In this document: piece by piece, positions 1 through 64,000 of the stretch
Numbering within the stretch: the first letter of the stretch is position 1
Layout of the letters: every line of letters starts with the position of its first letter
The notes under the pieces: model-generated
The model's input: only the letters and a program-made list of their open reading frames with translations
Databases searched by the model: none
What the model was told of the DNA's origin: nothing
Translations under genes and position numbers: made by a program
From: Ancylonema sp.
Taxonomy: Eukaryota
NCBI GenBank assembly: GCA_050230475.1
Contig: JBFLGF010000001.1
Location: forward strand, 124,001 to 188,000
DNA: 64,000 nt
Reading direction: 5' to 3'

Positions 1-2017
1 CTGCCGTGAACATAGTGGGACTCGGAATGGGGAAGGGGACGCGTTTCAGCAGCAGCTCCCGTGGAGCCGTGAGGAGTTGCGCCACGGGCAGAGGGACGGA
101 GAGGATATGTGGCACCTCGCGGATGGTCTCAAACATGAGAAGAGCCTGGAAGAGGAGGTGGGGGGGCGGGGGGGTTCAGGGGAGGGTGGGGGGGGTGGGG
201 TTAGGGGGAGGGACAGGTGCTCGGCGGGCAGTGGGTGTTTTACCAGTTCCCTCATTGACATGATGTCAGGACCCCCTAGTTCGTAGGTGAGGCCACAGCT
301 GCGACCGTCGTCTAACGCGGCAGCCATCACTGCAGACGCAACGTCAGACACGTGGACGGGCTGGAGCCTGCCAGGTGGCAAGCAGCAAAGAGCGGATCAG
401 GTGACAAGAACGGAGGGGATGCTTACAGGGACGTGGGGAGGGGACGAGGAGTAAGGATCACTTACAGCGCGGATCCTCCATTGATGAGAGGCACTGCCGC
501 GATTTTCTTAGCCACAATGGCCCACGAGTTGAGGAGGCGGTCTTCCGTCCCCACCAACTCTGCGCTGCGCAGAATGGTGGCCTGAACCCCAAACCCGACG
601 ACCCCAGGAGTGAGTGACGGGACAGCTGTCACCCTGCCAACCCCATCTCCATCTGGTCCACCCGTACCTGGGGGAAGGCTTTAAGGGTGGCCGCCTCGCC
701 AGCTGCCTTGGTGCGGTGCTGCTTGGAGGGGGCGGTGGGGGAGGCGCCTAGGCAGGAGAGGTGGATGAGTCGTGCAATGTCTCCGTGGGCGGAAGCAGCC
801 TTGGCAATGCGCTCGGCGGCGCTCACGTTGATGTCCTCGAAACTGAAATTGCGAGTCTCGAAATCCCGACCTGCATGCAGACGGAGCCCAGCTCTTTTTG
901 GTCACTGCTTTTTTATCCGGCCATGCGATTTGTGAGACAGAGCAGAGGGGTCATACCGAGGAGGTTGATGACTACGTTTGATTTCGCCATTGCTTTGGCG
1001 ATGGACTCCTCGTCTCTGATGTCAAACCGCATAGAAACAACCTGTGAGGGAAAGAGGAGTGTCTGACGTCAGGATCGACTTCAGCTACCAGTCTGCCTCG
1101 TCATCATCCGCTGGCAGAGCCTCTGTTGGGAAGCTAAGCCCAAACGAAGCCCTTCTTCAGCCCGCTGGAATGGCAAGTCGTTGCCTCGAACACAAAAAAT
1201 AACAATAAACTAGACCTTTCGAATGGGTGTGACTGGTCCATATAATACTATGCTGATTGATAGGAACTGGTGCTGACCTGGCCAAGGTCCCCCATGAGTT
1301 TGAGGTGGCGCTGGTCATCCTCCAGACAGCGATAAGGCACAATCACTTGAGACCCGGAACGAGCTGAAACAGCGACGAGAGTGCTGTCAGAAGACGGACA
1401 CGGCAGACTGGCATCTTCATGTCTCTTACCGAGGAGCTGTACCACGTAGCGCCCAAGAAAGCCAGTCGCTCCAAAGACTGTGGCAGTGACACCACTGTCC
1501 ACATCCCCCGGGGACACCACCATTTCTCAATATTCGGATACAGACCGTGACACGTGCCAGTGCTATATTTTGTGAAGTCTTGCAATCATTCTCAGCAGCA
1601 GAGCGAGCACCTGATAGAAGATCGGCCACCGGGCCCCTTTGCAGTAACACTGCCACGGACTGCTAGTGACGAAACACTTCGTTGCCCTGTAACGAGGAAA
1701 TTGACAGCCTACTATGAAATCGTTGAAGAATAAACACGAGGTTGTGGATTAGAGAAGCGGCCGTTCCCCTTGATGAAGACATGCATAGCGATCTTTCTAC
1801 GAGCTACTTGACGACGTAAGTGCAACTGCTTTCGATGTATTCTACCCATTCTACCCATCAACGGATTTTTCTGCACTCACGCTCATCAGTATTGTTGCTG
1901 CCTCCTGCTGCACTGACTAAAGGCGAGAAAATGCTCACCACTAACGTCATTGTCTGGCAAAAATAGACCACAGCCTCGTCTTAGACTCTGCTGCACTGCT
2001 CTCCGACGTGCGAGCAT
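1..2017 (-). CDS. NDUFA9: NADH:ubiquinone oxidoreductase 39 kDa subunit (complex I, NDUFA9), multi-exon, 3' end at or beyond the left edge
   Basis: Exons 2017-1939 ([15 protein letters not shown], presequence-like), 1686-1611 ([10 protein letters not shown]), 1494-1430 ([18 protein letters not shown]), 1363-1278 ([19 protein letters not shown]) and 1041-957 (SNVVINLLG). Later exons contain [23 protein letters not shown] and TYELGGP. GT-AG phases are compatible. Confidence 0.93.
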
Positions 2018-2816
2018 GACTGCACTAGACACTATACGCAGTCACACCCTGTGTACGACGTAAACAGGAACACAACTCCAGAACTCTCCTGGGCGAAAAG
2101 TAAACTGCAAAATTATTGAAGTCGGCTATCATCTAAAGTTGCATAGTTTGTGATCGCACAGCGGGGGCGCAATAGGGCCTGCTAGGGGAGAAACCGATGT
2201 GGCTCCTCTCTCTGACACCTCGCTTGAAGCCAGTAGCGGAAACAGGTCCTCTGTTTCCCTCTTATCATTTTTCAGGTTTTGCCCACTGTTTGGTTCGTGG
2301 ATCTAGTCCACGGGGAAATAGCGACTCCCACCCGCTAAATCGAATGTGGTTCTGCAATGCGGGTACGGGATGGTTTGTACAGTTTGAACTGCACGAATGA
2401 TTGGCTGGTTGGAGTCGAGTACCGGTATACCGGTATATCGAGAGTTGGCCAAAGTTGTTCCTTCTCCCGTTCTAGTTGGGAGGCGAATTTTGCGAATTTT
2501 GCCTCCAAAAGAGCTCAACAATGGAGACTGCTGATATTCACTGAAGATTCTTCAGGGCAAAGAGCGTCGGTGACTTCGGTGACAGCTGACTCCAGGCGTG
2601 AGCGAAAGAAATCAAAGAAGCTTCTACTCCGTGGAAAGTATGTGTCCATACTGGTGAAGTTGTGCATGGTACCGGATCAGGGGCGGAGCGAATCCGGCGA
2701 CATGGCAGCTGGAAAACTGGATGCTGTTTGGCCCGATGATATCTTAGATGTTATCTTAACTCGCACAGTCGTACATTGCACAGGAAGAATTTAAGAATCC
2801 ATTAAATTGCACAATA

Positions 2817-5800
2817 ATGCCCATAGGGGGGCCCCAACGCCCCGGAGTAGGAGGTTCAGTCGTCTCCTCCGGCCCTCCTTCAGCCCAAGTAGGGCCTGGG
2901 CTACTTATTCGGGGTCCGTACGATGCTCCAGACGAAGTAGAGCGGATGCTGACGCACGCAAGTGGCGCAATCGCACAGTGCCTAGCCGGGGGCGTGGAAA
3001 GTGAAATCAATAGCTTTTTGCAAGAGAAAGCCGCATCAGGACCCCTTCAGCATGCGGAAGTTATCAACGGCTTGATTTTCAACATCCTGACAGAGTCCGT
3101 CCCTCCAGCTCAGCTTATCTCTTACATGCAATTGGTGACCCGGGACAAGTATACGGGTTGCCTTCTCGTCCTTCAAAGGGTAGTTGCTGAGAAATGGACC
3201 AAGCTCGCGGACGGTGTGGTGGGGAAGGTGCTGTGGATGCTCGAGCAGCTCATCGGGCTCGGGGTGCCGGAAACGGAGGGGCTCCTCTTCTGCCTCCTCC
3301 GCCAGATCGCGGGTGGGGATGTCACTCCTCCAAATCTCTGGCTGGCCAATGCAATGCTGGAGCTGCTGACTAGACATCGCAGCTGGCTCTACACGTGTCC
3401 TGGCAGCGTTGGCCTCGCTGTCTTCACCTACCTTCGCCTCATTCCAGATCATTCTGGAAGGAAGGTACAGGAGCTTCGGCAGAGGGAAGCAGCTTTCTGC
3501 TGTCAGACGCTGAGGGAGCGGCTGGAGGATTGTCTGGCAGTTGGGCGGGATCTGGTGCGGGTGCTGCAGGAGGCCACAGCTGTCCCGGAGCTAGATAGGA
3601 TATGGAAGGATCTGCACTCCGCGCCCGCAGTGTTTGGGGTCCCCGACTTTTCAGACATCAGTCAGCTGTACTGTGTCAGAACTCCGTCCCGCTACATCAC
3701 CTCCCGGGTAACCCCAGAAATGGAGACCCAGATCCGGTTCCTGTTGACTCACGTGCGGATGGGGAACCAGCGGCGGTATCAGACATGGTTCTCTCACCGA
3801 GTCCTGGCAGGCCCTGAGAGTGAGACCCTGGTTCCGGATCTCCTCCGATTCGTTTGCTGCGTAGTCCACCCGACCAATCAGATCCTTTCCTCTGACGTGG
3901 TCCCCCGCTGGGCCATTGTCGGCTGGCTGCTCAAGTGCTGCAAATCCCAGCTGGCGGATGCGTCTGCCAAGCTGGCGGTGTTCTACGATTGGCTCTTCTT
4001 CCAGGACACGTGTGACAACATCATGAACATCGAGCCTGCCGTACTGCTCATGGTGCACAGCATCCCAAAGTACGCCGACATCACCAACGCCCTCCTCCAC
4101 TGCCTCTTCCACCTCCTGGACACGTACGACCCCCCCCGGAGAGAGCTCCTTTTCCGAGGGGTCACCACCTCCCTCTCTGTTCTCACCACCAAGGGGGTGG
4201 TGAACTCGCTAGAGGGGCTGGTCGCCACCCCCCTCATACGCCCCCCCCTAGTAGACAAACTCCGCTCCTACTTCCCCGCCTTCTGCAACTCCCCCCCCCA
4301 CTCTGACGCGTGGCCCGCTTCTGGCAGAGGGGCTGCAGAGGGTGGGGAGGGGGACAGGGGGGTGGGGAGGGTGGAGGAGCGCGACGTGGAGGGGCGGTCC
4401 AAAAGGAAACGGGCGGCAGAGCAGCGGGAGGAGCTGCAGGGCGAGCTGAAAGTGCATTTCGAGATACTCAAGGCGTCGGTCGCGGGTTCCCAGGAGAAAG
4501 CAGCAGAGGCGCTGGAGCACCTGATTGTGTTTGTGACGTCCTCGGAAGAAGGGCTGTGGGGGGGGAAGGTGATGCGGACAGCGGGGCATGGGGATGTGTC
4601 TCGCCAGACCACAACCGCACATATCAGTTTAGAGGAGCAAACCGCCCTTGCCAACCAGATAAGGGAGGTGGTGGCAGAGGGGGGGTACCACCTCTGCTCC
4701 CCCCTCCGCAAGATGCCCTCCCAGGAGCTGAGCCCGGACGAGACGGGCTCGCTGACCTCCATCCTCCTCCGCCTCTACGTCATCAACCGCCACCCGCTGC
4801 TGCGGTCCATGTTGCTGACGTGGCAGGGAGCGGGGTGTAACGTCAGCGCGCGTCTGCTCTGCTACGTGGCGCGGTTGGGGGAGGAGTTGGAGATGGCGGA
4901 GAGTAGGGAGGATGGGGAAGGGGAGGGGGAGGGGGAGCAGTCTCAGGAGGAGGAGGCTGTGGCGGCTGCCTTTGAGGCGTACCACCAACTGCAGGGGGAG
5001 GGGAGGGAGAAGGAAGGGTTGGAGGCAGACTTGGGGACCTGTCTGGTTTGGAACACCTACAGATTCCTGCGCCTCCTCCCACTCGTTTTCCGCTACCTCC
5101 CCCACCTCGCGGGTGGCAGCGTGAACATCATACAGATGCTGGTGGGGGTGGGGGATCCCGTGGAATTAGCGAGTATGGAGACCAGTCTGGCTGCTGGCGA
5201 CTACTGTATGGGGAGGTGGGGGGGGGGGGCGGACCCGGACGAGGCCTGCTGCCGCCTGGTAGAGGCCTCCCTGGAATGGGACAGCTATGAGCCAGGGGCG
5301 GGTGTGGCAGCGGGTGAGGGCGGCATCTGTGGGGTGGACCACAGCATCCCTGTGTTTCCTCCTGGAGAGACTCGTGGGGGCGTGCAAAAAACGGGGGCTG
5401 TTGCCGGAGGCCCTGACGGGAAGTGCCGCTTGTGTTTCGGGCCGCCCCCCGGACGCGGGTCTGGTGGCAGCGGTGTTAGGGATGCCCCCCGTTTGCGGGA
5501 GGGTACGGGTGGCCATTTATCACGTGGGACCTCCCTCCACCCGGCGGCGCTTTGCACGTGTCTAAGGGCGGAGGCAAAGAGAAGAGAAGGAGGAGAAGGA
5601 GAGAGAGGGAAGCAGGGTGGGGGCAGGACCGGGGAGAGGATGGATGGGGTGGGGGGATTGGATGCGGTAGTGGGAGAAGTAAATGAAGCGGTTGAGGCGA
5701 AGGCAGAAGCAATGCGAAGGAGACGCGTCCACGCGGCAACTGATGTCGGCATTAGTGCAATACACGAGGACGCTTCTGTGAAACTTCTAGTCACGTTGTA

Positions 5801-5819
5801 CAGGCCCCACAGTGGGTAG
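2817..5819 (+). CDS. INTS3: Integrator complex subunit 3 (SOSS-A) homolog, apparently intronless; frameshift(s) near the 3' end
   Basis: 1000-aa ORF with INTS3 motifs LLRQIAGGD, VFTYLRLI, RYQTWF, DLLRFVCCVVHPTNQILSSDVVPRWAIVGWLL, AKLAVFYDWLFF and NIMNIEPA. Homology moves to another frame after SLEWDSYE (~5291). Confidence 0.9.
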   Translation: MPIGGPQRPGVGGSVVSSGPPSAQVGPGLLIRGPYDAPDEVERMLTHASGAIAQCLAGGVESEINSFLQEKAASGPLQHAEVINGLIFNILTESVPPAQLISYMQLVTRDKYTGCLLVLQRVVAEKWTKLADGVVGKVLWMLEQLIGLGVPETEGLLFCLLRQIAGGDVTPPNLWLANAMLELLTRHRSWLYTCPGSVGLAVFTYLRLIPDHSGRKVQELRQREAAFCCQTLRERLEDCLAVGRDLVRVLQEATAVPELDRIWKDLHSAPAVFGVPDFSDISQLYCVRTPSRYITSRVTPEMETQIRFLLTHVRMGNQRRYQTWFSHRVLAGPESETLVPDLLRFVCCVVHPTNQILSSDVVPRWAIVGWLLKCCKSQLADASAKLAVFYDWLFFQDTCDNIMNIEPAVLLMVHSIPKYADITNALLHCLFHLLDTYDPPRRELLFRGVTTSLSVLTTKGVVNSLEGLVATPLIRPPLVDKLRSYFPAFCNSPPHSDAWPASGRGAAEGGEGDRGVGRVEERDVEGRSKRKRAAEQREELQGELKVHFEILKASVAGSQEKAAEALEHLIVFVTSSEEGLWGGKVMRTAGHGDVSRQTTTAHISLEEQTALANQIREVVAEGGYHLCSPLRKMPSQELSPDETGSLTSILLRLYVINRHPLLRSMLLTWQGAGCNVSARLLCYVARLGEELEMAESREDGEGEGEGEQSQEEEAVAAAFEAYHQLQGEGREKEGLEADLGTCLVWNTYRFLRLLPLVFRYLPHLAGGSVNIIQMLVGVGDPVELASMETSLAAGDYCMGRWGGGADPDEACCRLVEASLEWDSYEPGAGVAAGEGGICGVDHSIPVFPPGETRGGVQKTGAVAGGPDGKCRLCFGPPPGRGSGGSGVRDAPRLREGTGGHLSRGTSLHPAALCTCLRAEAKRREGGEGERGKQGGGRTGERMDGVGGLDAVVGEVNEAVEAKAEAMRRRRVHAATDVGISAIHEDASVKLLVTLYRPHSG

Positions 5820-6270
5820 ATTCTGACATTATGGCTTGTAGACAATAGATTGATTTTGACAACCTTGGTGCTTGGATCAAGTCCTCTAATGTAGATGGCA
5901 CCTCTTCACCAAATGTGTAAATTTGCAATTTTATGTAACTGTAGGCTTGGCGCGGTGCACCATAGTGGTGAGAGGAAATCCCGCGCTGTCAAATAAGTAC
6001 ATACAAGTCAACTCGCTTTTAAATCACACCATTTGTTGGGCCATTTCCGTGATGTATGTTGATGCTCTACTGTGCAGATTGTCGTGACATGCATGGGAAA
6101 CTAGGTCACTGTGATATCTAGGAGGTCAATGAAAGGTGACCGGGCTGATTGTCATCGTATTGGTATGGACGGGCCACAAAAAAAGAAAACATCATCAAGC
6201 TTATATTTCAAGCGTTTTTAAGTTTCAAGATATGGTAGGCCTTGCTACTCCAGATTCCGTCCCTGCTAAC

Positions 6271-8015
6271 CAAACTTGCACGGACCGGGGTTCTGAGGTC
6301 CCATTTGGGCTCATATGGCGGATTGGCAGTAGTAGGGTTCTTGTAATTTATATGTAGAAGCTTAAAAACATATCCCTTGGAAGAACTATCACGCTAATCA
6401 TTTCATGTTGTGAATTGTGCGAAATGCAAATAAAAAATGTATACCCCCAAAATCTTAGTTGGCCCCGAATATTTCCAGGGTTCTTCGAACATTTCCGGAA
6501 TATTTCGGACATGTCCGGGACACGACCCGGACGAGGACACCCGTGTAGAAACAACTTGCTATGAAAACGACTGGGCGAGTAATGTAAGGATGTATGTAAG
6601 CAAGTCCTTCGTACGAATCAAATATTTGACAAGTGTCATGTCATGGGAACCCCCACACTTGTGTCTCTAAACTCTTTTGAGGTACATGTAAACAATTGGG
6701 GGGGGGGGGGGAGGGGAGCAACTTGGCCCTGAACACGTCCGAAATTCCCTAGTGACTGGGACAACTGGTGTCTTACCCAAATGCGGGTCTTGTCTTGGAC
6801 AAAGTTTTCCGGGACCCAACTACAGTAAACCCTTGATATAGTGACAATTTTATAGACAGTGGAAAATGTCACTATATCGAATGCCAGGGGTGTCACTATA
6901 CACTATATAGTGACATTTGATAGTTCGACATTGAGCCAATGTCACTATATCGAAGGAAAGTGAATTTTAGGTTATTTTGAGCGACCAGATCTGGTGCGCA
7001 GAGGTTTTTATTGAAGAAGGTAGGTCATCCATATAGCGTTTGTTCTAATATCCACTGGCTACAATAAAACCTCTTCGATGTTATAATGCCAGGCTCGGTA
7101 TAAAATATTAATTCAGACAGGTCGTTAATTTATTATTATTTATTTTCTATTAGATTTGGAAGGTTATTAAGTTTCACAACGTTAATTTAGACAAGTTTTG
7201 CTCTATAGTGACATCTCAATAGTAAAAACTGGGAAAATTTGGTCACTATAACGTGTGTCACTATAGCGATTGTCACTGTAACGAGTGGGTTTTTATATAG
7301 GATTAGAAAAAGGGCAGAAAAAATGTCACTATATCGTGATTGTCACTATATCGAGTGTCACTATATCAAGGGTTTACTGTATGTCAAAGAATCCCTGACA
7401 CGTTCATTTCCCCCGGGAAATTGCCAAGGAGAATCATAACCCGAAACACGGTTCTGGTTATGGTCTTACTACGGTTATAGTTATGGCCTTAACCTTATTA
7501 CGGTTAAGGGCCCGAACCGGTTGGATATATTCTGATTGTTCTTCCCATTGGTAAAAAAAACGCAAAGATATGTAAAGGTTTCACTCATAGGTGCACGAAC
7601 TATCGGTCCGAGTTCCAAGGTCCGCATCTCGGACCGGGTCCGTTCTAGGAGGCTAAAACCTCGGCATGTCAATTGCTCCCCGAAAATTGTTGGGCACAAT
7701 AAAGACCCGATAAGGTTCGCGGTCTGACAAGGTCCCAATTCTGGACCCGGACGGACTGTGGTCCGAGAAGAAAATGGTGCCGATCCGTGCTCCTCTATTT
7801 AAGGGTGGACAATTTGTTTTAAACAATGCACAAGATAAAATAATTTACAGAACAAATATTTCCGGAATTGTTTTACCACACTTAACCTCCAAATATCCTT
7901 AGAACAAACCGAACGTAAACCTTAAGTATCCTACCATTGCCGGTTTGGCAATTTGGATTGAAAGGACGGACCTCGGTCCGGAATCGAGACCTCAAAACTC
8001 TATCCCGCTAGTTTG
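6271..8015. mobile_element. Possible old non-autonomous DNA transposon (hAT-like) hosting the pogo-like MITE
   Basis: Imperfect inverted ends caaacttgcacggaccggggttctgaggtc and revcomp caaactagcgggatagagttttgaggtc, with many internal cgga/ggacc motifs. No TSD found. Confidence 0.3.
6823..7379. mobile_element. Tc1/mariner (pogo-like) MITE, 557 bp
   Basis: Perfect 24-bp TIR cagtaaacccttgatatagtgaca, TA on both flanks (6821-6822, 7380-7381), and many subterminal tgtcactata motifs in both orientations. Confidence 0.9.
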
Positions 8016-8494
8016 TGCACCTACGGGACAAACCTCCTTCGCTATTTTTTTCTTGCAAAACCAAATGCGACCTTTTGGTTTATTGACGGACGCATCTCTT
8101 GGCCATGAGAAGTAATGAAGGCGCTCACACCCTACCATCACTTATGTGGTGGTGGCAGAGTGCAAGTTTGGTTGTTGCTTTCATTAGAAGTAAAATGTTA
8201 TGCTTTTTGCCAAAAAGCTACTTTTGTTACGTTACATCCTGGTATCGTGTCGATCACCCAATGCCAAAATTTGAATCCTCTCTCGCCAAACACAACCAAA
8301 AAACGTTTATTCCATACAAAATATGCTTCCTCTAGGTTTTTGTATCAAGCGACTCCACGACAATAGAGAGGCATCAGTCCCTTGCTCAATCTTCAAGGCA
8401 ATCGCTGAAATGTGCAACAAGTCAATGCGATTCACTACTAAGACATTGAGCAGGAACAACTCCCATGTGACTTGCAAAAGATACCAAATGCGGG

Positions 8495-10915
8495 CATAGT
8501 TGCACGAACCGGCCACTTATTTTTTGGAACCGATTCCTAGATGAAACCGGTTCGGAATCGGGCGAACCGGGTGACTTTTAGGGTCTTCTCTTTTCCGCGA
8601 AAATATATATTTCACAAGCGAAAAAAACACGGGGGGGTGTTAGTTTTTGGGTCTGTGAACTTTTGTCGGTATATCGATTTTCGGGCTTGTTTGGAAGTTT
8701 TTGGTTTTGTCGATTTTGTCGTTTTGCCCATCGATATGATTACAATATTAGCCTTTGGCCATCCAGCAGTTTGTCGATAAGTTTGGATGATCTGGCACAA
8801 TACTTGAATACGATTGGTGTTGACTAATAGTTCAGATCACTAGAGATCTTTGACCAGGAGGGGGCATGGATCACACTTGATTGTACTCAGTCAGGGCTTC
8901 CACGCAGATTTTTGTAATCAATCAATCTATCTCAAACTTGCACTTTTGGTGTGTTTGTTTGTTAAGTTGTGAATGTTTGTTTCAAAAGTGTGAAGACTGT
9001 TACTTCTTGCATCGATGGCACAAGATAACAGCAACAGTGGTACTAGAGCAAGGTACTACATTTTAGATGGAGACAAAGTTTCTTTCCAACCTTGGCGATC
9101 TAAGGCACCTGCAACACTCGATGACGCAGATTGTCTTGAGATCTGCAAGGGAATAGAAACAGAAGCAGAGGAAGTTTATCCAACATATGATGACGAGCAC
9201 TGGATCACAAACCAGGATGAGATGGATCAATACACAGAAGACATCAGAAGCTTTCGAAAGCGATCTAAGAAAGTTGTGATGCTGCTTATGGGACTTGTGA
9301 GTGAGGACATAGCTACAGCTCTTGAGGAGTATGAGAGAAAACCTGCATAAATGTGGAAGTACCTGAAGGAAGAATACGACACAGTGACTCTAGAGCTTAA
9401 GCAACTTGCTAAGCAGCACCTGGATTCTTTCAAAGTCAATTAAAAGCTACCAATCCGAGACATCATAAGAGACTTTTTATCGATCATCAGAGCCTGCACA
9501 CACCAGAAGCACAAAGCCAGCGAGGAGGATCAAGTAATGGCGTTGTTCGCAGGGATGTCGAGAACTAAGTACGGAATGCTTAAAAGGCTATACTTCGGTC
9601 AAGAAGAGGCTCCCGGAATCAGCTGGGTTGGGGCACAAATGGGTGTCGATGAACTTGACGATCAGAAAGAGCATGGTGAAAGAGATGCTGAAGCACTTGT
9701 TGCATAAGCAAACTATACAAAGTGGAATGCAAAACATACTTTTTCAAATCTAGGCAAAGGTGGAGGCATCAGTAGAGGTGGTGGCAAAGGTGTTGGCAAG
9801 GGAGATTACAGTGGAAATCGAGGAAACAGATTTGATCGTGGTGGTGGAGGAGGAAGAGGTGCGGGAGGTGGTCATTCTTGTTATACGTGCGCTCGTACAA
9901 GTCATTTCAGGAGAGACTGTCCGAGAAAAGATGACACTTGTGACTACTGTGGTGCGATCGGACACATTGAATTTACCTGTTTCGAGAAGAAGAATCAAGC
10001 TCCCTGAATGCAGCGCAAGAATCAGCAGATAGGTCGAAAATCTGCACATGTGAGCGAGATTGATGAGGGAGGTGACTCTGGACATGGCGAAATGGTGGTC
10101 GGAGAAATCTGTGAAGGGCGTGTTGGTGAAGGAGATGAGGAGAGAGAATTTATGTGGGATGTTGTCCGGTAATGCATGATGCATTTATAGAGAGAAATCT
10201 GAAAATATAATTTTGATTAGACGGATAGCATCTTCAAAATGATTTTTGTTTTTTTAAATGTTAAGAGCATAACGTGAGAATATTAGTTTAGAGAAGTACG
10301 AGTTTGAATGGTAGGGGAATATTGCACTACAACAGGTTAATATCACCACATAAATATCGTATTGAACTCTGAGCAATGAACTTGAAGGAACGCAATAGTA
10401 AAAATGGAAGAACGATACAACAAGTGGCCATAAAAATACAATTAACGCAATATCTTAACATTTTCATACCAGTATAATACCTTCATGGAAATGAGGAGAA
10501 ACATATTGAAAGAAGCCGAGTGAGGAAAGATATGTAGAACAGAGATGAGCATAGGATGATTATTCCAAGATATCACAATTTCATTGAATTACTTGTACAT
10601 GATTCGAAACACACTTTGCAGAGAAGCGAGCAAAACAAACAAATTAACCATAAATAATAAGGATGTACTCATGCCGGAAATCGTTTTGAGTTTTTTTACA
10701 ATGGATGTCATTTGTGTGATATTTTTGCTGGATAGAGCATGACGAGCTACCCAAAAAAAAAACTAGTTTTCGATTTTCCCATACCATGTAACCCCTCAAC
10801 ATGGCGTGTAAATGAAAAATCCCTAAATCCTCCGGTTCCGACCTTCGGCCACTTTTGTCGGAACCGGTTCCATCTAAGATCCGGTTCGGAACGGATTGGA
10901 GTCCGTGCAACTATG
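8495..10915. mobile_element. Non-autonomous hAT-type element containing a Copia gag fragment
   Basis: 12-bp TIR catagttgcacg/cgtgcaactatg, 8-bp flanks aatgcggg and tttgcggg (6/8), subterminal accggttc motifs. Confidence 0.75.
9015..10170 (+). pseudogene. Degenerate Ty1/Copia gag
   Basis: LDGDKVSFQPW N-terminus, PA*MWKYLKEEYD segment, Gly/Arg-rich linker, two zinc knuckles (CYTCARTSHFRRDC, CDYCGAIGHIEFTC) and several stops. Same layout as the gag at 33400-34400. Confidence 0.8.
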
Positions 10916-11087
10916 TTTGCGGGGCTAGTGCTGATTTCTCATCCCAAAATTTCTTAGTACGAACCAAAAGGGTAAAAGGAAGCCCCGCTTTTGTTAGTCG
11001 AAAGTTCAATTTCAAAATCTTTCGAGACGACAACCCACTATGTACAAATGCAGCCGCCGCCACAACCTCTTCAACTTGGAAGTCGTC

Positions 11088-12696
11088 TCATGTAAGGACC
11101 GCAAGAGCTATCGCAAGCAGGGCACCGAGAGTGATGTTGAGCACATTCACAACATCATTGTTCAGCTGCAACACAAGGGGAAAATGCAAAGGTGGGATGA
11201 GATGATTCCGTAACCTCTTCCCCCAAAACTCCACCAACTTCCTACCCCCCCACCCCCCCCCCCCTACCCACTCAAGTCCTGGCCGCCCTTGCAGAGTCGC
11301 CCCCAGCAGACTTTCCGCATAGTTTGCCACCTGGCTGGCCAAAAGGCACAGCGCAGCGCCCCTTCCGTCGACCTGAACCCCAACCCCAAAGAGTACCCAT
11401 TTTAATGTCCGAGTCTGCTCCCCAGGTGCCCTGTGGTAGCCTTTGTGGATCCTACCAGGTTGAGGCCGACAGCTAACGCAGCCAAGAGGGCGGACGCACA
11501 CAGACCCGCCACCGTCCCCTCGAGACTCACGGCACCCTCGGTCCCCCGAGGAACGGAAGCAAAAGTGGTGGCAAGATATCTGGGGGAGCACACGAGGGGC
11601 GCATGTTATAGTGGAGGGAAATTGTAAGGGGACACACTCAGAATCCATTTCGCCCTGCCCACCTACGTGGTTCGCCCAAAGGCCTTGCCAATCTCTGACG
11701 CTGATGTGTCGCTGAGCTTGGTGCAGAAGCTGGCCACGAAGCCGAGTCGGAGCAGTGCGAGTGGCAGTGGAGTGTGTTCCAAACTGGCGAGCAGTGCACA
11801 TGCTAGACCGGCAGAACCTGAACCCCAACCGCTGCCAGGACCCCGACGGCCGCTTCGCTTTTCCGCAATCCCTTCCGCTTCTTTCTGCTTCAGGCGGACC
11901 TTCGTCACTGCCGAACCCTGAAATGGAATAGTACGTCATCACTGCCTCGTATCTGGCCCTGCCAAAACTTTATGGTGGGACCGTCGTTGGGCCTGAGCTC
12001 CGATATCGAGATTATCATCTAGCACATGTAAAACTCCTGGTTCGCACTGTCCAATAAAATTGGAACCGTCATATTCTAGCTCCAAACTTTAGAAGTTGGC
12101 AAGGAACCGAACGCATTCTAGAGCCCCTTTTTTAGCCCAGCTTTCTTGTTTCGAAATGCAGAAGTGTGAAAGCACATGCTGGCAATAAGTAAAAGCAGGC
12201 GGCGACCACAAGGAAGAGCTTCTCCTGAACTTGCCAGAAGGAAGTAAACTATGACGATAGCCAACCCATTGGCGCCAAACGCTCGCCATGTGACTGCTCC
12301 AAGAAGGAATGCGGCTCCGACAGCGGGGACAGTCAAGCCGGCCAGCAGCAAGGGCGCACCCAGAACAAATACGACCAGCATCGCCTGGAAAGATGATCCC
12401 CAGGTGGGAGGCTGGACTTGGAAGGCACTTATAAGGGGCTGCACCAGGTCCCCGAGAGAAGCCCTAGCATGAATTCGACGTCGAGAGCTCCTGCAGTGAA
12501 TATTATCACTTTTAGTGTCATGTGGGTAGAAGACATGTGCTGTTTTTTGGTTTCTCTCTCCAAATTGTCGACTCGCTGTTCTCGGTAAGTTCCGGTACGA
12601 GAAGAAGCTGCGGGAATGAAGAACCGTGGGTATGGATGAACAGGTGGAAGCCCGAGACAAATATGGCCTTGATAGTGCTCCACGAATAGTCTCCAT
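11088..12696 (-). CDS. VTE6: Chloroplast phytyl-phosphate kinase VTE6 (DUF92 membrane protein), 5 exons
   Basis: Exons 12696-12235, 11917-11667, 11579-11456, 11372-11268 and 11165-11088. Transit-peptide-like N-terminus, AAFLLG..WRAFG, EGIAEKRSGRRGPGS, GFVASFCTKLSDTSASEIGKAFG, VPRGTEGAVSLEGT, LNNDVVNVLNI. The first intron needs a GC donor. Confidence 0.92.
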
Positions 12697-13166
12697 GGCT
12701 GCCTACACGAGTTACTACTAAGTAAACAAACCCCCGCCGCGTTCCTTCAAACTCTTGCCAACAAATCAGGATGTACAGGGGTTCCGACAACGTTAAACAA
12801 ACATTCTCGTGGTCACGGTTTCAATGTCCTTCCTGTTCCTGCAGACGTTTGACTAGTGGTTCTCGCAGTCATAGCTCGATTCATGTGTCAATCTGGCGTG
12901 TCGTGAGTCCTTTCGACACCTTCACCTTCACTCACTACCCGGAGGAAATAATACGATATACGTGACGTCCCGCCCGACTCGTTACTTCGGGGGGTAAGAA
13001 GGTATCCCGCCCAACAAGTTCTTACTAAGAAGTGGTACACATAATGTCTACCAATCGTCGACAACGACTTTCTGATCGGTATAAAGAGGCTTCCTGGAGT
13101 GCAGTACTAGTTTTCAAAAGGAAGTTTCGTTGACTAATTTTCTCCGGAGATATGCCTTTTTTTTTT

Positions 13167-14723
13167 ACTTAGGTCTTTTCTTAAGACCTAAGTTACTTAG
13201 CTCCCTACAGAGCTAAGTGTGTCAGCCGTTTTCCATCCTCTTGAAGTTGCTGACATGGTCCGTACATCTGTACGGATTTACATCACGTCAGATTCCTTGA
13301 GTGTCTGTGATTGGCTGATTACGCCGGATTTGACGATTTCATTATTTCGTCAAGTTCGGCTGACACGTCATTGATGACGTGTCGTGCTGTGATTGGCTGG
13401 TTTTCGTTTTTTTTTTAGCAAAATTTTGCCTGGGATTTCCCATGATTTTGGGGGTCGGAGGTTGTTTAAGAGCATTCACTATCACCGCCGACTTAGCCCG
13501 TTCGACTTGGCTTAAACGAAAGTAATCATTACCCCGTCTTTTGCCTGTTTCGCTTAGCTTAGACTTGCGGGTGGGGGTAGCCCCGGGATTTCATGAACTT
13601 AAGCCAAGCCAGGACGGGGTCGCTATCGTCCGTCGGGTACTGGCACTTAATACTTAAAATAATGCCGCATGCAGCGGCACGTGTGGCTGCCACATCAGCG
13701 AAACAAAATTTCGCGGCTGGTAGCCTCCTCTCCTCTTCCGGCCAGCGTTCCTACCTCCTCTACGACTTATCCGCTCTTCACCGATTCATTTTTTCTTGAC
13801 GAGCGGAAACACGCATACGAATCCTTATCTTTTCACCTTTCATGATTGTTTTACAACAAAAAATTCTGTCGTTTAAATAATGCACAGTGCCAGAAATATA
13901 CATATCAGCCCCAGAACGCGCGAAATCTGATAGTTTAAAAAATAGACGTCAGTTTTTCTTGATTTTTTCTCAAAGAGTAGAAAATGTCTGCAGCTATTGA
14001 CCAGTGAAAAAATCATGGAATTTGTCGAAGAATACACTTGATGCGGGCAAATCGTGTCAGCGCCTGAGTGTGTGGAAAGTGAGTGAGGAGGTCTACTGCG
14101 CCCTGTGCCCCAACGTTCTGGCGGGGCGGCTCCCCGTACCCAGAATTTTCATGACGCGACATACACGAGCGATTGACTTCAGCTGTTCGCATTCTTATTG
14201 GCGCAGCTAAGCCATACGCGTGCGGGGCTCCCGCACACGTGTGGACTTTCGACGTCGCAAGTCCAAACTTTAAGTCTTTCGGTGAAAGACTTAGTATGGC
14301 GCTTCTTAAGTCTAAGTCTCGTCGGGCGATAACGAATGCCCATTTTGGGTCGGAAAGACTTACTGTTGACGAATTTCGGGCGCAAGTACGGAAGCCAAGT
14401 CGAACGGGGCTTAAGTCGGAGGTGATAGTGAATGCCCTAAGTGGAGGCCAGCACTTGCACCATCCGGTAAATAATTTGGTGTTCATTTTCTCATGCGATT
14501 ATATGTGTTAGGGCCCCTACTACAACCCTTCATCCCAATTTATTAATTTAAAATCTACCCTCATCCCTGTGGAATGTGCGATTATATGCCGAAAGGAGTT
14601 TGGAGTTCTGCAAAAGACTCTCCCCCCATTCTCCTTGCAGCACATGGTACAAATTTATTATTGAATTAAATGAATTAGAGCTTCAGCGACCACCTTTGAA
14701 AGGGGCTCTAGCTGGGTAACTTA
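13167..14723. mobile_element. HINE/DINE-like non-autonomous Helentron derivative (copy 1), interrupted by a Tourist-like MITE
   Basis: Begins after a T run with an 11-bp hairpin (acttaggtctt/aagacctaagt). Subterminal IR taagttacttagct (13189-13202) vs agctgggtaactta (14710-14723), 12/14. Body is homologous to 17190-17740. Confidence 0.6.
13470..14437. mobile_element. PIF/Harbinger (Tourist-like) MITE, 968 bp
   Basis: TIR g(a/g)gcattcactatcacc(g/t)ccgactta with further inverted match cccgttcgacttggct; TAA on both sides (13467-13469, 14438-14440). Confidence 0.88.
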
Positions 14724-15047
14724 TCTTCTTTCTATTATTATTTACGTATGTATTCTGCAATAATTCATCATGACTAGCTGGGTGCCTGGGTTGCTTGCTG
14801 TCTGGCTGGCTGGCTAGTGGGCTGGCTGGCTGGCTGGCTGACTTCGACATCTGCAAAATGAATTCCGCTGCACACAATCCGAATGAACTCGGTCAGTACT
14901 TGGACACAGCATGACACTGCGCGAATCGACAAATTTATGATTATAATGGCCAGCCGCACGTCAAGCATACAAACAATCCAATGCATAATATGCCAGGCAA
15001 AACAAACGTCGCTAATCACGCGCGATGAGAGAGCGCCAGACAGATAG

Positions 15048-15188
<141 letters not shown>

Positions 15189-15689
15189 CTTCCTTCGCAC
15201 TTACTGCACGGAATAATAGCAGCCTATGCAAAGAAGCCCACGCATACATTGCATACATAACGAGCCTGGCAAGTCTGTGGTTCAGAAATTTGCAAGGTAT
15301 TTGCCACTGGACGCAATCAGATTGAAATCGAAGCCTGCTGCACACAATTAGTATGAATTCAACACTACATGACAATGCTGTAATAGTCTACTGTCAACAA
15401 TACAATACAATCTACAGCCTGCAGTCTTTGAAGGCAGAAGACACAGTCGCAAATTGAATCGCTCTAAGAGCATTACCTTCCAATGGGGTCTTCCAAATCC
15501 CGGATTGGACTCGGTCAGTTCCTTGCGCACATCCGCGCAGCCGTGCAGCCGCACAACCATGCGGTCGCACAGCCGCACAGCAAAATGAGTACCGCAAAGC
15601 CGAACAGCGGCGGAATATCCTATAAAGATAAAAATTTCTGTCGCAAATTGAAGTGCATCGACAGCTTTACCTTTAAGTGTAGAAAGCTG

Positions 15690-15935
15690 CAAGGCAGGTA
15701 GAGATTACAGACAACATTGGGCAGCGCACAGCCGCTTTCTGAGATATGTACAGCGAACTGAAGAAGCTGCATTCAAGCAGGCAGAGATTACAGACATCAC
15801 AATGCAGGGTACCGCTGCTTTCTAAAATATGTACTACGGACTGGAAACAGCTGCGTCGACATCGGCAGAGGTTACAGACGTCGAAGGGAGCGCACAGCCG
15901 CTTTCTAAATTATGGGCTACGAACTGAAGAATACA
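15690..15935. repeat. Degenerate tandem repeat, ~84-bp unit, about 3 copies
   Basis: agagattacagac/agaggttacagac and gctttct.a.at recur about every 82-87 bp. Confidence 0.7.
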
Positions 15936-16495
15936 GTGGGGTTCAGGTTCGCCGTATCCGGCCCCCACGCGGAAGTAGGGTAGGCAACACCGCATTTTCG
16001 GCCCGCGGCATTTTGTCGCCAACCCTACGCGGAATGCCCTACCCGCAATTAACAAAATTGAAAGCCCGCCCGATGCGGGCCGGACTTTCTACTACCGCGC
16101 AGGCAAAACCACCGCCCGGCAGAATTATGAGGCAGAATGCAGAAGTTGAACAATTGATTGGCGAACTATTTTTAATGAACATCAGAGCATCTGCTACATG
16201 TACTACGAATAGCACAAGTTGACATAATTGTGTCATACGCTAGAAGATAGTTTGCAGATACACAAGCACATGACGCACGCTACATGTGATTCATGTATGT
16301 CATCTTAAAAACTTATACGACCAAAACTCAAAAAAACGTATTACGTAAATTAAGTTGGAATTTGTTTTGGACGTACGGACTAGAAACACAAGAGAGTAAT
16401 CTTATCGTTAGCTCGTAAGGTTTATAATCTTCCTTCTTCTTTTTTTCTTTTTTCTTATAAATAGAAGAAATAGTGTGAAACCGCCATCCATCGTA

Positions 16496-16757
16496 CTAGG
16501 CACCGTAAATGGATTTTAATTAATTATTGAAACTCGAAATCAATCATTTATATTAATACCTATGAGGTCGGAATCATTAACCAAAAATCCTTGATATTAA
16601 TACCACTTTTGGATTAGTTTTGAAATTTGTATGTAGGTTTCCAGAAATCATTGCCAAAAATCATCAATAATAACTACCGGATGTCCGGAATCTTTCTTAC
16701 AAATCATTAACAAAGTAATTCGTTTTGAAAAAAACAGAAATCATTTACGGTGCCCAG
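16496..16757. mobile_element. Small mariner-type MITE, 262 bp
   Basis: TIR ct(a/g)ggcaccgtaaatg flanked by TA on both sides; internal aatcatt repeats. Confidence 0.8.
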
Positions 16758-17189
16758 TACGGTACCCTGCAATGATCAAAAGAGTTTGGGTCAAGCTATC
16801 TTATCAACTTCGAAAATTGTGTCATGAAAAGGAGATGACATGAAGCACATACACCAAAGTTTGGTGTAGTGCCTAATTCCTTTTGGGAACCAACAAAAAA
16901 ACACGTTTATGTCATTACAAAGCATAACATAACACTTTTCATCCATCTTTTCCATTCTATTATAGGAAATTTGTTCTTCGCTTTGTTGTGTATGTAAAGC
17001 AAACCGTTATATATTTCATAACGTTTAAAATATTTCATAACGTCTCTTACATCATCACTTCCATCAATCAATCCCTTTTTTAATCACTTCTAACAACAAC
17101 ACACTTGAATGTACCAAACATGAATTCAAAAAATACAAAAGAAAAAATACAAGGGCAAAATAAAGCGTAAAACGTAAATTTGTTTAGGA

Positions 17190-17740
17190 TTTCTTTGGTC
17201 GCACGGACTATAAAGACAAGAGAGCTAAGTACCTCGGTAAAACCGATTCTTGTCTATTCAGTCGCTTTCAATCCGTTGGAAAATGCTGACATGGACCGTA
17301 CATTTGTGCGATCTTGCCACGTCTTTCCTTTTTGGTGTTTGTGATTGGTCGTTTTTTTTTTTTCTAAAATCGTGTGCCATGTCATTGCTAACGTGTCGTG
17401 CTGTGATTGGTTTATTTCCGCGTTTTTTATGGGAATTTTTGGATTTTTTTGCGAGATTCGGTTTGTCTTTGGGGGGTTTTAAGGGTGAAGTAAGGGGGGG
17501 GCCACCAATTAATCCACCCGTACAAAAAAATAGCGTACGTTTTCTTATTATTACTACTACTACCCTACTACTACCCTTCATGATTTTTTGCTCATATTTT
17601 TCTACCCTCAACCCTGTGGGATGTGCGATTCTGTGCCAGAAGGAGTTTGGAGATTTGCTGATACTCTCCCCCCATTCCCCTTATGGCACAGGGTACAATT
17701 TTCAAAAATTCATTTAACGAGCGTCTTACGAGCGCTCTTC
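17190..17740. mobile_element. HINE/DINE-like element (copy 2) abutting the Helentron 3' end
   Basis: Shares blocks with 13167-14723 (tgctgacatgg.ccgtacat, acgtgtcgtgctgtgattgg, tctaccctca.ccctgtgg.atgtgcgatt..ggagtttggag). Boundaries approximate. Confidence 0.6.
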
Positions 17741-17960
17741 CTTGCTAGCCCTCGAGGTCCTATAGGTTTTTTTTAATTATTGTTTTACTATATATTTGGG
17801 TTACTTAAAGTACTTTGTTATGTTCTTTTTTCAATCTAAAGAGAGTGTAGAATGTACCGCTAGAGGTTTGTCCAACGCAAGTTGCGCTAGCACTAGTTCC
17901 TCCTTCGGCCCCCCCTCTTTGAGTAAGGGTTATTGGGGAGTTGTGGTTCTATTGTTCATT

Positions 17961-20900
17961 CTAGTAAATATATATCAATAGTGGCATGTGATCACTGTAG
18001 TAAGTGTTTCGAACGTCTTTGAAGTGGTTAATATTTTTGTCTGAAATCCATATGTGATCTATAATGGAGTTGTTAATTGTTGTTGGTTTTGTTATCAGTT
18101 GTTTTAGGTTTAGGTAAATCATGCCTTGTATATATTGTTGTGTCTTGTTGGTTTTGTCGGGGATTGTAAGATCAATGTTAGCGTCCCCTATTATGATGAA
18201 AGTATGATCCGTTGCACGAGGTTCTTTTACTATTTTATTTATGTTTTGAATAAAAGTCGTCACATCGGATAGTGCAAACAAATAAAACAACACTATTGAA
18301 TATGTATTTCCGCTTATCGAGAAGAACATGTGCATGAGTTCAAACTCTTCGGAGACTGCCTTTGTGGCAATTTTATTTTTGTTTTTTGTATATGCTATTA
18401 ATCCTCTATGAGTAGTTCCTCCATCACATGTTTGTGGTGCTTTAAAGTTGGTAGGTGTATAGTCCTTGATGTTTGGTGTTGACTCTGAAATCCATGTTTC
18501 ACAAAATAATAACACATCTGCGCTTTGAAACTCTTTATTACTTTTTATATCTTCGAAATGTTTCCGAAGGGATCTTACGTTTTGGAACATGATGCGGAGT
18601 TTCGGTTTTGGTATATTATCAATTGGCCAGCATGCAAGCGTGAGTTGTTTCTCTATTCGTAATCTTTGCATTTCTTGAACGACTCCTTGATCTACCTTTA
18701 TTTTATCGGATTCGAGGTTCATAAACTAGGTTGATAAATTAGGAAATATACTCAAAGCAACGTAGTGCATGCCCGAAATAGTTGCTTTACTTAGGTCTAT
18801 TGTTCCTTGTGGTATTGTTCGTCCTTGAGAGCGGTGGATTGTGATGGTGTGATGGCTGTATTCGGTCGTAGTGGGAATTGTTTTCAGATAACATTGCTTG
18901 AAGACATTTTTGGACGCATTCGAAACGTGTTTACTATCCTTGGTATGGAAACTATCGTCGGGTCATTCTATGCTGTTTGAGGGTATTTTGTGTTCATCCA
19001 TTTTTTCCCGATCGTTTTTCTCTCGAATAAAATGTTTATTACTTGAATTTCTCCGTTTTTTTATTTGAAACTGTGCACTCCCGGAGATCCGTTGAATAAC
19101 CCATCCGTTGTGTCTAAGTTTGTTGAAATCTCTACTTTAGTTCCAATTTTTAGTTTTAAGTTGGTGAACAAGTTTCCTGTTTTGCTTGTTGGTAGATTAT
19201 CCAGTTCTTCAATGTATTGCGCTTTGGTTAGGATACCTAGTTCGGAAGTAAAGTTGTCTTTTGCTAGAATTGTATATCCCAAAACATCTCGCATTTCATC
19301 GTAAACTTTATCATTATGGCATTGCACTGTTATATTTTGGAAAAAGAGATGTGGATGGAATATATCGTAGCTTTCGTTTTCATTTATTATTTGTTTATGT
19401 ATTACTTCCGATGGAAGTTTGCGGGTCAAGAATTTCGTGATGTCGTCATTGGTGTGCTTTGCTTCTCGTAACCGATTGAGTTGTTCCGCGAATTCTTGGT
19501 CGTCTTTTTGTCTCATGATTTCCGTCAACTCCATCATTTGAAATCCATTCCGTGGGTTGTTTGTTAGTTTTGTCCATTCCCTTGGCTCCGGAATTATCGA
19601 ATATGAATATGAAAAAATCGCCTACTGCAATAACATGTAACCCTCCGAATGGCTCGGTGCTTTCTCGATATTCTTGAAGTCGGGTGTTCAAGGTTTTCCA
19701 AACTTTATATCCAATCATCGATACCTCGTCTAGTAAAATAACTTCAACATTCCTGTATATAGATCTCATAGTGTTCATTTTTTCTTGATTCAATGGGATA
19801 CCATTTGCGTCGATAGGTACATTTAAACCTAAATGAATAGTTACACCACTGATGTTGCCGATCCCGTAGGAGCCATTTTTAGAACTTTCAAGCTGTCCGG
19901 ATTTTGTCCTGGTTGATGTGCATACAACCTTGTAAATCCGTCGTAAAGAGCACGCATGAGTACTGATTTTCCAACCCCCGCTCCTCTTGTTATAAAGATA
20001 TTCATGGGTGGTTTTGAGGTCGTTGATTTCATACAATGATCATACAAAGCTTTTTGTTTCGGGTTAAGACTACGCATTGTTTTGTAGAATCTTCTTCTGA
20101 AGAAGTATTTGCGAGCTGATTTACAGTGGTTGTTTGGGAACAAATGTTTTCGTCCCCCTCGTTATCGTTATGGTCATCATGTACCTCTTGTTCATGTTCT
20201 TCGTCGTCAATAGATGGCATTTCGTCGTCTGAAGACTCCATGTCTGCATTCATATCCTCTTTTACTTTGGCAACGATTTCTTCCAAGTCAATCTGTTCTT
20301 TTTTATATATGGCGTGTTTAATTTTGATTTCATTGATGTAGTCATTGTATTTCTCTCGGAAATCTCCATTCTTAGGGAATTCTTCGTCTTCGTTTGTCCA
20401 TGGAATGTATAGCATTAGTTGCTCGCGGCAATATTTATTGAAATCTTTGTTTTTATTGAAATTTACGTAGCGTATTACGTGTTGTTTTTTCCTTTTGTGG
20501 TAATATCGCTTGGGGGTAGAAAAATCTGGTCCGTATTGTTTTTTTTTTTTTTTAGAATACTCGGATTCACGTTCCACTTCCTCGTTTTTTCCGTCTTTAA
20601 AGATGTCCCCCGCGGTTTCAAAGTCTTGTGGTTTCGGTCTATACCCTTTTGATTGATCGAATTCGGAAGCAAAGTCGGCGTAACAGTATTGTAATAAACA
20701 CTTTCGCCTTTTTTCGTACATTGAGATGAGGGCTGTAGGGTTAAAAACATCTGTGTCATCATCCTTTTTATTTTTAATTTGATCATCTGATTTCAACGTG
20801 AGAATTCTCTCGTCTTTCAATCCGGTCGGGACGAAAATTACGCTTCTCGATGACATTCGCATTGGGAGACCAAGTAATAAATAAATCGCTTCTTGGGCAC

Positions 20901-23155
20901 TTGTTTGGTGTGAAGAGAAAAATGCATCACTGATTTTGTAGATTTGTTGAATCAATGACTTGTTCCCCTCGCTGCCTCTTTACAAGCTCCTCTGCCTCAT
21001 AATTTTGCTTAATCCTTTTGTTCCTTTACACATGCAAGACACTATGTAAGTGGCAACTGCCGTAATGGTCCGGACAAAATTGAATATCCATATTAGATCC
21101 CCATATTTATAAACATTTGTCGTTGTATGCGTTGATTATCTCGTTTGTGGCTCTTTTGATGAACACGGTCGTACGTTGGAGTGAACTCCTGATCGCTAAA
21201 ATGTAATCGATTTTTGTCACATTGATTGCCGCAATTAATTGTTCGAACGAGTATGACACAACGTCGGGTTGTGGTATTGTTGCAAGGAAGTCGTTGATTT
21301 TTTTCCAAGTTTGTTTTGACCTTTCATCGTATTTTGCTTTTTTGTCTTCCGAGTATTGTTCCAAAATACATGTTGCGTCTATTGGAGGTTGTGGGTAGTT
21401 GAAGCGACATGCCGTGGACTTGTTTGTCTTTTGTTGACAATAACTAGGACGGCAAGTGTGTGTTTGTCCTTTTATATTTTCTTTCAACGCACGTGTTTTG
21501 GAACACGTTATGAATTTGTCGATGAACGCGCATATGGCTTTATTATGATTGTCGTCATCTTTTTTTCCAAAGAGGATTTCAAAATCTTCGACATAAGCCA
21601 TCATGTGTACGTGTGGAGACCCCCTTTGTTGGAATTCCACGACTTGAAAGAAGTCTACCATTCCTCCAATGACTTCTTTTGCATTGCTCTAAAACAGTGT
21701 TTGTAAAGATCTCGATTCTCTTGCTGAAGTATCGCGCGTAAGTTACGGGATCTGAGCGAATTAGCCGGTATACTTCTTTTCTAAGTAGGTTTGCGGCTTC
21801 TGTAAGAGACATGTCTTTTTTGTCTACAACTTTGAGTAATATAACTCTTAAATCCAACCACATAGTGTCGGCCATTGAAAAAGAGAGAAATAATGTGGGC
21901 TTTCCAAGTTGTCGTAACGTTGCGAATAAATCCTCATTGGCTGCAACTAGTATTGTGGGGATCCTCTTAGCATTTTAAATTCCGGAAATACATAATCATT
22001 TTTTGCTAGTGTATTTAGGTTCTCTTTGTTACGGATGGTACCAGCATTTAACGTTCCGTATCGAAGTGTTGTTTGTACTCGTAGTTTGAGGTACATTATG
22101 TTTCGTACTTGCTCTTTTTGCATTTTATGATACTTGAAAAAAAATTTGCTTACACTTAGAGCCACTCTTTTGTCTTTTGATCTCAATTCCCACCGTCTTT
22201 GTTCTGCCTTTGTTGTTGCGGCACTATATTTCCTTTTCGTTCCAGCGTATATTGTAGGGAAGCTTAATATTTCGGCATGCTCGTCTGCTAATATATTATC
22301 GGGTCTTCTTCCTTCCCCAGGTGCTAGTATTAGTTTCTCCTTGAGTGCTGGTATTTCGTTTCGTGTTATTAACGTGTCCAAGTTACCTGCAATGTTTACT
22401 TCCTCATCGTCGTCCTCATTTGTTATATTGTCCTCTTCGTCATTTGAATTGTTCTCGGTATCCATCTCTTTAGGAATTTCTATATCCGGATTATATTGAG
22501 CCGAATTTTCAATACATTCGTTTAGAAATTTGTCTAGTCGGTTATCTCCATCCTCGAGATGTCTTAGTTTCTCTTCACTAATGGTTGTTTGTTGCCACAA
22601 TTCACTTGTTTTATATAAATGCCGCAATGCTTCTACAACCTTTCGGGGCCGGACAACATCTTCGTATGCGTTTGACTTGTCCCTTTTCCTCCTTTTGAAT
22701 TGCAAGGGTATTGTGAAAGATTCATGAGTTCTTCTCGGTAGACATTCCATTGAATCAAGAACATTACATGGTACGTATATGACCGGCCCGACGAGAGATT
22801 TTTGTCCATTGGCACCATATTTCAGATCTCGAAGAATCATGAACGGGATCCTCGGAGAAATAAGGCATTCTTCTATTTCGCTCAAATCTTGTAGTTCCGG
22901 AGGGGTTTTTGGAAATATCATTCCATTTGTTGGGCAATATTTTGGGAGGTTCCCATCTTTCAAACTTGATATACAATTTCCGCATATATGAATAACGGGT
23001 TGAGTGCTTGGTATCTCCAGTTCTTGCTCGTATATTTTCGCAATATCGCAATACCTTGCCCATGTTGCTTGTTTCAATCGTGTCATTACTTCTTTGAAGA
23101 AAAATTGGTTGCAGATGTGACAAGGTGTTGTCGGTCCGTCTTTGCTTAACGTCAA
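17961..23155 (-). pseudogene. Helentron transposase: HUH Rep + PIF1 helicase + AP-type endonuclease, multiple frameshifts; may extend further upstream
   Basis: CHIC..CGNC Zn motif, APGEGRRP, AEILSFPTIY, Rep motif EFQQRGSPHVH, and YIVSCMCK (second Tyr replaced). Helicase motifs GAGVGKS, LLDEVSMIG, FGGLHVIAVGDF, LTEIMRQKDD, TIHRSQG, HYVALS. Endonuclease motifs QNVRSL, FCETW, IIGDANID, IDHIW, YYSDH. Confidence 0.92.
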
Positions 23156-25414
23156 GAATCTTGCTCTCGTGTACGGCCATTCTTTGATTGTATATTTTGA
23201 ACTTAGCGTTTGTTATAGCTTGCTCGATAATCGATTCCATAGAGATTTTGAAGGTTTGATCTATGTTCGCATCCATAAACGACTTGTCATTCAAATTGAG
23301 GATAAAATCTCCATAAACTTCGTGAATGGTGAATGAAAAGACCGCGACACCAATTGGCGGTGGCCAAGTTGGGGATGCCATCAAGAAGATAAACTTGGTT
23401 GAAGTTTGCCGACCTTTTTAATACATGACAAAAAGCGAATCTTATACTCTTCACGTTTTGCCCTTTTTTGAATGTAAGGTATAATACCATGGAGCAATTG
23501 AGGTAGCGTTTTGTTTTCGTCGTTCAATTTGTGTTTATACGTCAGAAGGTCGAATTGTCGCATGAAAGAATGGGCGAGGGCCAACACTTGGCCCGATATT
23601 TCTGAATCGTGCTTAGCGTTCATTGGCGAGTTAATAACTTTAGTTGTAGAAGATTTGTGGTTGACCTGGCTCGGACCGCAATGAAATATTGTTTTTTGGA
23701 TATTGATAAAGTTGACATTGCTCATATCTCGTTTTCGTTTCAAATTCGTGAAACATTTGTTTTTGTTTCTTGATGTATTGACATCAATGAAGTTGTAATG
23801 TATAAGACCCAATTCTCATTATTCCACACAAAATGAAATTGCTTATTTGCATCTAAACCCGTATTTAAAAGCTACAATGCATTCATTATTATGCCATATA
23901 AACGCATTCCAAGCGTGTTTAGCAAGAACATAAATGTCGGCCATCGAAATCATACTCGAGGTTGCTGTCAAAGATTGGAAGAACACATCTATGGAAGAGA
24001 GTTGAACATGTCGGGTCCCAAAAATGACAAAGCTTCTTCTTGTAATTGATATATTTTTTCCCGCTCTTCCAACCAAATTTCCTTACTATTGGACATAAAA
24101 TGTTGGAAAACTACGTCTAACAACGAGAAAGATCCAATTGTAGAAAAAATGAACATTCTTATCAACCATCTATCCTCGAAACTGTGTGGAACTAATACGA
24201 ATATCCCTTGTGAAGTGGGTAGGAAATCGCGATAACGGATCGGTAATGAAAGCTTTGTTAAAGAAGCTATAATAGTGAAAGAACTTAATGATGGAACAGT
24301 ATGGGGTGATTTTTACGTGTTTGTACTGTGCCCACTCAAGGTACAAACACGGGAGTTTTTTTTTTCTCAAAAAAAACTCCGAAAATAGGAGGATCACTTG
24401 GACTCGAAGAGTGACAGTTTTCCATTGCCAATCAAAAGGTTACACGATAGAGAGATGTTGTAATGGCTATAGTGAAGCGCCATGCGAACTACACGAATAG
24501 AACGTCATGAGGTCCTCACAATTATATCCTTTGAGAAGATTAGTTATTCACCTAATTCTCTAGAATATTCGTAATGAACGAGAACAAAACATGAAGATAT
24601 CATTGTGGTAGTCGTTCTTAGGATAATCATCCTTACAAGCATCTAATGGACAATTCCTGCGATTGATTAGAGAGTTTAAAACCAAAGTATGAGGAAAGGA
24701 GAACTTGTAAATGGAATGTTTACGATGTAATACCTTATGGGAAAATAGTTTGTAGAACGCGTTTCTACTGCCGTACAAGCTTTCGGCTTTATGTAGAAGG
24801 ATGTGTCGGGGCAACACCGAATTTTCAAACGAGATCACTCCTCAATACTTGATGAATGGACAAAGAACGCTACAAGCAAGGCGAATGTGAAATTGATGGG
24901 TTACTTAATGGGACACATGTGTAAACCCAGAGGAGAAAAGGATAATATACTAACACGTACTTGTTTGCTAGATTGATTGGAGTAGTTAAAAGGAATATAT
25001 AAATCAATATAGCGTTGTAAAGATCGTGAAAGATTTATCCAATAATTTTAGTACGTATAATTCCCCACGGATGGTCTAAGTCTAACCGAGGAGCGAGTTG
25101 GACCATAAAGAATACATGACAGCCAATAGTAGTGTACTAATGAAGTGTATTGAGAAATTTAGGAGAAAGAATGATATTCGTGATATGAATATTCTAAGGA
25201 TTCCATGGCTATAATTTGTTGCATATGTCAACACGGTTCTATATACCTTTGTGATGTAAACAAGCACAAGGGCGTTACTCAAATAACGGCAAAGTAATTT
25301 TAGCAAGATGAAGAACAAAGAGACAAAGAAGCACAACCTAGTTACTCAGTCGTCGCTACTCCTCTGTGTCTCATCACAAAAAATAGCAAAACCATATTGA
25401 AAGAAAATATTGAA

Positions 25415-25960
25415 AGGATCAGACGTACACACCTTTATAGGGAGAGATCGTCTATACTCCGTGACGGATTATGGTCTAGTGTTCGTGCATAAGCGAGTGG
25501 CACGAAGAAGAATGAAAGATTAGAAAATAAATAATGTATTAAATGTTAAATATTTCTGATATTCAATCCTAAGAACCCCATGGTTCTTTTGTTTGAACTT
25601 GTCAACACGGTTCCAAATACGTCAATGACGACATCACGCACAAGCGCGTCACAAAAAAATTAAACCCGGAAAAACATAGAAAGGATTAGACGTACGTACC
25701 TTTATGGGGAAAGAGCGTCTACGCTCCGTGACGGTTTATAGTTTCGTGTTCGTGTATAAGCGAGTGGCACGAAGAAGAAAGAATGACCACACTGAAAGGA
25801 CAAAAAATAAGAAATATAAGAATGTTAAAAAATATTAAAAATATAAAAATGTTAAAAATATGTGATATTCAATTCTAACCACCCCATGGCTTTCTTTGTT
25901 TGAACTTGTGAACTCGGGTCCAAATACTTCAGTTACCACATCACGCACAAGCGCATGACG
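25415..25960. repeat. Two diverged direct copies of a ~260-bp unit in the Helentron divergent intergenic region
   Basis: ggat.agacgtac..acctttat.ggga...ataagcgagtggcacgaagaagaa...tttgtttgaacttgt...catcacgcacaagcgc occurs near 25416 and 25683. Confidence 0.85.
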
Positions 25961-27573
25961 TTAAAAATAGGGCGACTTCCAAGTTGAATCATCATAACAA
26001 AAGAATGACAAAGAGTAGATGCGGTGGTTTGGGTTTTACATGCCATCATTTCACTACTAAAATGTAAGGTGACAAGATTTCTCCTTAATATCCCCCAGAA
26101 TTGATTTATTTTAATGGATGCGCCGTTTATCTTTGCTCCTTATCTCTAGTCCAATTTAGGTATAGTTAGGGAGTTGAATGTTAAGCGAGCACACGTCAGA
26201 GGGGTATTTCAGAAACGCAAATTCTGTATCTACACTACAATTTTCGCAAACCAAACACAGAGAGCTTAGAACACGTGGGTTTTTAGCGCGGGTTTACAGT
26301 GGAGAACAGACGTAGTCCTACCGAACCTTCCAGCCGCGCTTCCAAAATTCTGCGGTCAACTTGTGAAAGCCTGATTATGGTGAGCGGAGAAGTGAGACCC
26401 TGGTAGCAAGTCTCGGCGCCACAACGGTGACGTCTCCCAGCCGACGTTCTAGGCGGTTACGAAATGAGGACGTGGAGATTTCCTCACCATTCCTCACAAT
26501 GAGAAGATCGTTCTGCAGATTGGCCGATGTTTTCGATTTCTCAGGTACGATCTAGGATCGGCTGTTTTGTCCGTTACAGAACGATAAAACTAACGGCCCG
26601 ATCTGTCTTTTTAACGGTTTATAAGTGACGGCCAACGAGATCTCGCGGAGATATGAGCCCGCAAATGATCGCAACCCATGCTGCGGAAATACTGCAATAT
26701 ACTACAAATGAGCCCTACATTTCTTCGAAACCGTGAGCCTCATGGTTGAGCAGCTCGCGGCATGTCTTTGCTCCACTTTTCTTCATATTTCTACATTTTG
26801 CTACATTTTGCTTTCTCCACATCACGAACGACAAATTCCGTGCGCTATGATTGTCGTTCCTAACCATCGGAACCCTAGGTGCACAACTGACGGCAGCAGA
26901 ATGTTGTCGCTATCTAACCGTTTCTCCAAAATCAATGCGCCTTGCACTCCTTCCGTACGCTCCATGTGGACAATTTTCAGACGTTCCTCGTAGATTCTGA
27001 CGAACGATGCAGCGCTCGCACGATTTGCCCGTTCCCGGAAGGACGAGACTAACGGCCCGATCTGTCCATCCACCGGTTACTTCAGACGGCGAACAACGGT
27101 CTCCCGGCACTTCTATGTTACATTTTGCTCCAACTTGCTTCTACTGCGACGAACGATACCACCGCTCGAGGGGTGCCGGCATAATGCTCCAATATGCGGT
27201 GTATGGCCCGATAAACCAACTATGACCACCTAACTTCCCCAACTTGTCCTTCTCAACTACCTTACGATAAACGTCAATGCTTCAAAGTGCGTTAGTTGTG
27301 TGGAGTTATTTATCAACGGTCCATTAGTTTATCGTATCCAACTACCATGCGACGAACGTTCACGAATTGTTGCGATCGGTTGCATACGGCTATGACCCTC
27401 AAGCATGACCTTGTCATACCACGTGCATTCGCGCAAATCCTATAAATTCGCGCCATATTTTGAGTACACATCACCCTTCATCTCCCTTGTGCATCATCGT
27501 CTCTCATACACCGTCCCGACACACCTTTCAGCATTTTGAACCATTCGGAAGTTGACCAAACAAAGCGACAAAC

Positions 27574-30500
27574 ATGGTTGGAGGAAAGAGGACCTTGAAG
27601 TATTCGGTACGTGGATGGTATTTTGATGTCTTTCGTCCTCTACGTTAATATCTTATATTCAATTTCAAAGCTATGATTATTTTCTTATACCATTGAGAGC
27701 AAATATGTTTTTATCGTGCACACATTTTGTTTCCCAATACAAATCAAACAAGCACTCACTCATTTTTTCTCCCAGGAGGTGGTTCGGGGAGATTCAAAAC
27801 CATAGCCGACCAACATGACGAAGGACGAGGACTTCATTGTATCTACGACTCCTAACACCCTCAACAAGGTGAGGAAACCTCGCATTAATATTGTTGTACT
27901 TGCAAATCTGTCCTCCGGATTGTTCTACTACAGTGATCGGATTTTTTCAATCCTCGGTCATACATTCTGAGTGATTCGTCTATATTGCGCAAATGATTAC
28001 TAAATTAAGAAAATATATTTAATTAAATTTAGTTTTGTCACTCACGACGAGATTTGTTTTGATTCTAATAGTTCCTACTTAACGGAGTTGCGGGCCAGAA
28101 CGTGAGGGAACCAAAGAATGTGGTGAAGATGCTTTTCCCTTCAATGACAACCGAGGAAGGCGTCCACACCGCGCCGAAAAGTGAAATACAAGACAAGACA
28201 CCCGTGATCTACCTTGTTCAAGTCTCAAAGGTGGGAAAATGACATTCATGTTTGGGCATTCATTATATCCTTTTTGCACGTAGAAAAGGAGCTTTGTTCA
28301 TGTGGCACCAATCTACAATTATATTGTTTCCTCTTTGTGATCTCATCCGCATACTGAATGGAAAGTCTTTTGGATATAATGTCGAGTTGGACACCAATGG
28401 TTCTCATAATTCGTTTTACTCTATTTGCGTAGTCGGAGGTTGTCCCGCCACGGACCGGTCTTGCACCAAATGACGCTCTTCCACTTGGACACAACACGAA
28501 AGTGAAGGTAGGTAGTGAAATATGGTGCCAATTTATGTGTAGGATTGAGCATGCCTCACAATTCGTATGATGCCGTTTCTGAGAAGAATGCCATACGCGT
28601 GTCATCTGTCTTATACATTGAGTACCAAGAAAAGAATGGCATGCACACCTCAAAGGCATCAATACTGTACACTATATCACTCACTCTTCAATTTCTATCC
28701 ATTGGTGCAGACGGAGGCGACAACCACACAACTCGGCCTTACCCAATCCACCCCTGAACCTAGCCCACTTAATGAAAGCAACAAAGTCAAGGTGAGCGGT
28801 TTGTATGTTAAAGAGCTCTCTATTGTAGAAGCAAGTTTTATTATTATACAGAATACTGCTCGATCATGATAGCCATAGAGTACCGTCACATAGCTATTAG
28901 TCTCGACATATTTCACACAGTCAGTTGATATGTCGTTCAGAGTACTTGGAACTAGACACTTGCAACCCCGTTTTTTTCGTGTTTGCATGTAGCCCCTCAA
29001 GGCCAATTTCCGATCCGACGTCCCAAGCGGGGCGACAACAATGATCCACGCGAAAGTAATCCATAAGTATCCACCCTTCCCATTGAAGATTGGTAAGTAC
29101 GAGAACATCCACGCACAAGTGCTCGTGCAAGACCCCGAAGGAAATACGGGGTTCCTCAAACGAATATGGCCCAGAGGAACAGAGAACCATGAGACCGAGG
29201 CACAAGTATGGACTGATTCTTTCAGAGTTGGCGAGGCATACACCTTTTTGAACAGCCCTCTTAGAGAGGTTTCGGCCAAGTAAGCTACCAATATCTTCTC
29301 ATTGTTTCTCCTCCTTCCTATTAGACAGATTGTTCATTGTTGCACTACCACTCCTTTACGTGAAGTATTCAATATACTCTTTTGGTCAAAAACTATACCC
29401 AAAAATTGCACAATGACATCTATGTTTTATTTTTAACAACTACAACCTCGTTTTGTATTTCACAGATGGCAACCGGGTGGTAGTGTGAGGGAATTGACAT
29501 TCAACGAAGAGGTGACACTCGTAGCACCATGCCCGCCAAAAGTGACGTTCGCAGCCACGACACCCAACCCTACCGTTGACGATCTGGAGTCAGTTATAGG
29601 GGTACGCATTATATACCCGGACGACCAATTTGCTACGCGTGACTTTTTTTTTGGAACTATCGAGAAAATACATGTTGTGCATGAAGCGAATAGCCCGCTA
29701 TTTATTTACACAATACGCCTTTTGTATAATGCTCTCTAACAATATCTATCTCACATGTGCAGCTCTTCAACATTACTCTAGCCGTGGACGAGGTGCGGCC
29801 CATTCGCACGGTTTCTCAGAACAAAGTCATCTCTCTACGAGGACACGATTCAAAGGGACACGTGATTATAGAGGCCTAGAACGATCCGGCATCTTCTCTC
29901 GACTCTTTCTTCTCCGGTGGAAACAAGCGCTACATAGAATTGTGGTCTGTCTCCTACAACCCCATCAAGAGAACGATCGACTACCGGACCCACTCGGACA
30001 TAGCTCTCCTTGAAGACCCGTCCATCATCAACAACCTCACCAACTTTTCGATACCCGCTGTAATCATGCACCCGGGAATTCCACTACTCACGTAAGTCTA
30101 GAAAGGAAGACTACTTATTCTAAGACTTGGTTGTTACCAATCGGCGGATTTATGCCGTAACTTGCCATCACACTTACACATATAATTCTTTTCGCACATG
30201 AATAGAATATGTCTTATAGATTCTCCACATCACATGCAACCATGGTCAAAAATGTTAATCACATGTCAAAACCAACAAATGAAAGGACATTAAAAATATA
30301 ATGGACATTTTCCACGAAATTCACGAAAAGCTTCAGGTGATATTTGCAAGTTTACCCAGATGGACGAAGTGCTTCACAATCCAACAAACACACCTTCCAC
30401 TAGGGGTAGGGTGATTGTGGAAGTGATGAAGTTCATCGAGTGCTCTCTTCAACTCGTCACCGGGCGTCACGAGCTAAGGGCCAAAGTGGTGGCCATTGAC

Positions 30501-31304
30501 GCATGTAAGCAATATGTCTAGCATGTACCGTTGTCCACACGAGGTATAAATGTGTAATTTGAGAGATACCTTCTAATTTAAAAGTAACAATTATGAGAAT
30601 AACAAATCAAACAAACCACCATTATTCAACATAGTTCAATGTTTTCTCCTCACTAAACTCACACCACAATATGCCTTGGGATATATGTAGGCGACGAACG
30701 ACGCACCATCAGCTTCACCGAGAAAACAACTTGTGAACTCCTTTCCACCGGCCCTACGGAATGGGACACGCTTGTAGCCACAGTCAAACAAGAGAAGACT
30801 ATGACCGCCACCGGGGTTTACGAGATCGTCTTCTATGGCCGAGAGTATGACAGTGACAAGAAGTACTACACAGTAGTTAAGGCACGGCGCATCACCAATG
30901 AAGAAGCCACGAAGTTCAACAAGGTAAAAATGAAGCCCCAATTAGAGAAAGAGCGTACACAACGCATGATGTAAGAAGCCAAAAGAGAATAGAGAACTAC
31001 TACCCAAAGATAATAAAAGAGAACAATGATAAAAGACGTCGATTTTTTCAAACGCATAACATCTATAGACATAAAATGTTGTATATCCATATTTGAAAAA
31101 GTATGAAACACAAATCAACACACATTAAATACCTACCAAGCCAATATGTAATAATCACGGATAACATTGCCAAGATATTTACACAATAAAAACTAACATC
31201 AATCGAGTGCTTCTTTGCAGGAGCGCGGCAACAAACGCAATGACGAGGAAGCTCCTCCGGCCAAAAAACTCAAGTTGGAGGACATTGATCTTGATAGCGA
31301 ATAG
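27574..31304 (+). pseudogene. Multi-exon RPA70-like OB-fold ssDNA-binding gene carried by the Helentron
   Basis: TATA-like cctataaat near 27440 and ATG at 27574. Spliced IHAKVIHKYP..QVLVQDPEG..FRVGEAYTFLN..RELTFNEEVTLVAPC resembles RPA1 DBD-A (ICARVTNK..LVDESG..VNKVYYFS..YEMTFNNETSVMPC). A second OB-like segment SLRGHDSKGHVIIEA*ND has a stop. The last exon has an NLS-like KRNDEEAPPAKKLKL. Confidence 0.65.
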
Positions 31305-32797
31305 TTACCATCCGAGCTTCATCAAAGCACCCGAGTTAGTTTACTCGCTACCTATTTAGAAGATACCACGATATAGGACATAGTGGGTAGGAAACAACAA
31401 GAACCTATATTTCTAGGGAATGAAAGCAAATACGAATGTGTATGTTTCTTTTGAGGTTAGGAAAATAGCATATTTACTCGCTAAATGCACACTCACGAGA
31501 GACCACAACACTTGTATGTGTAAGGTCTAAGTATGGGGAATTAGTCAGACATTGCCCTTTCCATACCATTGTCATATCGTAATAACAAATATTGGAGGCA
31601 TATATATCTCAAAAAAACAATACCAAGTCTAATTCAATTCTTCTTAACGACTTTATTCCCAAATTTAAATGAACGCCGAACCTAAAAAGACTTTCAGAGT
31701 ATGAGTGTTAGTATTTAAATCGAGGCTATAAATAATAGCACATTGAGATAAAAATAAGGACAGAGCTAATTCAAATTGAATGTCGAAAGTGAAAGGATTA
31801 TTCCTACTAGGACCAAATTTATTAAAAAAAAATCTAAATCAAATAGTTAACAACTTCGAACGAATCAATGTTTGCTAGACATGCACTATATATCGCACAA
31901 GAAACCACTTTGCGAACACAAACAATAAACAAGGAATGGTTGCACCATGTGACTTAGCTCTCCCCGAGTAGGCGGGTCATGCCAAATTTCATTTTTATGA
32001 TTTGATAATAACATTGTAGGCCGTTTGGTCGTCCAAATGCGCTTTTAGTGTTTGAATTGTGATATTTATGCTTTTAAAGGTGCGAGTATTTTTTTCCGTC
32101 CATGGGAATGTTACTATTAACGTTTTTGTAAAGTTATATTTCCTTTTCGTTCGTATCTTGGAGTAGTTTTTTTTTTTTTTTTTTTTTTTCCTTTTTTTTT
32201 TTTCCAGAGGGTTTTTTTTTGTTGCTTTTGTTTTTTTGTTTTTTTCATTTTAATAGACTTTAGTTTCTCCTTCATTTTCTCATAAGTTGTTTACATAAAT
32301 AGGTTAACCATGACTCGGAACAATTTCAGGCATCGAAAGGGAGGGTTTCTAAACTTGACATGAATACAATAATAGTTCTGAACCCAAATAATCGGTATAC
32401 CGGGTAGATGTAGTTGATTAGCTGAGGTAATATTATTATTTGATAACCGGTTTGATTTGTCGGCCGTTCGTACCGCCGTCTATATTTCGTCCGGGCTGCC
32501 TGGCGAAAATGTAGCCGATCTTTTGGGCTCACGGTAACAGCCCAGTATGAATTATTTGGGCGGTTGAGCTCGGGTTATAGCGTGCTTGATCATAATAGGC
32601 GGTCTGAAACCTGTATGCTAAATTTTGGCCGGCGCTACAGCTGTTGCACATCTGTGGTACCTTTGATGCAAACCTGTGGTACACAGTATATTGCATAACA
32701 ATAGTGAGACTAAAGCGCTCGAATATTGCATAACAATAGATAGACTAAAGCGTTCGAAGTACGGCTTGATATAATTATGGGCAGCACATGGCAGGAC

Positions 32798-35700
32798 TGT
32801 GAGAACGCAGAATCAGTGCTTGTATAATGAAAGAGAAAATATTTCTATGCTTTATCTTGATAGGTGTTGTTGTAAAGAAACATTTGAGTGAAGAAATAAG
32901 TTGATTTGGAGTTTTGGTTAGGAAGTTATCGATTTTACAAATATTGCGTTTGAGTGCTAATTAGGGGGGCGGATAATACGAGGTCGAAACTTTGAAGTGA
33001 CCGATACGCGTCGTCTGTGGTCAGAATTGAGTCATTCTTTGTGTGATTTGTTTCATTTAGAGAGATGCACGTGGTGACAGTAGTTGGAATATTTTGGACA
33101 TGTGTAAGTTTTGGCGGTCAACGTGTCGACGTTTGTAGTCACTAGTTGAGACATTGTGACACGTATTGACACGTAGGTGACAAGTGGATAGCATCATAGG
33201 CTTGGGGCTGTCAAGTGCAGCATAGCATCTTTGTGAGAGTCGTTTGTGGTAGTAGACGCATGTACTAAGGGTCTTTGGAACCCATACATTTTTTAAATGA
33301 CTTTGAAAGATTATCTTGTCGAAGTATTCAGGCGTTTTGTTGGATGAGTTTCAGAAGATAAAGTGTGCAGTTCAACATGTCATATGGTATCAGAGCTGAT
33401 GGTGATGCTTCCAGAAAAACGTATTTCAATGGGAAGAATTTCGGTGCGTGGAGCACGAATGTGTTCGCGGCACTAGATGAGGCGGATGCTCTGCGTATTA
33501 CGCAGCGAAAGGAGACTATTCCTGTTGAGGTGCTACCAGCCCTTGATGCTCTTGGAAATGTCAATAACCAGGCGCAAATGGATGAAATCGTGGCTGATCT
33601 CAAAGATTTTGGAAAGCGCTTCAAGAGAGGTGTTTCAATTCTTACTCAATCAATTGACGATTCTTTGGTACAACTTCTGAATTCGGTTCCTAGGCATCCA
33701 GCCGACATCTGGGAGAAGATCGAGCGAGACTTCAATAAGGGGTGTCTCCCGGAACTCAGCAGATGAAGGAAGAGCTACGTGCTTTTCATATCGATCCGAA
33801 CGAAGATGCGGTCCTCGTGCAGCATAGGCTCGAGTTGTTGGTTGATAAGTGTCGGCAGAAGAAGTACTTTCCTACAGATGAGGACGTCGCGATGACTCTG
33901 CTCGACGCACTTGATGAGAGTTATGAGTCACTTCGAAATACATACTGGGTAACGTCTCCTCTTCCGTCGATAGGGGTGGATCTACACTCAGATTGATGAC
34001 AAGAAGCGGCGGGCGAAAAGGTCGGAGGGTGCTGCGCACAGTGCGGCACTTGCGGCTAAGTTTGCGAAAACATCTATCGAAGGTTACTATGGTGGTGGTG
34101 GTGCTGGTGGTGAAAGGAAGTTCGTTCCTCGGAGGTTGCGGTGTTGCCGGAGGCGGCCGTGGCGGTGTTGGAGGTCGTGGTGGCGACGATGGCGGTGATT
34201 CTGAATCGTGCTACAAGTGTGGCGCTAATGATCATTTTGCGAGGGATTGCCCTCACAAGAAAAACACGTGTAGTTACTGTTGTGGCGTGGTGGGCCATTT
34301 GGAGCTGGTATGTTTCGACAAGCGGGACGGGAAGCCGCGAGGTCAGCGTGCGGTCATTGGTGGGCCACCCGGAGGACGTGCACTTGGTGGTGAGGGTCGA
34401 CGTGCGGAAGTCGGCTTCAATGAGCAACTGTTTGGCGAGGTGGACTTCAGTGAATGGATGATGGCTGAAGGGATGAAGAATTCTAGAGAAAAACTGGAAG
34501 TGAAAGGAGAGTGGCTGTGTAACATTGGAGCCAAGCATCATGCATGCAAGGACTTCGATAAGTTCGTGAAGCTAGAAAAGTTTCCGAAGGCGCAGTATGT
34601 GAAACAAATTCAGGGTAGAGTGAAAGTCACTCATTGGGGGGTGGCGCAAGTGTTTTCGGTTGGAGCGAGTGGTGAGGAGCGAAGTGTGATTTTACACGAC
34701 TGTCTTTACACACCGGATCTTTGTGTGAATGTTTTCTCACTACAACGACTACGTAAGAAATCTGGTTCCTATGCTCAATCCGGTAAGCTTGGAGGCAAGG
34801 TGCCGCTTTACAACGCGGGTGGAAATCAATTTGCTACCATGCAAGAGTCGGAGAGTGGACGTCTGACATTAGTAGAAGCCGGATGCTGATGTGGAAAGTG
34901 GTTATTATGAGGAGGCTGTGGTGGTGCGAGAGGAGAAAGAGAAGATTCCGATGGAGAGTGATGTGGCGAAAAGTAGTGACACCGAGAGTGGTGATTACGG
35001 AGAGGCAGAAAGTGACGGAGTGAGTGCCGAGGATGAGATGGACGTTTTGTTTGAACCCGTGGTGTTTCCAAGTGTTGGATCAGGTGCTGAGCTGAGCATG
35101 GGTGAGGCTGAGGGGAAACCATTGCATGATGAAGAAGTGATTCTGGTCACAAAAGAGGAAATGCACGATGGTGTGAATGTCAAAATCGGTGGAGGTGACC
35201 GACTTGCGGTGAACGAGTTCTTTGAGGATCCGATGGGAACGGCAAAGAAACTGATTGGTGACGAGAAAGTGAAGGTTTTTTGGGACGCATTTCCTGAACC
35301 GGTGACGTCTGATGAGAGTGGGAGGGAGCCTAAGGGGCTCGATGAGTCGTCTCATAAGGAGAAAGGTGTCAAGCGCAAGTTCAAAGTTACCGACGGCATT
35401 GCGCGAAAAGTGTGGAGGGGTCGCTTCAGTGCAGGAGGGAGAAATGCAGAAGCAAGAGGGAGTGACATCCCAACTGAGAATATGTGAAAGGCCAGAATGA
35501 GAAGAGCATCATCAATAAAACATTGAGTGAATTGACGCACTTAATTCTGGGAGGGAGAATGTGAGAAAGGAGAATCAGTGCTTGTATAATGAGAGCGAAA
35601 ATACTTCGATGCTTTATCTTGATAGGTTTTGTTGTAAGAAACATTTGAGTGAAGAAATAAGTTGATTTGGAGTTGTGGTTAGGAAGATATCGATACAAAT

Positions 35701-36165
35701 ATAGCGTTTGAGTGCTAATTAGGCGGATAAACGAGGTCGAAACTTTGAAGTGACCGATACGCGTCGTCTGTGGTCAGAATTGAGTCATTGTGTTTCATTT
35801 AGAGAGATGCACGTGGTGACAGTAGTTGGCATATTTTGGACTGGACATGTGTAAGTTTTGGCTGGTCAACGTGTCGACGTTTGTAGTCACTAGTTGAGAC
35901 ATTATGACACGTATTGACACGTAGGTGACAAGTGGATAGCATCACAGGCTTGGGGCTGTCAAGTGCAGCATAGCATCTTTGTGAGAGTCGTTTGTGGTAG
36001 TAGACGCATGTACTAAGGGTCTTTGGAACCCATACATTTTTTAAATGACTTTGAAAGATTATCTTGTCGAAGTATTCTGGCGTTTTGTTGGATGAGTTTC
36101 AGAAGCACATATATGAGTACTTGACTTTTAATTAAGAAGAGTGGTGCAGAATTCAACATGTCATA
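32798..36165 (+). mobile_element. Non-autonomous Ty1/Copia LTR retrotransposon (gag-protease only)
   Basis: LTRs 32798-33384 and 35560-36165; 5-bp TSD aggac; PBS tggtatcagagc at 33385; PPT gggagggagaa before 35560. Frameshifted gag with CYKCGANDHFARDC; protease WLCNIGAKHH lacks the catalytic Asp; no integrase/RT motifs seen. Confidence 0.93.
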
Positions 36166-37285
36166 AGGACGAGGTTGTTGAAGGTCCTGTGTTTTATCCT
36201 ACGCTTTCAGAATTTCTTCATCCGGATCCGCAAGTATACTTGCAATCTACGTACCGCGACTGTCTGGAGTTCCGAAAAGCCGGTACGGATTCGTTTCTTT
36301 AATTGCGTTACCCAACAATGTGAGCTTGTTTTCATTTCGCAATTGTTTATATACTGTGCAGGTAGATGTAAGATTGCCAGCCCTATCAAACTGAATACCA
36401 TAGAGTCGGCACGTATGGTTCTGGCGAAAAAAGACTTCAGATTCGACACCAAGATGCTTCCATTGCAAAGCAAGATCCTCTACAAGAAAAGTGGTGCCTG
36501 CATGGGATGGCAACACGAAAACCCCGAAAAAAGAATCCGAAGTAAATTCACAAGCAACTGTTGCTTTCTTCTTATTTGACATTTCGCTGACAATAGTTCT
36601 TTTCGTTGACCATGTTCAGCAATTTTTCGCTGGAGGTTTTTGAGGCAAGCTCTTTGGAGGTGCGTCAAAACGTGTTTGGTTTGGCCGCTGATATGTCGGA
36701 CGCCAAAATTGAAGAGTCATTCTGTAAGGAGCTCACTTCTAGAGCATCAAATGTGGTGGAGTACGCCAACGACGTGACGTATTCTGCATTTTCTTCTCTT
36801 CCAAGAGATCCTCTAGGATCCTCGGGGTGGAATTTGACAGTAAATTATGCATTGTAGTTTATAGCAATAAATAAAAACAAAAGGTGATTTTTTGTGAAGT
36901 TGTCATATATACTCAATGTTCTTGGATTTTTATTTTCTTTTGGAAAGATGTATGAAATTATTTATATTGAATCCTCTCTTGAATCCCCTGTTGAATCCTC
37001 TCTTGAATCTTTTTGATATATATTACATGAAATTAGAATTCACAAGTAATATTATGTGTTTATGAACGAAACATGCATGACGATTTTCCAAAGGTGTTTT
37101 TAATTAATAATTGAGCGGGAATACAATAACGTAAAAAATATTTTTCTCCATAAATATATGATGTATGAAGAAATATAAATACAGAAATACGAAAATGTTT
37201 TCATGAAGTGGGTATGAGTGAAGCATTTCATTTTATATATATTTTTGCACACCCGAAAATTATACAGTTGGATTTCATGATAATA

Positions 37286-37810
<525 letters not shown>

Positions 37811-40569
37811 CTAAATAATTAGATTAAAATGAAAAATACTAGTTTGATTTTTTTTTATAGCTTATGAAACAAAAAAATTAAAAATGTAATTATATGATTT
37901 TTTAAAAAATGATTTAACCTATATTTTCTACATCTTATTGCAAAGGATTGCTGGACTTTCAGGGACGCTTACAAGACATGAGAAAGCGGATATTTCAAGA
38001 GTTACCCAACCTATGATATACGTGGGGATGCTTCATAGCTATTTTCCATGGCATGTGGAAGACAACAATTGCTTCTCCATCAATTATTCCCATGAAGGAG
38101 ATGCCAAAACATGGGGGGTACTTGGGGAAACGGAAGCTACTACTTTTGAAGTGTTAATACACTCGATCCTTATTGGGAAAACAGTTAAGTAGTCTTTGGC
38201 GGATTCTATCCTCCGAATTGTGGACAAGTCGGTGATTATTCCCGTTTCTTATTTGGTTAAAGCCGGTCTGCGCGTTCATCGTTTGGTACAACGACCCGGG
38301 GAGTTCATTGTTACAACCCCCCGTGGCTATCATGCTGGTTTTAGCCACGGCTTCAATATAGGGGAAGCAGTGAATTTCGCTCCTTCTACTTGGCTTCCAC
38401 TTGCAGTGCGTCGCTATTCTTTTCTTGGTCTTTGGTCTGTTGTGCATTATGATGCGTATGTTCTTGCAGAGGTGGAAGATATGATTCTTCGCACAAGTCA
38501 TGTGGGGAAGAGTTTGCAAAAAGCTGCTTGGATTAAGCTTGTTGATGAAATGGAAACGAAGGTTGAGGAGATTTTATCACCTTCTATTGTAACTGTTGAG
38601 CGAGTAGTTCAACATGTGTGTAGTGATAAATTGATTGGGAAATGTAGAAGATGTAAAGAGACATGTTGTTTAGTGGGAGTCTAGTGTGCGTGTGACATCA
38701 AAAGTCTTCTATGTGTACGAGAAGATAGATCGACTTGCAAGTGTGTTTCTGTGACTATTTGCTATTCCGAGGAGTGGGAGATGTACAAGCCTCTCGCGAG
38801 TGTTTGGAAAGGAGGGATAGACAAGGAGAGTGTGAGAGAGATACTCCAGGAGGTTGATTTAGAAGATCCGTTATTAGTTAGTCAACCGCAAATTATTGGT
38901 AGGAAAAGGGGCAGGAAACGTAGTGCAAAATAGTAATATCAGGTGGAAAGCATTTTGACATGGTGATGATTGTTGTTTTTTTTACGTTTTTGTGTTTTGT
39001 TGTAGATAGAATAAATGAATGTATTCACTTGGTAGTTAAGTATTTGATATACAACTCCAATTTTTTAGCAAACAAGGTCAAGAAAAGTAGTGCGAAATAG
39101 AAATAGTGCGAATGTGAAAAGCATGAAATGTTGTGGTGTTTCCTTTGTATCAAATTAGTTTTTTGTTTACTTTGTGTGGACACTAATTGACACTTGTGCA
39201 CATTTGGACAGCCTCAGAATTAATGCATTAACCTAATTATTTTATTTTGTAATTTGTGGAACTGATTTTGATGTATACATCCGATGGTGTATTACTGCCA
39301 AAAATCAGAGTGAGATAATGCTATTCAAATTCTAATTAATTAATTGTTGATGGGGGTGTGTGGAAGTAAATACTTTGGTGTATAATTATTTTTGTATGTT
39401 TTTCTTTTTATTTCTAAGTGGAATTGAGAAAGCAAAGTTTCGTTATTACATCAACAATTTATTAAAATTATTGTGATGTTATAATTTTTCATTGTTTGTA
39501 ACACAAATCGGTAACATCCCTTAAAATTGTATTAACATCATGCGAGCTTTGAAAATAACCCACAAAATGGTATCTCTTTTAATGATAAAGTGTTGTCTTA
39601 TACAGATCACTATGCAATTGTATGTCATCACTTCATGGATGTTAGCTTCATAAGGAAGCTGTAAAGGCACATGTAACTTGTACACTCTACATATGAAGAA
39701 AGTAAAACTAATGTTCATCAACTTAATCAACTATTTTATAGCTATCCATTTAAATCTCAAGTATTTGTATTTTTTAGTTCTATAATTATTACATCCGAAC
39801 ATGCAATGCTTTGATGAATGTTCATGTGAACGACCACAATTTTTTATGTGCATTTATAAGGCATAAAATAATGCCCCAAAAAAAAAAAAAAAAAAAAAAT
39901 CCAAAATGTGGCTTCAATATGAATCACGCATTTCTCATGAGGAAGACGTTGCACACAAACAAATCGAGTTGCACTTTAAACGGATTCAAGTTCATTTTCT
40001 TGAGAATTTGAAAAGTTTATTTTTGTATTGTAGGATGGAAATATGTATGAGGAGAATACCAAAACCTGTGAAGGACAAAAACAATAAAATGTAAGTAAAT
40101 AATTAAGTCCCCATTTACTTGCCTATTACCATTTTTCTTTTAAAAAAAATGTTACTTGTTATTCTTTTGCTATTTTGAATAAGCTATGTGTATTCAGTTT
40201 TTGGGTGTCTACATTGTATTGATGTTTTTTTTTTTTTTTTTGGGATGTTACTAGTTTTGGTAGGTTTGAACTTGAAGGAAATATATTTTGGTTTATTTGT
40301 GGGTTGGATTTTTTACGAAAGGAGAGTAAAAGAATACCTTAACATGTTGGTGCCAAAATCGATGTAATATTAATCTTTGGAATGGATTATAGTTACATCC
40401 ATACGGCAAAAAAAAAAACATACGCCGTATGCCATACTTTTGCCAGCCATGTTTTTTAGGTAATTCGTATACATTTTAGGGGTTGTAATTTGGACCCAAA
40501 ATAATGTACCGAAACCCAAAACCCCAAAAAACTTACCAAAGAAGATGTGAAGCATCCAATTGTGTTGTG

Positions 40570-41945
40570 TAACGTACACGGATGATGTCACTCATCCTCC
40601 TCATTCTCCTCCTCATGCAACCATTCCTCATCTTCCTCTATCTCTTCGTCTATGTCTAATGCCTATCTTTTTTTTTGCAGGCTTTTTGAAGCTGATTTTT
40701 CACTACTAGCCACAAACGTTTCTAAGTTCTTACAGAGAAGAGTATACCAATCCCGCTCTTTTACAAATGTTTTATGTTCCTTGCACCAATTATCTATCAT
40801 AACTACCATTTCTTTTTTTAATCCCCTCACTCCACTAATTAGCTGCATAACTTTCTAACACATGCAATCATCTGTAACTTTTTTGAGTCTACTCTTCAGT
40901 ATCGCTAAAGCTCGTTCCTCCTCGATGTCCGTTGTTTCTCTTTGTGATGTTTGAGTAGGAACGCCTTCAGTGTCCTTCTCGACTTCGGGGTCTTCATCCT
41001 CATTATCCTTTCCCACCGCATACTTGTTTAAACTATCCACTATTTCTAACAATGTCTTTTCTACTTGTATACGCTTATTTCTTTCTGTTTCAAGTTGTGC
41101 CTACATATTTTCCCTATCCTCCATGATCTGTTTCTCAAAAGCAACAAATCTTTGCTCTATGGCAACATATTTTTGTTTCTGCACAACATGTTGCTCTTTT
41201 AAGGCAACAAAATCATGCTTCGAGACGAGATGATTCTCTTCTATAGCAAATGGCCTGATGTCCACTACTTGTATCTGTTCCTGTAATGAAGTATTGCTTT
41301 CCACTGTAGGTACAATTGCTAATGTAGTTGGATTTGTAGTATAATTGTCTTCATATATATATCGCACACCACGTGGTGGTTTGTACCTAGGTAAATTGGG
41401 TCCGCTCCTAGCATTTGATGCTGTTTTGTTGAATCCCTCAGACCTCATATTTAACACCTCCAGCGAAGAATAGATATGTGTAGGAAAATAATCGGACACA
41501 CTTGCAAGATCGTAATTTTGTTGCCCTTTGTCATTAACAGCAGGAAGTGACAATGGATGGCAGATGATGTGAAAGCGATTTATCTCGAGGAAATTCTCAT
41601 CGCCATACATCTGGAAAAAAAAATGTAGTACAAACATCAGATTAGAGCATGCTTTTATTCAAATTCGTGAAGAAGGAGAGAAAACGATATGAGATGAAGC
41701 TCACTTTCTTTAGTTTCAGAGCCGCATTATTTGCTCCATCGACCACGATCGCTCGCAATAACTTGTGGTTGTGTGTGTTGCCCGAGAGACACAATAGTGC
41801 CAACAGGCACAACGCCATTCGGCATAGAACCTAGTGAGAGCATAGCGCGAAGGACCTTTTTGAGTGTCTCTTTATCATGATGCACCCGAGGACCAGCATC
41901 AGCGCTTGGTGCCTCGGCAACACTCGATTGCCTCACAGTATCCAT
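40570..41945 (-). pseudogene. Decayed two-exon transposon accessory gene with coiled-coil/acidic C-terminus (possibly En/Spm TNP1-like)
   Basis: MDTVRQ..VGTIVSLGQHTQPQVIA, a frameshift, then an intron (~41611-41704), then MYGDENFLEIN.. and heptad-like LKEQHVVQKQKYVAIEQRFVAFEKQI with stops. Family assignment is weak. Confidence 0.45.
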
Positions 41946-42030
41946 TTGATCAGAGAAACAAGGAGAGGATATCGCAAGTGTTGCGAGTATATGAAAATTG
42001 TTGGAGCACAGTATTCCGCTTATAGCAGCC

Positions 42031-42570
42031 TTTGCAGCGAGTTTGCAGCGAGTTTGCAGCGAGTTTGCAGTTTGCAGTTTGCAGCCTGCAGCTTGCAGCG
42101 AGTTTGCAGCGAGTTTGCAGTTTGCAGTTTGCAGCCTGCAGCTTGCAGCGAGTTTGCAGCGAGTTTGCAGTTCGCAGTTTGCAGCCTGCAGCTTGCAGCG
42201 AGTTTGCAGCGAGTTTGCAGCGAGTTTGCAGGTTGCAGTTTGCAGCCTGCAGCTTGCAGCGAGTTTGCAGCGAGTTTGCAGTTTGCAGTGTGCAGCCTGC
42301 AGCTTGCAGCGAGTTTGTAGCGAGTATGCAGCGAGTTTGCAGCGAGTTTGCAGCGAGTTTGCAGTGCACCGTATTTTCTCCGATTGCAGCGAGAACAGCG
42401 TATTTCCGCCGGTTGCAGCGTATTTGCGCCGATCGAGCGAGTGCACCTTATTTCCGCCGATTGCAGCGAGTGCAGCGAATTTCCGCCGATTGCCGCGATT
42501 GCACCTAATTTTCGCCTATTGCAGTGAGTGCAGCGACTGTACCTACCGTTTTCCATATTTTGCAGCGGGT
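42031..42570. repeat. Subterminal tandem array of gcagcgagttt/gcagttt units with ~49-bp higher-order period, degenerating rightward
   Basis: Visible in sequence; it explains the repetitive LQTRCKLAA ORFs. Confidence 0.92.
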
Positions 42571-42831
42571 AGAGCGATAGCCCCGTATTTCCGTTGCACA
42601 ACGTTTCTCGTTGGTGTACTGCATTGGTTTTTTGGTTGGTAGGGACATGGCTTCGACGAAAAAAAGGCCGGCAAACATGCAAAAAACGGTCGATAAATCA
42701 AACCAGCAAGGGGATAGCTTTGCCATTAAAAATTGGTTTTTTGGGGGTTTTTTTTTGGGGTTTTTTTTTTTTTTTTTATTTTTTATGATTACAAGTCAGG
42801 CATAACAGAAAGGTCAGGCATAACAACAGTG
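42031..42831. mobile_element. Right terminus of a CACTG-ended (CACTA/CMC-like) DNA transposon; left terminus not found
   Basis: Minus strand begins CACTGTTGTTATGCCTGAC at 42831, with gtcaggcataaca twice. Homology of the adjacent MITE stops exactly at 42832. Confidence 0.55.
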
Positions 42832-43208
42832 AAACATGTCTAAATCTTTACTGTGAAAGTTAATAACCTGGCTATTTTAATGCATAATATTCCGCCCGAA
42901 TTGTTTTTAGCCAAAATGTGACGCGTAAATTAATAACCACTCTAATTTCAAAACAAATTATGGTTCCAACATTGGTCATGTAGACAGGTTTTACTATAGC
43001 GAAAAGATGTTCAAACAGAAGCCGTTTAGATGAGCCACCTCCATTAAAAATATCGACCTGAATTTCACTTTCTCTCGATATAGTGACATTTGCCTATTGT
43101 CGCCCTATGAAATGTCACTATACACTGAATAGTGACAGCCCTAGCATTCGATATAGTGACATTAAATCCCCATGTCTATAAAATTGTCACTATATCGAGA
43201 CTGCACTG
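42832..43208 (-). mobile_element. Truncated relative of the pogo-like MITE at 6823-7379
   Basis: Reverse complement (cagtgcagtctcgatatagtgacaattttatagaca...aggttattaactttcaca...atttagacatgttt) is colinear with 6823-7198. Confidence 0.8.
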
Positions 43209-43522
43209 GACAACCGGAATGAAAATTAAAAACAAAAGAACTCCGCAAAAATACATGTTAACCGCACAACCACCACCGATCCGCCCACCGAAAGACCTCA
43301 GTCCGTCGGTGCCTTTTTTTTTTGAAGGAACGAAGGTGTCGGGTAGGCCAGCTTGGATGTACTGGCGAGATGAATTGGATAAGCCATATCGGTTTCGGCT
43401 ATTTTCGGTGCACCTGCATGTGATCGGTGTAGTTTTCGGGGTTCCAAAACTTGCAGTACGGTAATATAGTAAAGCTGGAGGTATCGCTTTCCTTGCTCTG
43501 CCGGGCTACGTGGTTCCTCGGC

Positions 43523-44757
43523 ATGGACGGGGTCACTGAGCGACGTCTGGCCGCTATCCTACTTGGTGAAGTGGCAAAGCTCAAGCGCCAGGTGGAGGAG
43601 CGTGGTGTGAACGCGTATCTGCATCCGCAGGTTCGCCACCGCCCGAATTCGAGATTTCTGCAGGCAACGGTTAACAATGTACAGCAAGGTATGATGACGG
43701 AGATGGTCAGTTTCTGACAGTTTGTGCTTGGTTGGTGTGTCGGGTTTGATGAGTGATTCATTCATGGTTTGATTCATACCGAAGTGACAACAGAACAGCG
43801 GCTGAACATCAGCCACTTTGTTAACCAGTTAGTAAATCAATGACCAGTTAACCAGTTAGTCAATGAGTCGGGCCCACTTGTTACAGGTGGTATCCGATCT
43901 TGCATGTGTGTGGGACTGGAAAGTTCACCTCCTCGGGAGGAGTTTCCTATATTTGAGCTCTACATGGGAGCTCCGTACGTTTGTTAGTAGAAGCATACAG
44001 AGCAACAGCAACAGCAGTTGGTTACTGCTCTTCCCTGCACATGTGCAGCCAATCGCACGGCGCAGATGGAGGCCATGTGGCGCCGTCATCGGATGGAGGA
44101 AGGTGCGGAGGAGTCAGGGGAAGGCATGGCAAGGGATGTCCCATCAAGTCGAAGCCCGCCAATGGAAGCTAGGGAGAGCATAGAGGAGGGCAGTGAGCCT
44201 CCCGAGGTTCTGGAAGATGGTCTGGACGACAATCTGATGGAGGGTTTCCTGCAGAAGAGGTAAAGGAAGGGGGAAAGAGTATGAGTGGTATGGCGCTCAT
44301 TTTTCTTGGTGTCATACCTGATTCGTTGGGTTCTGTGGGGCTCAGGCAAAAGAGGGGGAAGGGCGCTGTAGGTGCCCGCATGGATGCAGCTGGCCCCTAT
44401 GCAGTCTCTGACTTTTGTATTGACTGCGTGAGGGAGGACTGGGAGGAGGGAGCGGGTGCTCGGGCAGCAAGGCCAATGTTTCCAGCCTTGCCACCTGACA
44501 TGCCACGTGGCACAGGTACTGCCAGGTGGCAGAGAGAGGAGCAGTTGGACGAAGAGGTGGCTGCTCGGAAGGAGAGGAAAAGTTTGCCAGAGGTTTGTGA
44601 GAAGGAAAGGATAAGGAAGGAACGGAAAAGGAAAGAAGAGAAGAGGGAAGGAAAGACGAAAAGGAAGTCGAAAAGGAGAAGCACGTCTCCAACAAGAAAG
44701 AAGCGGCGGAAGGAGAAAAGGAAGAGTGGTCAAGGAGGAGAAAGAGTGTGCTTGTAA
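43523..44757 (+). CDS. Conserved uncharacterised plant nuclear protein (RPNSRFL motif, Lys/Arg-rich tail), 3 exons
   Basis: Exons 43523-43688, 44049-44259 and 44346-44757 splice in frame: RLAAILLGEV..RPNSRFLQATVNNVQQANR..MW, DGLDD..FL, KRGKGAVGARMD..GPY. Confidence 0.82.
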
Positions 44758-46589
44758 TTTGGTTAGACGCCCAACATTGCTGAATTCATTTTTCTGTAGT
44801 TCCCTTTGTAGTATTGTATTGCTCTGTGACATAATGTATACAAATATAACACGTCATCTTTGTTGCAAGGATTGATCGGAATGAACTTCAACTCGATGAG
44901 GTAACAAGCGCGATTCTACCCGAACCACTAAGCGTGCGGTGATATTTGGTGCATATGTGAACGTGCCCAACCTACATCAAAGATCTCAAAAAGTTCTCGT
45001 GACAACGCATATATCGTAACGGCGAGCTCCACTTCCCAACCCATTTTCACAAAATAACATAGTTATTCTTCTCCCATCCCCCTTCACCCAACCCCAAACA
45101 TTCATTATCGTTACACCTCAAAAACCCATTTTATTGAATTGATTTCGTTACCCCACTCTAGCCTTAAATACGTTATTTAGTAGGGAATTAAAGTTGGCAA
45201 ATATTGGTACATGTGTACTCACGTTGTAAGCGTAGACCATTTTTTTTCGCGTCAAAGAGAAATATCATAATGGTGCAATCATAGAAAGTATTACTACCGA
45301 CGGATCCTTTTTCACTGTATTATTTCTCGAGGATTGGGTGCGCATTAGAAACTCGCCATAGTGAGATTTTGAAATTCTGGTTGCTTCTTATTTGGATTTT
45401 ATGCTCATATCGCGAGTGTGTTGGCGGGGATTGCAGAAGGCGAGAAAAATAATTGCACTAATTTTTTTCTCAAGTTTCTAAAATCTTTGTTGTATATGCC
45501 CGTTCAACGGCCGTCTTCTTTGCAAATACTCCGCGTGCGCACCGCCGACCGCCACCGTGTCAACCACGGCATGTCTGGTACGGCTCCCACGTGGCGCACG
45601 TGCACTCTAGTCCGAGCCGACCCGGAATTGATGAGTATTAATTTATTAAAGTTTATAAGAAAAAATGGACTCCTGAGGTAATCTAGATACTCTACAACTT
45701 ATCGATGACTTCGAGATGACGTCATCGACATGCATAAATACGTCAACGTGTTGTTTCCTCATACAAACAACTTCATGGATCTGAAATCGCGTGAATATGC
45801 AAATCGTAATCGGTGGGGACTTCAAAATGCAGTGTGTGTCTCAACACAAGCACAACACCCCAAAGAGCTCCTCATCTGGTTAGTACAAATTTGCTAGATG
45901 AGTGTAGAAAGACAATGGTGTCATATAAATCGAGACGGCGTGAGAGTGCCCATCGCGATTGATTGGGAACCCATTAAATATTTTTAACTTCAATATCGAT
46001 GTATTTCACGCCCGCATCACTGACGTGCGGTTTGGATTCGGCCGCCTGGAATGATGTTATTCACTTGTACTTGTCTCTCAGTTGAGTTTCTTTCCCTTGT
46101 TGTTCTCACAACTTCTTCTGACGGTATTGTTCTCTGAGATTCTGAATGTTGATCATATCTCATTTAGTCACAATCTCGTATCAATGAATGTTGGTAACGT
46201 CTCATAATGTCACAATATGGTATTGTGACATTGCTCTCACTAAGTAGTATTGCAGATTGAGTCTCTGCTAAGATCTCAATATTATATCTATCACACGTCT
46301 CAGCGGTCTAATGAAATTCACTACTTAACGTTGAGGGCAAGCTAACACATGGTTTACAGTATAAAAGTCAGGGAAAATACTATAAAGCAAACAAGATAGT
46401 CAGGTGCAAACTATCAAGGTTAACAGCCGTAAGAGTTATTTTCGGTCCGAAAGTAAAGTATCGACGGCGCGTGGATAAAAGATGATGGCTCAGAACGAGC
46501 GTCAGCAGACAGGTGTAAACAACAAATGCTGGCTCGGAGCGAGCTACAGCAAACACATACACACAAATGAAAGTGCCGGTTCCGAGCAC

Positions 46590-47390
46590 GGTGAACCGCA
46601 AAGTGCCGGCTTGCCAGTCGATGGACGGGTTGTGGCGCTAGAGCCAAGGGTAGCCTAGCACCATGGGGAAGTGGGCGAGGCGGGTGACGTCAAATTGGAG
46701 GGTTGCGGTATGGGAACCACGACATCGCAACAGGCCCTTGTAGAAGTGCGTGATAGGGCCTGCGGAAGGGGCGCTGCCGTCAATGAGCTCCACCTGGATG
46801 GGTGTGGGGTGGGGAATGGTGGCTAGGTGGTGCCGAGCGAGCAGCGTGGGGTCTACGAAGTTTCCGGACGCGCCGCAATCGATGAGGGCGTCGACCGAAA
46901 CGGGGGGAAGAGGGTACTAGAGCAGCTGGACCGAGAGGTACAGGTGGCGGGGCCAAGGGGTTGGGTTGGGGATAGGGTGGGAGGAGGGATGGACCGCGCC
47001 CAGACAGAAATCTCCTAGGACTGTCCGGGGGCATCGTTTTTTGGCTGGTCGGAGGAAGTGTCTAGGAAGCGGACCTGGCGGTCCTGGTTGGCCGGCGTCT
47101 CCGGGCATGTGTCGCGGGTATGGCCAGCGCCACAGTACATGCACAGGTTGTCCTTCTTGCGCCTGGCATATTTTGTGGAATCCAGCTGTAGCCGTTTGCG
47201 CCGGGTGCCATCGAGCTCCATGGGGGTGACTTCTTGGAGGTAGGAGGGGATGGGGGCAGAGGCTTGGTGGTAGGGGGGTGTGTAGGGCTGTTTGCGGGTG
47301 GCAGCATGGATGCGACGGCTGTTGGCCAGGTGGGTTTCGACCATGCCACCAGCCTTCACAAAGGCGGAGAAGGTGGGTTGGGTAGAACGC
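46590..47390 (-). pseudogene. Gypsy (chromovirus-like) gag C-terminus and aspartic protease fragment
   Basis: PMELD..LCMYCGAGHTRDTCP, then in the -1 frame VDALIDCGASGNFVD..MVLGYPWL*RHNPSIDW. Confidence 0.85.
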
Positions 47391-47399
47391 GCCAGTCGA

Positions 47400-49480
47400 T
47401 AGGTCCTCGTTGTAGGATCAGTTCATCCAAATCATCGTTTTATATTTTGGAAATATCATGGGACAGTCGAGTGTCGAAACCCTTTATTGCACTGGTTGGC
47501 AATTGTCCTGGGTATCGAACTTGAAGTTTAGGTAATGTTGCACGAGTGATGTCACGTGCGTCTTGGTCAATGTCACTGTGGGTATATGTACCAATGTTGT
47601 TTCCAGCTTCAAGGTGCATGATAGCGCCACTGCAACTCATGCCACCAAAAGGCTCCCAAATGTGTAGACCATCTTGAGCGCCTTAGGTTGTAAGCGTGCT
47701 GTGTAAGATGGAACAATTGGTACAGCATCACGCATCGGTCTGCCTTTCCATGCGTTCCATTGTGGTAATGGCTGGTTTTGTATCTTGTCGATGACCTTGC
47801 GCAAATAATGTGCACTGTTGATACGCAAGGTTGTAAGTCTGTTGAGTGCATGGTGCTAATTTACTTGTGCCATTGTTCTGGCCGCTGCATTAAGTTTTGG
47901 TCGATGTGCTTGACGAATGTCTGTGTGTTTGGTTGTAGCAAGGTAAACCATGGTATTGGTTTCCCATTCCTCCATATGAGGTTGGTACTCATTGTCGATG
48001 GGTCCATCTAGAAAATGTTGTGGTTTGTGGTATACACCTTCTTCCATGATACGAAACTCAAATTCTGTCAGAATGTCGGTTTTTTTTGTTGAATGCAACA
48101 AGTCCTCGTTTGGAATTTGCATAAATGTGTCACCAGAAGTGTAAGTAACACCTGCATCCATGTATTGACAATGCACCGATGCTGCGTGTGGCAAGGTGTA
48201 TTTGACTGGAATTGAAGCACGGTGTGTACCCTGTTTTTTCTAGTCGACACGGTAGTGAAAATGTTGACTCCATGGATCCGTAATACCTCCTATTGGTTCC
48301 AAGAAAGTACTGCCCAACAAAACGTCGTAGTTGTCGGAAGGTGTCAAATGAAGTTTTGCGTTAACCGAAGTTTGGTTTTTACCATGTCCAATATTGATAG
48401 TGTATGCTTTCTTGGTGGTCCCCAAAGATTGTTGGTATTTGCCATCTGAAGTTACGTATTCTTCTCCAGGATCAAGGTCTTGTGGTGCAAGCCCGAGTTG
48501 TTTGGCAAATTTTGTACCAATGGTCACGTTCTCTGCACCTGAATCGAATATTGGTAGTGAAGGTGTTTCTCCACCAATCGTGAGTGGATTGACTATTGTC
48601 AGCGGTTGGTATATGTATGTTGGTTGTCAATCTAGCGTTGCAAGGAATCACCGGTGGTTTGGTGTTTTGTGGTCCCATTATAGAGAGTGCCATTGGTGGT
48701 TGTGGTATCTCTGCTTGTCGAGGGTAATCATGTGGTGGTGGTATGTCACCCTGAGGTGAGTCAAGTAACGAATTCCGTCGTCGTGGACAGTTGGTCATTG
48801 TATGTCCTGTTTGTCCACAGAAATAACATCGTAGTTCTTTTTCAATGACATTGTATGGTTCTTCAAAATCAGGTCTGTCTAGTGCCTGATGTGTAGCAGA
48901 CTCGAGTGGTATCGAGGTACATGAAGGTGAAAGGTCTGGGTGGTTATCAATGGAATACCCCAGGCTATGTTCGATCTTCGTGACTGTTGTAGTCGTTCGA
49001 AGTTTTGTCATGAGTTTTTCCAATACTCGTTCAAGTTGTTCATCAGAAATGTGAACAGATCCTGCAGAAATGTCTGACTGAGGTGCCATGGCTGTGTAAG
49101 CTGGTGGATCAACTTCCTCAGTCTTAGGCTGCGCGTATCGTGTGAAAGCCAATGAAGCTTTCCACACCTCTTCTGCTTGAAGCAATTGAATGGTGAGATG
49201 ACGAGGGATGTGCTCCTGCCACTCCTGCTTCCTGTATGTTTGTAACATCTAGACGTGTGCCAATGTTTGTTCTCGCATATGAGGTGGTAATAGGTGTACC
49301 ATTTGGTTTTGTTCTTCAATCTGACTCAGAACGAGTCCCAGTTTGTAAAATCGAAAATCTTGTCCCAGATCTGTTGTTATGGAAAGCAGATCTATGATGT
49401 TAATTTGTTCAACATATATTCAATTTTGGATGCTCTTTCTACCCAACGTCCATGATTATAAACGTCAATCATTGAATCGT
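47400..49480 (-). pseudogene. Second, AT-richer LTR-element gag-protease remnant, frameshifted
   Basis: CYFCGQTGHTMTNC knuckle; PIFDSGAENVTIG..FAKQLGL..YDVLLG protease. Confidence 0.75.
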
Positions 49481-51132
49481 AATATGAAAAGTGTATATCG
49501 TCAATGAAGTAGTAGTCAGGAAAGACAAAGGATGTACAAAAAACATTTTCTGGTCATACTATTTGTTTCAAAACTTTTAATTTATCGAAATCAAGGTCGT
49601 CCGCGGTCGGATTGAAGTAGTTTTGCAGATTGAGTCTCTGCTGAGATCTCAATATTATATTTATCACACGTCTCAGCGGTCTGATGAAATTCACTACTTA
49701 ACGCCGAGGGCGAGCTAACAGATGGTTTATAGTACAAAAGTTTGTGAAAATACTATAAAGCAAACAAGATAGTCTGGAGCACACAATCAAGGTTAACAAC
49801 CGTAAGAGTTACTTTCGGTGCGAAAGCAAAGTATCGACGGCGCGTCGATAAAAGATGGAGGCTCAGAAAGAGCGTCAGCAGACAGGTGTAAACGACAAAT
49901 GCTGAATCGGAGCGAGCGACAGCACACACACACACACAATGAAAGTGCCGGTTCGGAGAGAACGCGGGCAAATCGACAAATGTTTAACACACACTCACGC
50001 ACGCTTGCTGGCTCAGAGAGAGCGTCAGCGAATCGATGTAAGAAATTACAGTCGATTAACAAGCTGGCTCAGAAAGAGCGTCAGCAACGGATTCAGATGA
50101 ATCAAATCAAATACACACACACACTGATTGCAAATAATGATTTGCAATCTTACCGGCTGGCTGACGGATGTCAGGTTGAGTCGGAAGACGAGCACGTTGC
50201 GAAGTCGCGTAAGCGAAGGGATGCAATATTCACAGAATTGCAAAGGATTCAGATAACACAGAAGATTGTTGGAAGGGATTTCTTAACAGCGCAATCTGAC
50301 AGCGGACGCTCGCAGATCTGAAAGTACAATTTTACTTTTATCACAAAGTTGTTGCGCGGTGCTAACCGGCAAAGTTAACTAGAGTTAAACTGTCGAAGAT
50401 CACGACAGGCTGGCTTCTAGAACATTACAATTCATCTCGGCGCTCCGATGAAAAACGGCGCGAGATATTACTCTAGTTCTACGGCTGGATTAATCGCCGG
50501 GATTATCGACAAGTCGAAAGAGACTTGTGATTTTAACAAAAATCGACACGCAACTATTTGTTGAAGACTGCTGGATTCTAGACTTCGGAAAATACGCCAC
50601 GCCGGAAGATACGCCACGCGTTATTTTCAAGTCGTACAAATTTCGTACTTCACTATTTTTCTAGCAAAGTACTAATTCTTAAAAAATCGTTATATCGAAT
50701 ACATTAATCTTAGAGGGTTTCTGATAAATCTAGAAGGGTTTCGCCTTAGCGATCTCTAGCGTCATGACACTAAGTCTGTGCTAAGATCTCAATATTATAT
50801 CTATCACACGTCTCAGCGGTCTAATGAAATTCACTACTTAACGTTGAGGGCAAGCTAACACTTGGTTTACAGCATAAAAGTCAGGGAAAATACTATAAAG
50901 CAAACAAGATAGTGTGGTGCAGACTATCAAGGTTAACAGCCGTAAGAGTTACTTTCGGTCCGAAAGTAAAGTACCGACGGCGCGTGGATAAAAGATGCTG
51001 GCTCAGAACGAGCGTCAGCAGACAGGTGTAAACAACAAATGCTGGCTCGGAGCGAGCTACAGCAAACACATACACACAAACACACACAAATGAAAGTGCC
51101 GGTTCGGAGCGAACGCAGGCAAATCGACAAAT

Positions 51133-51253
<121 letters not shown>

Positions 51254-52021
51254 GCTTGTTTGACCAGAGAGAGCGTCAACGAATCGATGTAAAAATTTAC
51301 AGTCGATAGCAAGGCTCGCTCAGAAAGAGCGTCAACAACAGATTCAGATGAATCAGATCAAATACACACACACACAGATTGCAAAGAATGATTTGCAGAA
51401 CTTACCGTCTGGCTGACGGATGTCAGGCTGAGACGAAAGACGAGAACGTTGCGAAGTCGCACAAGCGAAAGGACGCAATATTCACAGAATTGCAAGGATT
51501 CAGATAACACAAAAGATTGTTGGAAGGGATTTCTTAACAGCGCAATCTGACAGCGGAAGTTGGCAGATCTGACAGTACAATTGACTTATATCACAAAAGT
51601 TGTTGCGCGGTGCTAACCGGCAAAGTTAAATAGAGTTAGACTATCGAAGATCACGACAGGCTGGCTTCTATAACATTTCAATTAATCTCGGCGCTACGAT
51701 GAAACAGCGCGAGATATTACTCTAGTTCTACGGCTGGATTTAATCGCCGGGATTATCGACAAGTCGAAAGTGACATGCGATTTTAACAAAAATCGACACG
51801 CAGCTCTAGTTGTTGAAACTACTGGATTCTAGACTTCGGACAATACGCCACGCGTTATTTTCGAGTCGTACAAATTTCGTACTGCACTATTTTTCTAGTA
51901 AAGTACTAATTCTAAAAGTCGTTATATCGAATACTCTCGTTATAGAGGAGTATTAATCTAGAGGGGTTTCTGATCAATCTAGAGAGGTTTCTGCCTTAGC
52001 GATCTCTAGAGTCATGACATC

Positions 52022-54513
52022 ACTCTGTTGCGCTCTATAGGCCACTTTGAGGGGAGCCGGTTCCAACTAGGGGCCGCATCGGACACGGTTCGGAGTTCGT
52101 GCAACTATGCCATACGCGTTGTTATCTATTTTGATAGTGTGTTGACTAATGCGCTCCGGTACCTCATAAAGTGCAGTAAGATGAGACGCCAAATGCACTG
52201 GTTATACCAATATCTTAAGGACAAAAAAATTACTCTCATCGAATGCAACCTCATAGGCCCGTCTTCAACAAATAAGTTTGTGTTAAGTATCAAACGTGGT
52301 ATGAGCCCTGATTCGCCATGTACATGGTGTTTCACTTCTAATTTTATAATTATGTAGTATATTTCAATGTATGTACACATTATGTGGTCGTCATCAATGG
52401 ATTGATGTGGTTGTCGTGATGTCTGATTGACTCCCATTATCGACGCGACAAAACTTGTGATGATCGTAGTCTAACGCAAGAGCATGGATCGATGACATCG
52501 CCACTCTCGCCTACGAAATACAGTCAACGAAATACGAGTGTATGAACAATCCATCACGAATGAGCAACCCAATCATGCGAAATGAATTCAATCCTTTTAG
52601 CGTTCACTTACTCCATGGCGTTGACATCGGTAGGTTTTTGGGTTTTCGGGACTCTTTTCTAAAACCGTGGACACATCTAGCTACAGTTTCTGGATACTAA
52701 TCAGCTTGTCGAAACATCATTTGGGGATATGGTAGTACAAAATGACATCAATGGACCGTGGTTATTATATATTTCTATTCCTTTTAAGGTGAATCCACAA
52801 ACAAAAACTCGTAGGCTTTATCGACCGATGCCCGTTGTGGGGAAGGCGATGCAAGAACTCCGGCAAATAGATCCCTATACATGTAATGTAATAATGAGAA
52901 GATAATCCGCTGGAATATAAACTGTAAATAATGTACTACGGGTTGCGTTAATGGGATTTGGTTATACGGGTTAATAATCAGAGGTGGACAATTTTTTGAG
53001 TCATCGACATTTTTGAGCCATCGGATGACGTCACGGACGTCGGGATACGTCATTGGTTACAAATATAAGACTCAAGTCATGTTTGGATATATTGACATAG
53101 GGGAGGGGACAAGATTGTAGATAAGGGTGATAAGGTATGACGACAAGACGACTAGACAAGCAGCGCCGCCAAATTACGTGCGGTGACTATACCATTCAGA
53201 AATCTTGTAACTCAAGGGATAAAGCCTAGTTTGCAACAACCTCAAAATTTATTTCTTTTCATCCAACACTCGCTTGCACAATCTCGCACGTCTATGAATG
53301 TTTTTTGTAATTCTCCCATGCTTTCTACATCTCGATAGCATTGGAAACTTGCGGTCACGAGCCACCGAAGGATTAGCAATTCTACATTGCTTTGATGAGA
53401 AACGAGAGTGCCGACGTATAGGCAAGGCAAGAAGTGGAAATGCCGACGTACAGGGAAGACGAGAACTGAGTGTGCCGACGAACTCGCAAAGGCTAGAAGC
53501 GGAAGTGACAAGAAGCGTGCGGTTATAAACCGTAATTGATAAAGACGAACGGTGTCGATGAGTCAATTCAATGACAGAATCCGAATAGATCCGCGCCCAT
53601 ATTTTAATCGATGCTCGCACCGATTGAATTGAGAAAAATGCTTTTAGCGTCAACACGCAATACGTAGTACACATTTAAGTAAGCGATATAGGGAAGCATT
53701 GGAAATTTTATGGCAAGAATCATTCGATCATACGTACACAACACAAATACGGATGCATTGAACACGATACTTGGAAGTAACTCACAACTCACTTAGTACT
53801 TGTTACTCATTCAATGGGATTGAAAGAAAAAGAGAGACCTTGAAAAAAAAACAAAAAAAACTAAAAGGGTATTTTTAGGAGACCCTTATGAGAATCTCTT
53901 CGATGTTTTGTAAGAGGATATGAAGCGGCATGTATCAGTAATCGCACGGCACGCAAGTCGTCGATATAAACAAACGAAGATCGACTTACGTAGTTGAGTA
54001 AGTCATTTTTTGTTTGAAATACACATGAGGATGTCCAAAGTCATGTTACCTTATAATCTTTACTTCGAGAATGGTATTGATATTGCAAATGCATTCAAGT
54101 GCACCCTAAACACACACAAGAAGAATACGAAGCCCACATCGTATGAGCAATCAAATCATGTTCGTTGTTTTCTTTTTTTTAATATGCTTCTAATACTTAT
54201 ACTTCTACGTTGTTAGTAAGCTTTGGTAAAGAAAATTTACCGTGTCTCGATATTGAAACATAGAAGACTTCGCCATTATTACGATATCTATTTTTGTTTT
54301 TGTTTCGCAATTTCATTCGCCATAAGTAACGGGCAACCATAAATTTCCATCAATACTCTAATACGATCTTCCCATGTAAATTTTGAGAAAACAATAATGT
54401 ATTTTCCCGCGGAACGATGAAAACTAAAAAACCACCCGATTCGCCGGGTTTCGAACCGGTTCCATCTCGAAACCGGTTCATTTTTATTTTTTTTGCCGGT
54501 CTGTGAAACTATG
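52022..54513. mobile_element. hAT-type element of the 8495-10915 family, rearranged by an inversion
   Basis: One end cgtgcaactatg at 52098-52109 on plus; the other end catagtttcacag starts at 54513 on minus. Both subtermini are homologous to those of 8495-10915. Confidence 0.7.
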
Positions 54514-54924
54514 GCGTATGGAGGAGCACCCCTAGGAATTACCGCGACTAGGAGGAACGTTGTCGCACGCCAATATTGGTAGGCACGAGAGGAGCCATTC
54601 ACGGACTTACATACTACTCATGTGCTCCCATTGCGCAATGTGGGAAGTCATCTCATTAACTTTGGGACATCAACTACATGGGCGCACGAGATTGTGTGGA
54701 CAACTGATTTTCTGAAACACTAACCCGATTAAGCGTCCAATCATTCTTTGGACGTCAATATGACCATCTAAATTTGGACACTATCTTACGACTCATTTGC
54801 ACGGATATGCGAGTTATACCGGACCACTACATGGTCCGGTGTAGAGAAATGACGTCCGCCGTATGGCGTAGATCACACTGTACAAAGTGAGGACAACAAA
54901 ACGAGCAAATCATCCCCAATTTTT

Positions 54925-57900
54925 TCAGAGCACCAACTCGGAAATCGAAAGCTCCGCATGCCACATTCCCCTCACAAACTCCTCTACATGCTTCGCTCCA
55001 CCATTCGACAACGCGCGTAGATCTTCCGCATGAACCTCCACCTCTTGGTGTTGGCCGTGGGTTTGGAACTCCTTGATGCCCTTGTCCCATCCGGCCCACC
55101 ACGTCACATCCAACATCTCCACACGGATAGGAAAGCCCGCAAGTTGCCCCACGAATGCGGTCGTGATCACTTTGCGTATGTGTGCGACTTCCGTCTTGAA
55201 GTCATCCCCTACTTGCACCACCTCTATCCCTTGCTCCTCCACCTTCCTCACCAACAACGGGAGCAGTTTCAAGCGTTTCATGAGCTTGCTGCTGGGCTCA
55301 AGAGCCCGTTTCGAATGAATGTACATCCGCGCCGTGAGGGGGCGATCCCTTGCCTCCTCCTCCAGTGCGTCCTCGTCCCCAAACCCCGCGTTTGCGAGGG
55401 ATGAGGAGAAGGTGAGGGAGGCGGCCAGCCAACGCAGCGGGCGCTGAGTGGCCTTGGCGTCGAGGACGCCTAGTGCGTCATCCAGACAGATACGAGCTTC
55501 GGTCCCCAACCCACTAATGGTGACGCGCCACATGGGGTCGCTAGATGATTGACGCTGAAAGTTATGGGCGGAAAGGAATCGTACGAGGGGGTCCAGGGGT
55601 TGGAGCACCTGAGGGGACCACAGTCCACAATCCACAGTCCGCACTGAAATGAGCACAGCGTACCAACAGAGTCATAAGAATTGAAAGTTGGGAGTGTGGT
55701 GAGGTCTTACTTGGGTGTATAGGGCTTGAGATAAGCCCTTCTCTTTCAATGGCTTTGTTTTTTGGACACCTTCGCCATCTGTCTTCACTGGGGTCTGGGT
55801 GTCCAGGTCATGAGTTTTGGCCTTCTTTACCTTCTGCCTGCTGTCCACCTCCGCCCCCCCCTCCACCCGCGCGGAGAGCCCAGAGCTCGCCTGCCTCTGC
55901 CACAGCTTCGCCTGCCTGCGCCCCTTGGCAAGCGCATCCTCAAACTCCTCGATCTCAAGGGACCCCAACGAGTTTTCTGACACAGACCGCCCGAGGTGCA
56001 TCAGGTACTGGGTACCAAAACGAATGACCGCCCCCACCCCCCCCGGCCCCTCTGGGCACCGCTGCAGCGCCTCCACCTGTCTCAACACTGCGGAATGGAG
56101 CCTGCGGAAGGCATGTGCCTGCCAGGTGTCGCCAGCGCATGGCGCCACCAGTGCTGTTGTGTGTAGTTCCAGCCCCCGGTGATGGAGGTGGTGCACCTTC
56201 TCGTAAGGGCGGAACCCCAACTCGTCCCTCTTAGAGTTGGCACCCTGGAATAGTTGGCACACAGACCCCTCCACAAACATGCTGCCCGACGCGCGGTTCA
56301 AGATCACCGACCCATCCACCATGCCTGACAGGTAACGCTCGATCCTGCGCACTGCGGACCACTCCCCTGTGATGTCCGCCCACAGGGGGGGGCGACGGGT
56401 TCCTACTCTCCCGCTGCTGGCAGGGGTGATGACCACGCTCGCCTTCCCCCTGCCCATGAGATGAAGCTTCTGAGCGTAATACGCTTTTCTTCCTTTGTAT
56501 TTGGCACACATCCCTCGGTGTAGTCGTACACGCACGTGTCGGGTGACAGCGGTGAGTAGGCCGTCCACACAGGCAGTGGAGGTGAGGAGGTGAAGGGCGC
56601 CGAGACAGTAGTCACGAAACTCGCGGAAGGAGTGGGAGGAGATGGCCACACACGTGCGGTCACTCTTGAGGGGATCGATGATGCTCAAGGGGGACCCCTC
56701 CCTGCTTCCAGGAAGCTTCTGCCCTTCCCCAGCCCCCAGGTATGTGAGGACTTGAATAAGTGCCTCCCCCACCAAGGTCCCGTCTGCCATTCGTCGCGCT
56801 TCCTCTGGATCCTCTCTCATGCCGTCCAACAAGTCGAACCAAAAGGAGCGAAGGCTCATCATGTCCGCCTCCTCTACTCCCAACGATGCTGAGGTGGCAC
56901 CTCCTAGGTACCCCCTCTCCAGACAGAATGCCACGATCATCCATGTGAGGCCGTCTGCAGTCATGATTCCTAGCGGCTTGTGAGCCACCAATCCGGTACG
57001 CTTTCCCCAGCGAAGCAGTATGCGGAGGAGGAGCAGTAGGGCGGGGCAGGATTGAATGTGGGAGCGCAGCATGAGGCTCTTGAGTAGGCCAGGGGGGTGT
57101 GCCGTCACGTCCAGCGGCACAGCCATGGAACCGCTGTCGCAGATGAGGAGGGGCACCTCAGGATGCGCCAACAACCTCACCTGAAGGGGCCGAGGGGGAC
57201 GGTTATTCATTCTAAGAAACGCAGAGGGTCACCTCCCCAGCTGCACGGACTCACCTCTGGGAAGGAGGGCTGCATTGCCACCTGGAGCTCCTGCAAGAGC
57301 GCCACCTGGCTCGTTTTGGGCAGAGGGTCGGGCCAAGCAGCCCCCGCAGGGAGGGGTGCGGGGAGGAGACATACGTCCACGTCGGACATGTTGGGGTCGA
57401 ACAGGTACGTGGAGGAGGATCCGAACATGCACAGCTGGCGGCCGGGGAGTGGCAGCAGATCCAACACCTCCTCCAACTGCTCGCACAGATTGGCTCGGTC
57501 CACAAAAGATGACCATAGGGACGCCCGGGTGCCGTCAAAGTCCAGCTTCAGGCTGTCACTCACGCGCTCTGGGAGGGACGCGGGAAGGGATCTCTGGGGG
57601 GTCCTGTTGGTCGCAGTAATCACAAGGAGGTCGAGTATGGCCCAAAGGAAGGAGAGGGAGCGGTCTGTGGGGTCAGGGTCCGAATACGCCACCCAGTAGC
57701 AGGCTGCCGCCAGGTCATACTGCTTTCCTGATGAGAGGAGGGAGCACTGGAGATCAAAGGAGCTTCTGGTTTGGGTGACCATGGTCTGGAACAGTTCCTG
57801 GATGGTGGTAACCACGTCCCCCCTGTCCAGGTGGGGATGGACCTTCCGCACGCACCCCGTCACCACTTCCCCCTCACTCTCAATCCCGAACTGATTGCAG

Positions 57901-60900
57901 AGGCCACGGACGGCGGAGCGAAACGACTTGTACAGCCCCTCTGCAATGGGTAGGAAGTCTTCATACCCGGTCGTGAGCAGGGATGGGTCAGGTTGAGTCT
58001 GCTTCGTTCCCATCCCTACCTCCTCACCACTGTGGTCCACACTCATGGCGCGACGGCACATGGTACCGAGGACAGTGGGGGACTCGTAGACCTCCCTGTC
58101 CGTCTTCCCCATGAAATCGGGAAACTGTTTGGGTTGGAGGTCCGCGGGTATCCCCCCCGTCCACCCCGTCTTTCCTGCGTCTACTGCCGTGTGGTGCAGG
58201 TCTGCCAGGCGGAGGCAATCAGGGTGGGCGGCTCCCCCTATGTCCACGTGTGTGTCCGCCCATGCCAGGTGTGCGTTGGCGATCTGCCCCAGCTCCGCAC
58301 TGCCCATCAGTGCCACATAGCTCTCCGCCAGGTGGCGCACGCTCATCATCTCACCCTCCCCGATCTCCACAGCCGCCCCAGGAGTGAAGTCCATGGACGG
58401 GAATTCTGTGGACGGCAGGAGAGACTCGTCCCATATGACGGCGTACTTGTCCCCGTCTAGGTCCCCCCCTGACATCTTATCCGCCTCCGGCCTCTCCCCT
58501 TTCACAGAGAATACCACCACATCGATGGAGTCCCGACCCAGCCGCTCCCTCACTGCACTACTCCCGTTGGCTTTCAATTGGCTCACGTCCCCTGGATGTA
58601 GGCACGGGGTCCTGTACACGGTACACAGGCCGTCCAGGACCCACGGCCACTTCTCCCCAGGGGTCCTCCGGTCCGCCCCTGGTTCCCAGGGGGGTGCCAG
58701 TGGGGCAGACAGTTGCACGAAAACCTCCCCCTCCTCCAGGACCCCACTCGGGTCTGCCACCCCCATCAGCAGCCGCCCCTCCTCCACCCACAGCCGACTC
58801 TTCTCTGTCAGATCACGTACACGCCATTCATAAACGGCGCGCACCATACTGCGCAGCAGCGCATCTTCCCTCACGGACTGCCCCGTGGCCCGCCATGATG
58901 TCAGCAGACTCCCACTGTCCCTAACGCTATTTTGCAGAGCCGCCCATGCTACCTCGTCGTCCTGGAATAGAGTGAGCAGACTGCACAGCTGGCGCTCCTG
59001 CAGGGGGGCACAGAGACGGAGAGGTTGGCGAGAGCGATCCGAGATCGGCTTATGATTGGTACGCAAGTACGAAGGTCACAAACCGCAGAATGAGTTGTCA
59101 CAATCAGAGAATGGCGGTGCTTGCTTTCAGTGTCCTTTCAACAAACACAATTGTGGGCCCATATATTGAGGTAATGAGGTCAAGTACATGATCGAACCGT
59201 ATGCCGTAAACAGTGACTTCACATGCAGTTGCCATTCTGGGCGCCACCTACACTAGAAGGCGTACTGAATCAGTGCGACGCTTGGAAATAACAAAATGGC
59301 CAACTGTGGTATGAGTGTGGTGTGTCCCAACGTGCAGCTTGCCTGCATTGCCTCGAAGAGATGAGGAGGCACCCCCCTCGCCAGCATCAGGGTGATTGCC
59401 TGCCTATTCAGGTACAAGGGCTGGTTGCTAGACTGCCCCTGGACTGAGAGGTGAGAGCGGGAGGACTCAAACTTCTTCATGCTAGGACGAAGATGGAGGT
59501 GACAAGACGGCCAGGAAGAGCCCGGGGAGGGGGGGGGCGCTGTGAGGGCGGACTCTACCGCCACCACCCCCTTCACACCTCCGATGCGGACCTGGAGTAC
59601 GGAGGGGGGAGGGTGGTTGGGGAGGCCCAGCTGGCGCACCACGGCATCCCGGGCGGCGGATGAGATTTTCCCGCACCCGTCTGTGAAGACATGCTTGTTC
59701 TTCCCTCGCCCCACCACATCCTGGAGCAGGTTGGCGTTATGGAGGCACGCAGGGTGGAAGGGGAGGGAGGGTCTGGAGGCAGCCAGGTCTTGACCCAGGC
59801 GGGCAAGGTACTTGGAAGGGCAGCGGATGCTAGACAGGTCCCCAATCCAATCCCACACCTTCTCCACGCTGAGGGACGTCATCCAGCAGCCATGGCTGTG
59901 GATCTGACTGGGGGTGGCCGCCAAGAGCCTGAAGGTCTCCCCCCCCACTTCCAGCCCTTGCACCAGCACCTCCCGCACCCGATCCAGCAGAAGGGACTCC
60001 TGCCCGTGGATAAAACCACCGTTCTCGTCGCGGAAGTTCACTATGAGGAACCGGTCGGGATCCTGGAAGTGGCGGAGGATTGCGTTGGATGCGACTGGAG
60101 CCGGTGGCGAGTGGAGTGTCCGTAAGGGACTTATGGTGGCTCGACGGATGGCAATGTGGTTGGCAGGGAGGGGGAGCAGGGAGGGGCCCCATGAGGGAAC
60201 CGGGTGGGTGGAGGCTGCCTTCAAGACGTCCACCGGATTGCAAAAGCGGCGTAGGAGAGAAGGCATTTGCATGAGAGCCCACTCCGCCCGCTCCCACCCG
60301 CCTTCGGGGCTCCACAGAGCAGCCAGGTGGACAAAGAATCGATCGGGGAGGGTGCCCGCAGGGAGCAGATGAGCATGTTCGGTTCGCAGGCAGTCCAGCA
60401 AGCAGCGCACACGGAAGGGAAATAGGAGGCTAGCGTTGGGTCCACACTCGCTCGCTGCCACCGAATCTCTGTCCCTTTTCCTGCTCACCTCCTGCTCCTC
60501 TGCATCTGCCTCCAGATCCCCCTCCCCCCCCCCCCCCTCCCCCATCTCTTCCCCCTGCGCCAGCGAGTCCTCTATCCACCCCCGCACCACCTCCACCCCC
60601 CCCGCCCTCAGCGCTCCCACCAACGGCCCAGGAACCGCCACCTCCAGTCTGTACACAAACGCCTCCCCCACAGCCTTGGCCACTCCTGCCCCATCCAAGG
60701 CCAACCGCATCCACCTCGTATCCTCCTCCCCAACCACTGCGCGGTAAAGACGAGGGCAGCAAAGAAGAGGCAGGTAGAGCCTGGTCTTCTGCCCCTCTAC
60801 CGCATGCAGCACGGCTGGCCCATGAACAGCGGCGTGGGGGAGCTCCACGCGCAGCTGCAGGTGATGTAGTTCGATGTAGAGAAGACCCTTTTGTACCACC

Positions 60901-63900
60901 CACCGGACCTCCGCCACCTCCCCAGGTCCGTCCAGATCCTCCACCCCGACAAAGACCCCAGGCGTCATCATGTGGCCTACTGTACACCTGGTGAGCGGCG
61001 CCCTGGTGGCGCCACCTGGCATGTCCGCAGCAGATACGCCCTCCCCGTCGCGTTGAAGCCATAGGCGGGTGCCCCGGAGGTCTAGGTGGGCGTTCTGGCA
61101 AAGATCTTGGTAGGCCTGATGCGCTGGTAGGCCAGGTGGCATCAGGATGTGGAGGAGAGCCTGGCCTGTAGGCTTGGCCACCTTCAGATCGCACAACTCC
61201 ACCTCACCCACGCCGGAAAAAAGAGCCGCCACTTCACCTGGACGGAAAGACGGAAAAGAGGGGTTGGATTGGGGGGTAGTCTAGCAAGAGAAGTTATGTC
61301 TAGAGGCGAATCACCTGTGGAGCAAGAAGAAAAAGAACTTGGAACCATCTTTGGTGAGATAACAACATAAGAAGTTGCATATCTGCGTCATTGCATAATG
61401 CACCTATGTTTGCTACGGGAGCAAAGGTTGGAGTGAAACTTTTCTAGAAAATTGGGGATGGGAAAATCAGTCTGCCATGGCTATATCTAACAAACTGGAA
61501 AGCCAAGTCAAGATAGAGTAATGAGCTCTAAATGTAGAGCATTCTGTCTTTCTTCGTCCGGAGAAATATCATTACGAAGCGACTTGATGTTTGTGCTTTC
61601 AATGTTACAGAAGCACGCAGTGCGATCAATGGTTGTATTGATCCAGTTACATTGTTTCAGATTAACTTGCCGAGGGCGCATCTTGGCAGTTGATAGTTGA
61701 GCACAACAGTGTCATGGATGAGATAGAGCAAGCAGGATGACGATGTGAAATAGTGCAAATATTGTTATTGTGATGATAGAAAAGGGCAGGCTAAATGATT
61801 GAGTGAGAAGCAGAATGGAGAAATTGCTTTGGTGAAGTGTACTTTGGTGAACGTGATTTAAAATTATTATATCTGTCATCCTCTGCCTCCTCACCCTGGG
61901 CAGCAGAGCGTGGGACATTGTGCAAAGTAATCACCAGACTCTCCCCACCGCCCGGATCCTGCTTGTCAAGAACGACCACACCTTCTCCCACTTCTACTTG
62001 TGCTTCTACTTCCCCTGTCGCCCCCCCTCTCTCTCCACTCTGCCACTCCATGCGTGCCTTATCAAGTTGGGAGCAGAGGTGGTGAGTTTGGGGGGATGCC
62101 ACCTGCTGCATCCCCCGTATGGCCCTCATCATGCAACGCTCCTCTTCACAACGAGACTCCCACACCCCCTTCTCCTCCACGTTGGCCAGCACCACAAAGC
62201 GACTGTCCCTCTTCCTTGCCCTCCCCCTGCTCTGGATGAGTGCCGTCATGGAGACAGCTCCGTCGAATCGTATCACAAGGTTGCATGCGGGCACATCCAG
62301 GCCTTCTTCTGCGACACTGGTGGCCACCAGAATGCGATACACCCCGGAACGGAACCGATCCAGCACGGGCTTCTGCTCCTCTTGCCAGCTCATCCCGTCA
62401 AACCCAGAGTGACCGACCAACGTGGCTACCTTGAGCTTCTTCAGGGCTTCTACCTGCCCCAACATCTTGGCCACAAGCTTGGTTGTGCTTTTCTTCTGCA
62501 CGAATATGAGCACACGGGAGTTGGAATTGTGGCGGAGAGATTTCGTGACCTCATCTATCACAGCAGTCATCCTGCTAGACCACTCCTCCCTGTCTCCCTC
62601 CCCCACTCCATGACCTGTCCACGAAAGCGGCCATCTCAAGTCCCGGATGATCTCCAGCTTTGCCGCTTGCTCCTTGGAGCACCCCACCCTCTTCCAGTAT
62701 CTGCACAGTTCCCTCCGTGAAGCCGAGGGGCTGTACACGTGGCACGTCCACAGCATGCTCATCATTTCCAGGGCGTGCTGCACCACGGCACGCAGGGGAC
62801 CCGCCTTGCGGGCAGAGGCGAAGTCCTGAAGCTTCCGCAGTTCCCCCCTCAGGTTTCCCTCCACCAACTCTGCTGAGAAATTGGAGTCTAACTGGAAGTA
62901 GTCACTGGCCACAGCCATCCTCTGCACCTTGGCCAGCAGAGTGTTCAAGTACCCCACCAACTCCCGTTTGAATGCCTCCTCGTCTGCAGAGGGCACCACC
63001 GGCACACACTCTGTGTCGGCTCTGGCAGTGAGATCTTCCAACTGCTGCCAGTAGAGATTCGGTACCCGGAATTCGGCGCCGCAGAAGGCCTGGGACAGGG
63101 AACGCAGCTGGATACCTGTTTGCGCCATGGAAATCTTGCCACCTGGGGACGCTGTGAGACCTGGCACATCACAGGGCAGGTCGCATACTGCAATGAGATC
63201 TAGAGAGGACAGTCTTCTGGCATTCACAGTTGCACAGGACGTGTTTGCAGATTACGAGGTATCAATCAGTTTGGGACGACCATAAAATTCAGGGCATCTA
63301 AATCGATGAAGGGACCAACGAGAGGGATGTGCAGAACCTCATACAACATTCTCGGAGGTGGAGGCAACACCACGCTTTTCAAAATCATGTATCTGGTGTT
63401 GCATACCTTTTTTACCATAATTGTATGGTCAAAATTGCACGCACTACCAGATACATAATTTTGAAGACTGAAAGTCTACAAACATCTACACACATGATTG
63501 AAGTATGAGTACAATTACACGAATTGACACCCACACCCTCACAACTCACCTAGAAGACGGGGCCTGTCCTCCAGGAGGCAAGGACGGAAATGTTCATTCA
63601 GGATACGAGCAAAAGGGTGGGTCTTGGAAGCGTGGTGGGCTTCATCGAATACCAACAGGCTGCACCAAGAGAGAGGGAAGCCCGCTGCCAGCTTGTTCAG
63701 AAAGACCTGCGCTGTCATGGCCAGCACGTCGTAATCATCTTTGAGGGACATTATGTCGGCAGCAGTGGAGAGGTTGAGCGAGGAGGAATTCTCTCCGGTG
63801 TATTCCTGCAAAAAAACGAAGAGCGGCAGTGGAGAGGCTGAGCGAGAAGGGATTTTCGTCAATGTATTTCTGGAGGCAACCGAAGAGCAGCAGGTATGTG

Positions 63901-64000
63901 GTTTACACAAGCTGTGATCCCGCCCATGTGCTGCTTTACACACCTGAACCCGCAGACCGGCATCCACCCTAAGTACTTGTGCTTGCTGATGCACAAGCGG
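54925..64000 (-). CDS. Multidomain RNA-dependent RNA polymerase: Dicer/RIG-I-like helicase + RRM + RdRP + Cid1/TUTase-like nucleotidyltransferase + KH-like + C-terminal domain; 5' end beyond the window
   Basis: Exons >64000-63944, 63805-63550, 63160-61895, 61237-59343, 58997-57255, 57180-55711 and 55608-54925 total 7371 nt and join in frame. Helicase motifs PLVHQQ, VFDEAHHA, LLGLTASP, VLIFV, ILVATSVAEEGLDVPACNLV, QSRGRAR. RdRP motifs TDGCGKIS, QVRIGGVKG, LRPSMKKF, LNRQ, RTPCLHPGD, SGGDLDGDKY, AVDAGKTG, FPDFM. NTase motifs FGSS..SDVDV, VPLL..LDVT, LSIIDP. Confidence 0.9.

What the first reader, a model, noticed from the sequence alone, without database searches (positions are those of the whole stretch)
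54925..64000. One polypeptide fusing Dicer-type helicase, RRM, RdRP and a TUTase-like nucleotidyltransferase
Seen: seven exons splice into one frame of at least ~2450 codons with intact helicase, RdRP (DLDGD) and nucleotidyltransferase motifs. Established: these activities cooperate as separate subunits in S. pombe RDRC (Rdp1, Hrr1, Cid12), Tetrahymena RDRC (Rdr1, Rdn1/2) and C. elegans (RRF-1/EGO-1 with DRH-3, plus RDE-3/MUT-2 tailing). Land-plant RDR1/2/6 carry neither helicase nor nucleotidyltransferase. Inference: a self-contained machine that senses or unwinds RNA, tails its 3' end and copies it, for antiviral or anti-transposon silencing. I do not know of a characterised example of this triple fusion.
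Basis: partly seen in the sequence, partly recalled or inferred. Interest (0 to 1): 0.93.

Follow-up and report, generated by a model that had tools for sequence, protein, structure and literature searches.

The report
All-in-one RNA-silencing polymerase with triphosphate tunnel
This spliced gene, likely from a green alga close to land plants, joins a double-stranded-RNA helicase, an RNA-copying polymerase, an RNA-tailing enzyme and a tunnel domain predicted to grip RNA 5' ends in one chain; it belongs to an old, widespread gene family whose back half seems to have gone unnoticed and whose tunnel most resembles the guide-RNA binders of trypanosome RNA editing.

Summary
Real. Seven minus-strand exons give one frame of 2456 codons plus stop; about 210-225 N-terminal residues lie beyond the window. 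All six junctions align without gaps to relatives. Helicase, RdRP (DLDGD) and TUTase-fold nucleotidyltransferase (GS..DxD..D) motifs are intact; the RRM is only weakly supported. The gene is no one-off: all 56 long relatives listed carry RdRP plus nucleotidyltransferase, 53 also the helicase, in Mesotaenium, liverworts, Bryopsis, oomycetes, amoebae, chytrids, Hydra, a dinoflagellate, a metamonad and Willaertia. Helicase-RdRP fusions are in print (Dictyostelium, oomycetes, cnidarians); I found no paper on the tail, but one key review was not held. It appears to lack the metal-binding motif-a glutamates, so it is likely a 5'-triphosphate binder, not a phosphatase. Likely mechanism: clamp RNA, tail the template 3' end, copy it, hold the triphosphate product. 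No RNA evidence for this locus. The scan noted this family earlier in Naegleria.

The parts
63944..64000 (-). Exon 1 of 7 in the window (open at 5'; helicase motif Ia region). About 210-225 residues, with Walker A and a CxxC..CxxC domain in relatives, lie beyond 64000
63550..63805 (-). Exon 2: helicase motif II DEAH at 63649-63635
61895..63160 (-). Exon 3: helicase motif III (TAS) to motif VI (QSRGRAR), Dicer/RIG-I class; start of the RRM-like segment
61083..61943 (-). RRM-like segment (residues ~511-578, split by intron 3); weakly supported
   Evidence: probability 2.8%, P 0.016
59343..61237 (-). Exon 4: linker and N-terminal half of the RdRP domain; ends at a GC donor
57255..58997 (-). Exon 5: RdRP catalytic half (DLDGD at 58463-58449), head domain, first half of the nucleotidyltransferase (GS..SDxD at 57422-57375)
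55711..57180 (-). Exon 6: third catalytic Asp (57111-57109), rest of the TUTase fold, KH-like segment (~56541-56302), first part of the tunnel domain (RFG strand 56022-56005)
54925..55608 (-). Exon 7: rest of the triphosphate-tunnel domain (conserved Arg residues, ExE at 55044-55036) and stop codon
56563..57509 (-). TUTase / non-canonical poly(A) polymerase-fold domain (residues ~1655-1945, split by intron 5)
54928..56280 (-). RESC1/RESC2-like triphosphate tunnel domain (residues ~2040-2456, split by intron 6), assigned through the Riccia orthologue

Best explanation
The window encodes one large cellular RNA-dependent RNA polymerase with a Dicer/RIG-I-class helicase in front and a TUTase-fold nucleotidyltransferase and a predicted RESC-like triphosphate tunnel behind, which likely works as a self-contained silencing amplifier. 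Shown: the frame, the domain order, the intact catalytic motifs, and the conservation of the whole chain across eukaryotes. Inferred steps: (1) the helicase, with the zinc domain seen at the N-terminus of relatives, clamps a dsRNA or aberrant RNA end; (2) the nucleotidyltransferase adds a short untemplated tail, most likely U, to the template 3' end; (3) the RdRP starts de novo at that end and makes a 5'-triphosphate complementary strand; (4) the tunnel, which appears to lack the motif-a glutamates, holds that triphosphate end rather than cleaving it, and the product passes to Dicer or Argonaute against transposons and viruses. The gene was likely inherited vertically in streptophytes, and the host is probably a zygnematophyte-like alga.
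For: Gene model. RdRP: E 7e-54 to Arabidopsis RDR2 with DLDGD aligned. Helicase: best solved relatives are DCL1, an ancestral Dicer helicase, LGP2 and MDA5. Nucleotidyltransferase: the D-x-D..D/E triad is intact in 81 of 89 aligned family rows, the window included; the tail profile's PDB hits at E<=0.03 are all TUTases or non-canonical PAPs; fold match to TbTUT4 Z 24.4, rmsd 3.0, 269 aligned. Tunnel: AlphaFold model of the Riccia tail has mean pLDDT 81.8; residues ~390-824 match RESC2 at Z 24.2, rmsd 3.1, 275 aligned, RESC1 at Z 22.4, Cet1 at 16.5 and Pct1 at 14.4. A sequence profile of 25 tail fragments has RESC2 as its best PDB hit, E 0.039. Acidic residues are found in 0 of 84 rows at window position 2124 and 16 of 84 at 2122, whereas R2323 (72 of 74), R2374 (R or K in 68 of 69) and E2418 (63 of 67) are kept. 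RESC2 binds RNA 5'-triphosphate and lacks two of three catalytic glutamates (PMC10201420, passages). Family. Window, Mesotaenium and two liverworts form one group in both the RdRP tree (SH-aLRT 99) and the tail tree (97). Single-chain transcripts in relatives: Cavostelium Trinity ORFs of 2433 aa with helicase, RdRP and MTPAP-like domains. Precedents: MUT-2 tailing makes RdRP templates (10.64898/2026.09.04.749402, abstract); Dictyostelium RrpC silences DIRS-1 (PMC3950715, title and passages).
Against: No transcript, protein or activity was observed for this locus. The fold is of the Riccia orthologue (33% identical to the window protein), not of the window's own tail. In the sequence alignment to RESC2, its essential K311 faces a Ser position and R402 faces the residue two after the family's invariant Arg, so the binding residues are not cleanly matched. 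The window has Thr where 65 of 74 rows have Asp (position 2321). The nucleotide-recognition loop is variable across the family, so U-specificity is a guess. 8 of 89 rows lack the triad, among them scallop proteins that also lack the helicase, so the modules can decay. Bryopsis ends before the tunnel. The fused RdRPs do not form one group in the quick tree (at least 2 changes forced).
Confidence: 0.55

Rival explanations
1. Same architecture, but the tunnel is an active RNA 5'-triphosphatase that trims the RdRP product for Dicer, the job done by the separate PIR-1 phosphatase in C. elegans.
For: Fold match to Cet1, Pct1 and TcCet1 (Z 16.5, 14.4, 11.3). A C-terminal ExE and a D-x-R strand are conserved. 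PIR-1 acts with RRF-3 and Dicer (PMC13650160, passage).
Against: The positions I assign to motif a are not acidic. Loss of any one of the three glutamates inactivates Cet1 (PMC10201420). The closest folds are the pseudoenzymes RESC1/2. The motif-a assignment itself rests on a recalled Cet1 motif, not on a residue-level superposition.
Confidence: 0.15
2. The nucleotidyltransferase tails the products (new strands or small RNAs) to mark them for loading or turnover, rather than priming the template.
For: TUTase-fold enzymes commonly uridylate small RNAs (HESO1/URT1, PMC7994812 passage). The domain lies on the product-holding side of the chain, next to the tunnel.
Against: Known RdRP-coupled tailing makes templates (MUT-2; Tetrahymena Rdn1/2 and S. 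pombe Cid12 recalled, papers not held). No structure of the whole chain was modelled.
Confidence: 0.2
3. The tail is a dsRNA-activated second-messenger synthase of the OAS/cGAS type, making the protein an immune sensor.
For: RIG-I-class helicase; OAS1, cGLR and CD-NTase folds appear at Z 12-16.
Against: TUTases and non-canonical PAPs score Z 18-24 and are the only sequence hits.
Confidence: 0.04
4. The fusion is a gene-model artefact: two or more neighbouring genes read as one.
For: No RNA evidence for this locus.
Against: RdRP and the first nucleotidyltransferase motif lie in the same exon. Junctions are gap-free against relatives. 53 of 56 long relatives carry all three modules.
Confidence: 0.02

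Closest known systems
Helicase-RdRP fusions: Dictyostelium RrpA/B/C, peronosporomycete oomycete RDR, Hydra and Nematostella RDR (PMC4791657)
   Same: DEAD-like helicase, helicase-C and RdRP in this order; about 27% identity colinear over 2100-2400 residues with oomycete RDRs; Hydra and dictyostelid members were retrieved by the tail profile.
   Different: The papers read describe only helicase and RdRP ('both functional domains', PMC3950715). The nucleotidyltransferase, KH-like segment and tunnel are not mentioned, and streptophyte, chytrid, metamonad, dinoflagellate and heterolobosean members are not listed in the passages seen. D. discoideum RrpA-C tails were not examined (2285-2417 aa, long enough).
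Multi-subunit RdRP complexes: S. pombe RDRC (Rdp1-Hrr1-Cid12), Tetrahymena RDRC (Rdr1-Rdn1/2), C. elegans RRF-3/DRH-3/PIR-1 and MUT-2
   Same: The same set of activities: helicase, RdRP, tailing, handling of 5'-triphosphate.
   Different: Separate polypeptides there. Hrr1 is a different helicase superfamily and PIR-1 a different phosphatase fold (recalled). S. pombe and Tetrahymena details are recalled; only the title of Lee, Talsky and Collins 2009 was seen.
Trypanosome RESC1/RESC2 (GAP2/GAP1) guide-RNA binders
   Same: Closest solved fold of the tunnel, including about 50 residues ahead of the barrel that Cet1 does not cover (model 388-824 against 443-824); missing motif-a glutamates; weak direct sequence match.
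   Different: RESC1/2 are stand-alone mitochondrial heterodimers; 13-14% identity; K311 and R402 are not cleanly matched.
Plant RDR1/2/6
   Same: RdRP core with DLDGD and head domain.
   Different: About 1100-1200 aa, without helicase, nucleotidyltransferase or tunnel; a separate group in the tree.
TUTases / non-canonical PAPs (TbTUT4, RET1, RET2, Cid1, GLD-2, CutA)
   Same: Fold and catalytic triad.
   Different: Fused behind an RdRP; nucleotide-recognition loop not assignable.

Membership tests
Eukaryotic cellular RdRP | RdRP domain with DxDGD | tested here: met
   Pfam RdRP E 9.6e-60 and 7.3e-71; DLDGD aligned to RDR2
Eukaryotic cellular RdRP | Assignment to the alpha, beta or gamma class | not tested
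   The tree held no RDR3-5 or QDE-1 rows
Dicer/RIG-I-class SF2 helicase | Motifs II (DExH), III, IV, V, VI | tested here: met
Dicer/RIG-I-class SF2 helicase | Walker A (GxGKT) | not testable with these tools
   Lies beyond base 64000 and no genome is held; present in relatives
RIG-I C-terminal-like zinc domain (relatives only) | Two CxxC pairs and profile match | tested here: inconclusive
   41 of 50 full-length relatives have two or more CxC/CxxC before Walker A; Pfam RIG-I_C-RD E 0.0079 over 3-113/117 in Mesotaenium, below cut-off; DRH-1 C-terminal domain E 0.45; outside the window
TUTase / non-canonical PAP (Pol-beta superfamily) | GS..DxD..D catalytic triad | tested here: met
   Window D1697, D1699, D1763; 81 of 89 rows
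TUTase / non-canonical PAP (Pol-beta superfamily) | Two-lobed TUTase fold | tested here: met
   Riccia orthologue model against TbTUT4, Z 24.4, rmsd 3.0, 269 aligned; window exon 6 against TbTUT4, E 4.8e-6
TUTase / non-canonical PAP (Pol-beta superfamily) | UTP-selecting nucleotide-recognition motif | tested here: inconclusive
   Only a D/x-P core is kept and the loop varies
Cet1-type RNA triphosphatase (active tunnel enzyme) | Triphosphate tunnel barrel | tested here: met
   Cet1 Z 16.5, rmsd 3.4, 218 aligned, on the Riccia orthologue
Cet1-type RNA triphosphatase (active tunnel enzyme) | Two metal-binding glutamates of motif a | tested here: not met
   0 of 84 and 16 of 84 acidic at the two positions before the RFG strand; the mapping rests on a recalled Cet1 motif
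RESC1/RESC2 guide-RNA binders | Deformed tunnel with N-terminal extension | tested here: met
   Z 24.2, rmsd 3.1, 275 aligned; Z 22.4, rmsd 3.0, 278 aligned
RESC1/RESC2 guide-RNA binders | K311 and R402 triphosphate ligands | tested here: inconclusive
   Not matched column for column in the weak alignment; other Arg residues are invariant
RESC1/RESC2 guide-RNA binders | Stand-alone mitochondrial heterodimer | tested here: not met
   The domain is the C-terminus of an RdRP chain; so not a member, at most a homologue
Helicase-RdRP family (Dictyostelium Rrp, oomycete RDR) | DEAD + helicase-C + RdRP in one chain, colinear with oomycete RDR | tested here: met
RRM | RNP2/RNP1 and profile match | tested here: inconclusive
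   Probability 2.8%, 33 columns
KH domain | beta-alpha-alpha-beta-beta-alpha topology with GxxG loop | tested here: inconclusive
   Secondary structure of model residues 300-380 fits; no GxxG in the aligned rows; not folded alone

The most novel reading that the evidence does not exclude
An ancient, possibly last-common-ancestor, one-chain RNAi amplifier (end sensor, helicase, RdRP, TUTase, 5'-triphosphate tunnel) survives from algae and liverworts to Hydra, amoebae, oomycetes and heteroloboseans, and its tunnel domain is the missing homologue, and the likely source, of the RESC1/RESC2 guide-RNA binders of trypanosome RNA editing, which were reported to have no sequence relatives outside kinetoplastids.
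Probability: 0.35. Interest if true: 0.88.

Novelty: new variant of a known kind. Interest (0 to 1): 0.72.

Why it matters
Tailing-coupled RdRP activity has been studied only as multi-subunit complexes. Here it is hard-wired in one chain in organisms with good genetics (Marchantia, dictyostelids, Hydra), so the open question of how an RdRP picks and primes its template can be tested by point mutations in one gene. The single RDR of many oomycetes, and probably the Dictyostelium Rrp proteins, would need re-annotation as tailing enzymes. Early land plants kept a fourth kind of RDR. The RESC1/2 resemblance offers a concrete origin for a core part of kinetoplastid RNA editing in RNAi machinery.

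Tried and rejected
No RNA holder was listed for 54800-64000, so no reads were laid; this is no evidence on expression. No whole genome is held, so the 5' exons and the host's Dicer and Argonaute genes could not be read. A word-based search with exon 6 among longer proteins found nothing in 5322 candidates, although relatives exist; the blank reflects low sensitivity. Single-sequence folding of exon 6 failed (mean pLDDT 36.6) and was not used. The first small tail profile gave no RESC or Cet1 hit; only the 25-row fragment profile did, weakly. The ESM Atlas gave no usable hit for exon 7. A search with a dictyostelid tail returned 4 proteins and no D. discoideum Rrp. The N-terminal domain of Mesotaenium alone gave no PDB hit of note. 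No KH structure appeared among the listed fold matches, which the larger domains fill. Retention of the in-frame intron 1 was rejected because relatives align without gap only to the spliced form. Horizontal transfer from oomycetes is disfavoured because every module's best match is a streptophyte protein; no formal clade test was run. Literature: ten full-text searches listed no paper on an RdRP fused to a nucleotidyltransferase or tunnel. 'transferase' has 0 hits in the main text and 2 supplements of PMC4791657, and 0 in the main text of PMC10080066, whose 6 held supplements also lack the nucleotidyltransferase terms and even the RdRP accession, so the domain table may not be among them. RdRP has 0 hits in the 2026 editing review PMC12936278. 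Not held: the Burroughs, Ando and Aravind 2014 RNAi review, which could describe this architecture, and two Tetrahymena RDRC papers. Precomputed Pfam tags already show PF22600 on 7 of the 120 proteins listed, so the nucleotidyltransferase is visible in databases.
Full report
Observation. The gene is on the minus strand. Seven exons (64000-63944, 63805-63550, 63160-61895, 61237-59343, 58997-57255, 57180-55711, 55608-54925) splice to 7371 nt, 2456 codons and one stop; five introns are GT-AG and intron 4 is GC-AG. The frame is open at base 64000. Mesotaenium, Riccia and Marchantia relatives have 225, 210 and 208 residues before the window's first residue, so the start, Walker A and an N-terminal domain are outside the window. 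Pfam finds DEAD (weak), Helicase_C, both halves of RdRP and a weak MTPAP-like hit, and nothing on exons 6 and 7. All six junctions align without a gap at the junction to Mesotaenium and Riccia. RdRP and the first nucleotidyltransferase motif share exon 5, so that fusion does not depend on any splice call. There is no direct transcript evidence for this locus.

The modules. Exon 3 matches DCL1, an ancestral Dicer helicase, LGP2 and MDA5 best. Exon 5 matches Arabidopsis RDR2 at E 7e-54 with DLDGD aligned. Exon 6 has one PDB hit, T. brucei TUT4, E 4.8e-6. A six-row profile of the tail finds only TUTases and non-canonical poly(A) polymerases (16 hits). In an alignment of 88 relatives and the window (7 of 95 selected proteins were dropped for lack of the anchor motif), G1684, S1685, D1697 and D1699 are kept in 86, 82, 82 and 85 of 87 rows, and the third acid in 81 of 88; the full triad is intact in 81 of 89 rows.

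The family. Of 120 listed RdRP relatives of exon 5, 25 are longer than 1800 aa and all 25 are colinear with the window protein at about 27% identity. Of 17 scanned, the 15 long ones carry Helicase_C, RdRP and an MTPAP-like hit (E 5e-13 to 0.014) and the two ordinary-length controls do not. A profile of the tail found 585 cluster representatives at E<=0.001; the best 150 were listed. Of these, 103 carry RdRP sequence; all 56 of 1800 aa or more carry RdRP and nucleotidyltransferase, and 53 also the helicase (the tail match is by construction, helicase and RdRP are not). Thirty were looked up by name: Riccia sorocarpa, Marchantia paleacea, Mesotaenium, Pelomyxa, Mastigamoeba, Cavostelium, Acytostelium, Heterostelium, Synstelium, three chytrids, Amoeboradix, Paratrimastix, Hydra vulgaris, Prorocentrum, Willaertia magna and two scallops; the rest are unnamed. 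Scallop members lack the helicase and the triad. Cavostelium members are Trinity transcript ORFs of 2433 aa, and the P. sojae RDR was confirmed by overlapping cDNA and RACE (PMC4791657, section 11), so relatives are transcribed as one unit.

Host and descent. Every module's best match among 19 selected relatives is a streptophyte protein. Window, Mesotaenium, Riccia and Marchantia form one group in the RdRP tree (42 rows, SH-aLRT 99) and in the tail tree (27 rows, 97), with the window next to Mesotaenium. Both are quick trees without bootstrap, with long branches, and deeper relations are unresolved; the fused RdRPs do not form one group. The host is probably a zygnematophyte-like alga (inference). 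A viridiplant survey noted a long-branch Mesotaenium RDR among 'ancient RDR-like homologs' without mention of a helicase (PMC7994812, passages); I did not check that it is the same gene.

I folded the last 824 residues of the Riccia orthologue with a 64-row alignment that included window exons 6 and 7 (mean pLDDT 81.8). Residues 1-300 are a TUTase fold (TbTUT4 Z 24.4). Residues 300-380 have KH-like secondary structure without a GxxG loop. Residues ~390-824 are a triphosphate tunnel: RESC2 Z 24.2, rmsd 3.1, 275 aligned; RESC1 Z 22.4; yeast Cet1 16.5; Pct1 14.4; TcCet1 11.3; Foldseek E 1.4e-8 to the RESC1-RESC2 entry. The RESC match begins about 50 residues earlier than the Cet1 match. Independently of structure, a 25-row profile of tail fragments ranks RESC2 first among 177,635 PDB sequences, E 0.039 over about 200 columns. 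RESC1/2 were reported to have no sequence homology outside kinetoplastids, to lack two of three catalytic glutamates, and, in RESC2, to bind the guide RNA 5'-triphosphate through K311 and R402 (PMC10201420, passages). The family likewise has no acidic pair before its RFG strand, which I take as motif a from a recalled Cet1 motif, and keeps R2126, R2285, R2323, R2374, E2418 and E2420. Against a simple transfer of function, K311 and R402 do not fall on conserved basic columns. In relatives, the N-terminus has two CxC/CxxC pairs in 41 of 50 and a sub-threshold RIG-I C-terminal-domain match in Mesotaenium (E 0.0079).

Mechanism. Most likely the helicase clamps an RNA end, the nucleotidyltransferase tails the template, the RdRP starts de novo, and the tunnel holds the 5'-triphosphate of the new strand for hand-over to Dicer or Argonaute. 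The architecture is shown (confidence about 0.95); the order of steps is inferred (0.55). Tailing that creates RdRP templates is documented for MUT-2 (10.64898/2026.09.04.749402, abstract). A helicase, Dicer and the phosphatase PIR-1 work with RRF-3 (PMC13650160, passages). A helicase-RdRP, RrpC, silences the DIRS-1 retrotransposon (PMC3950715, passages). The window itself holds broken Helitron-like and retroelement pieces, a fitting but not telling context.

Prior knowledge. The helicase-RdRP half is published for Dictyostelium, peronosporomycetes, Hydra and Nematostella (PMC4791657, passages). Ten full-text searches listed no paper on the tail, and the term counts in the papers read were nil; the gaps are listed under Tried and rejected, chiefly one review not held. 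D. discoideum RrpA-C are 2285-2417 aa long, but their tails were not seen, so a genetically characterised member probably exists without being proven here. I had noted both possibilities before reading it and tested them here; the excerpt shown does not name RESC1/2.

Verdict. A real gene and a new variant of a known kind: a streptophyte member of the helicase-RdRP family, with an apparently undescribed and conserved TUTase plus tunnel tail. Interest 0.72.

Noticed in passing
window 63806-63943 (intron 1): The intron holds a 46-nt copy of the start of exon 2 (38 of 46 identical), a small tandem duplication; the intron is 138 nt, in frame and without a stop.
   Followed up: partly
window 59342 (intron 4 donor): Non-canonical GC-AG intron inside the RdRP domain; the junction is gap-free against relatives.
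   Followed up: yes
window 2763-5816, + strand: A long single frame matching Integrator subunit 3 (Ints3_N E 1.9e-144).
   Followed up: partly
window 11088-12702, - strand: Probable spliced DUF92 membrane-protein gene with a transit-peptide-like N-terminus; Pfam match weak (E 0.007).
   Followed up: partly
window 17961-23212, - strand: Broken Helitron-like element: DUF6570, PIF1 helicase and endonuclease pieces in several frames.
   Followed up: partly
window 33927-35487 and 48472-49248: Retroelement gag/pol fragments with zinc knuckles; long (TA)n at about 37200-37820 and tandem repeats at about 41727-42697 and 49800-51320.
   Followed up: no
P0131 against window 54928-55533: A 202-residue protein from a 975-base ENA contig differs from exon 7 at 6 of 202 residues, so a close relative or allele exists in another sample.
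   Followed up: partly
P0201, P0250, P0272, P0275 (scallops): Bivalve RdRPs keep the tail and tunnel motifs but have lost the helicase and the nucleotidyltransferase aspartates, a natural decay series.
   Followed up: partly
P0163, P0188 in the tail tree: Hydra and two unnamed proteins group with the dinoflagellate Prorocentrum (SH-aLRT 99), which may reflect transfer, contamination or tree error.
   Followed up: no
P0127, P0268, P0269 (Marchantia paleacea): Three neighbouring locus tags (Mapa_004763, 4765, 4766) in one cluster suggest a tandem array or split models; P0268 ends before the tunnel.
   Followed up: no

What the first reader, a model, noticed from the sequence alone, without database searches (positions are those of the whole stretch)
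56640..58470. RdRP catalytic core and nucleotidyltransferase motif share one exon, with the catalytic triad intact
Seen: SGGDLDGDKY and LCMFGSSSTYLFDPNMSDVDV lie in the same uninterrupted ORF (57207-59066), so this part of the fusion does not depend on my splice model. The third Asp (PLDVT), the central-domain pattern (GLLKSLML..P..LLRWGKRTGL..GLTWMIVAF) and a nucleotide-recognition loop LSIIDPLKSDRT follow. By-eye alignment puts Arg where S. pombe Cid1 has its UTP-selecting His. Inference: the enzyme is probably active, but the tail type (U, A, or mixed such as pUG) cannot be read from sequence.
Basis: partly seen in the sequence, partly recalled or inferred. Interest (0 to 1): 0.8.

Follow-up and report, generated by a model that had tools for sequence, protein, structure and literature searches.

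The report
One-chain helicase–RdRP–tailing enzyme–triphosphate tunnel
A single eukaryotic gene joins a Dicer/RIG-I-type helicase, an RNA-dependent RNA polymerase, a Cid1/GLD-2-type nucleotidyltransferase with its catalytic residues intact and a triphosphate-tunnel domain, so it is likely a one-chain RNA-silencing amplifier, a family present in databases but hardly described.

Summary
On the minus strand, the RdRP catalytic loop (58472-58443) and the nucleotidyltransferase (NTase) G-S/DxD block (57434-57372) lie in one open frame (57207-59075). The third Asp, the central domain and the recognition loop follow after a canonical 74-nt intron. A six-exon model gives 2,502 codons with a single, terminal stop; the 5' end runs off the window.

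The gene is not unique. It belongs to a rare family (44 hits among 1.84 billion representatives) found in streptophytes, oomycetes, chytrids, Amoebozoa and dinoflagellates. The NTase is a Cid1/GLD-2/TUT4-type enzyme by sequence profile. The fold evidence comes from a liverwort homologue, because the window's own spliced domain could not be folded.

Activity is plausible but unproven. The acidic triad is nearly invariant across the family, yet the window has Asp where canonical enzymes have a base-stacking aromatic residue. Tail type cannot be read from sequence.

A further result is that the C-terminus is a Cet1-like triphosphate tunnel, closest to trypanosome RESC1/RESC2 (Z 22). This suggests the enzyme handles both the 3' end and the 5'-triphosphate end of RdRP duplexes.

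In print I found only one passing mention of an RdRP-NTase fusion.

The parts
63550..64000 (-). Exon a (partial; the gene's 5' end lies beyond the window): helicase domain 1 with the DEAH box (FDEAHH at 63649-63632)
   Evidence: Open frame running off the window. tblastn of P0047 and P0045. Model.
61895..63160 (-). Exon b: helicase motif III (GLTASP, spanning the exon a/b junction) and helicase C-terminal domain; Dicer/RIG-I-like class
   Evidence: Pfam Helicase_C 8.6e-20. Best PDB matches are DCL1 1.2e-20, then LGP2, MDA5 and RIG-I. The acceptor at 63161 was chosen by homology.
59343..61237 (-). Exon c: linker and N-terminal half of the RdRP domain
   Evidence: Pfam RdRP 9.6e-60, profile positions 2-269. 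The intron b/c (61894-61238, GTGAGG...CCAG) is the least certain boundary.
57255..58997 (-). Exon d: C-terminal half of the RdRP with the DLDGD loop (58472-58443), then the first part of the NTase palm: G-S at 57422-57417, DxD Asp codons at 57383-57381 and 57377-57375
   Evidence: Pfam RdRP 7.3e-71. PF22600 reaches only 18.2 bits, below its cut-off of 27. Upstream intron 59342-58998 is a probable GC-AG intron inferred from homology.
57181..57254 (-). 74-nt intron inside the NTase catalytic domain (GTGAGT...CTTCAG); removing it restores the frame
   Evidence: Sequence read. The join is stop-free and collinear with homologues.
56575..57180 (-). Exon e, first part: third catalytic Asp (57111-57109), central (PAP-associated-like) domain, and recognition loop (56688-56653, Arg at 56658-56656)
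   Evidence: phmmer to TbTUT4 2ikf at 5e-6. NTase HMM built without window rows covers spliced residues 1681-1987 at 1.3e-53.
55711..56574 (-). Exon e, second part: a small unassigned linker domain, then the N-terminal half of the triphosphate-tunnel domain (from about 56295; IRFGTQY at 56025-56005)
   Evidence: TTM HMM built without window rows covers spliced residues 2081-2499 at 4.1e-59. Alignment A4.
55609..55710 (-). 102-nt in-phase intron (GTAAGA...CCCCTCAG) that contains the in-frame TGA at 55672-55674
   Evidence: Sequence read. Homologues align on both sides.
54925..55608 (-). Exon f: C-terminal half of the triphosphate-tunnel domain (RPLRWLAAS at 55443-55417; E-x-E within HQEVEVH at 55050-55030) and stop codon at 54925-54927
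   Evidence: phmmer to P0045 2e-24, P0047 1e-19 and Mesostigma P0061 1.2e-12. P0047 aligns to its own last residues here.

Best explanation
This is one multi-exon gene that encodes a Dicer/RIG-I-like helicase, a cellular RNA-dependent RNA polymerase, a Cid1/GLD-2/TUT4-type terminal nucleotidyltransferase and a Cet1/RESC-like triphosphate-tunnel domain in a single chain; it likely works as a covalently fused version of the RdRP complexes (RDRC) that amplify RNA silencing.

**Shown**
- The domains, their order and the open reading frame.
- Canonical splice sites at four of five introns.
- The NTase catalytic residues are present.
- The same architecture recurs in several eukaryotic supergroups.

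**Inferred**
- The RdRP copies a target RNA into dsRNA.
- The NTase adds untemplated nucleotides to a 3' end, either of the template or of the product, as separate NTase subunits do in fission yeast and ciliate RdRP complexes.
- The tunnel domain binds, or possibly hydrolyses, the 5'-triphosphate that a de novo RdRP product carries.
- A product's 5'-triphosphate pairs opposite the template's 3' end. The two adjacent C-terminal domains would therefore act on the same duplex terminus.

Which nucleotide is added is unknown.
For: **One gene**
- The six-exon model gives 2,502 codons with a single, terminal stop.
- The RdRP loop and the NTase G-S/DxD share one frame.
- P0047 (Riccia, 2,642 aa) aligns collinearly from 64000 to 54928, ending at its own C-terminus.

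**Family**
- The NTase/C-terminal exon found 44 proteins at E<=1e-3 among 1.84 billion representatives.
- All 16 of the 16 long hits scanned carry RdRP. Of these, 13 have PF22600 after it and 2 more have NTP_transf_2 only.
- Named members come from Mesotaenium, Marchantia, Riccia, Mesostigma, Pythium/Phytophthora, chytrids, Pelomyxa, Mastigamoeba, Cavostelium (a transcript assembly) and dinoflagellates.

**NTase identity**
- The NTase-only profile (A3) matches TbTUT4 at 1.5e-22 and rat GLD2 at 2.7e-22 over GLD2 residues 51-371. It also matches CutA, URT1, Cid1, Trf4 and mtPAP.
- The homologue model has pLDDT 84.6.
- Its best Foldseek matches are TUT4 (3.1e-10), CutA, GLD-2, mtPAP and Cid1.
- The triad columns are nearly invariant.

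**Tunnel domain**
- The model has pLDDT 86.4 and pTM 0.86.
- VIA-align gives RESC1 Z 22.3 (rmsd 3.1 over 269 residues), RESC2 21.8, Cet1 17.2 and Pct1 15.1.
- Foldseek gives RESC2 at 1e-12. The sequence profile matches RESC1 at 4.8e-4.
- RESC2 binds the 5'-triphosphate of guide RNA (PMC10201420, passages).

**Precedent**
RdRP-NTase complexes are described in S. pombe, Tetrahymena and Paramecium (PMC4066745, passages).
Against: - There is no expression or activity data; no RNA run was listed.
- The window's own spliced NTase could not be folded. The fold evidence comes from a homologue sharing about a third of its residues with the window (31% over the NTase/C-terminal exon; 31-37% in alignment A1).
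- The window has Asp at the position aligned with the base-stacking Tyr of TUT4/GLD-2.
- Thr follows the loop Arg where a paper calls Asn strictly conserved.
- PF22600 is below Pfam's cut-off on the window's exon d.
- Animal relatives keep only the central part of the NTase (P0006, P0008, P0012, P0014). The domain can therefore decay.
- In the tunnel domain, one conserved Glu (24/33) is Gln in the window.
- Two intron boundaries (61894-61238 and the GC-AG 59342-58998) rest on homology and site strength alone.
Confidence: 0.6

Rival explanations
1. The NTase module is kept as a scaffold or a 3'-end-binding module and has little or no catalytic activity (a pseudo-enzyme, like the inactive NTase copies in some tailing enzymes).
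For: - Asp replaces the stacking aromatic residue in the window, and only 12 of 35 family rows are aromatic there.
- The Asn after the loop Arg is missing.
- Pfam PF22600 is sub-threshold on the window's exon.
- Animal relatives retain only HMM positions of about 109-260 and have lost the palm.
Against: G-S, DxD and the third acidic residue are nearly invariant across distant lineages. That is hard to explain without selection for catalysis. The Lys/Arg after the conserved Trp is kept in 31 of 36 rows, and the window has Lys.
Confidence: 0.17
2. The locus is a pseudogene or an unexpressed relic, or the fusion is an assembly artefact.
For: No RNA evidence could be obtained. The 5' end is outside the window. 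Two intron boundaries are inferred.
Against: The model has 7.5 kb of coding sequence without a frameshift and with a single, terminal stop. Four of five introns are GT-AG and one is a consensus-like GC-AG. Catalytic motifs of all four domains are present. The same domain order is seen in many independent genomes and in one transcriptome.
Confidence: 0.07
3. The Pol-beta domain makes a signalling nucleotide (OAS/cGAS-like) in response to dsRNA, instead of tailing RNA.
For: The helicase is of the RIG-I/MDA5/Dicer class. OAS shares the PAP/OAS1 substrate-binding architecture (abstract of PMC5689010 in the listing).
Against: Of the 36 PDB sequences matched by the NTase-only profile at E<=0.01, all are RNA tailing enzymes, poly(A) polymerases or editing TUTases, and none is OAS or cGAS. 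The top fold matches are the same classes.
Confidence: 0.04
4. RdRP and NTase are separate neighbouring genes that only look fused.
For: Database models of relatives are sometimes split; Marchantia paleacea has models of 1,386, 2,213 and 776 aa in one cluster.
Against: There is no stop between the DLDGD loop and the G-S/DxD block, which lie 346 codons apart in one frame. Homologues are collinear across the junction.
Confidence: 0.03

Closest known systems
RdRP complexes with a separate NTase subunit: S. pombe RDRC (Rdp1-Hrr1-Cid12), Tetrahymena Rdr1 with Rdn1 or Rdn2
   Same: They combine an RdRP, a helicase (in yeast) and a Cid1-family NTase in one machine for siRNA production (PMC4066745, passages).
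   Different: Here the activities are covalently joined in one chain. The helicase is Dicer/RIG-I-like, which from recall is not the class of Hrr1. A triphosphate-tunnel domain is added. Orthology of the NTase to Cid12 or Rdn1/2 was not tested.
Helicase-RdRP fusions of Dictyostelium, Phytophthora, Hydra and Nematostella
   Same: They share the N-terminal DEAD/Helicase_C plus RdRP layout. Oomycete proteins are the window's best full-length hits (31-32% identity). This layout is described in PMC4791657 (passages).
   Different: That paper does not contain the word nucleotidyltransferase (count 0 in the listing). In my analysis the oomycete proteins carry both the NTase and the tunnel domain.
Cid1/GLD-2/TUT4-type terminal nucleotidyltransferases (TENTs)
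   Same: They share hG[GS], DxD and the third Asp, plus the central domain with a W-x-[KR] motif. The family profile matches at 1e-22 to 1e-15, and the homologue model matches them with Foldseek probability 1.00.
   Different: No subfamily is clearly closest. Lys sits at the position aligned with an Asn of TbTUT4 (window alignment; Lys in 31/34 family rows). The stacking aromatic residue is poorly conserved. The recognition loop is divergent, and local alignments to Cid1 and TUT7 stop before it.
Trypanosome RESC1/RESC2 (guide-RNA binding) and Cet1/Pct1 RNA triphosphatases
   Same: They share the triphosphate-tunnel fold: Z 22 to RESC1/2 and 15-17 to Cet1/Pct1. Conserved Arg residues and a C-terminal E-x-E are present.
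   Different: The domain is fused to an RdRP instead of standing alone. RESC1/2 were reported to have no homologues outside kinetoplastids (PMC10201420). Whether the domain binds or hydrolyses triphosphate is unknown.

Membership tests
Eukaryotic cellular RdRP (Pfam PF05183; QDE-1/RDR type) | Match to the family profile above the curated cut-off | tested here: met
   240 bits and 203 bits on the two exons against a cut-off of 23.8; together they cover profile positions 2-581.
Eukaryotic cellular RdRP (Pfam PF05183; QDE-1/RDR type) | DxDGD catalytic loop | tested here: met
   DLDGD lies within 58472-58443. It aligns with the DLDGD of Arabidopsis RDR2 in the family profile.
Cid1/GLD-2/Trf4-type terminal nucleotidyltransferase | hG[GS] motif, DxD and a third carboxylate on the Pol-beta palm | tested here: met
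   The window has FGSS, SDVDV and PLDVT. The third Asp pairs with the Asp of the DFDIT strand of TbTUT4.
Cid1/GLD-2/Trf4-type terminal nucleotidyltransferase | Central (PAP-associated) domain completing the active site | tested here: met
   The window exon matches TbTUT4 at 5e-6 over the central helix. The family profile covers GLD2 residues 51-371. PF22600 alone is below its cut-off on the window, because the domain is split by an intron.
Cid1/GLD-2/Trf4-type terminal nucleotidyltransferase | Base-stacking aromatic residue and the conserved Asn of the recognition loop | tested here: not met
   By alignment, Asp stands at the aromatic position. The loop reads R-T where Asn is expected. The alignment may be off by a residue or two.
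Cid1/GLD-2/Trf4-type terminal nucleotidyltransferase | Pol-beta fold of the window's own domain | not testable with these tools
   The domain spans an intron, and a joined sequence could not be handed to the folding tool. A homologue sharing about a third of its residues (31-37% in alignment) was folded instead.
Cid1/GLD-2/Trf4-type terminal nucleotidyltransferase | Untemplated 3' nucleotide addition | not testable with these tools
   Needs an enzyme assay.
Triphosphate tunnel (Cet1-like RNA triphosphatase / RESC1-RESC2) | Tunnel-shaped antiparallel beta-barrel fold | tested here: met
   Model of family member P0053: Z 22.3, 21.8, 17.2 and 15.1 to RESC1, RESC2, Cet1 and Pct1. The window's two exon pieces align to P0053 at 40% and 26% identity and score 4.1e-59 against an HMM built without them.
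Triphosphate tunnel (Cet1-like RNA triphosphatase / RESC1-RESC2) | Metal-binding glutamates on both the first and the last tunnel strand, needed for hydrolysis (a recalled feature of Cet1) | tested here: inconclusive
   The C-terminal E-x-E is conserved (26/27 and 20/27) and present in the window. No conserved Glu pair was seen before the RFG strand. One further Glu (24/33) is Gln in the window. No residue-level structural alignment was available.
S. pombe-type RDRC | RdRP, helicase and NTase physically linked | tested here: met
   They are linked by being one reading frame. Orthology of each part to Rdp1, Hrr1 and Cid12 was not tested.

The most novel reading that the evidence does not exclude
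The last common ancestor of eukaryotes had a four-activity silencing amplifier: helicase, RdRP, 3'-tailing enzyme and 5'-triphosphate tunnel. It held both ends of the duplex terminus it created. The kinetoplastid guide-RNA machinery (TUTases plus RESC1/RESC2) is a descendant of its NTase-tunnel module. This would give RESC1/2 their first relatives outside kinetoplastids.
Probability: 0.25. Interest if true: 0.85.

Novelty: new variant of a known kind. Interest (0 to 1): 0.62.

Why it matters
RdRP complexes with a helicase and a tailing enzyme are central to RNA silencing in fission yeast, ciliates and nematodes. How the parts cooperate on one RNA is still unclear.

- **A natural fusion.** It argues that the partnership is ancient and obligatory. 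It also offers a single polypeptide for biochemistry and cryo-EM.
- **Tractable hosts.** Liverwort orthologues sit in a genetically tractable plant lineage that was not known for this RdRP type.
- **The tunnel domain.** It adds a new element: handling of the 5'-triphosphate that marks RdRP products.
- **An evolutionary link.** It connects an orphan pair of trypanosome RNA-editing proteins to the RNAi world.

If the NTase proves inactive, the family would still show how such modules decay, as they seem to have done in animals.

Tried and rejected
- **Own genome.** None is held for this window.
- **Earlier findings.** Nothing by place or by words.
- **RNA evidence.** No RNA holder was listed for 54900-59100, so splice junctions and expression could not be checked with reads.
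- **Word-index search.** With the NTase exon among proteins of 880-2,510 aa it found nothing. The exhaustive HMMER search then found the family.
- **Pfam.** It recognises nothing in the NTase central/C-terminal exon or in the tunnel domain of the window, P0053, P0061 and P0059 at E<=1, apart from weak and evidently unrelated hits.
- **Placing the loop Arg against Cid1.** The first profile search printed only RdRP alignments. In the NTase-only profile, the local alignments to Cid1 and TUT7 end before the recognition loop, and only GLD2 and GLD-2 span it. The His336 question therefore stays open.
- **Splice-site scan.** A strict donor pattern gave a join that contradicted homology. A relaxed scan plus homology pointed to a GC-AG intron.
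- **ESM Atlas.** With P0053 it gave only leads: giant-virus clusters, some carrying mRNA_triPase. Recognition was low.
  - I found no description of an RdRP-NTase fusion other than one figure legend (10.1101/2023.10.19.562841).
  - No paper combined 'triphosphate tunnel' with the RdRP terms.
  - Subscription journals and bioRxiv supplements were not searchable, so an earlier description, for example in comparative-genomics reviews, may exist.

Full report
**What is there**

The region lies in a G+C-rich (about 61%) stretch of a eukaryotic window. All long frames that carry homology are on the minus strand.
- The frame 57207-59075 holds the C-terminal half of a cellular RdRP (Pfam PF05183, 7.3e-71), including the DLDGD loop.
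- 346 codons further on, with no stop between, it holds the G-S and DxD motifs of a Pol-beta nucleotidyltransferase (NTase).
They lie in the next frame, 55672-57228.
- The two frames are joined by a 74-nt intron with textbook sites, GTGAGT to CTTCAG.

The finding's coordinates, 56640-58470, run from the RdRP loop to the recognition loop.

**The gene**

tblastn with liverwort and Mesotaenium relatives shows collinear homology from the window's end (64000) down to 54928. There the Riccia protein reaches its own last residues.

A six-exon model was built from homology and splice sites.
- Exons: 64000-63550, 63160-61895, 61237-59343, 58997-57255, 57180-55711 and 55608-54925.
- It gives 2,502 codons with one stop, at the end.
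- Four introns are GT-AG.
- The intron 59342-58998 is best explained as GC-AG, because only that join keeps residues that align with the relatives.
- The intron 61894-61238 lies in an unconserved linker and is the least certain.
- The apparent stop at 55672-55674 lies inside a 102-nt in-phase intron.
- The N-terminal ~210 residues of the protein, with helicase motif I, must lie beyond the window.

**The four modules**

*Helicase.* The DEAH box, GLTASP and Helicase_C (8.6e-20) are present. The best solved relatives are Arabidopsis DCL1, LGP2, MDA5 and RIG-I. It is therefore a Dicer/RIG-I-like helicase.

*RdRP.* The two Pfam matches together cover the whole model.

*NTase: sequence evidence.*
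- The window exon with the third Asp matches only T. brucei TUT4 among solved chains (5e-6). The Asp pairs with the Asp of TUT4's catalytic strand.
- A 537-residue part of the Riccia protein matches C. elegans GLD-2 (2.3e-9) and TUT4.
- A profile restricted to this region matches TUT4 (1.5e-22) and rat GLD2 (2.7e-22, over nearly the whole enzyme). It also matches CutA, URT1, Cid1, Trf4, mtPAP, Tailor, MEAT1 and RET1.

*NTase: fold evidence.*
- An AlphaFold model of the Riccia part (pLDDT 84.6, pTM 0.72) finds the same enzymes by Foldseek. 158 matches have E<=0.001, with TUT4, CutA, GLD-2, mtPAP and Cid1 on top.

*Triphosphate tunnel.*
- The family profile gave a weak sequence match of its last ~150 positions to RESC1 (4.8e-4).
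- I then folded P0053, a 381-residue fragment covering this region, with an alignment that included the window's two exon pieces (pLDDT 86.4, pTM 0.86).
- Foldseek puts RESC2 and RESC1 first (1e-12 to 8e-8), then Pct1, Cet1 and archaeal tunnel enzymes.
- VIA-align gives Z 22.3 and 21.8 to RESC1 and RESC2, 17.2 to Cet1, 15.1 to Pct1, 12.2 to T. cruzi Cet1 and 10.8 to the mimivirus triphosphatase.
- Pfam sees nothing here.
- An HMM built without the window's rows scores the spliced product at 4.1e-59 over residues 2081-2499.
- Conserved family positions include several Arg, an invariant His and Gln, and a C-terminal E-x-E. The window keeps all of them except one Glu, which is Gln.

A short domain between the NTase and the tunnel remains unassigned.

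**How common the architecture is**
- The exhaustive search with the NTase/C-terminal exon found only 44 proteins at E<=1e-3 among 1.84 billion representatives, most of them 2,000-3,400 aa long.
- All 16 long ones that I scanned carry RdRP, and most carry the helicase. 13 have PF22600 and 2 more have NTP_transf_2.
- Home-made HMMs find both the NTase and the tunnel in each of those 16.
- Named sources are streptophytes (Mesotaenium, Mesostigma, Marchantia, Riccia), oomycetes, chytrids, Amoebozoa and dinoflagellates.
- Among the 44 RdRPs found with the RdRP/NTase exon, 12 have an NTase match and 9 a tunnel match.
- The Nematostella and Branchiostoma proteins match only the central part of the NTase. 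These rows were not used to build the HMMs. This suggests decay of an ancestral extension.
- The window's closest relatives are only 31-38% identical. They point to a streptophyte, probably an alga or bryophyte. I did not pursue the source further.

**Is the NTase active, and what does it add?**

*In favour of activity.* The columns for G, S, the two Asp of DxD and the third carboxylate are nearly invariant: 33/33, 31/33, 31/32, 30/31, and 30/34 plus 3 Glu. So are the Trp and the basic residue of the central helix. The window has the consensus at each.

*Against a fully canonical site.*
- The residue aligned with the base-stacking Tyr of TUT4 and GLD-2 (role recalled) is Asp in the window. It is aromatic in only 12 of 35 rows.
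- A Lys stands at the position aligned with an Asn of TUT4 (window alignment); 31 of 34 family rows have Lys there.

*The recognition loop.*
- It reads DPL-KSD-R-T. Counted from the DP[LF] anchor, the Arg is at +4.
- The family profile aligns that position with the conserved Asn of GLD2.
- Chung et al. report that Cid1 His336 is an insertion just before this Asn. They also report that Cid11 and Cid13 carry Arg and Cid16 Lys at the His position, which they take to favour adenylation (PMC4931116, passages).
Oomycetes have N at +4, and Riccia has T-Y.
The position is not conserved. At most there is a weak hint towards A-addition.

**Mechanism**

*Shown.* Four modules lie in one frame and are conserved as a unit.

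*Established elsewhere.* RdRPs of fission yeast and ciliates work in complexes with Cid1-family NTases, and the Tetrahymena subunit tails templates (PMC4066745, passages and its reference list). RESC2 holds the 5'-triphosphate of guide RNA in its tunnel (PMC10201420, passages).

*Inferred.*
- The helicase engages or remodels RNA.
- The RdRP makes the complementary strand.
- The NTase extends a 3' end.
- The tunnel binds or trims the 5'-triphosphate of the new strand.
- After de novo initiation at a template's 3' end, these two ends lie at the same duplex terminus. That would explain why the two domains are neighbours.

**Comparison with what is in print**
- Helicase-RdRP fusions are described for Dictyostelium, oomycetes, Hydra and Nematostella (PMC4791657, passages). 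That paper does not mention an NTase.
- The only mention I found of an NTase on an RdRP is a figure legend stating that two amoebozoan RdRPs contain a PAP_NTPase domain (10.1101/2023.10.19.562841).
- I found nothing on a tunnel domain in RdRPs.
- The RESC1-RESC2 paper states that these proteins have no homologues outside kinetoplastids.
- My searches cover only open-access full text, so earlier notes may exist.

**Verdict**

The gene is a new member of an under-described family that is best seen as a fused variant of the RdRP complex with an extra 5'-end module. No earlier findings of this scan bore on it.

Noticed in passing
window 54925-56295 (-): The C-terminal ~420 residues of the same protein form a Cet1-like triphosphate tunnel closest to trypanosome RESC1/RESC2. 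Pfam has no model for this domain, and I found no paper that mentions it in RdRPs.
   Followed up: yes
window 59342-58998 (-): This is a probable GC-AG intron (GCAAGC...CTGCAG) inside the RdRP domain. The GT-AG alternatives delete or add residues that disagree with relatives.
   Followed up: partly
P0006, P0008, P0012, P0014 (Nematostella, Branchiostoma RdRPs): Animal RdRPs match only the central part of the NTase HMM (positions about 109-260). Nematostella also matches pieces of the tunnel HMM. They look like remnants of the same C-terminal extension without the catalytic palm.
   Followed up: partly
P0018, P0023, P0047 N-termini (homologues; the matching part of the window's gene lies beyond 64000): Relatives start with a Cys-rich stretch (CxxC pairs) before the helicase, possibly a zinc-binding RNA-end module. 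It was not examined.
   Followed up: no
window 2760-5819 (+): A long open frame of 1,019 codons in G+C-rich DNA. From recall it resembles an Integrator subunit 3-like protein. No search was run.
   Followed up: no
window 17961-23417 (-): An A+T-rich block (about 37-39% G+C) with several long frames rich in Lys/Asn/Glu. By eye it looks like a Helitron/PIF1-helicase-type transposon. Its composition differs sharply from the flanking genes.
   Followed up: no
window 33927-35487 (+): An open frame with a CCHC zinc knuckle (gag-like), suggesting a retrotransposon fragment.
   Followed up: no
window 37100-37823: A microsatellite of about 700 bp that reads as YIYI in several frames on both strands, in the lowest-G+C part of the window (26% over 36001-38000).
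   Followed up: no
window 41727-42697: A tandem-repeat-like stretch that gives repetitive frames (e.g. CKLQTR/CKLAA units) on both strands.
   Followed up: no
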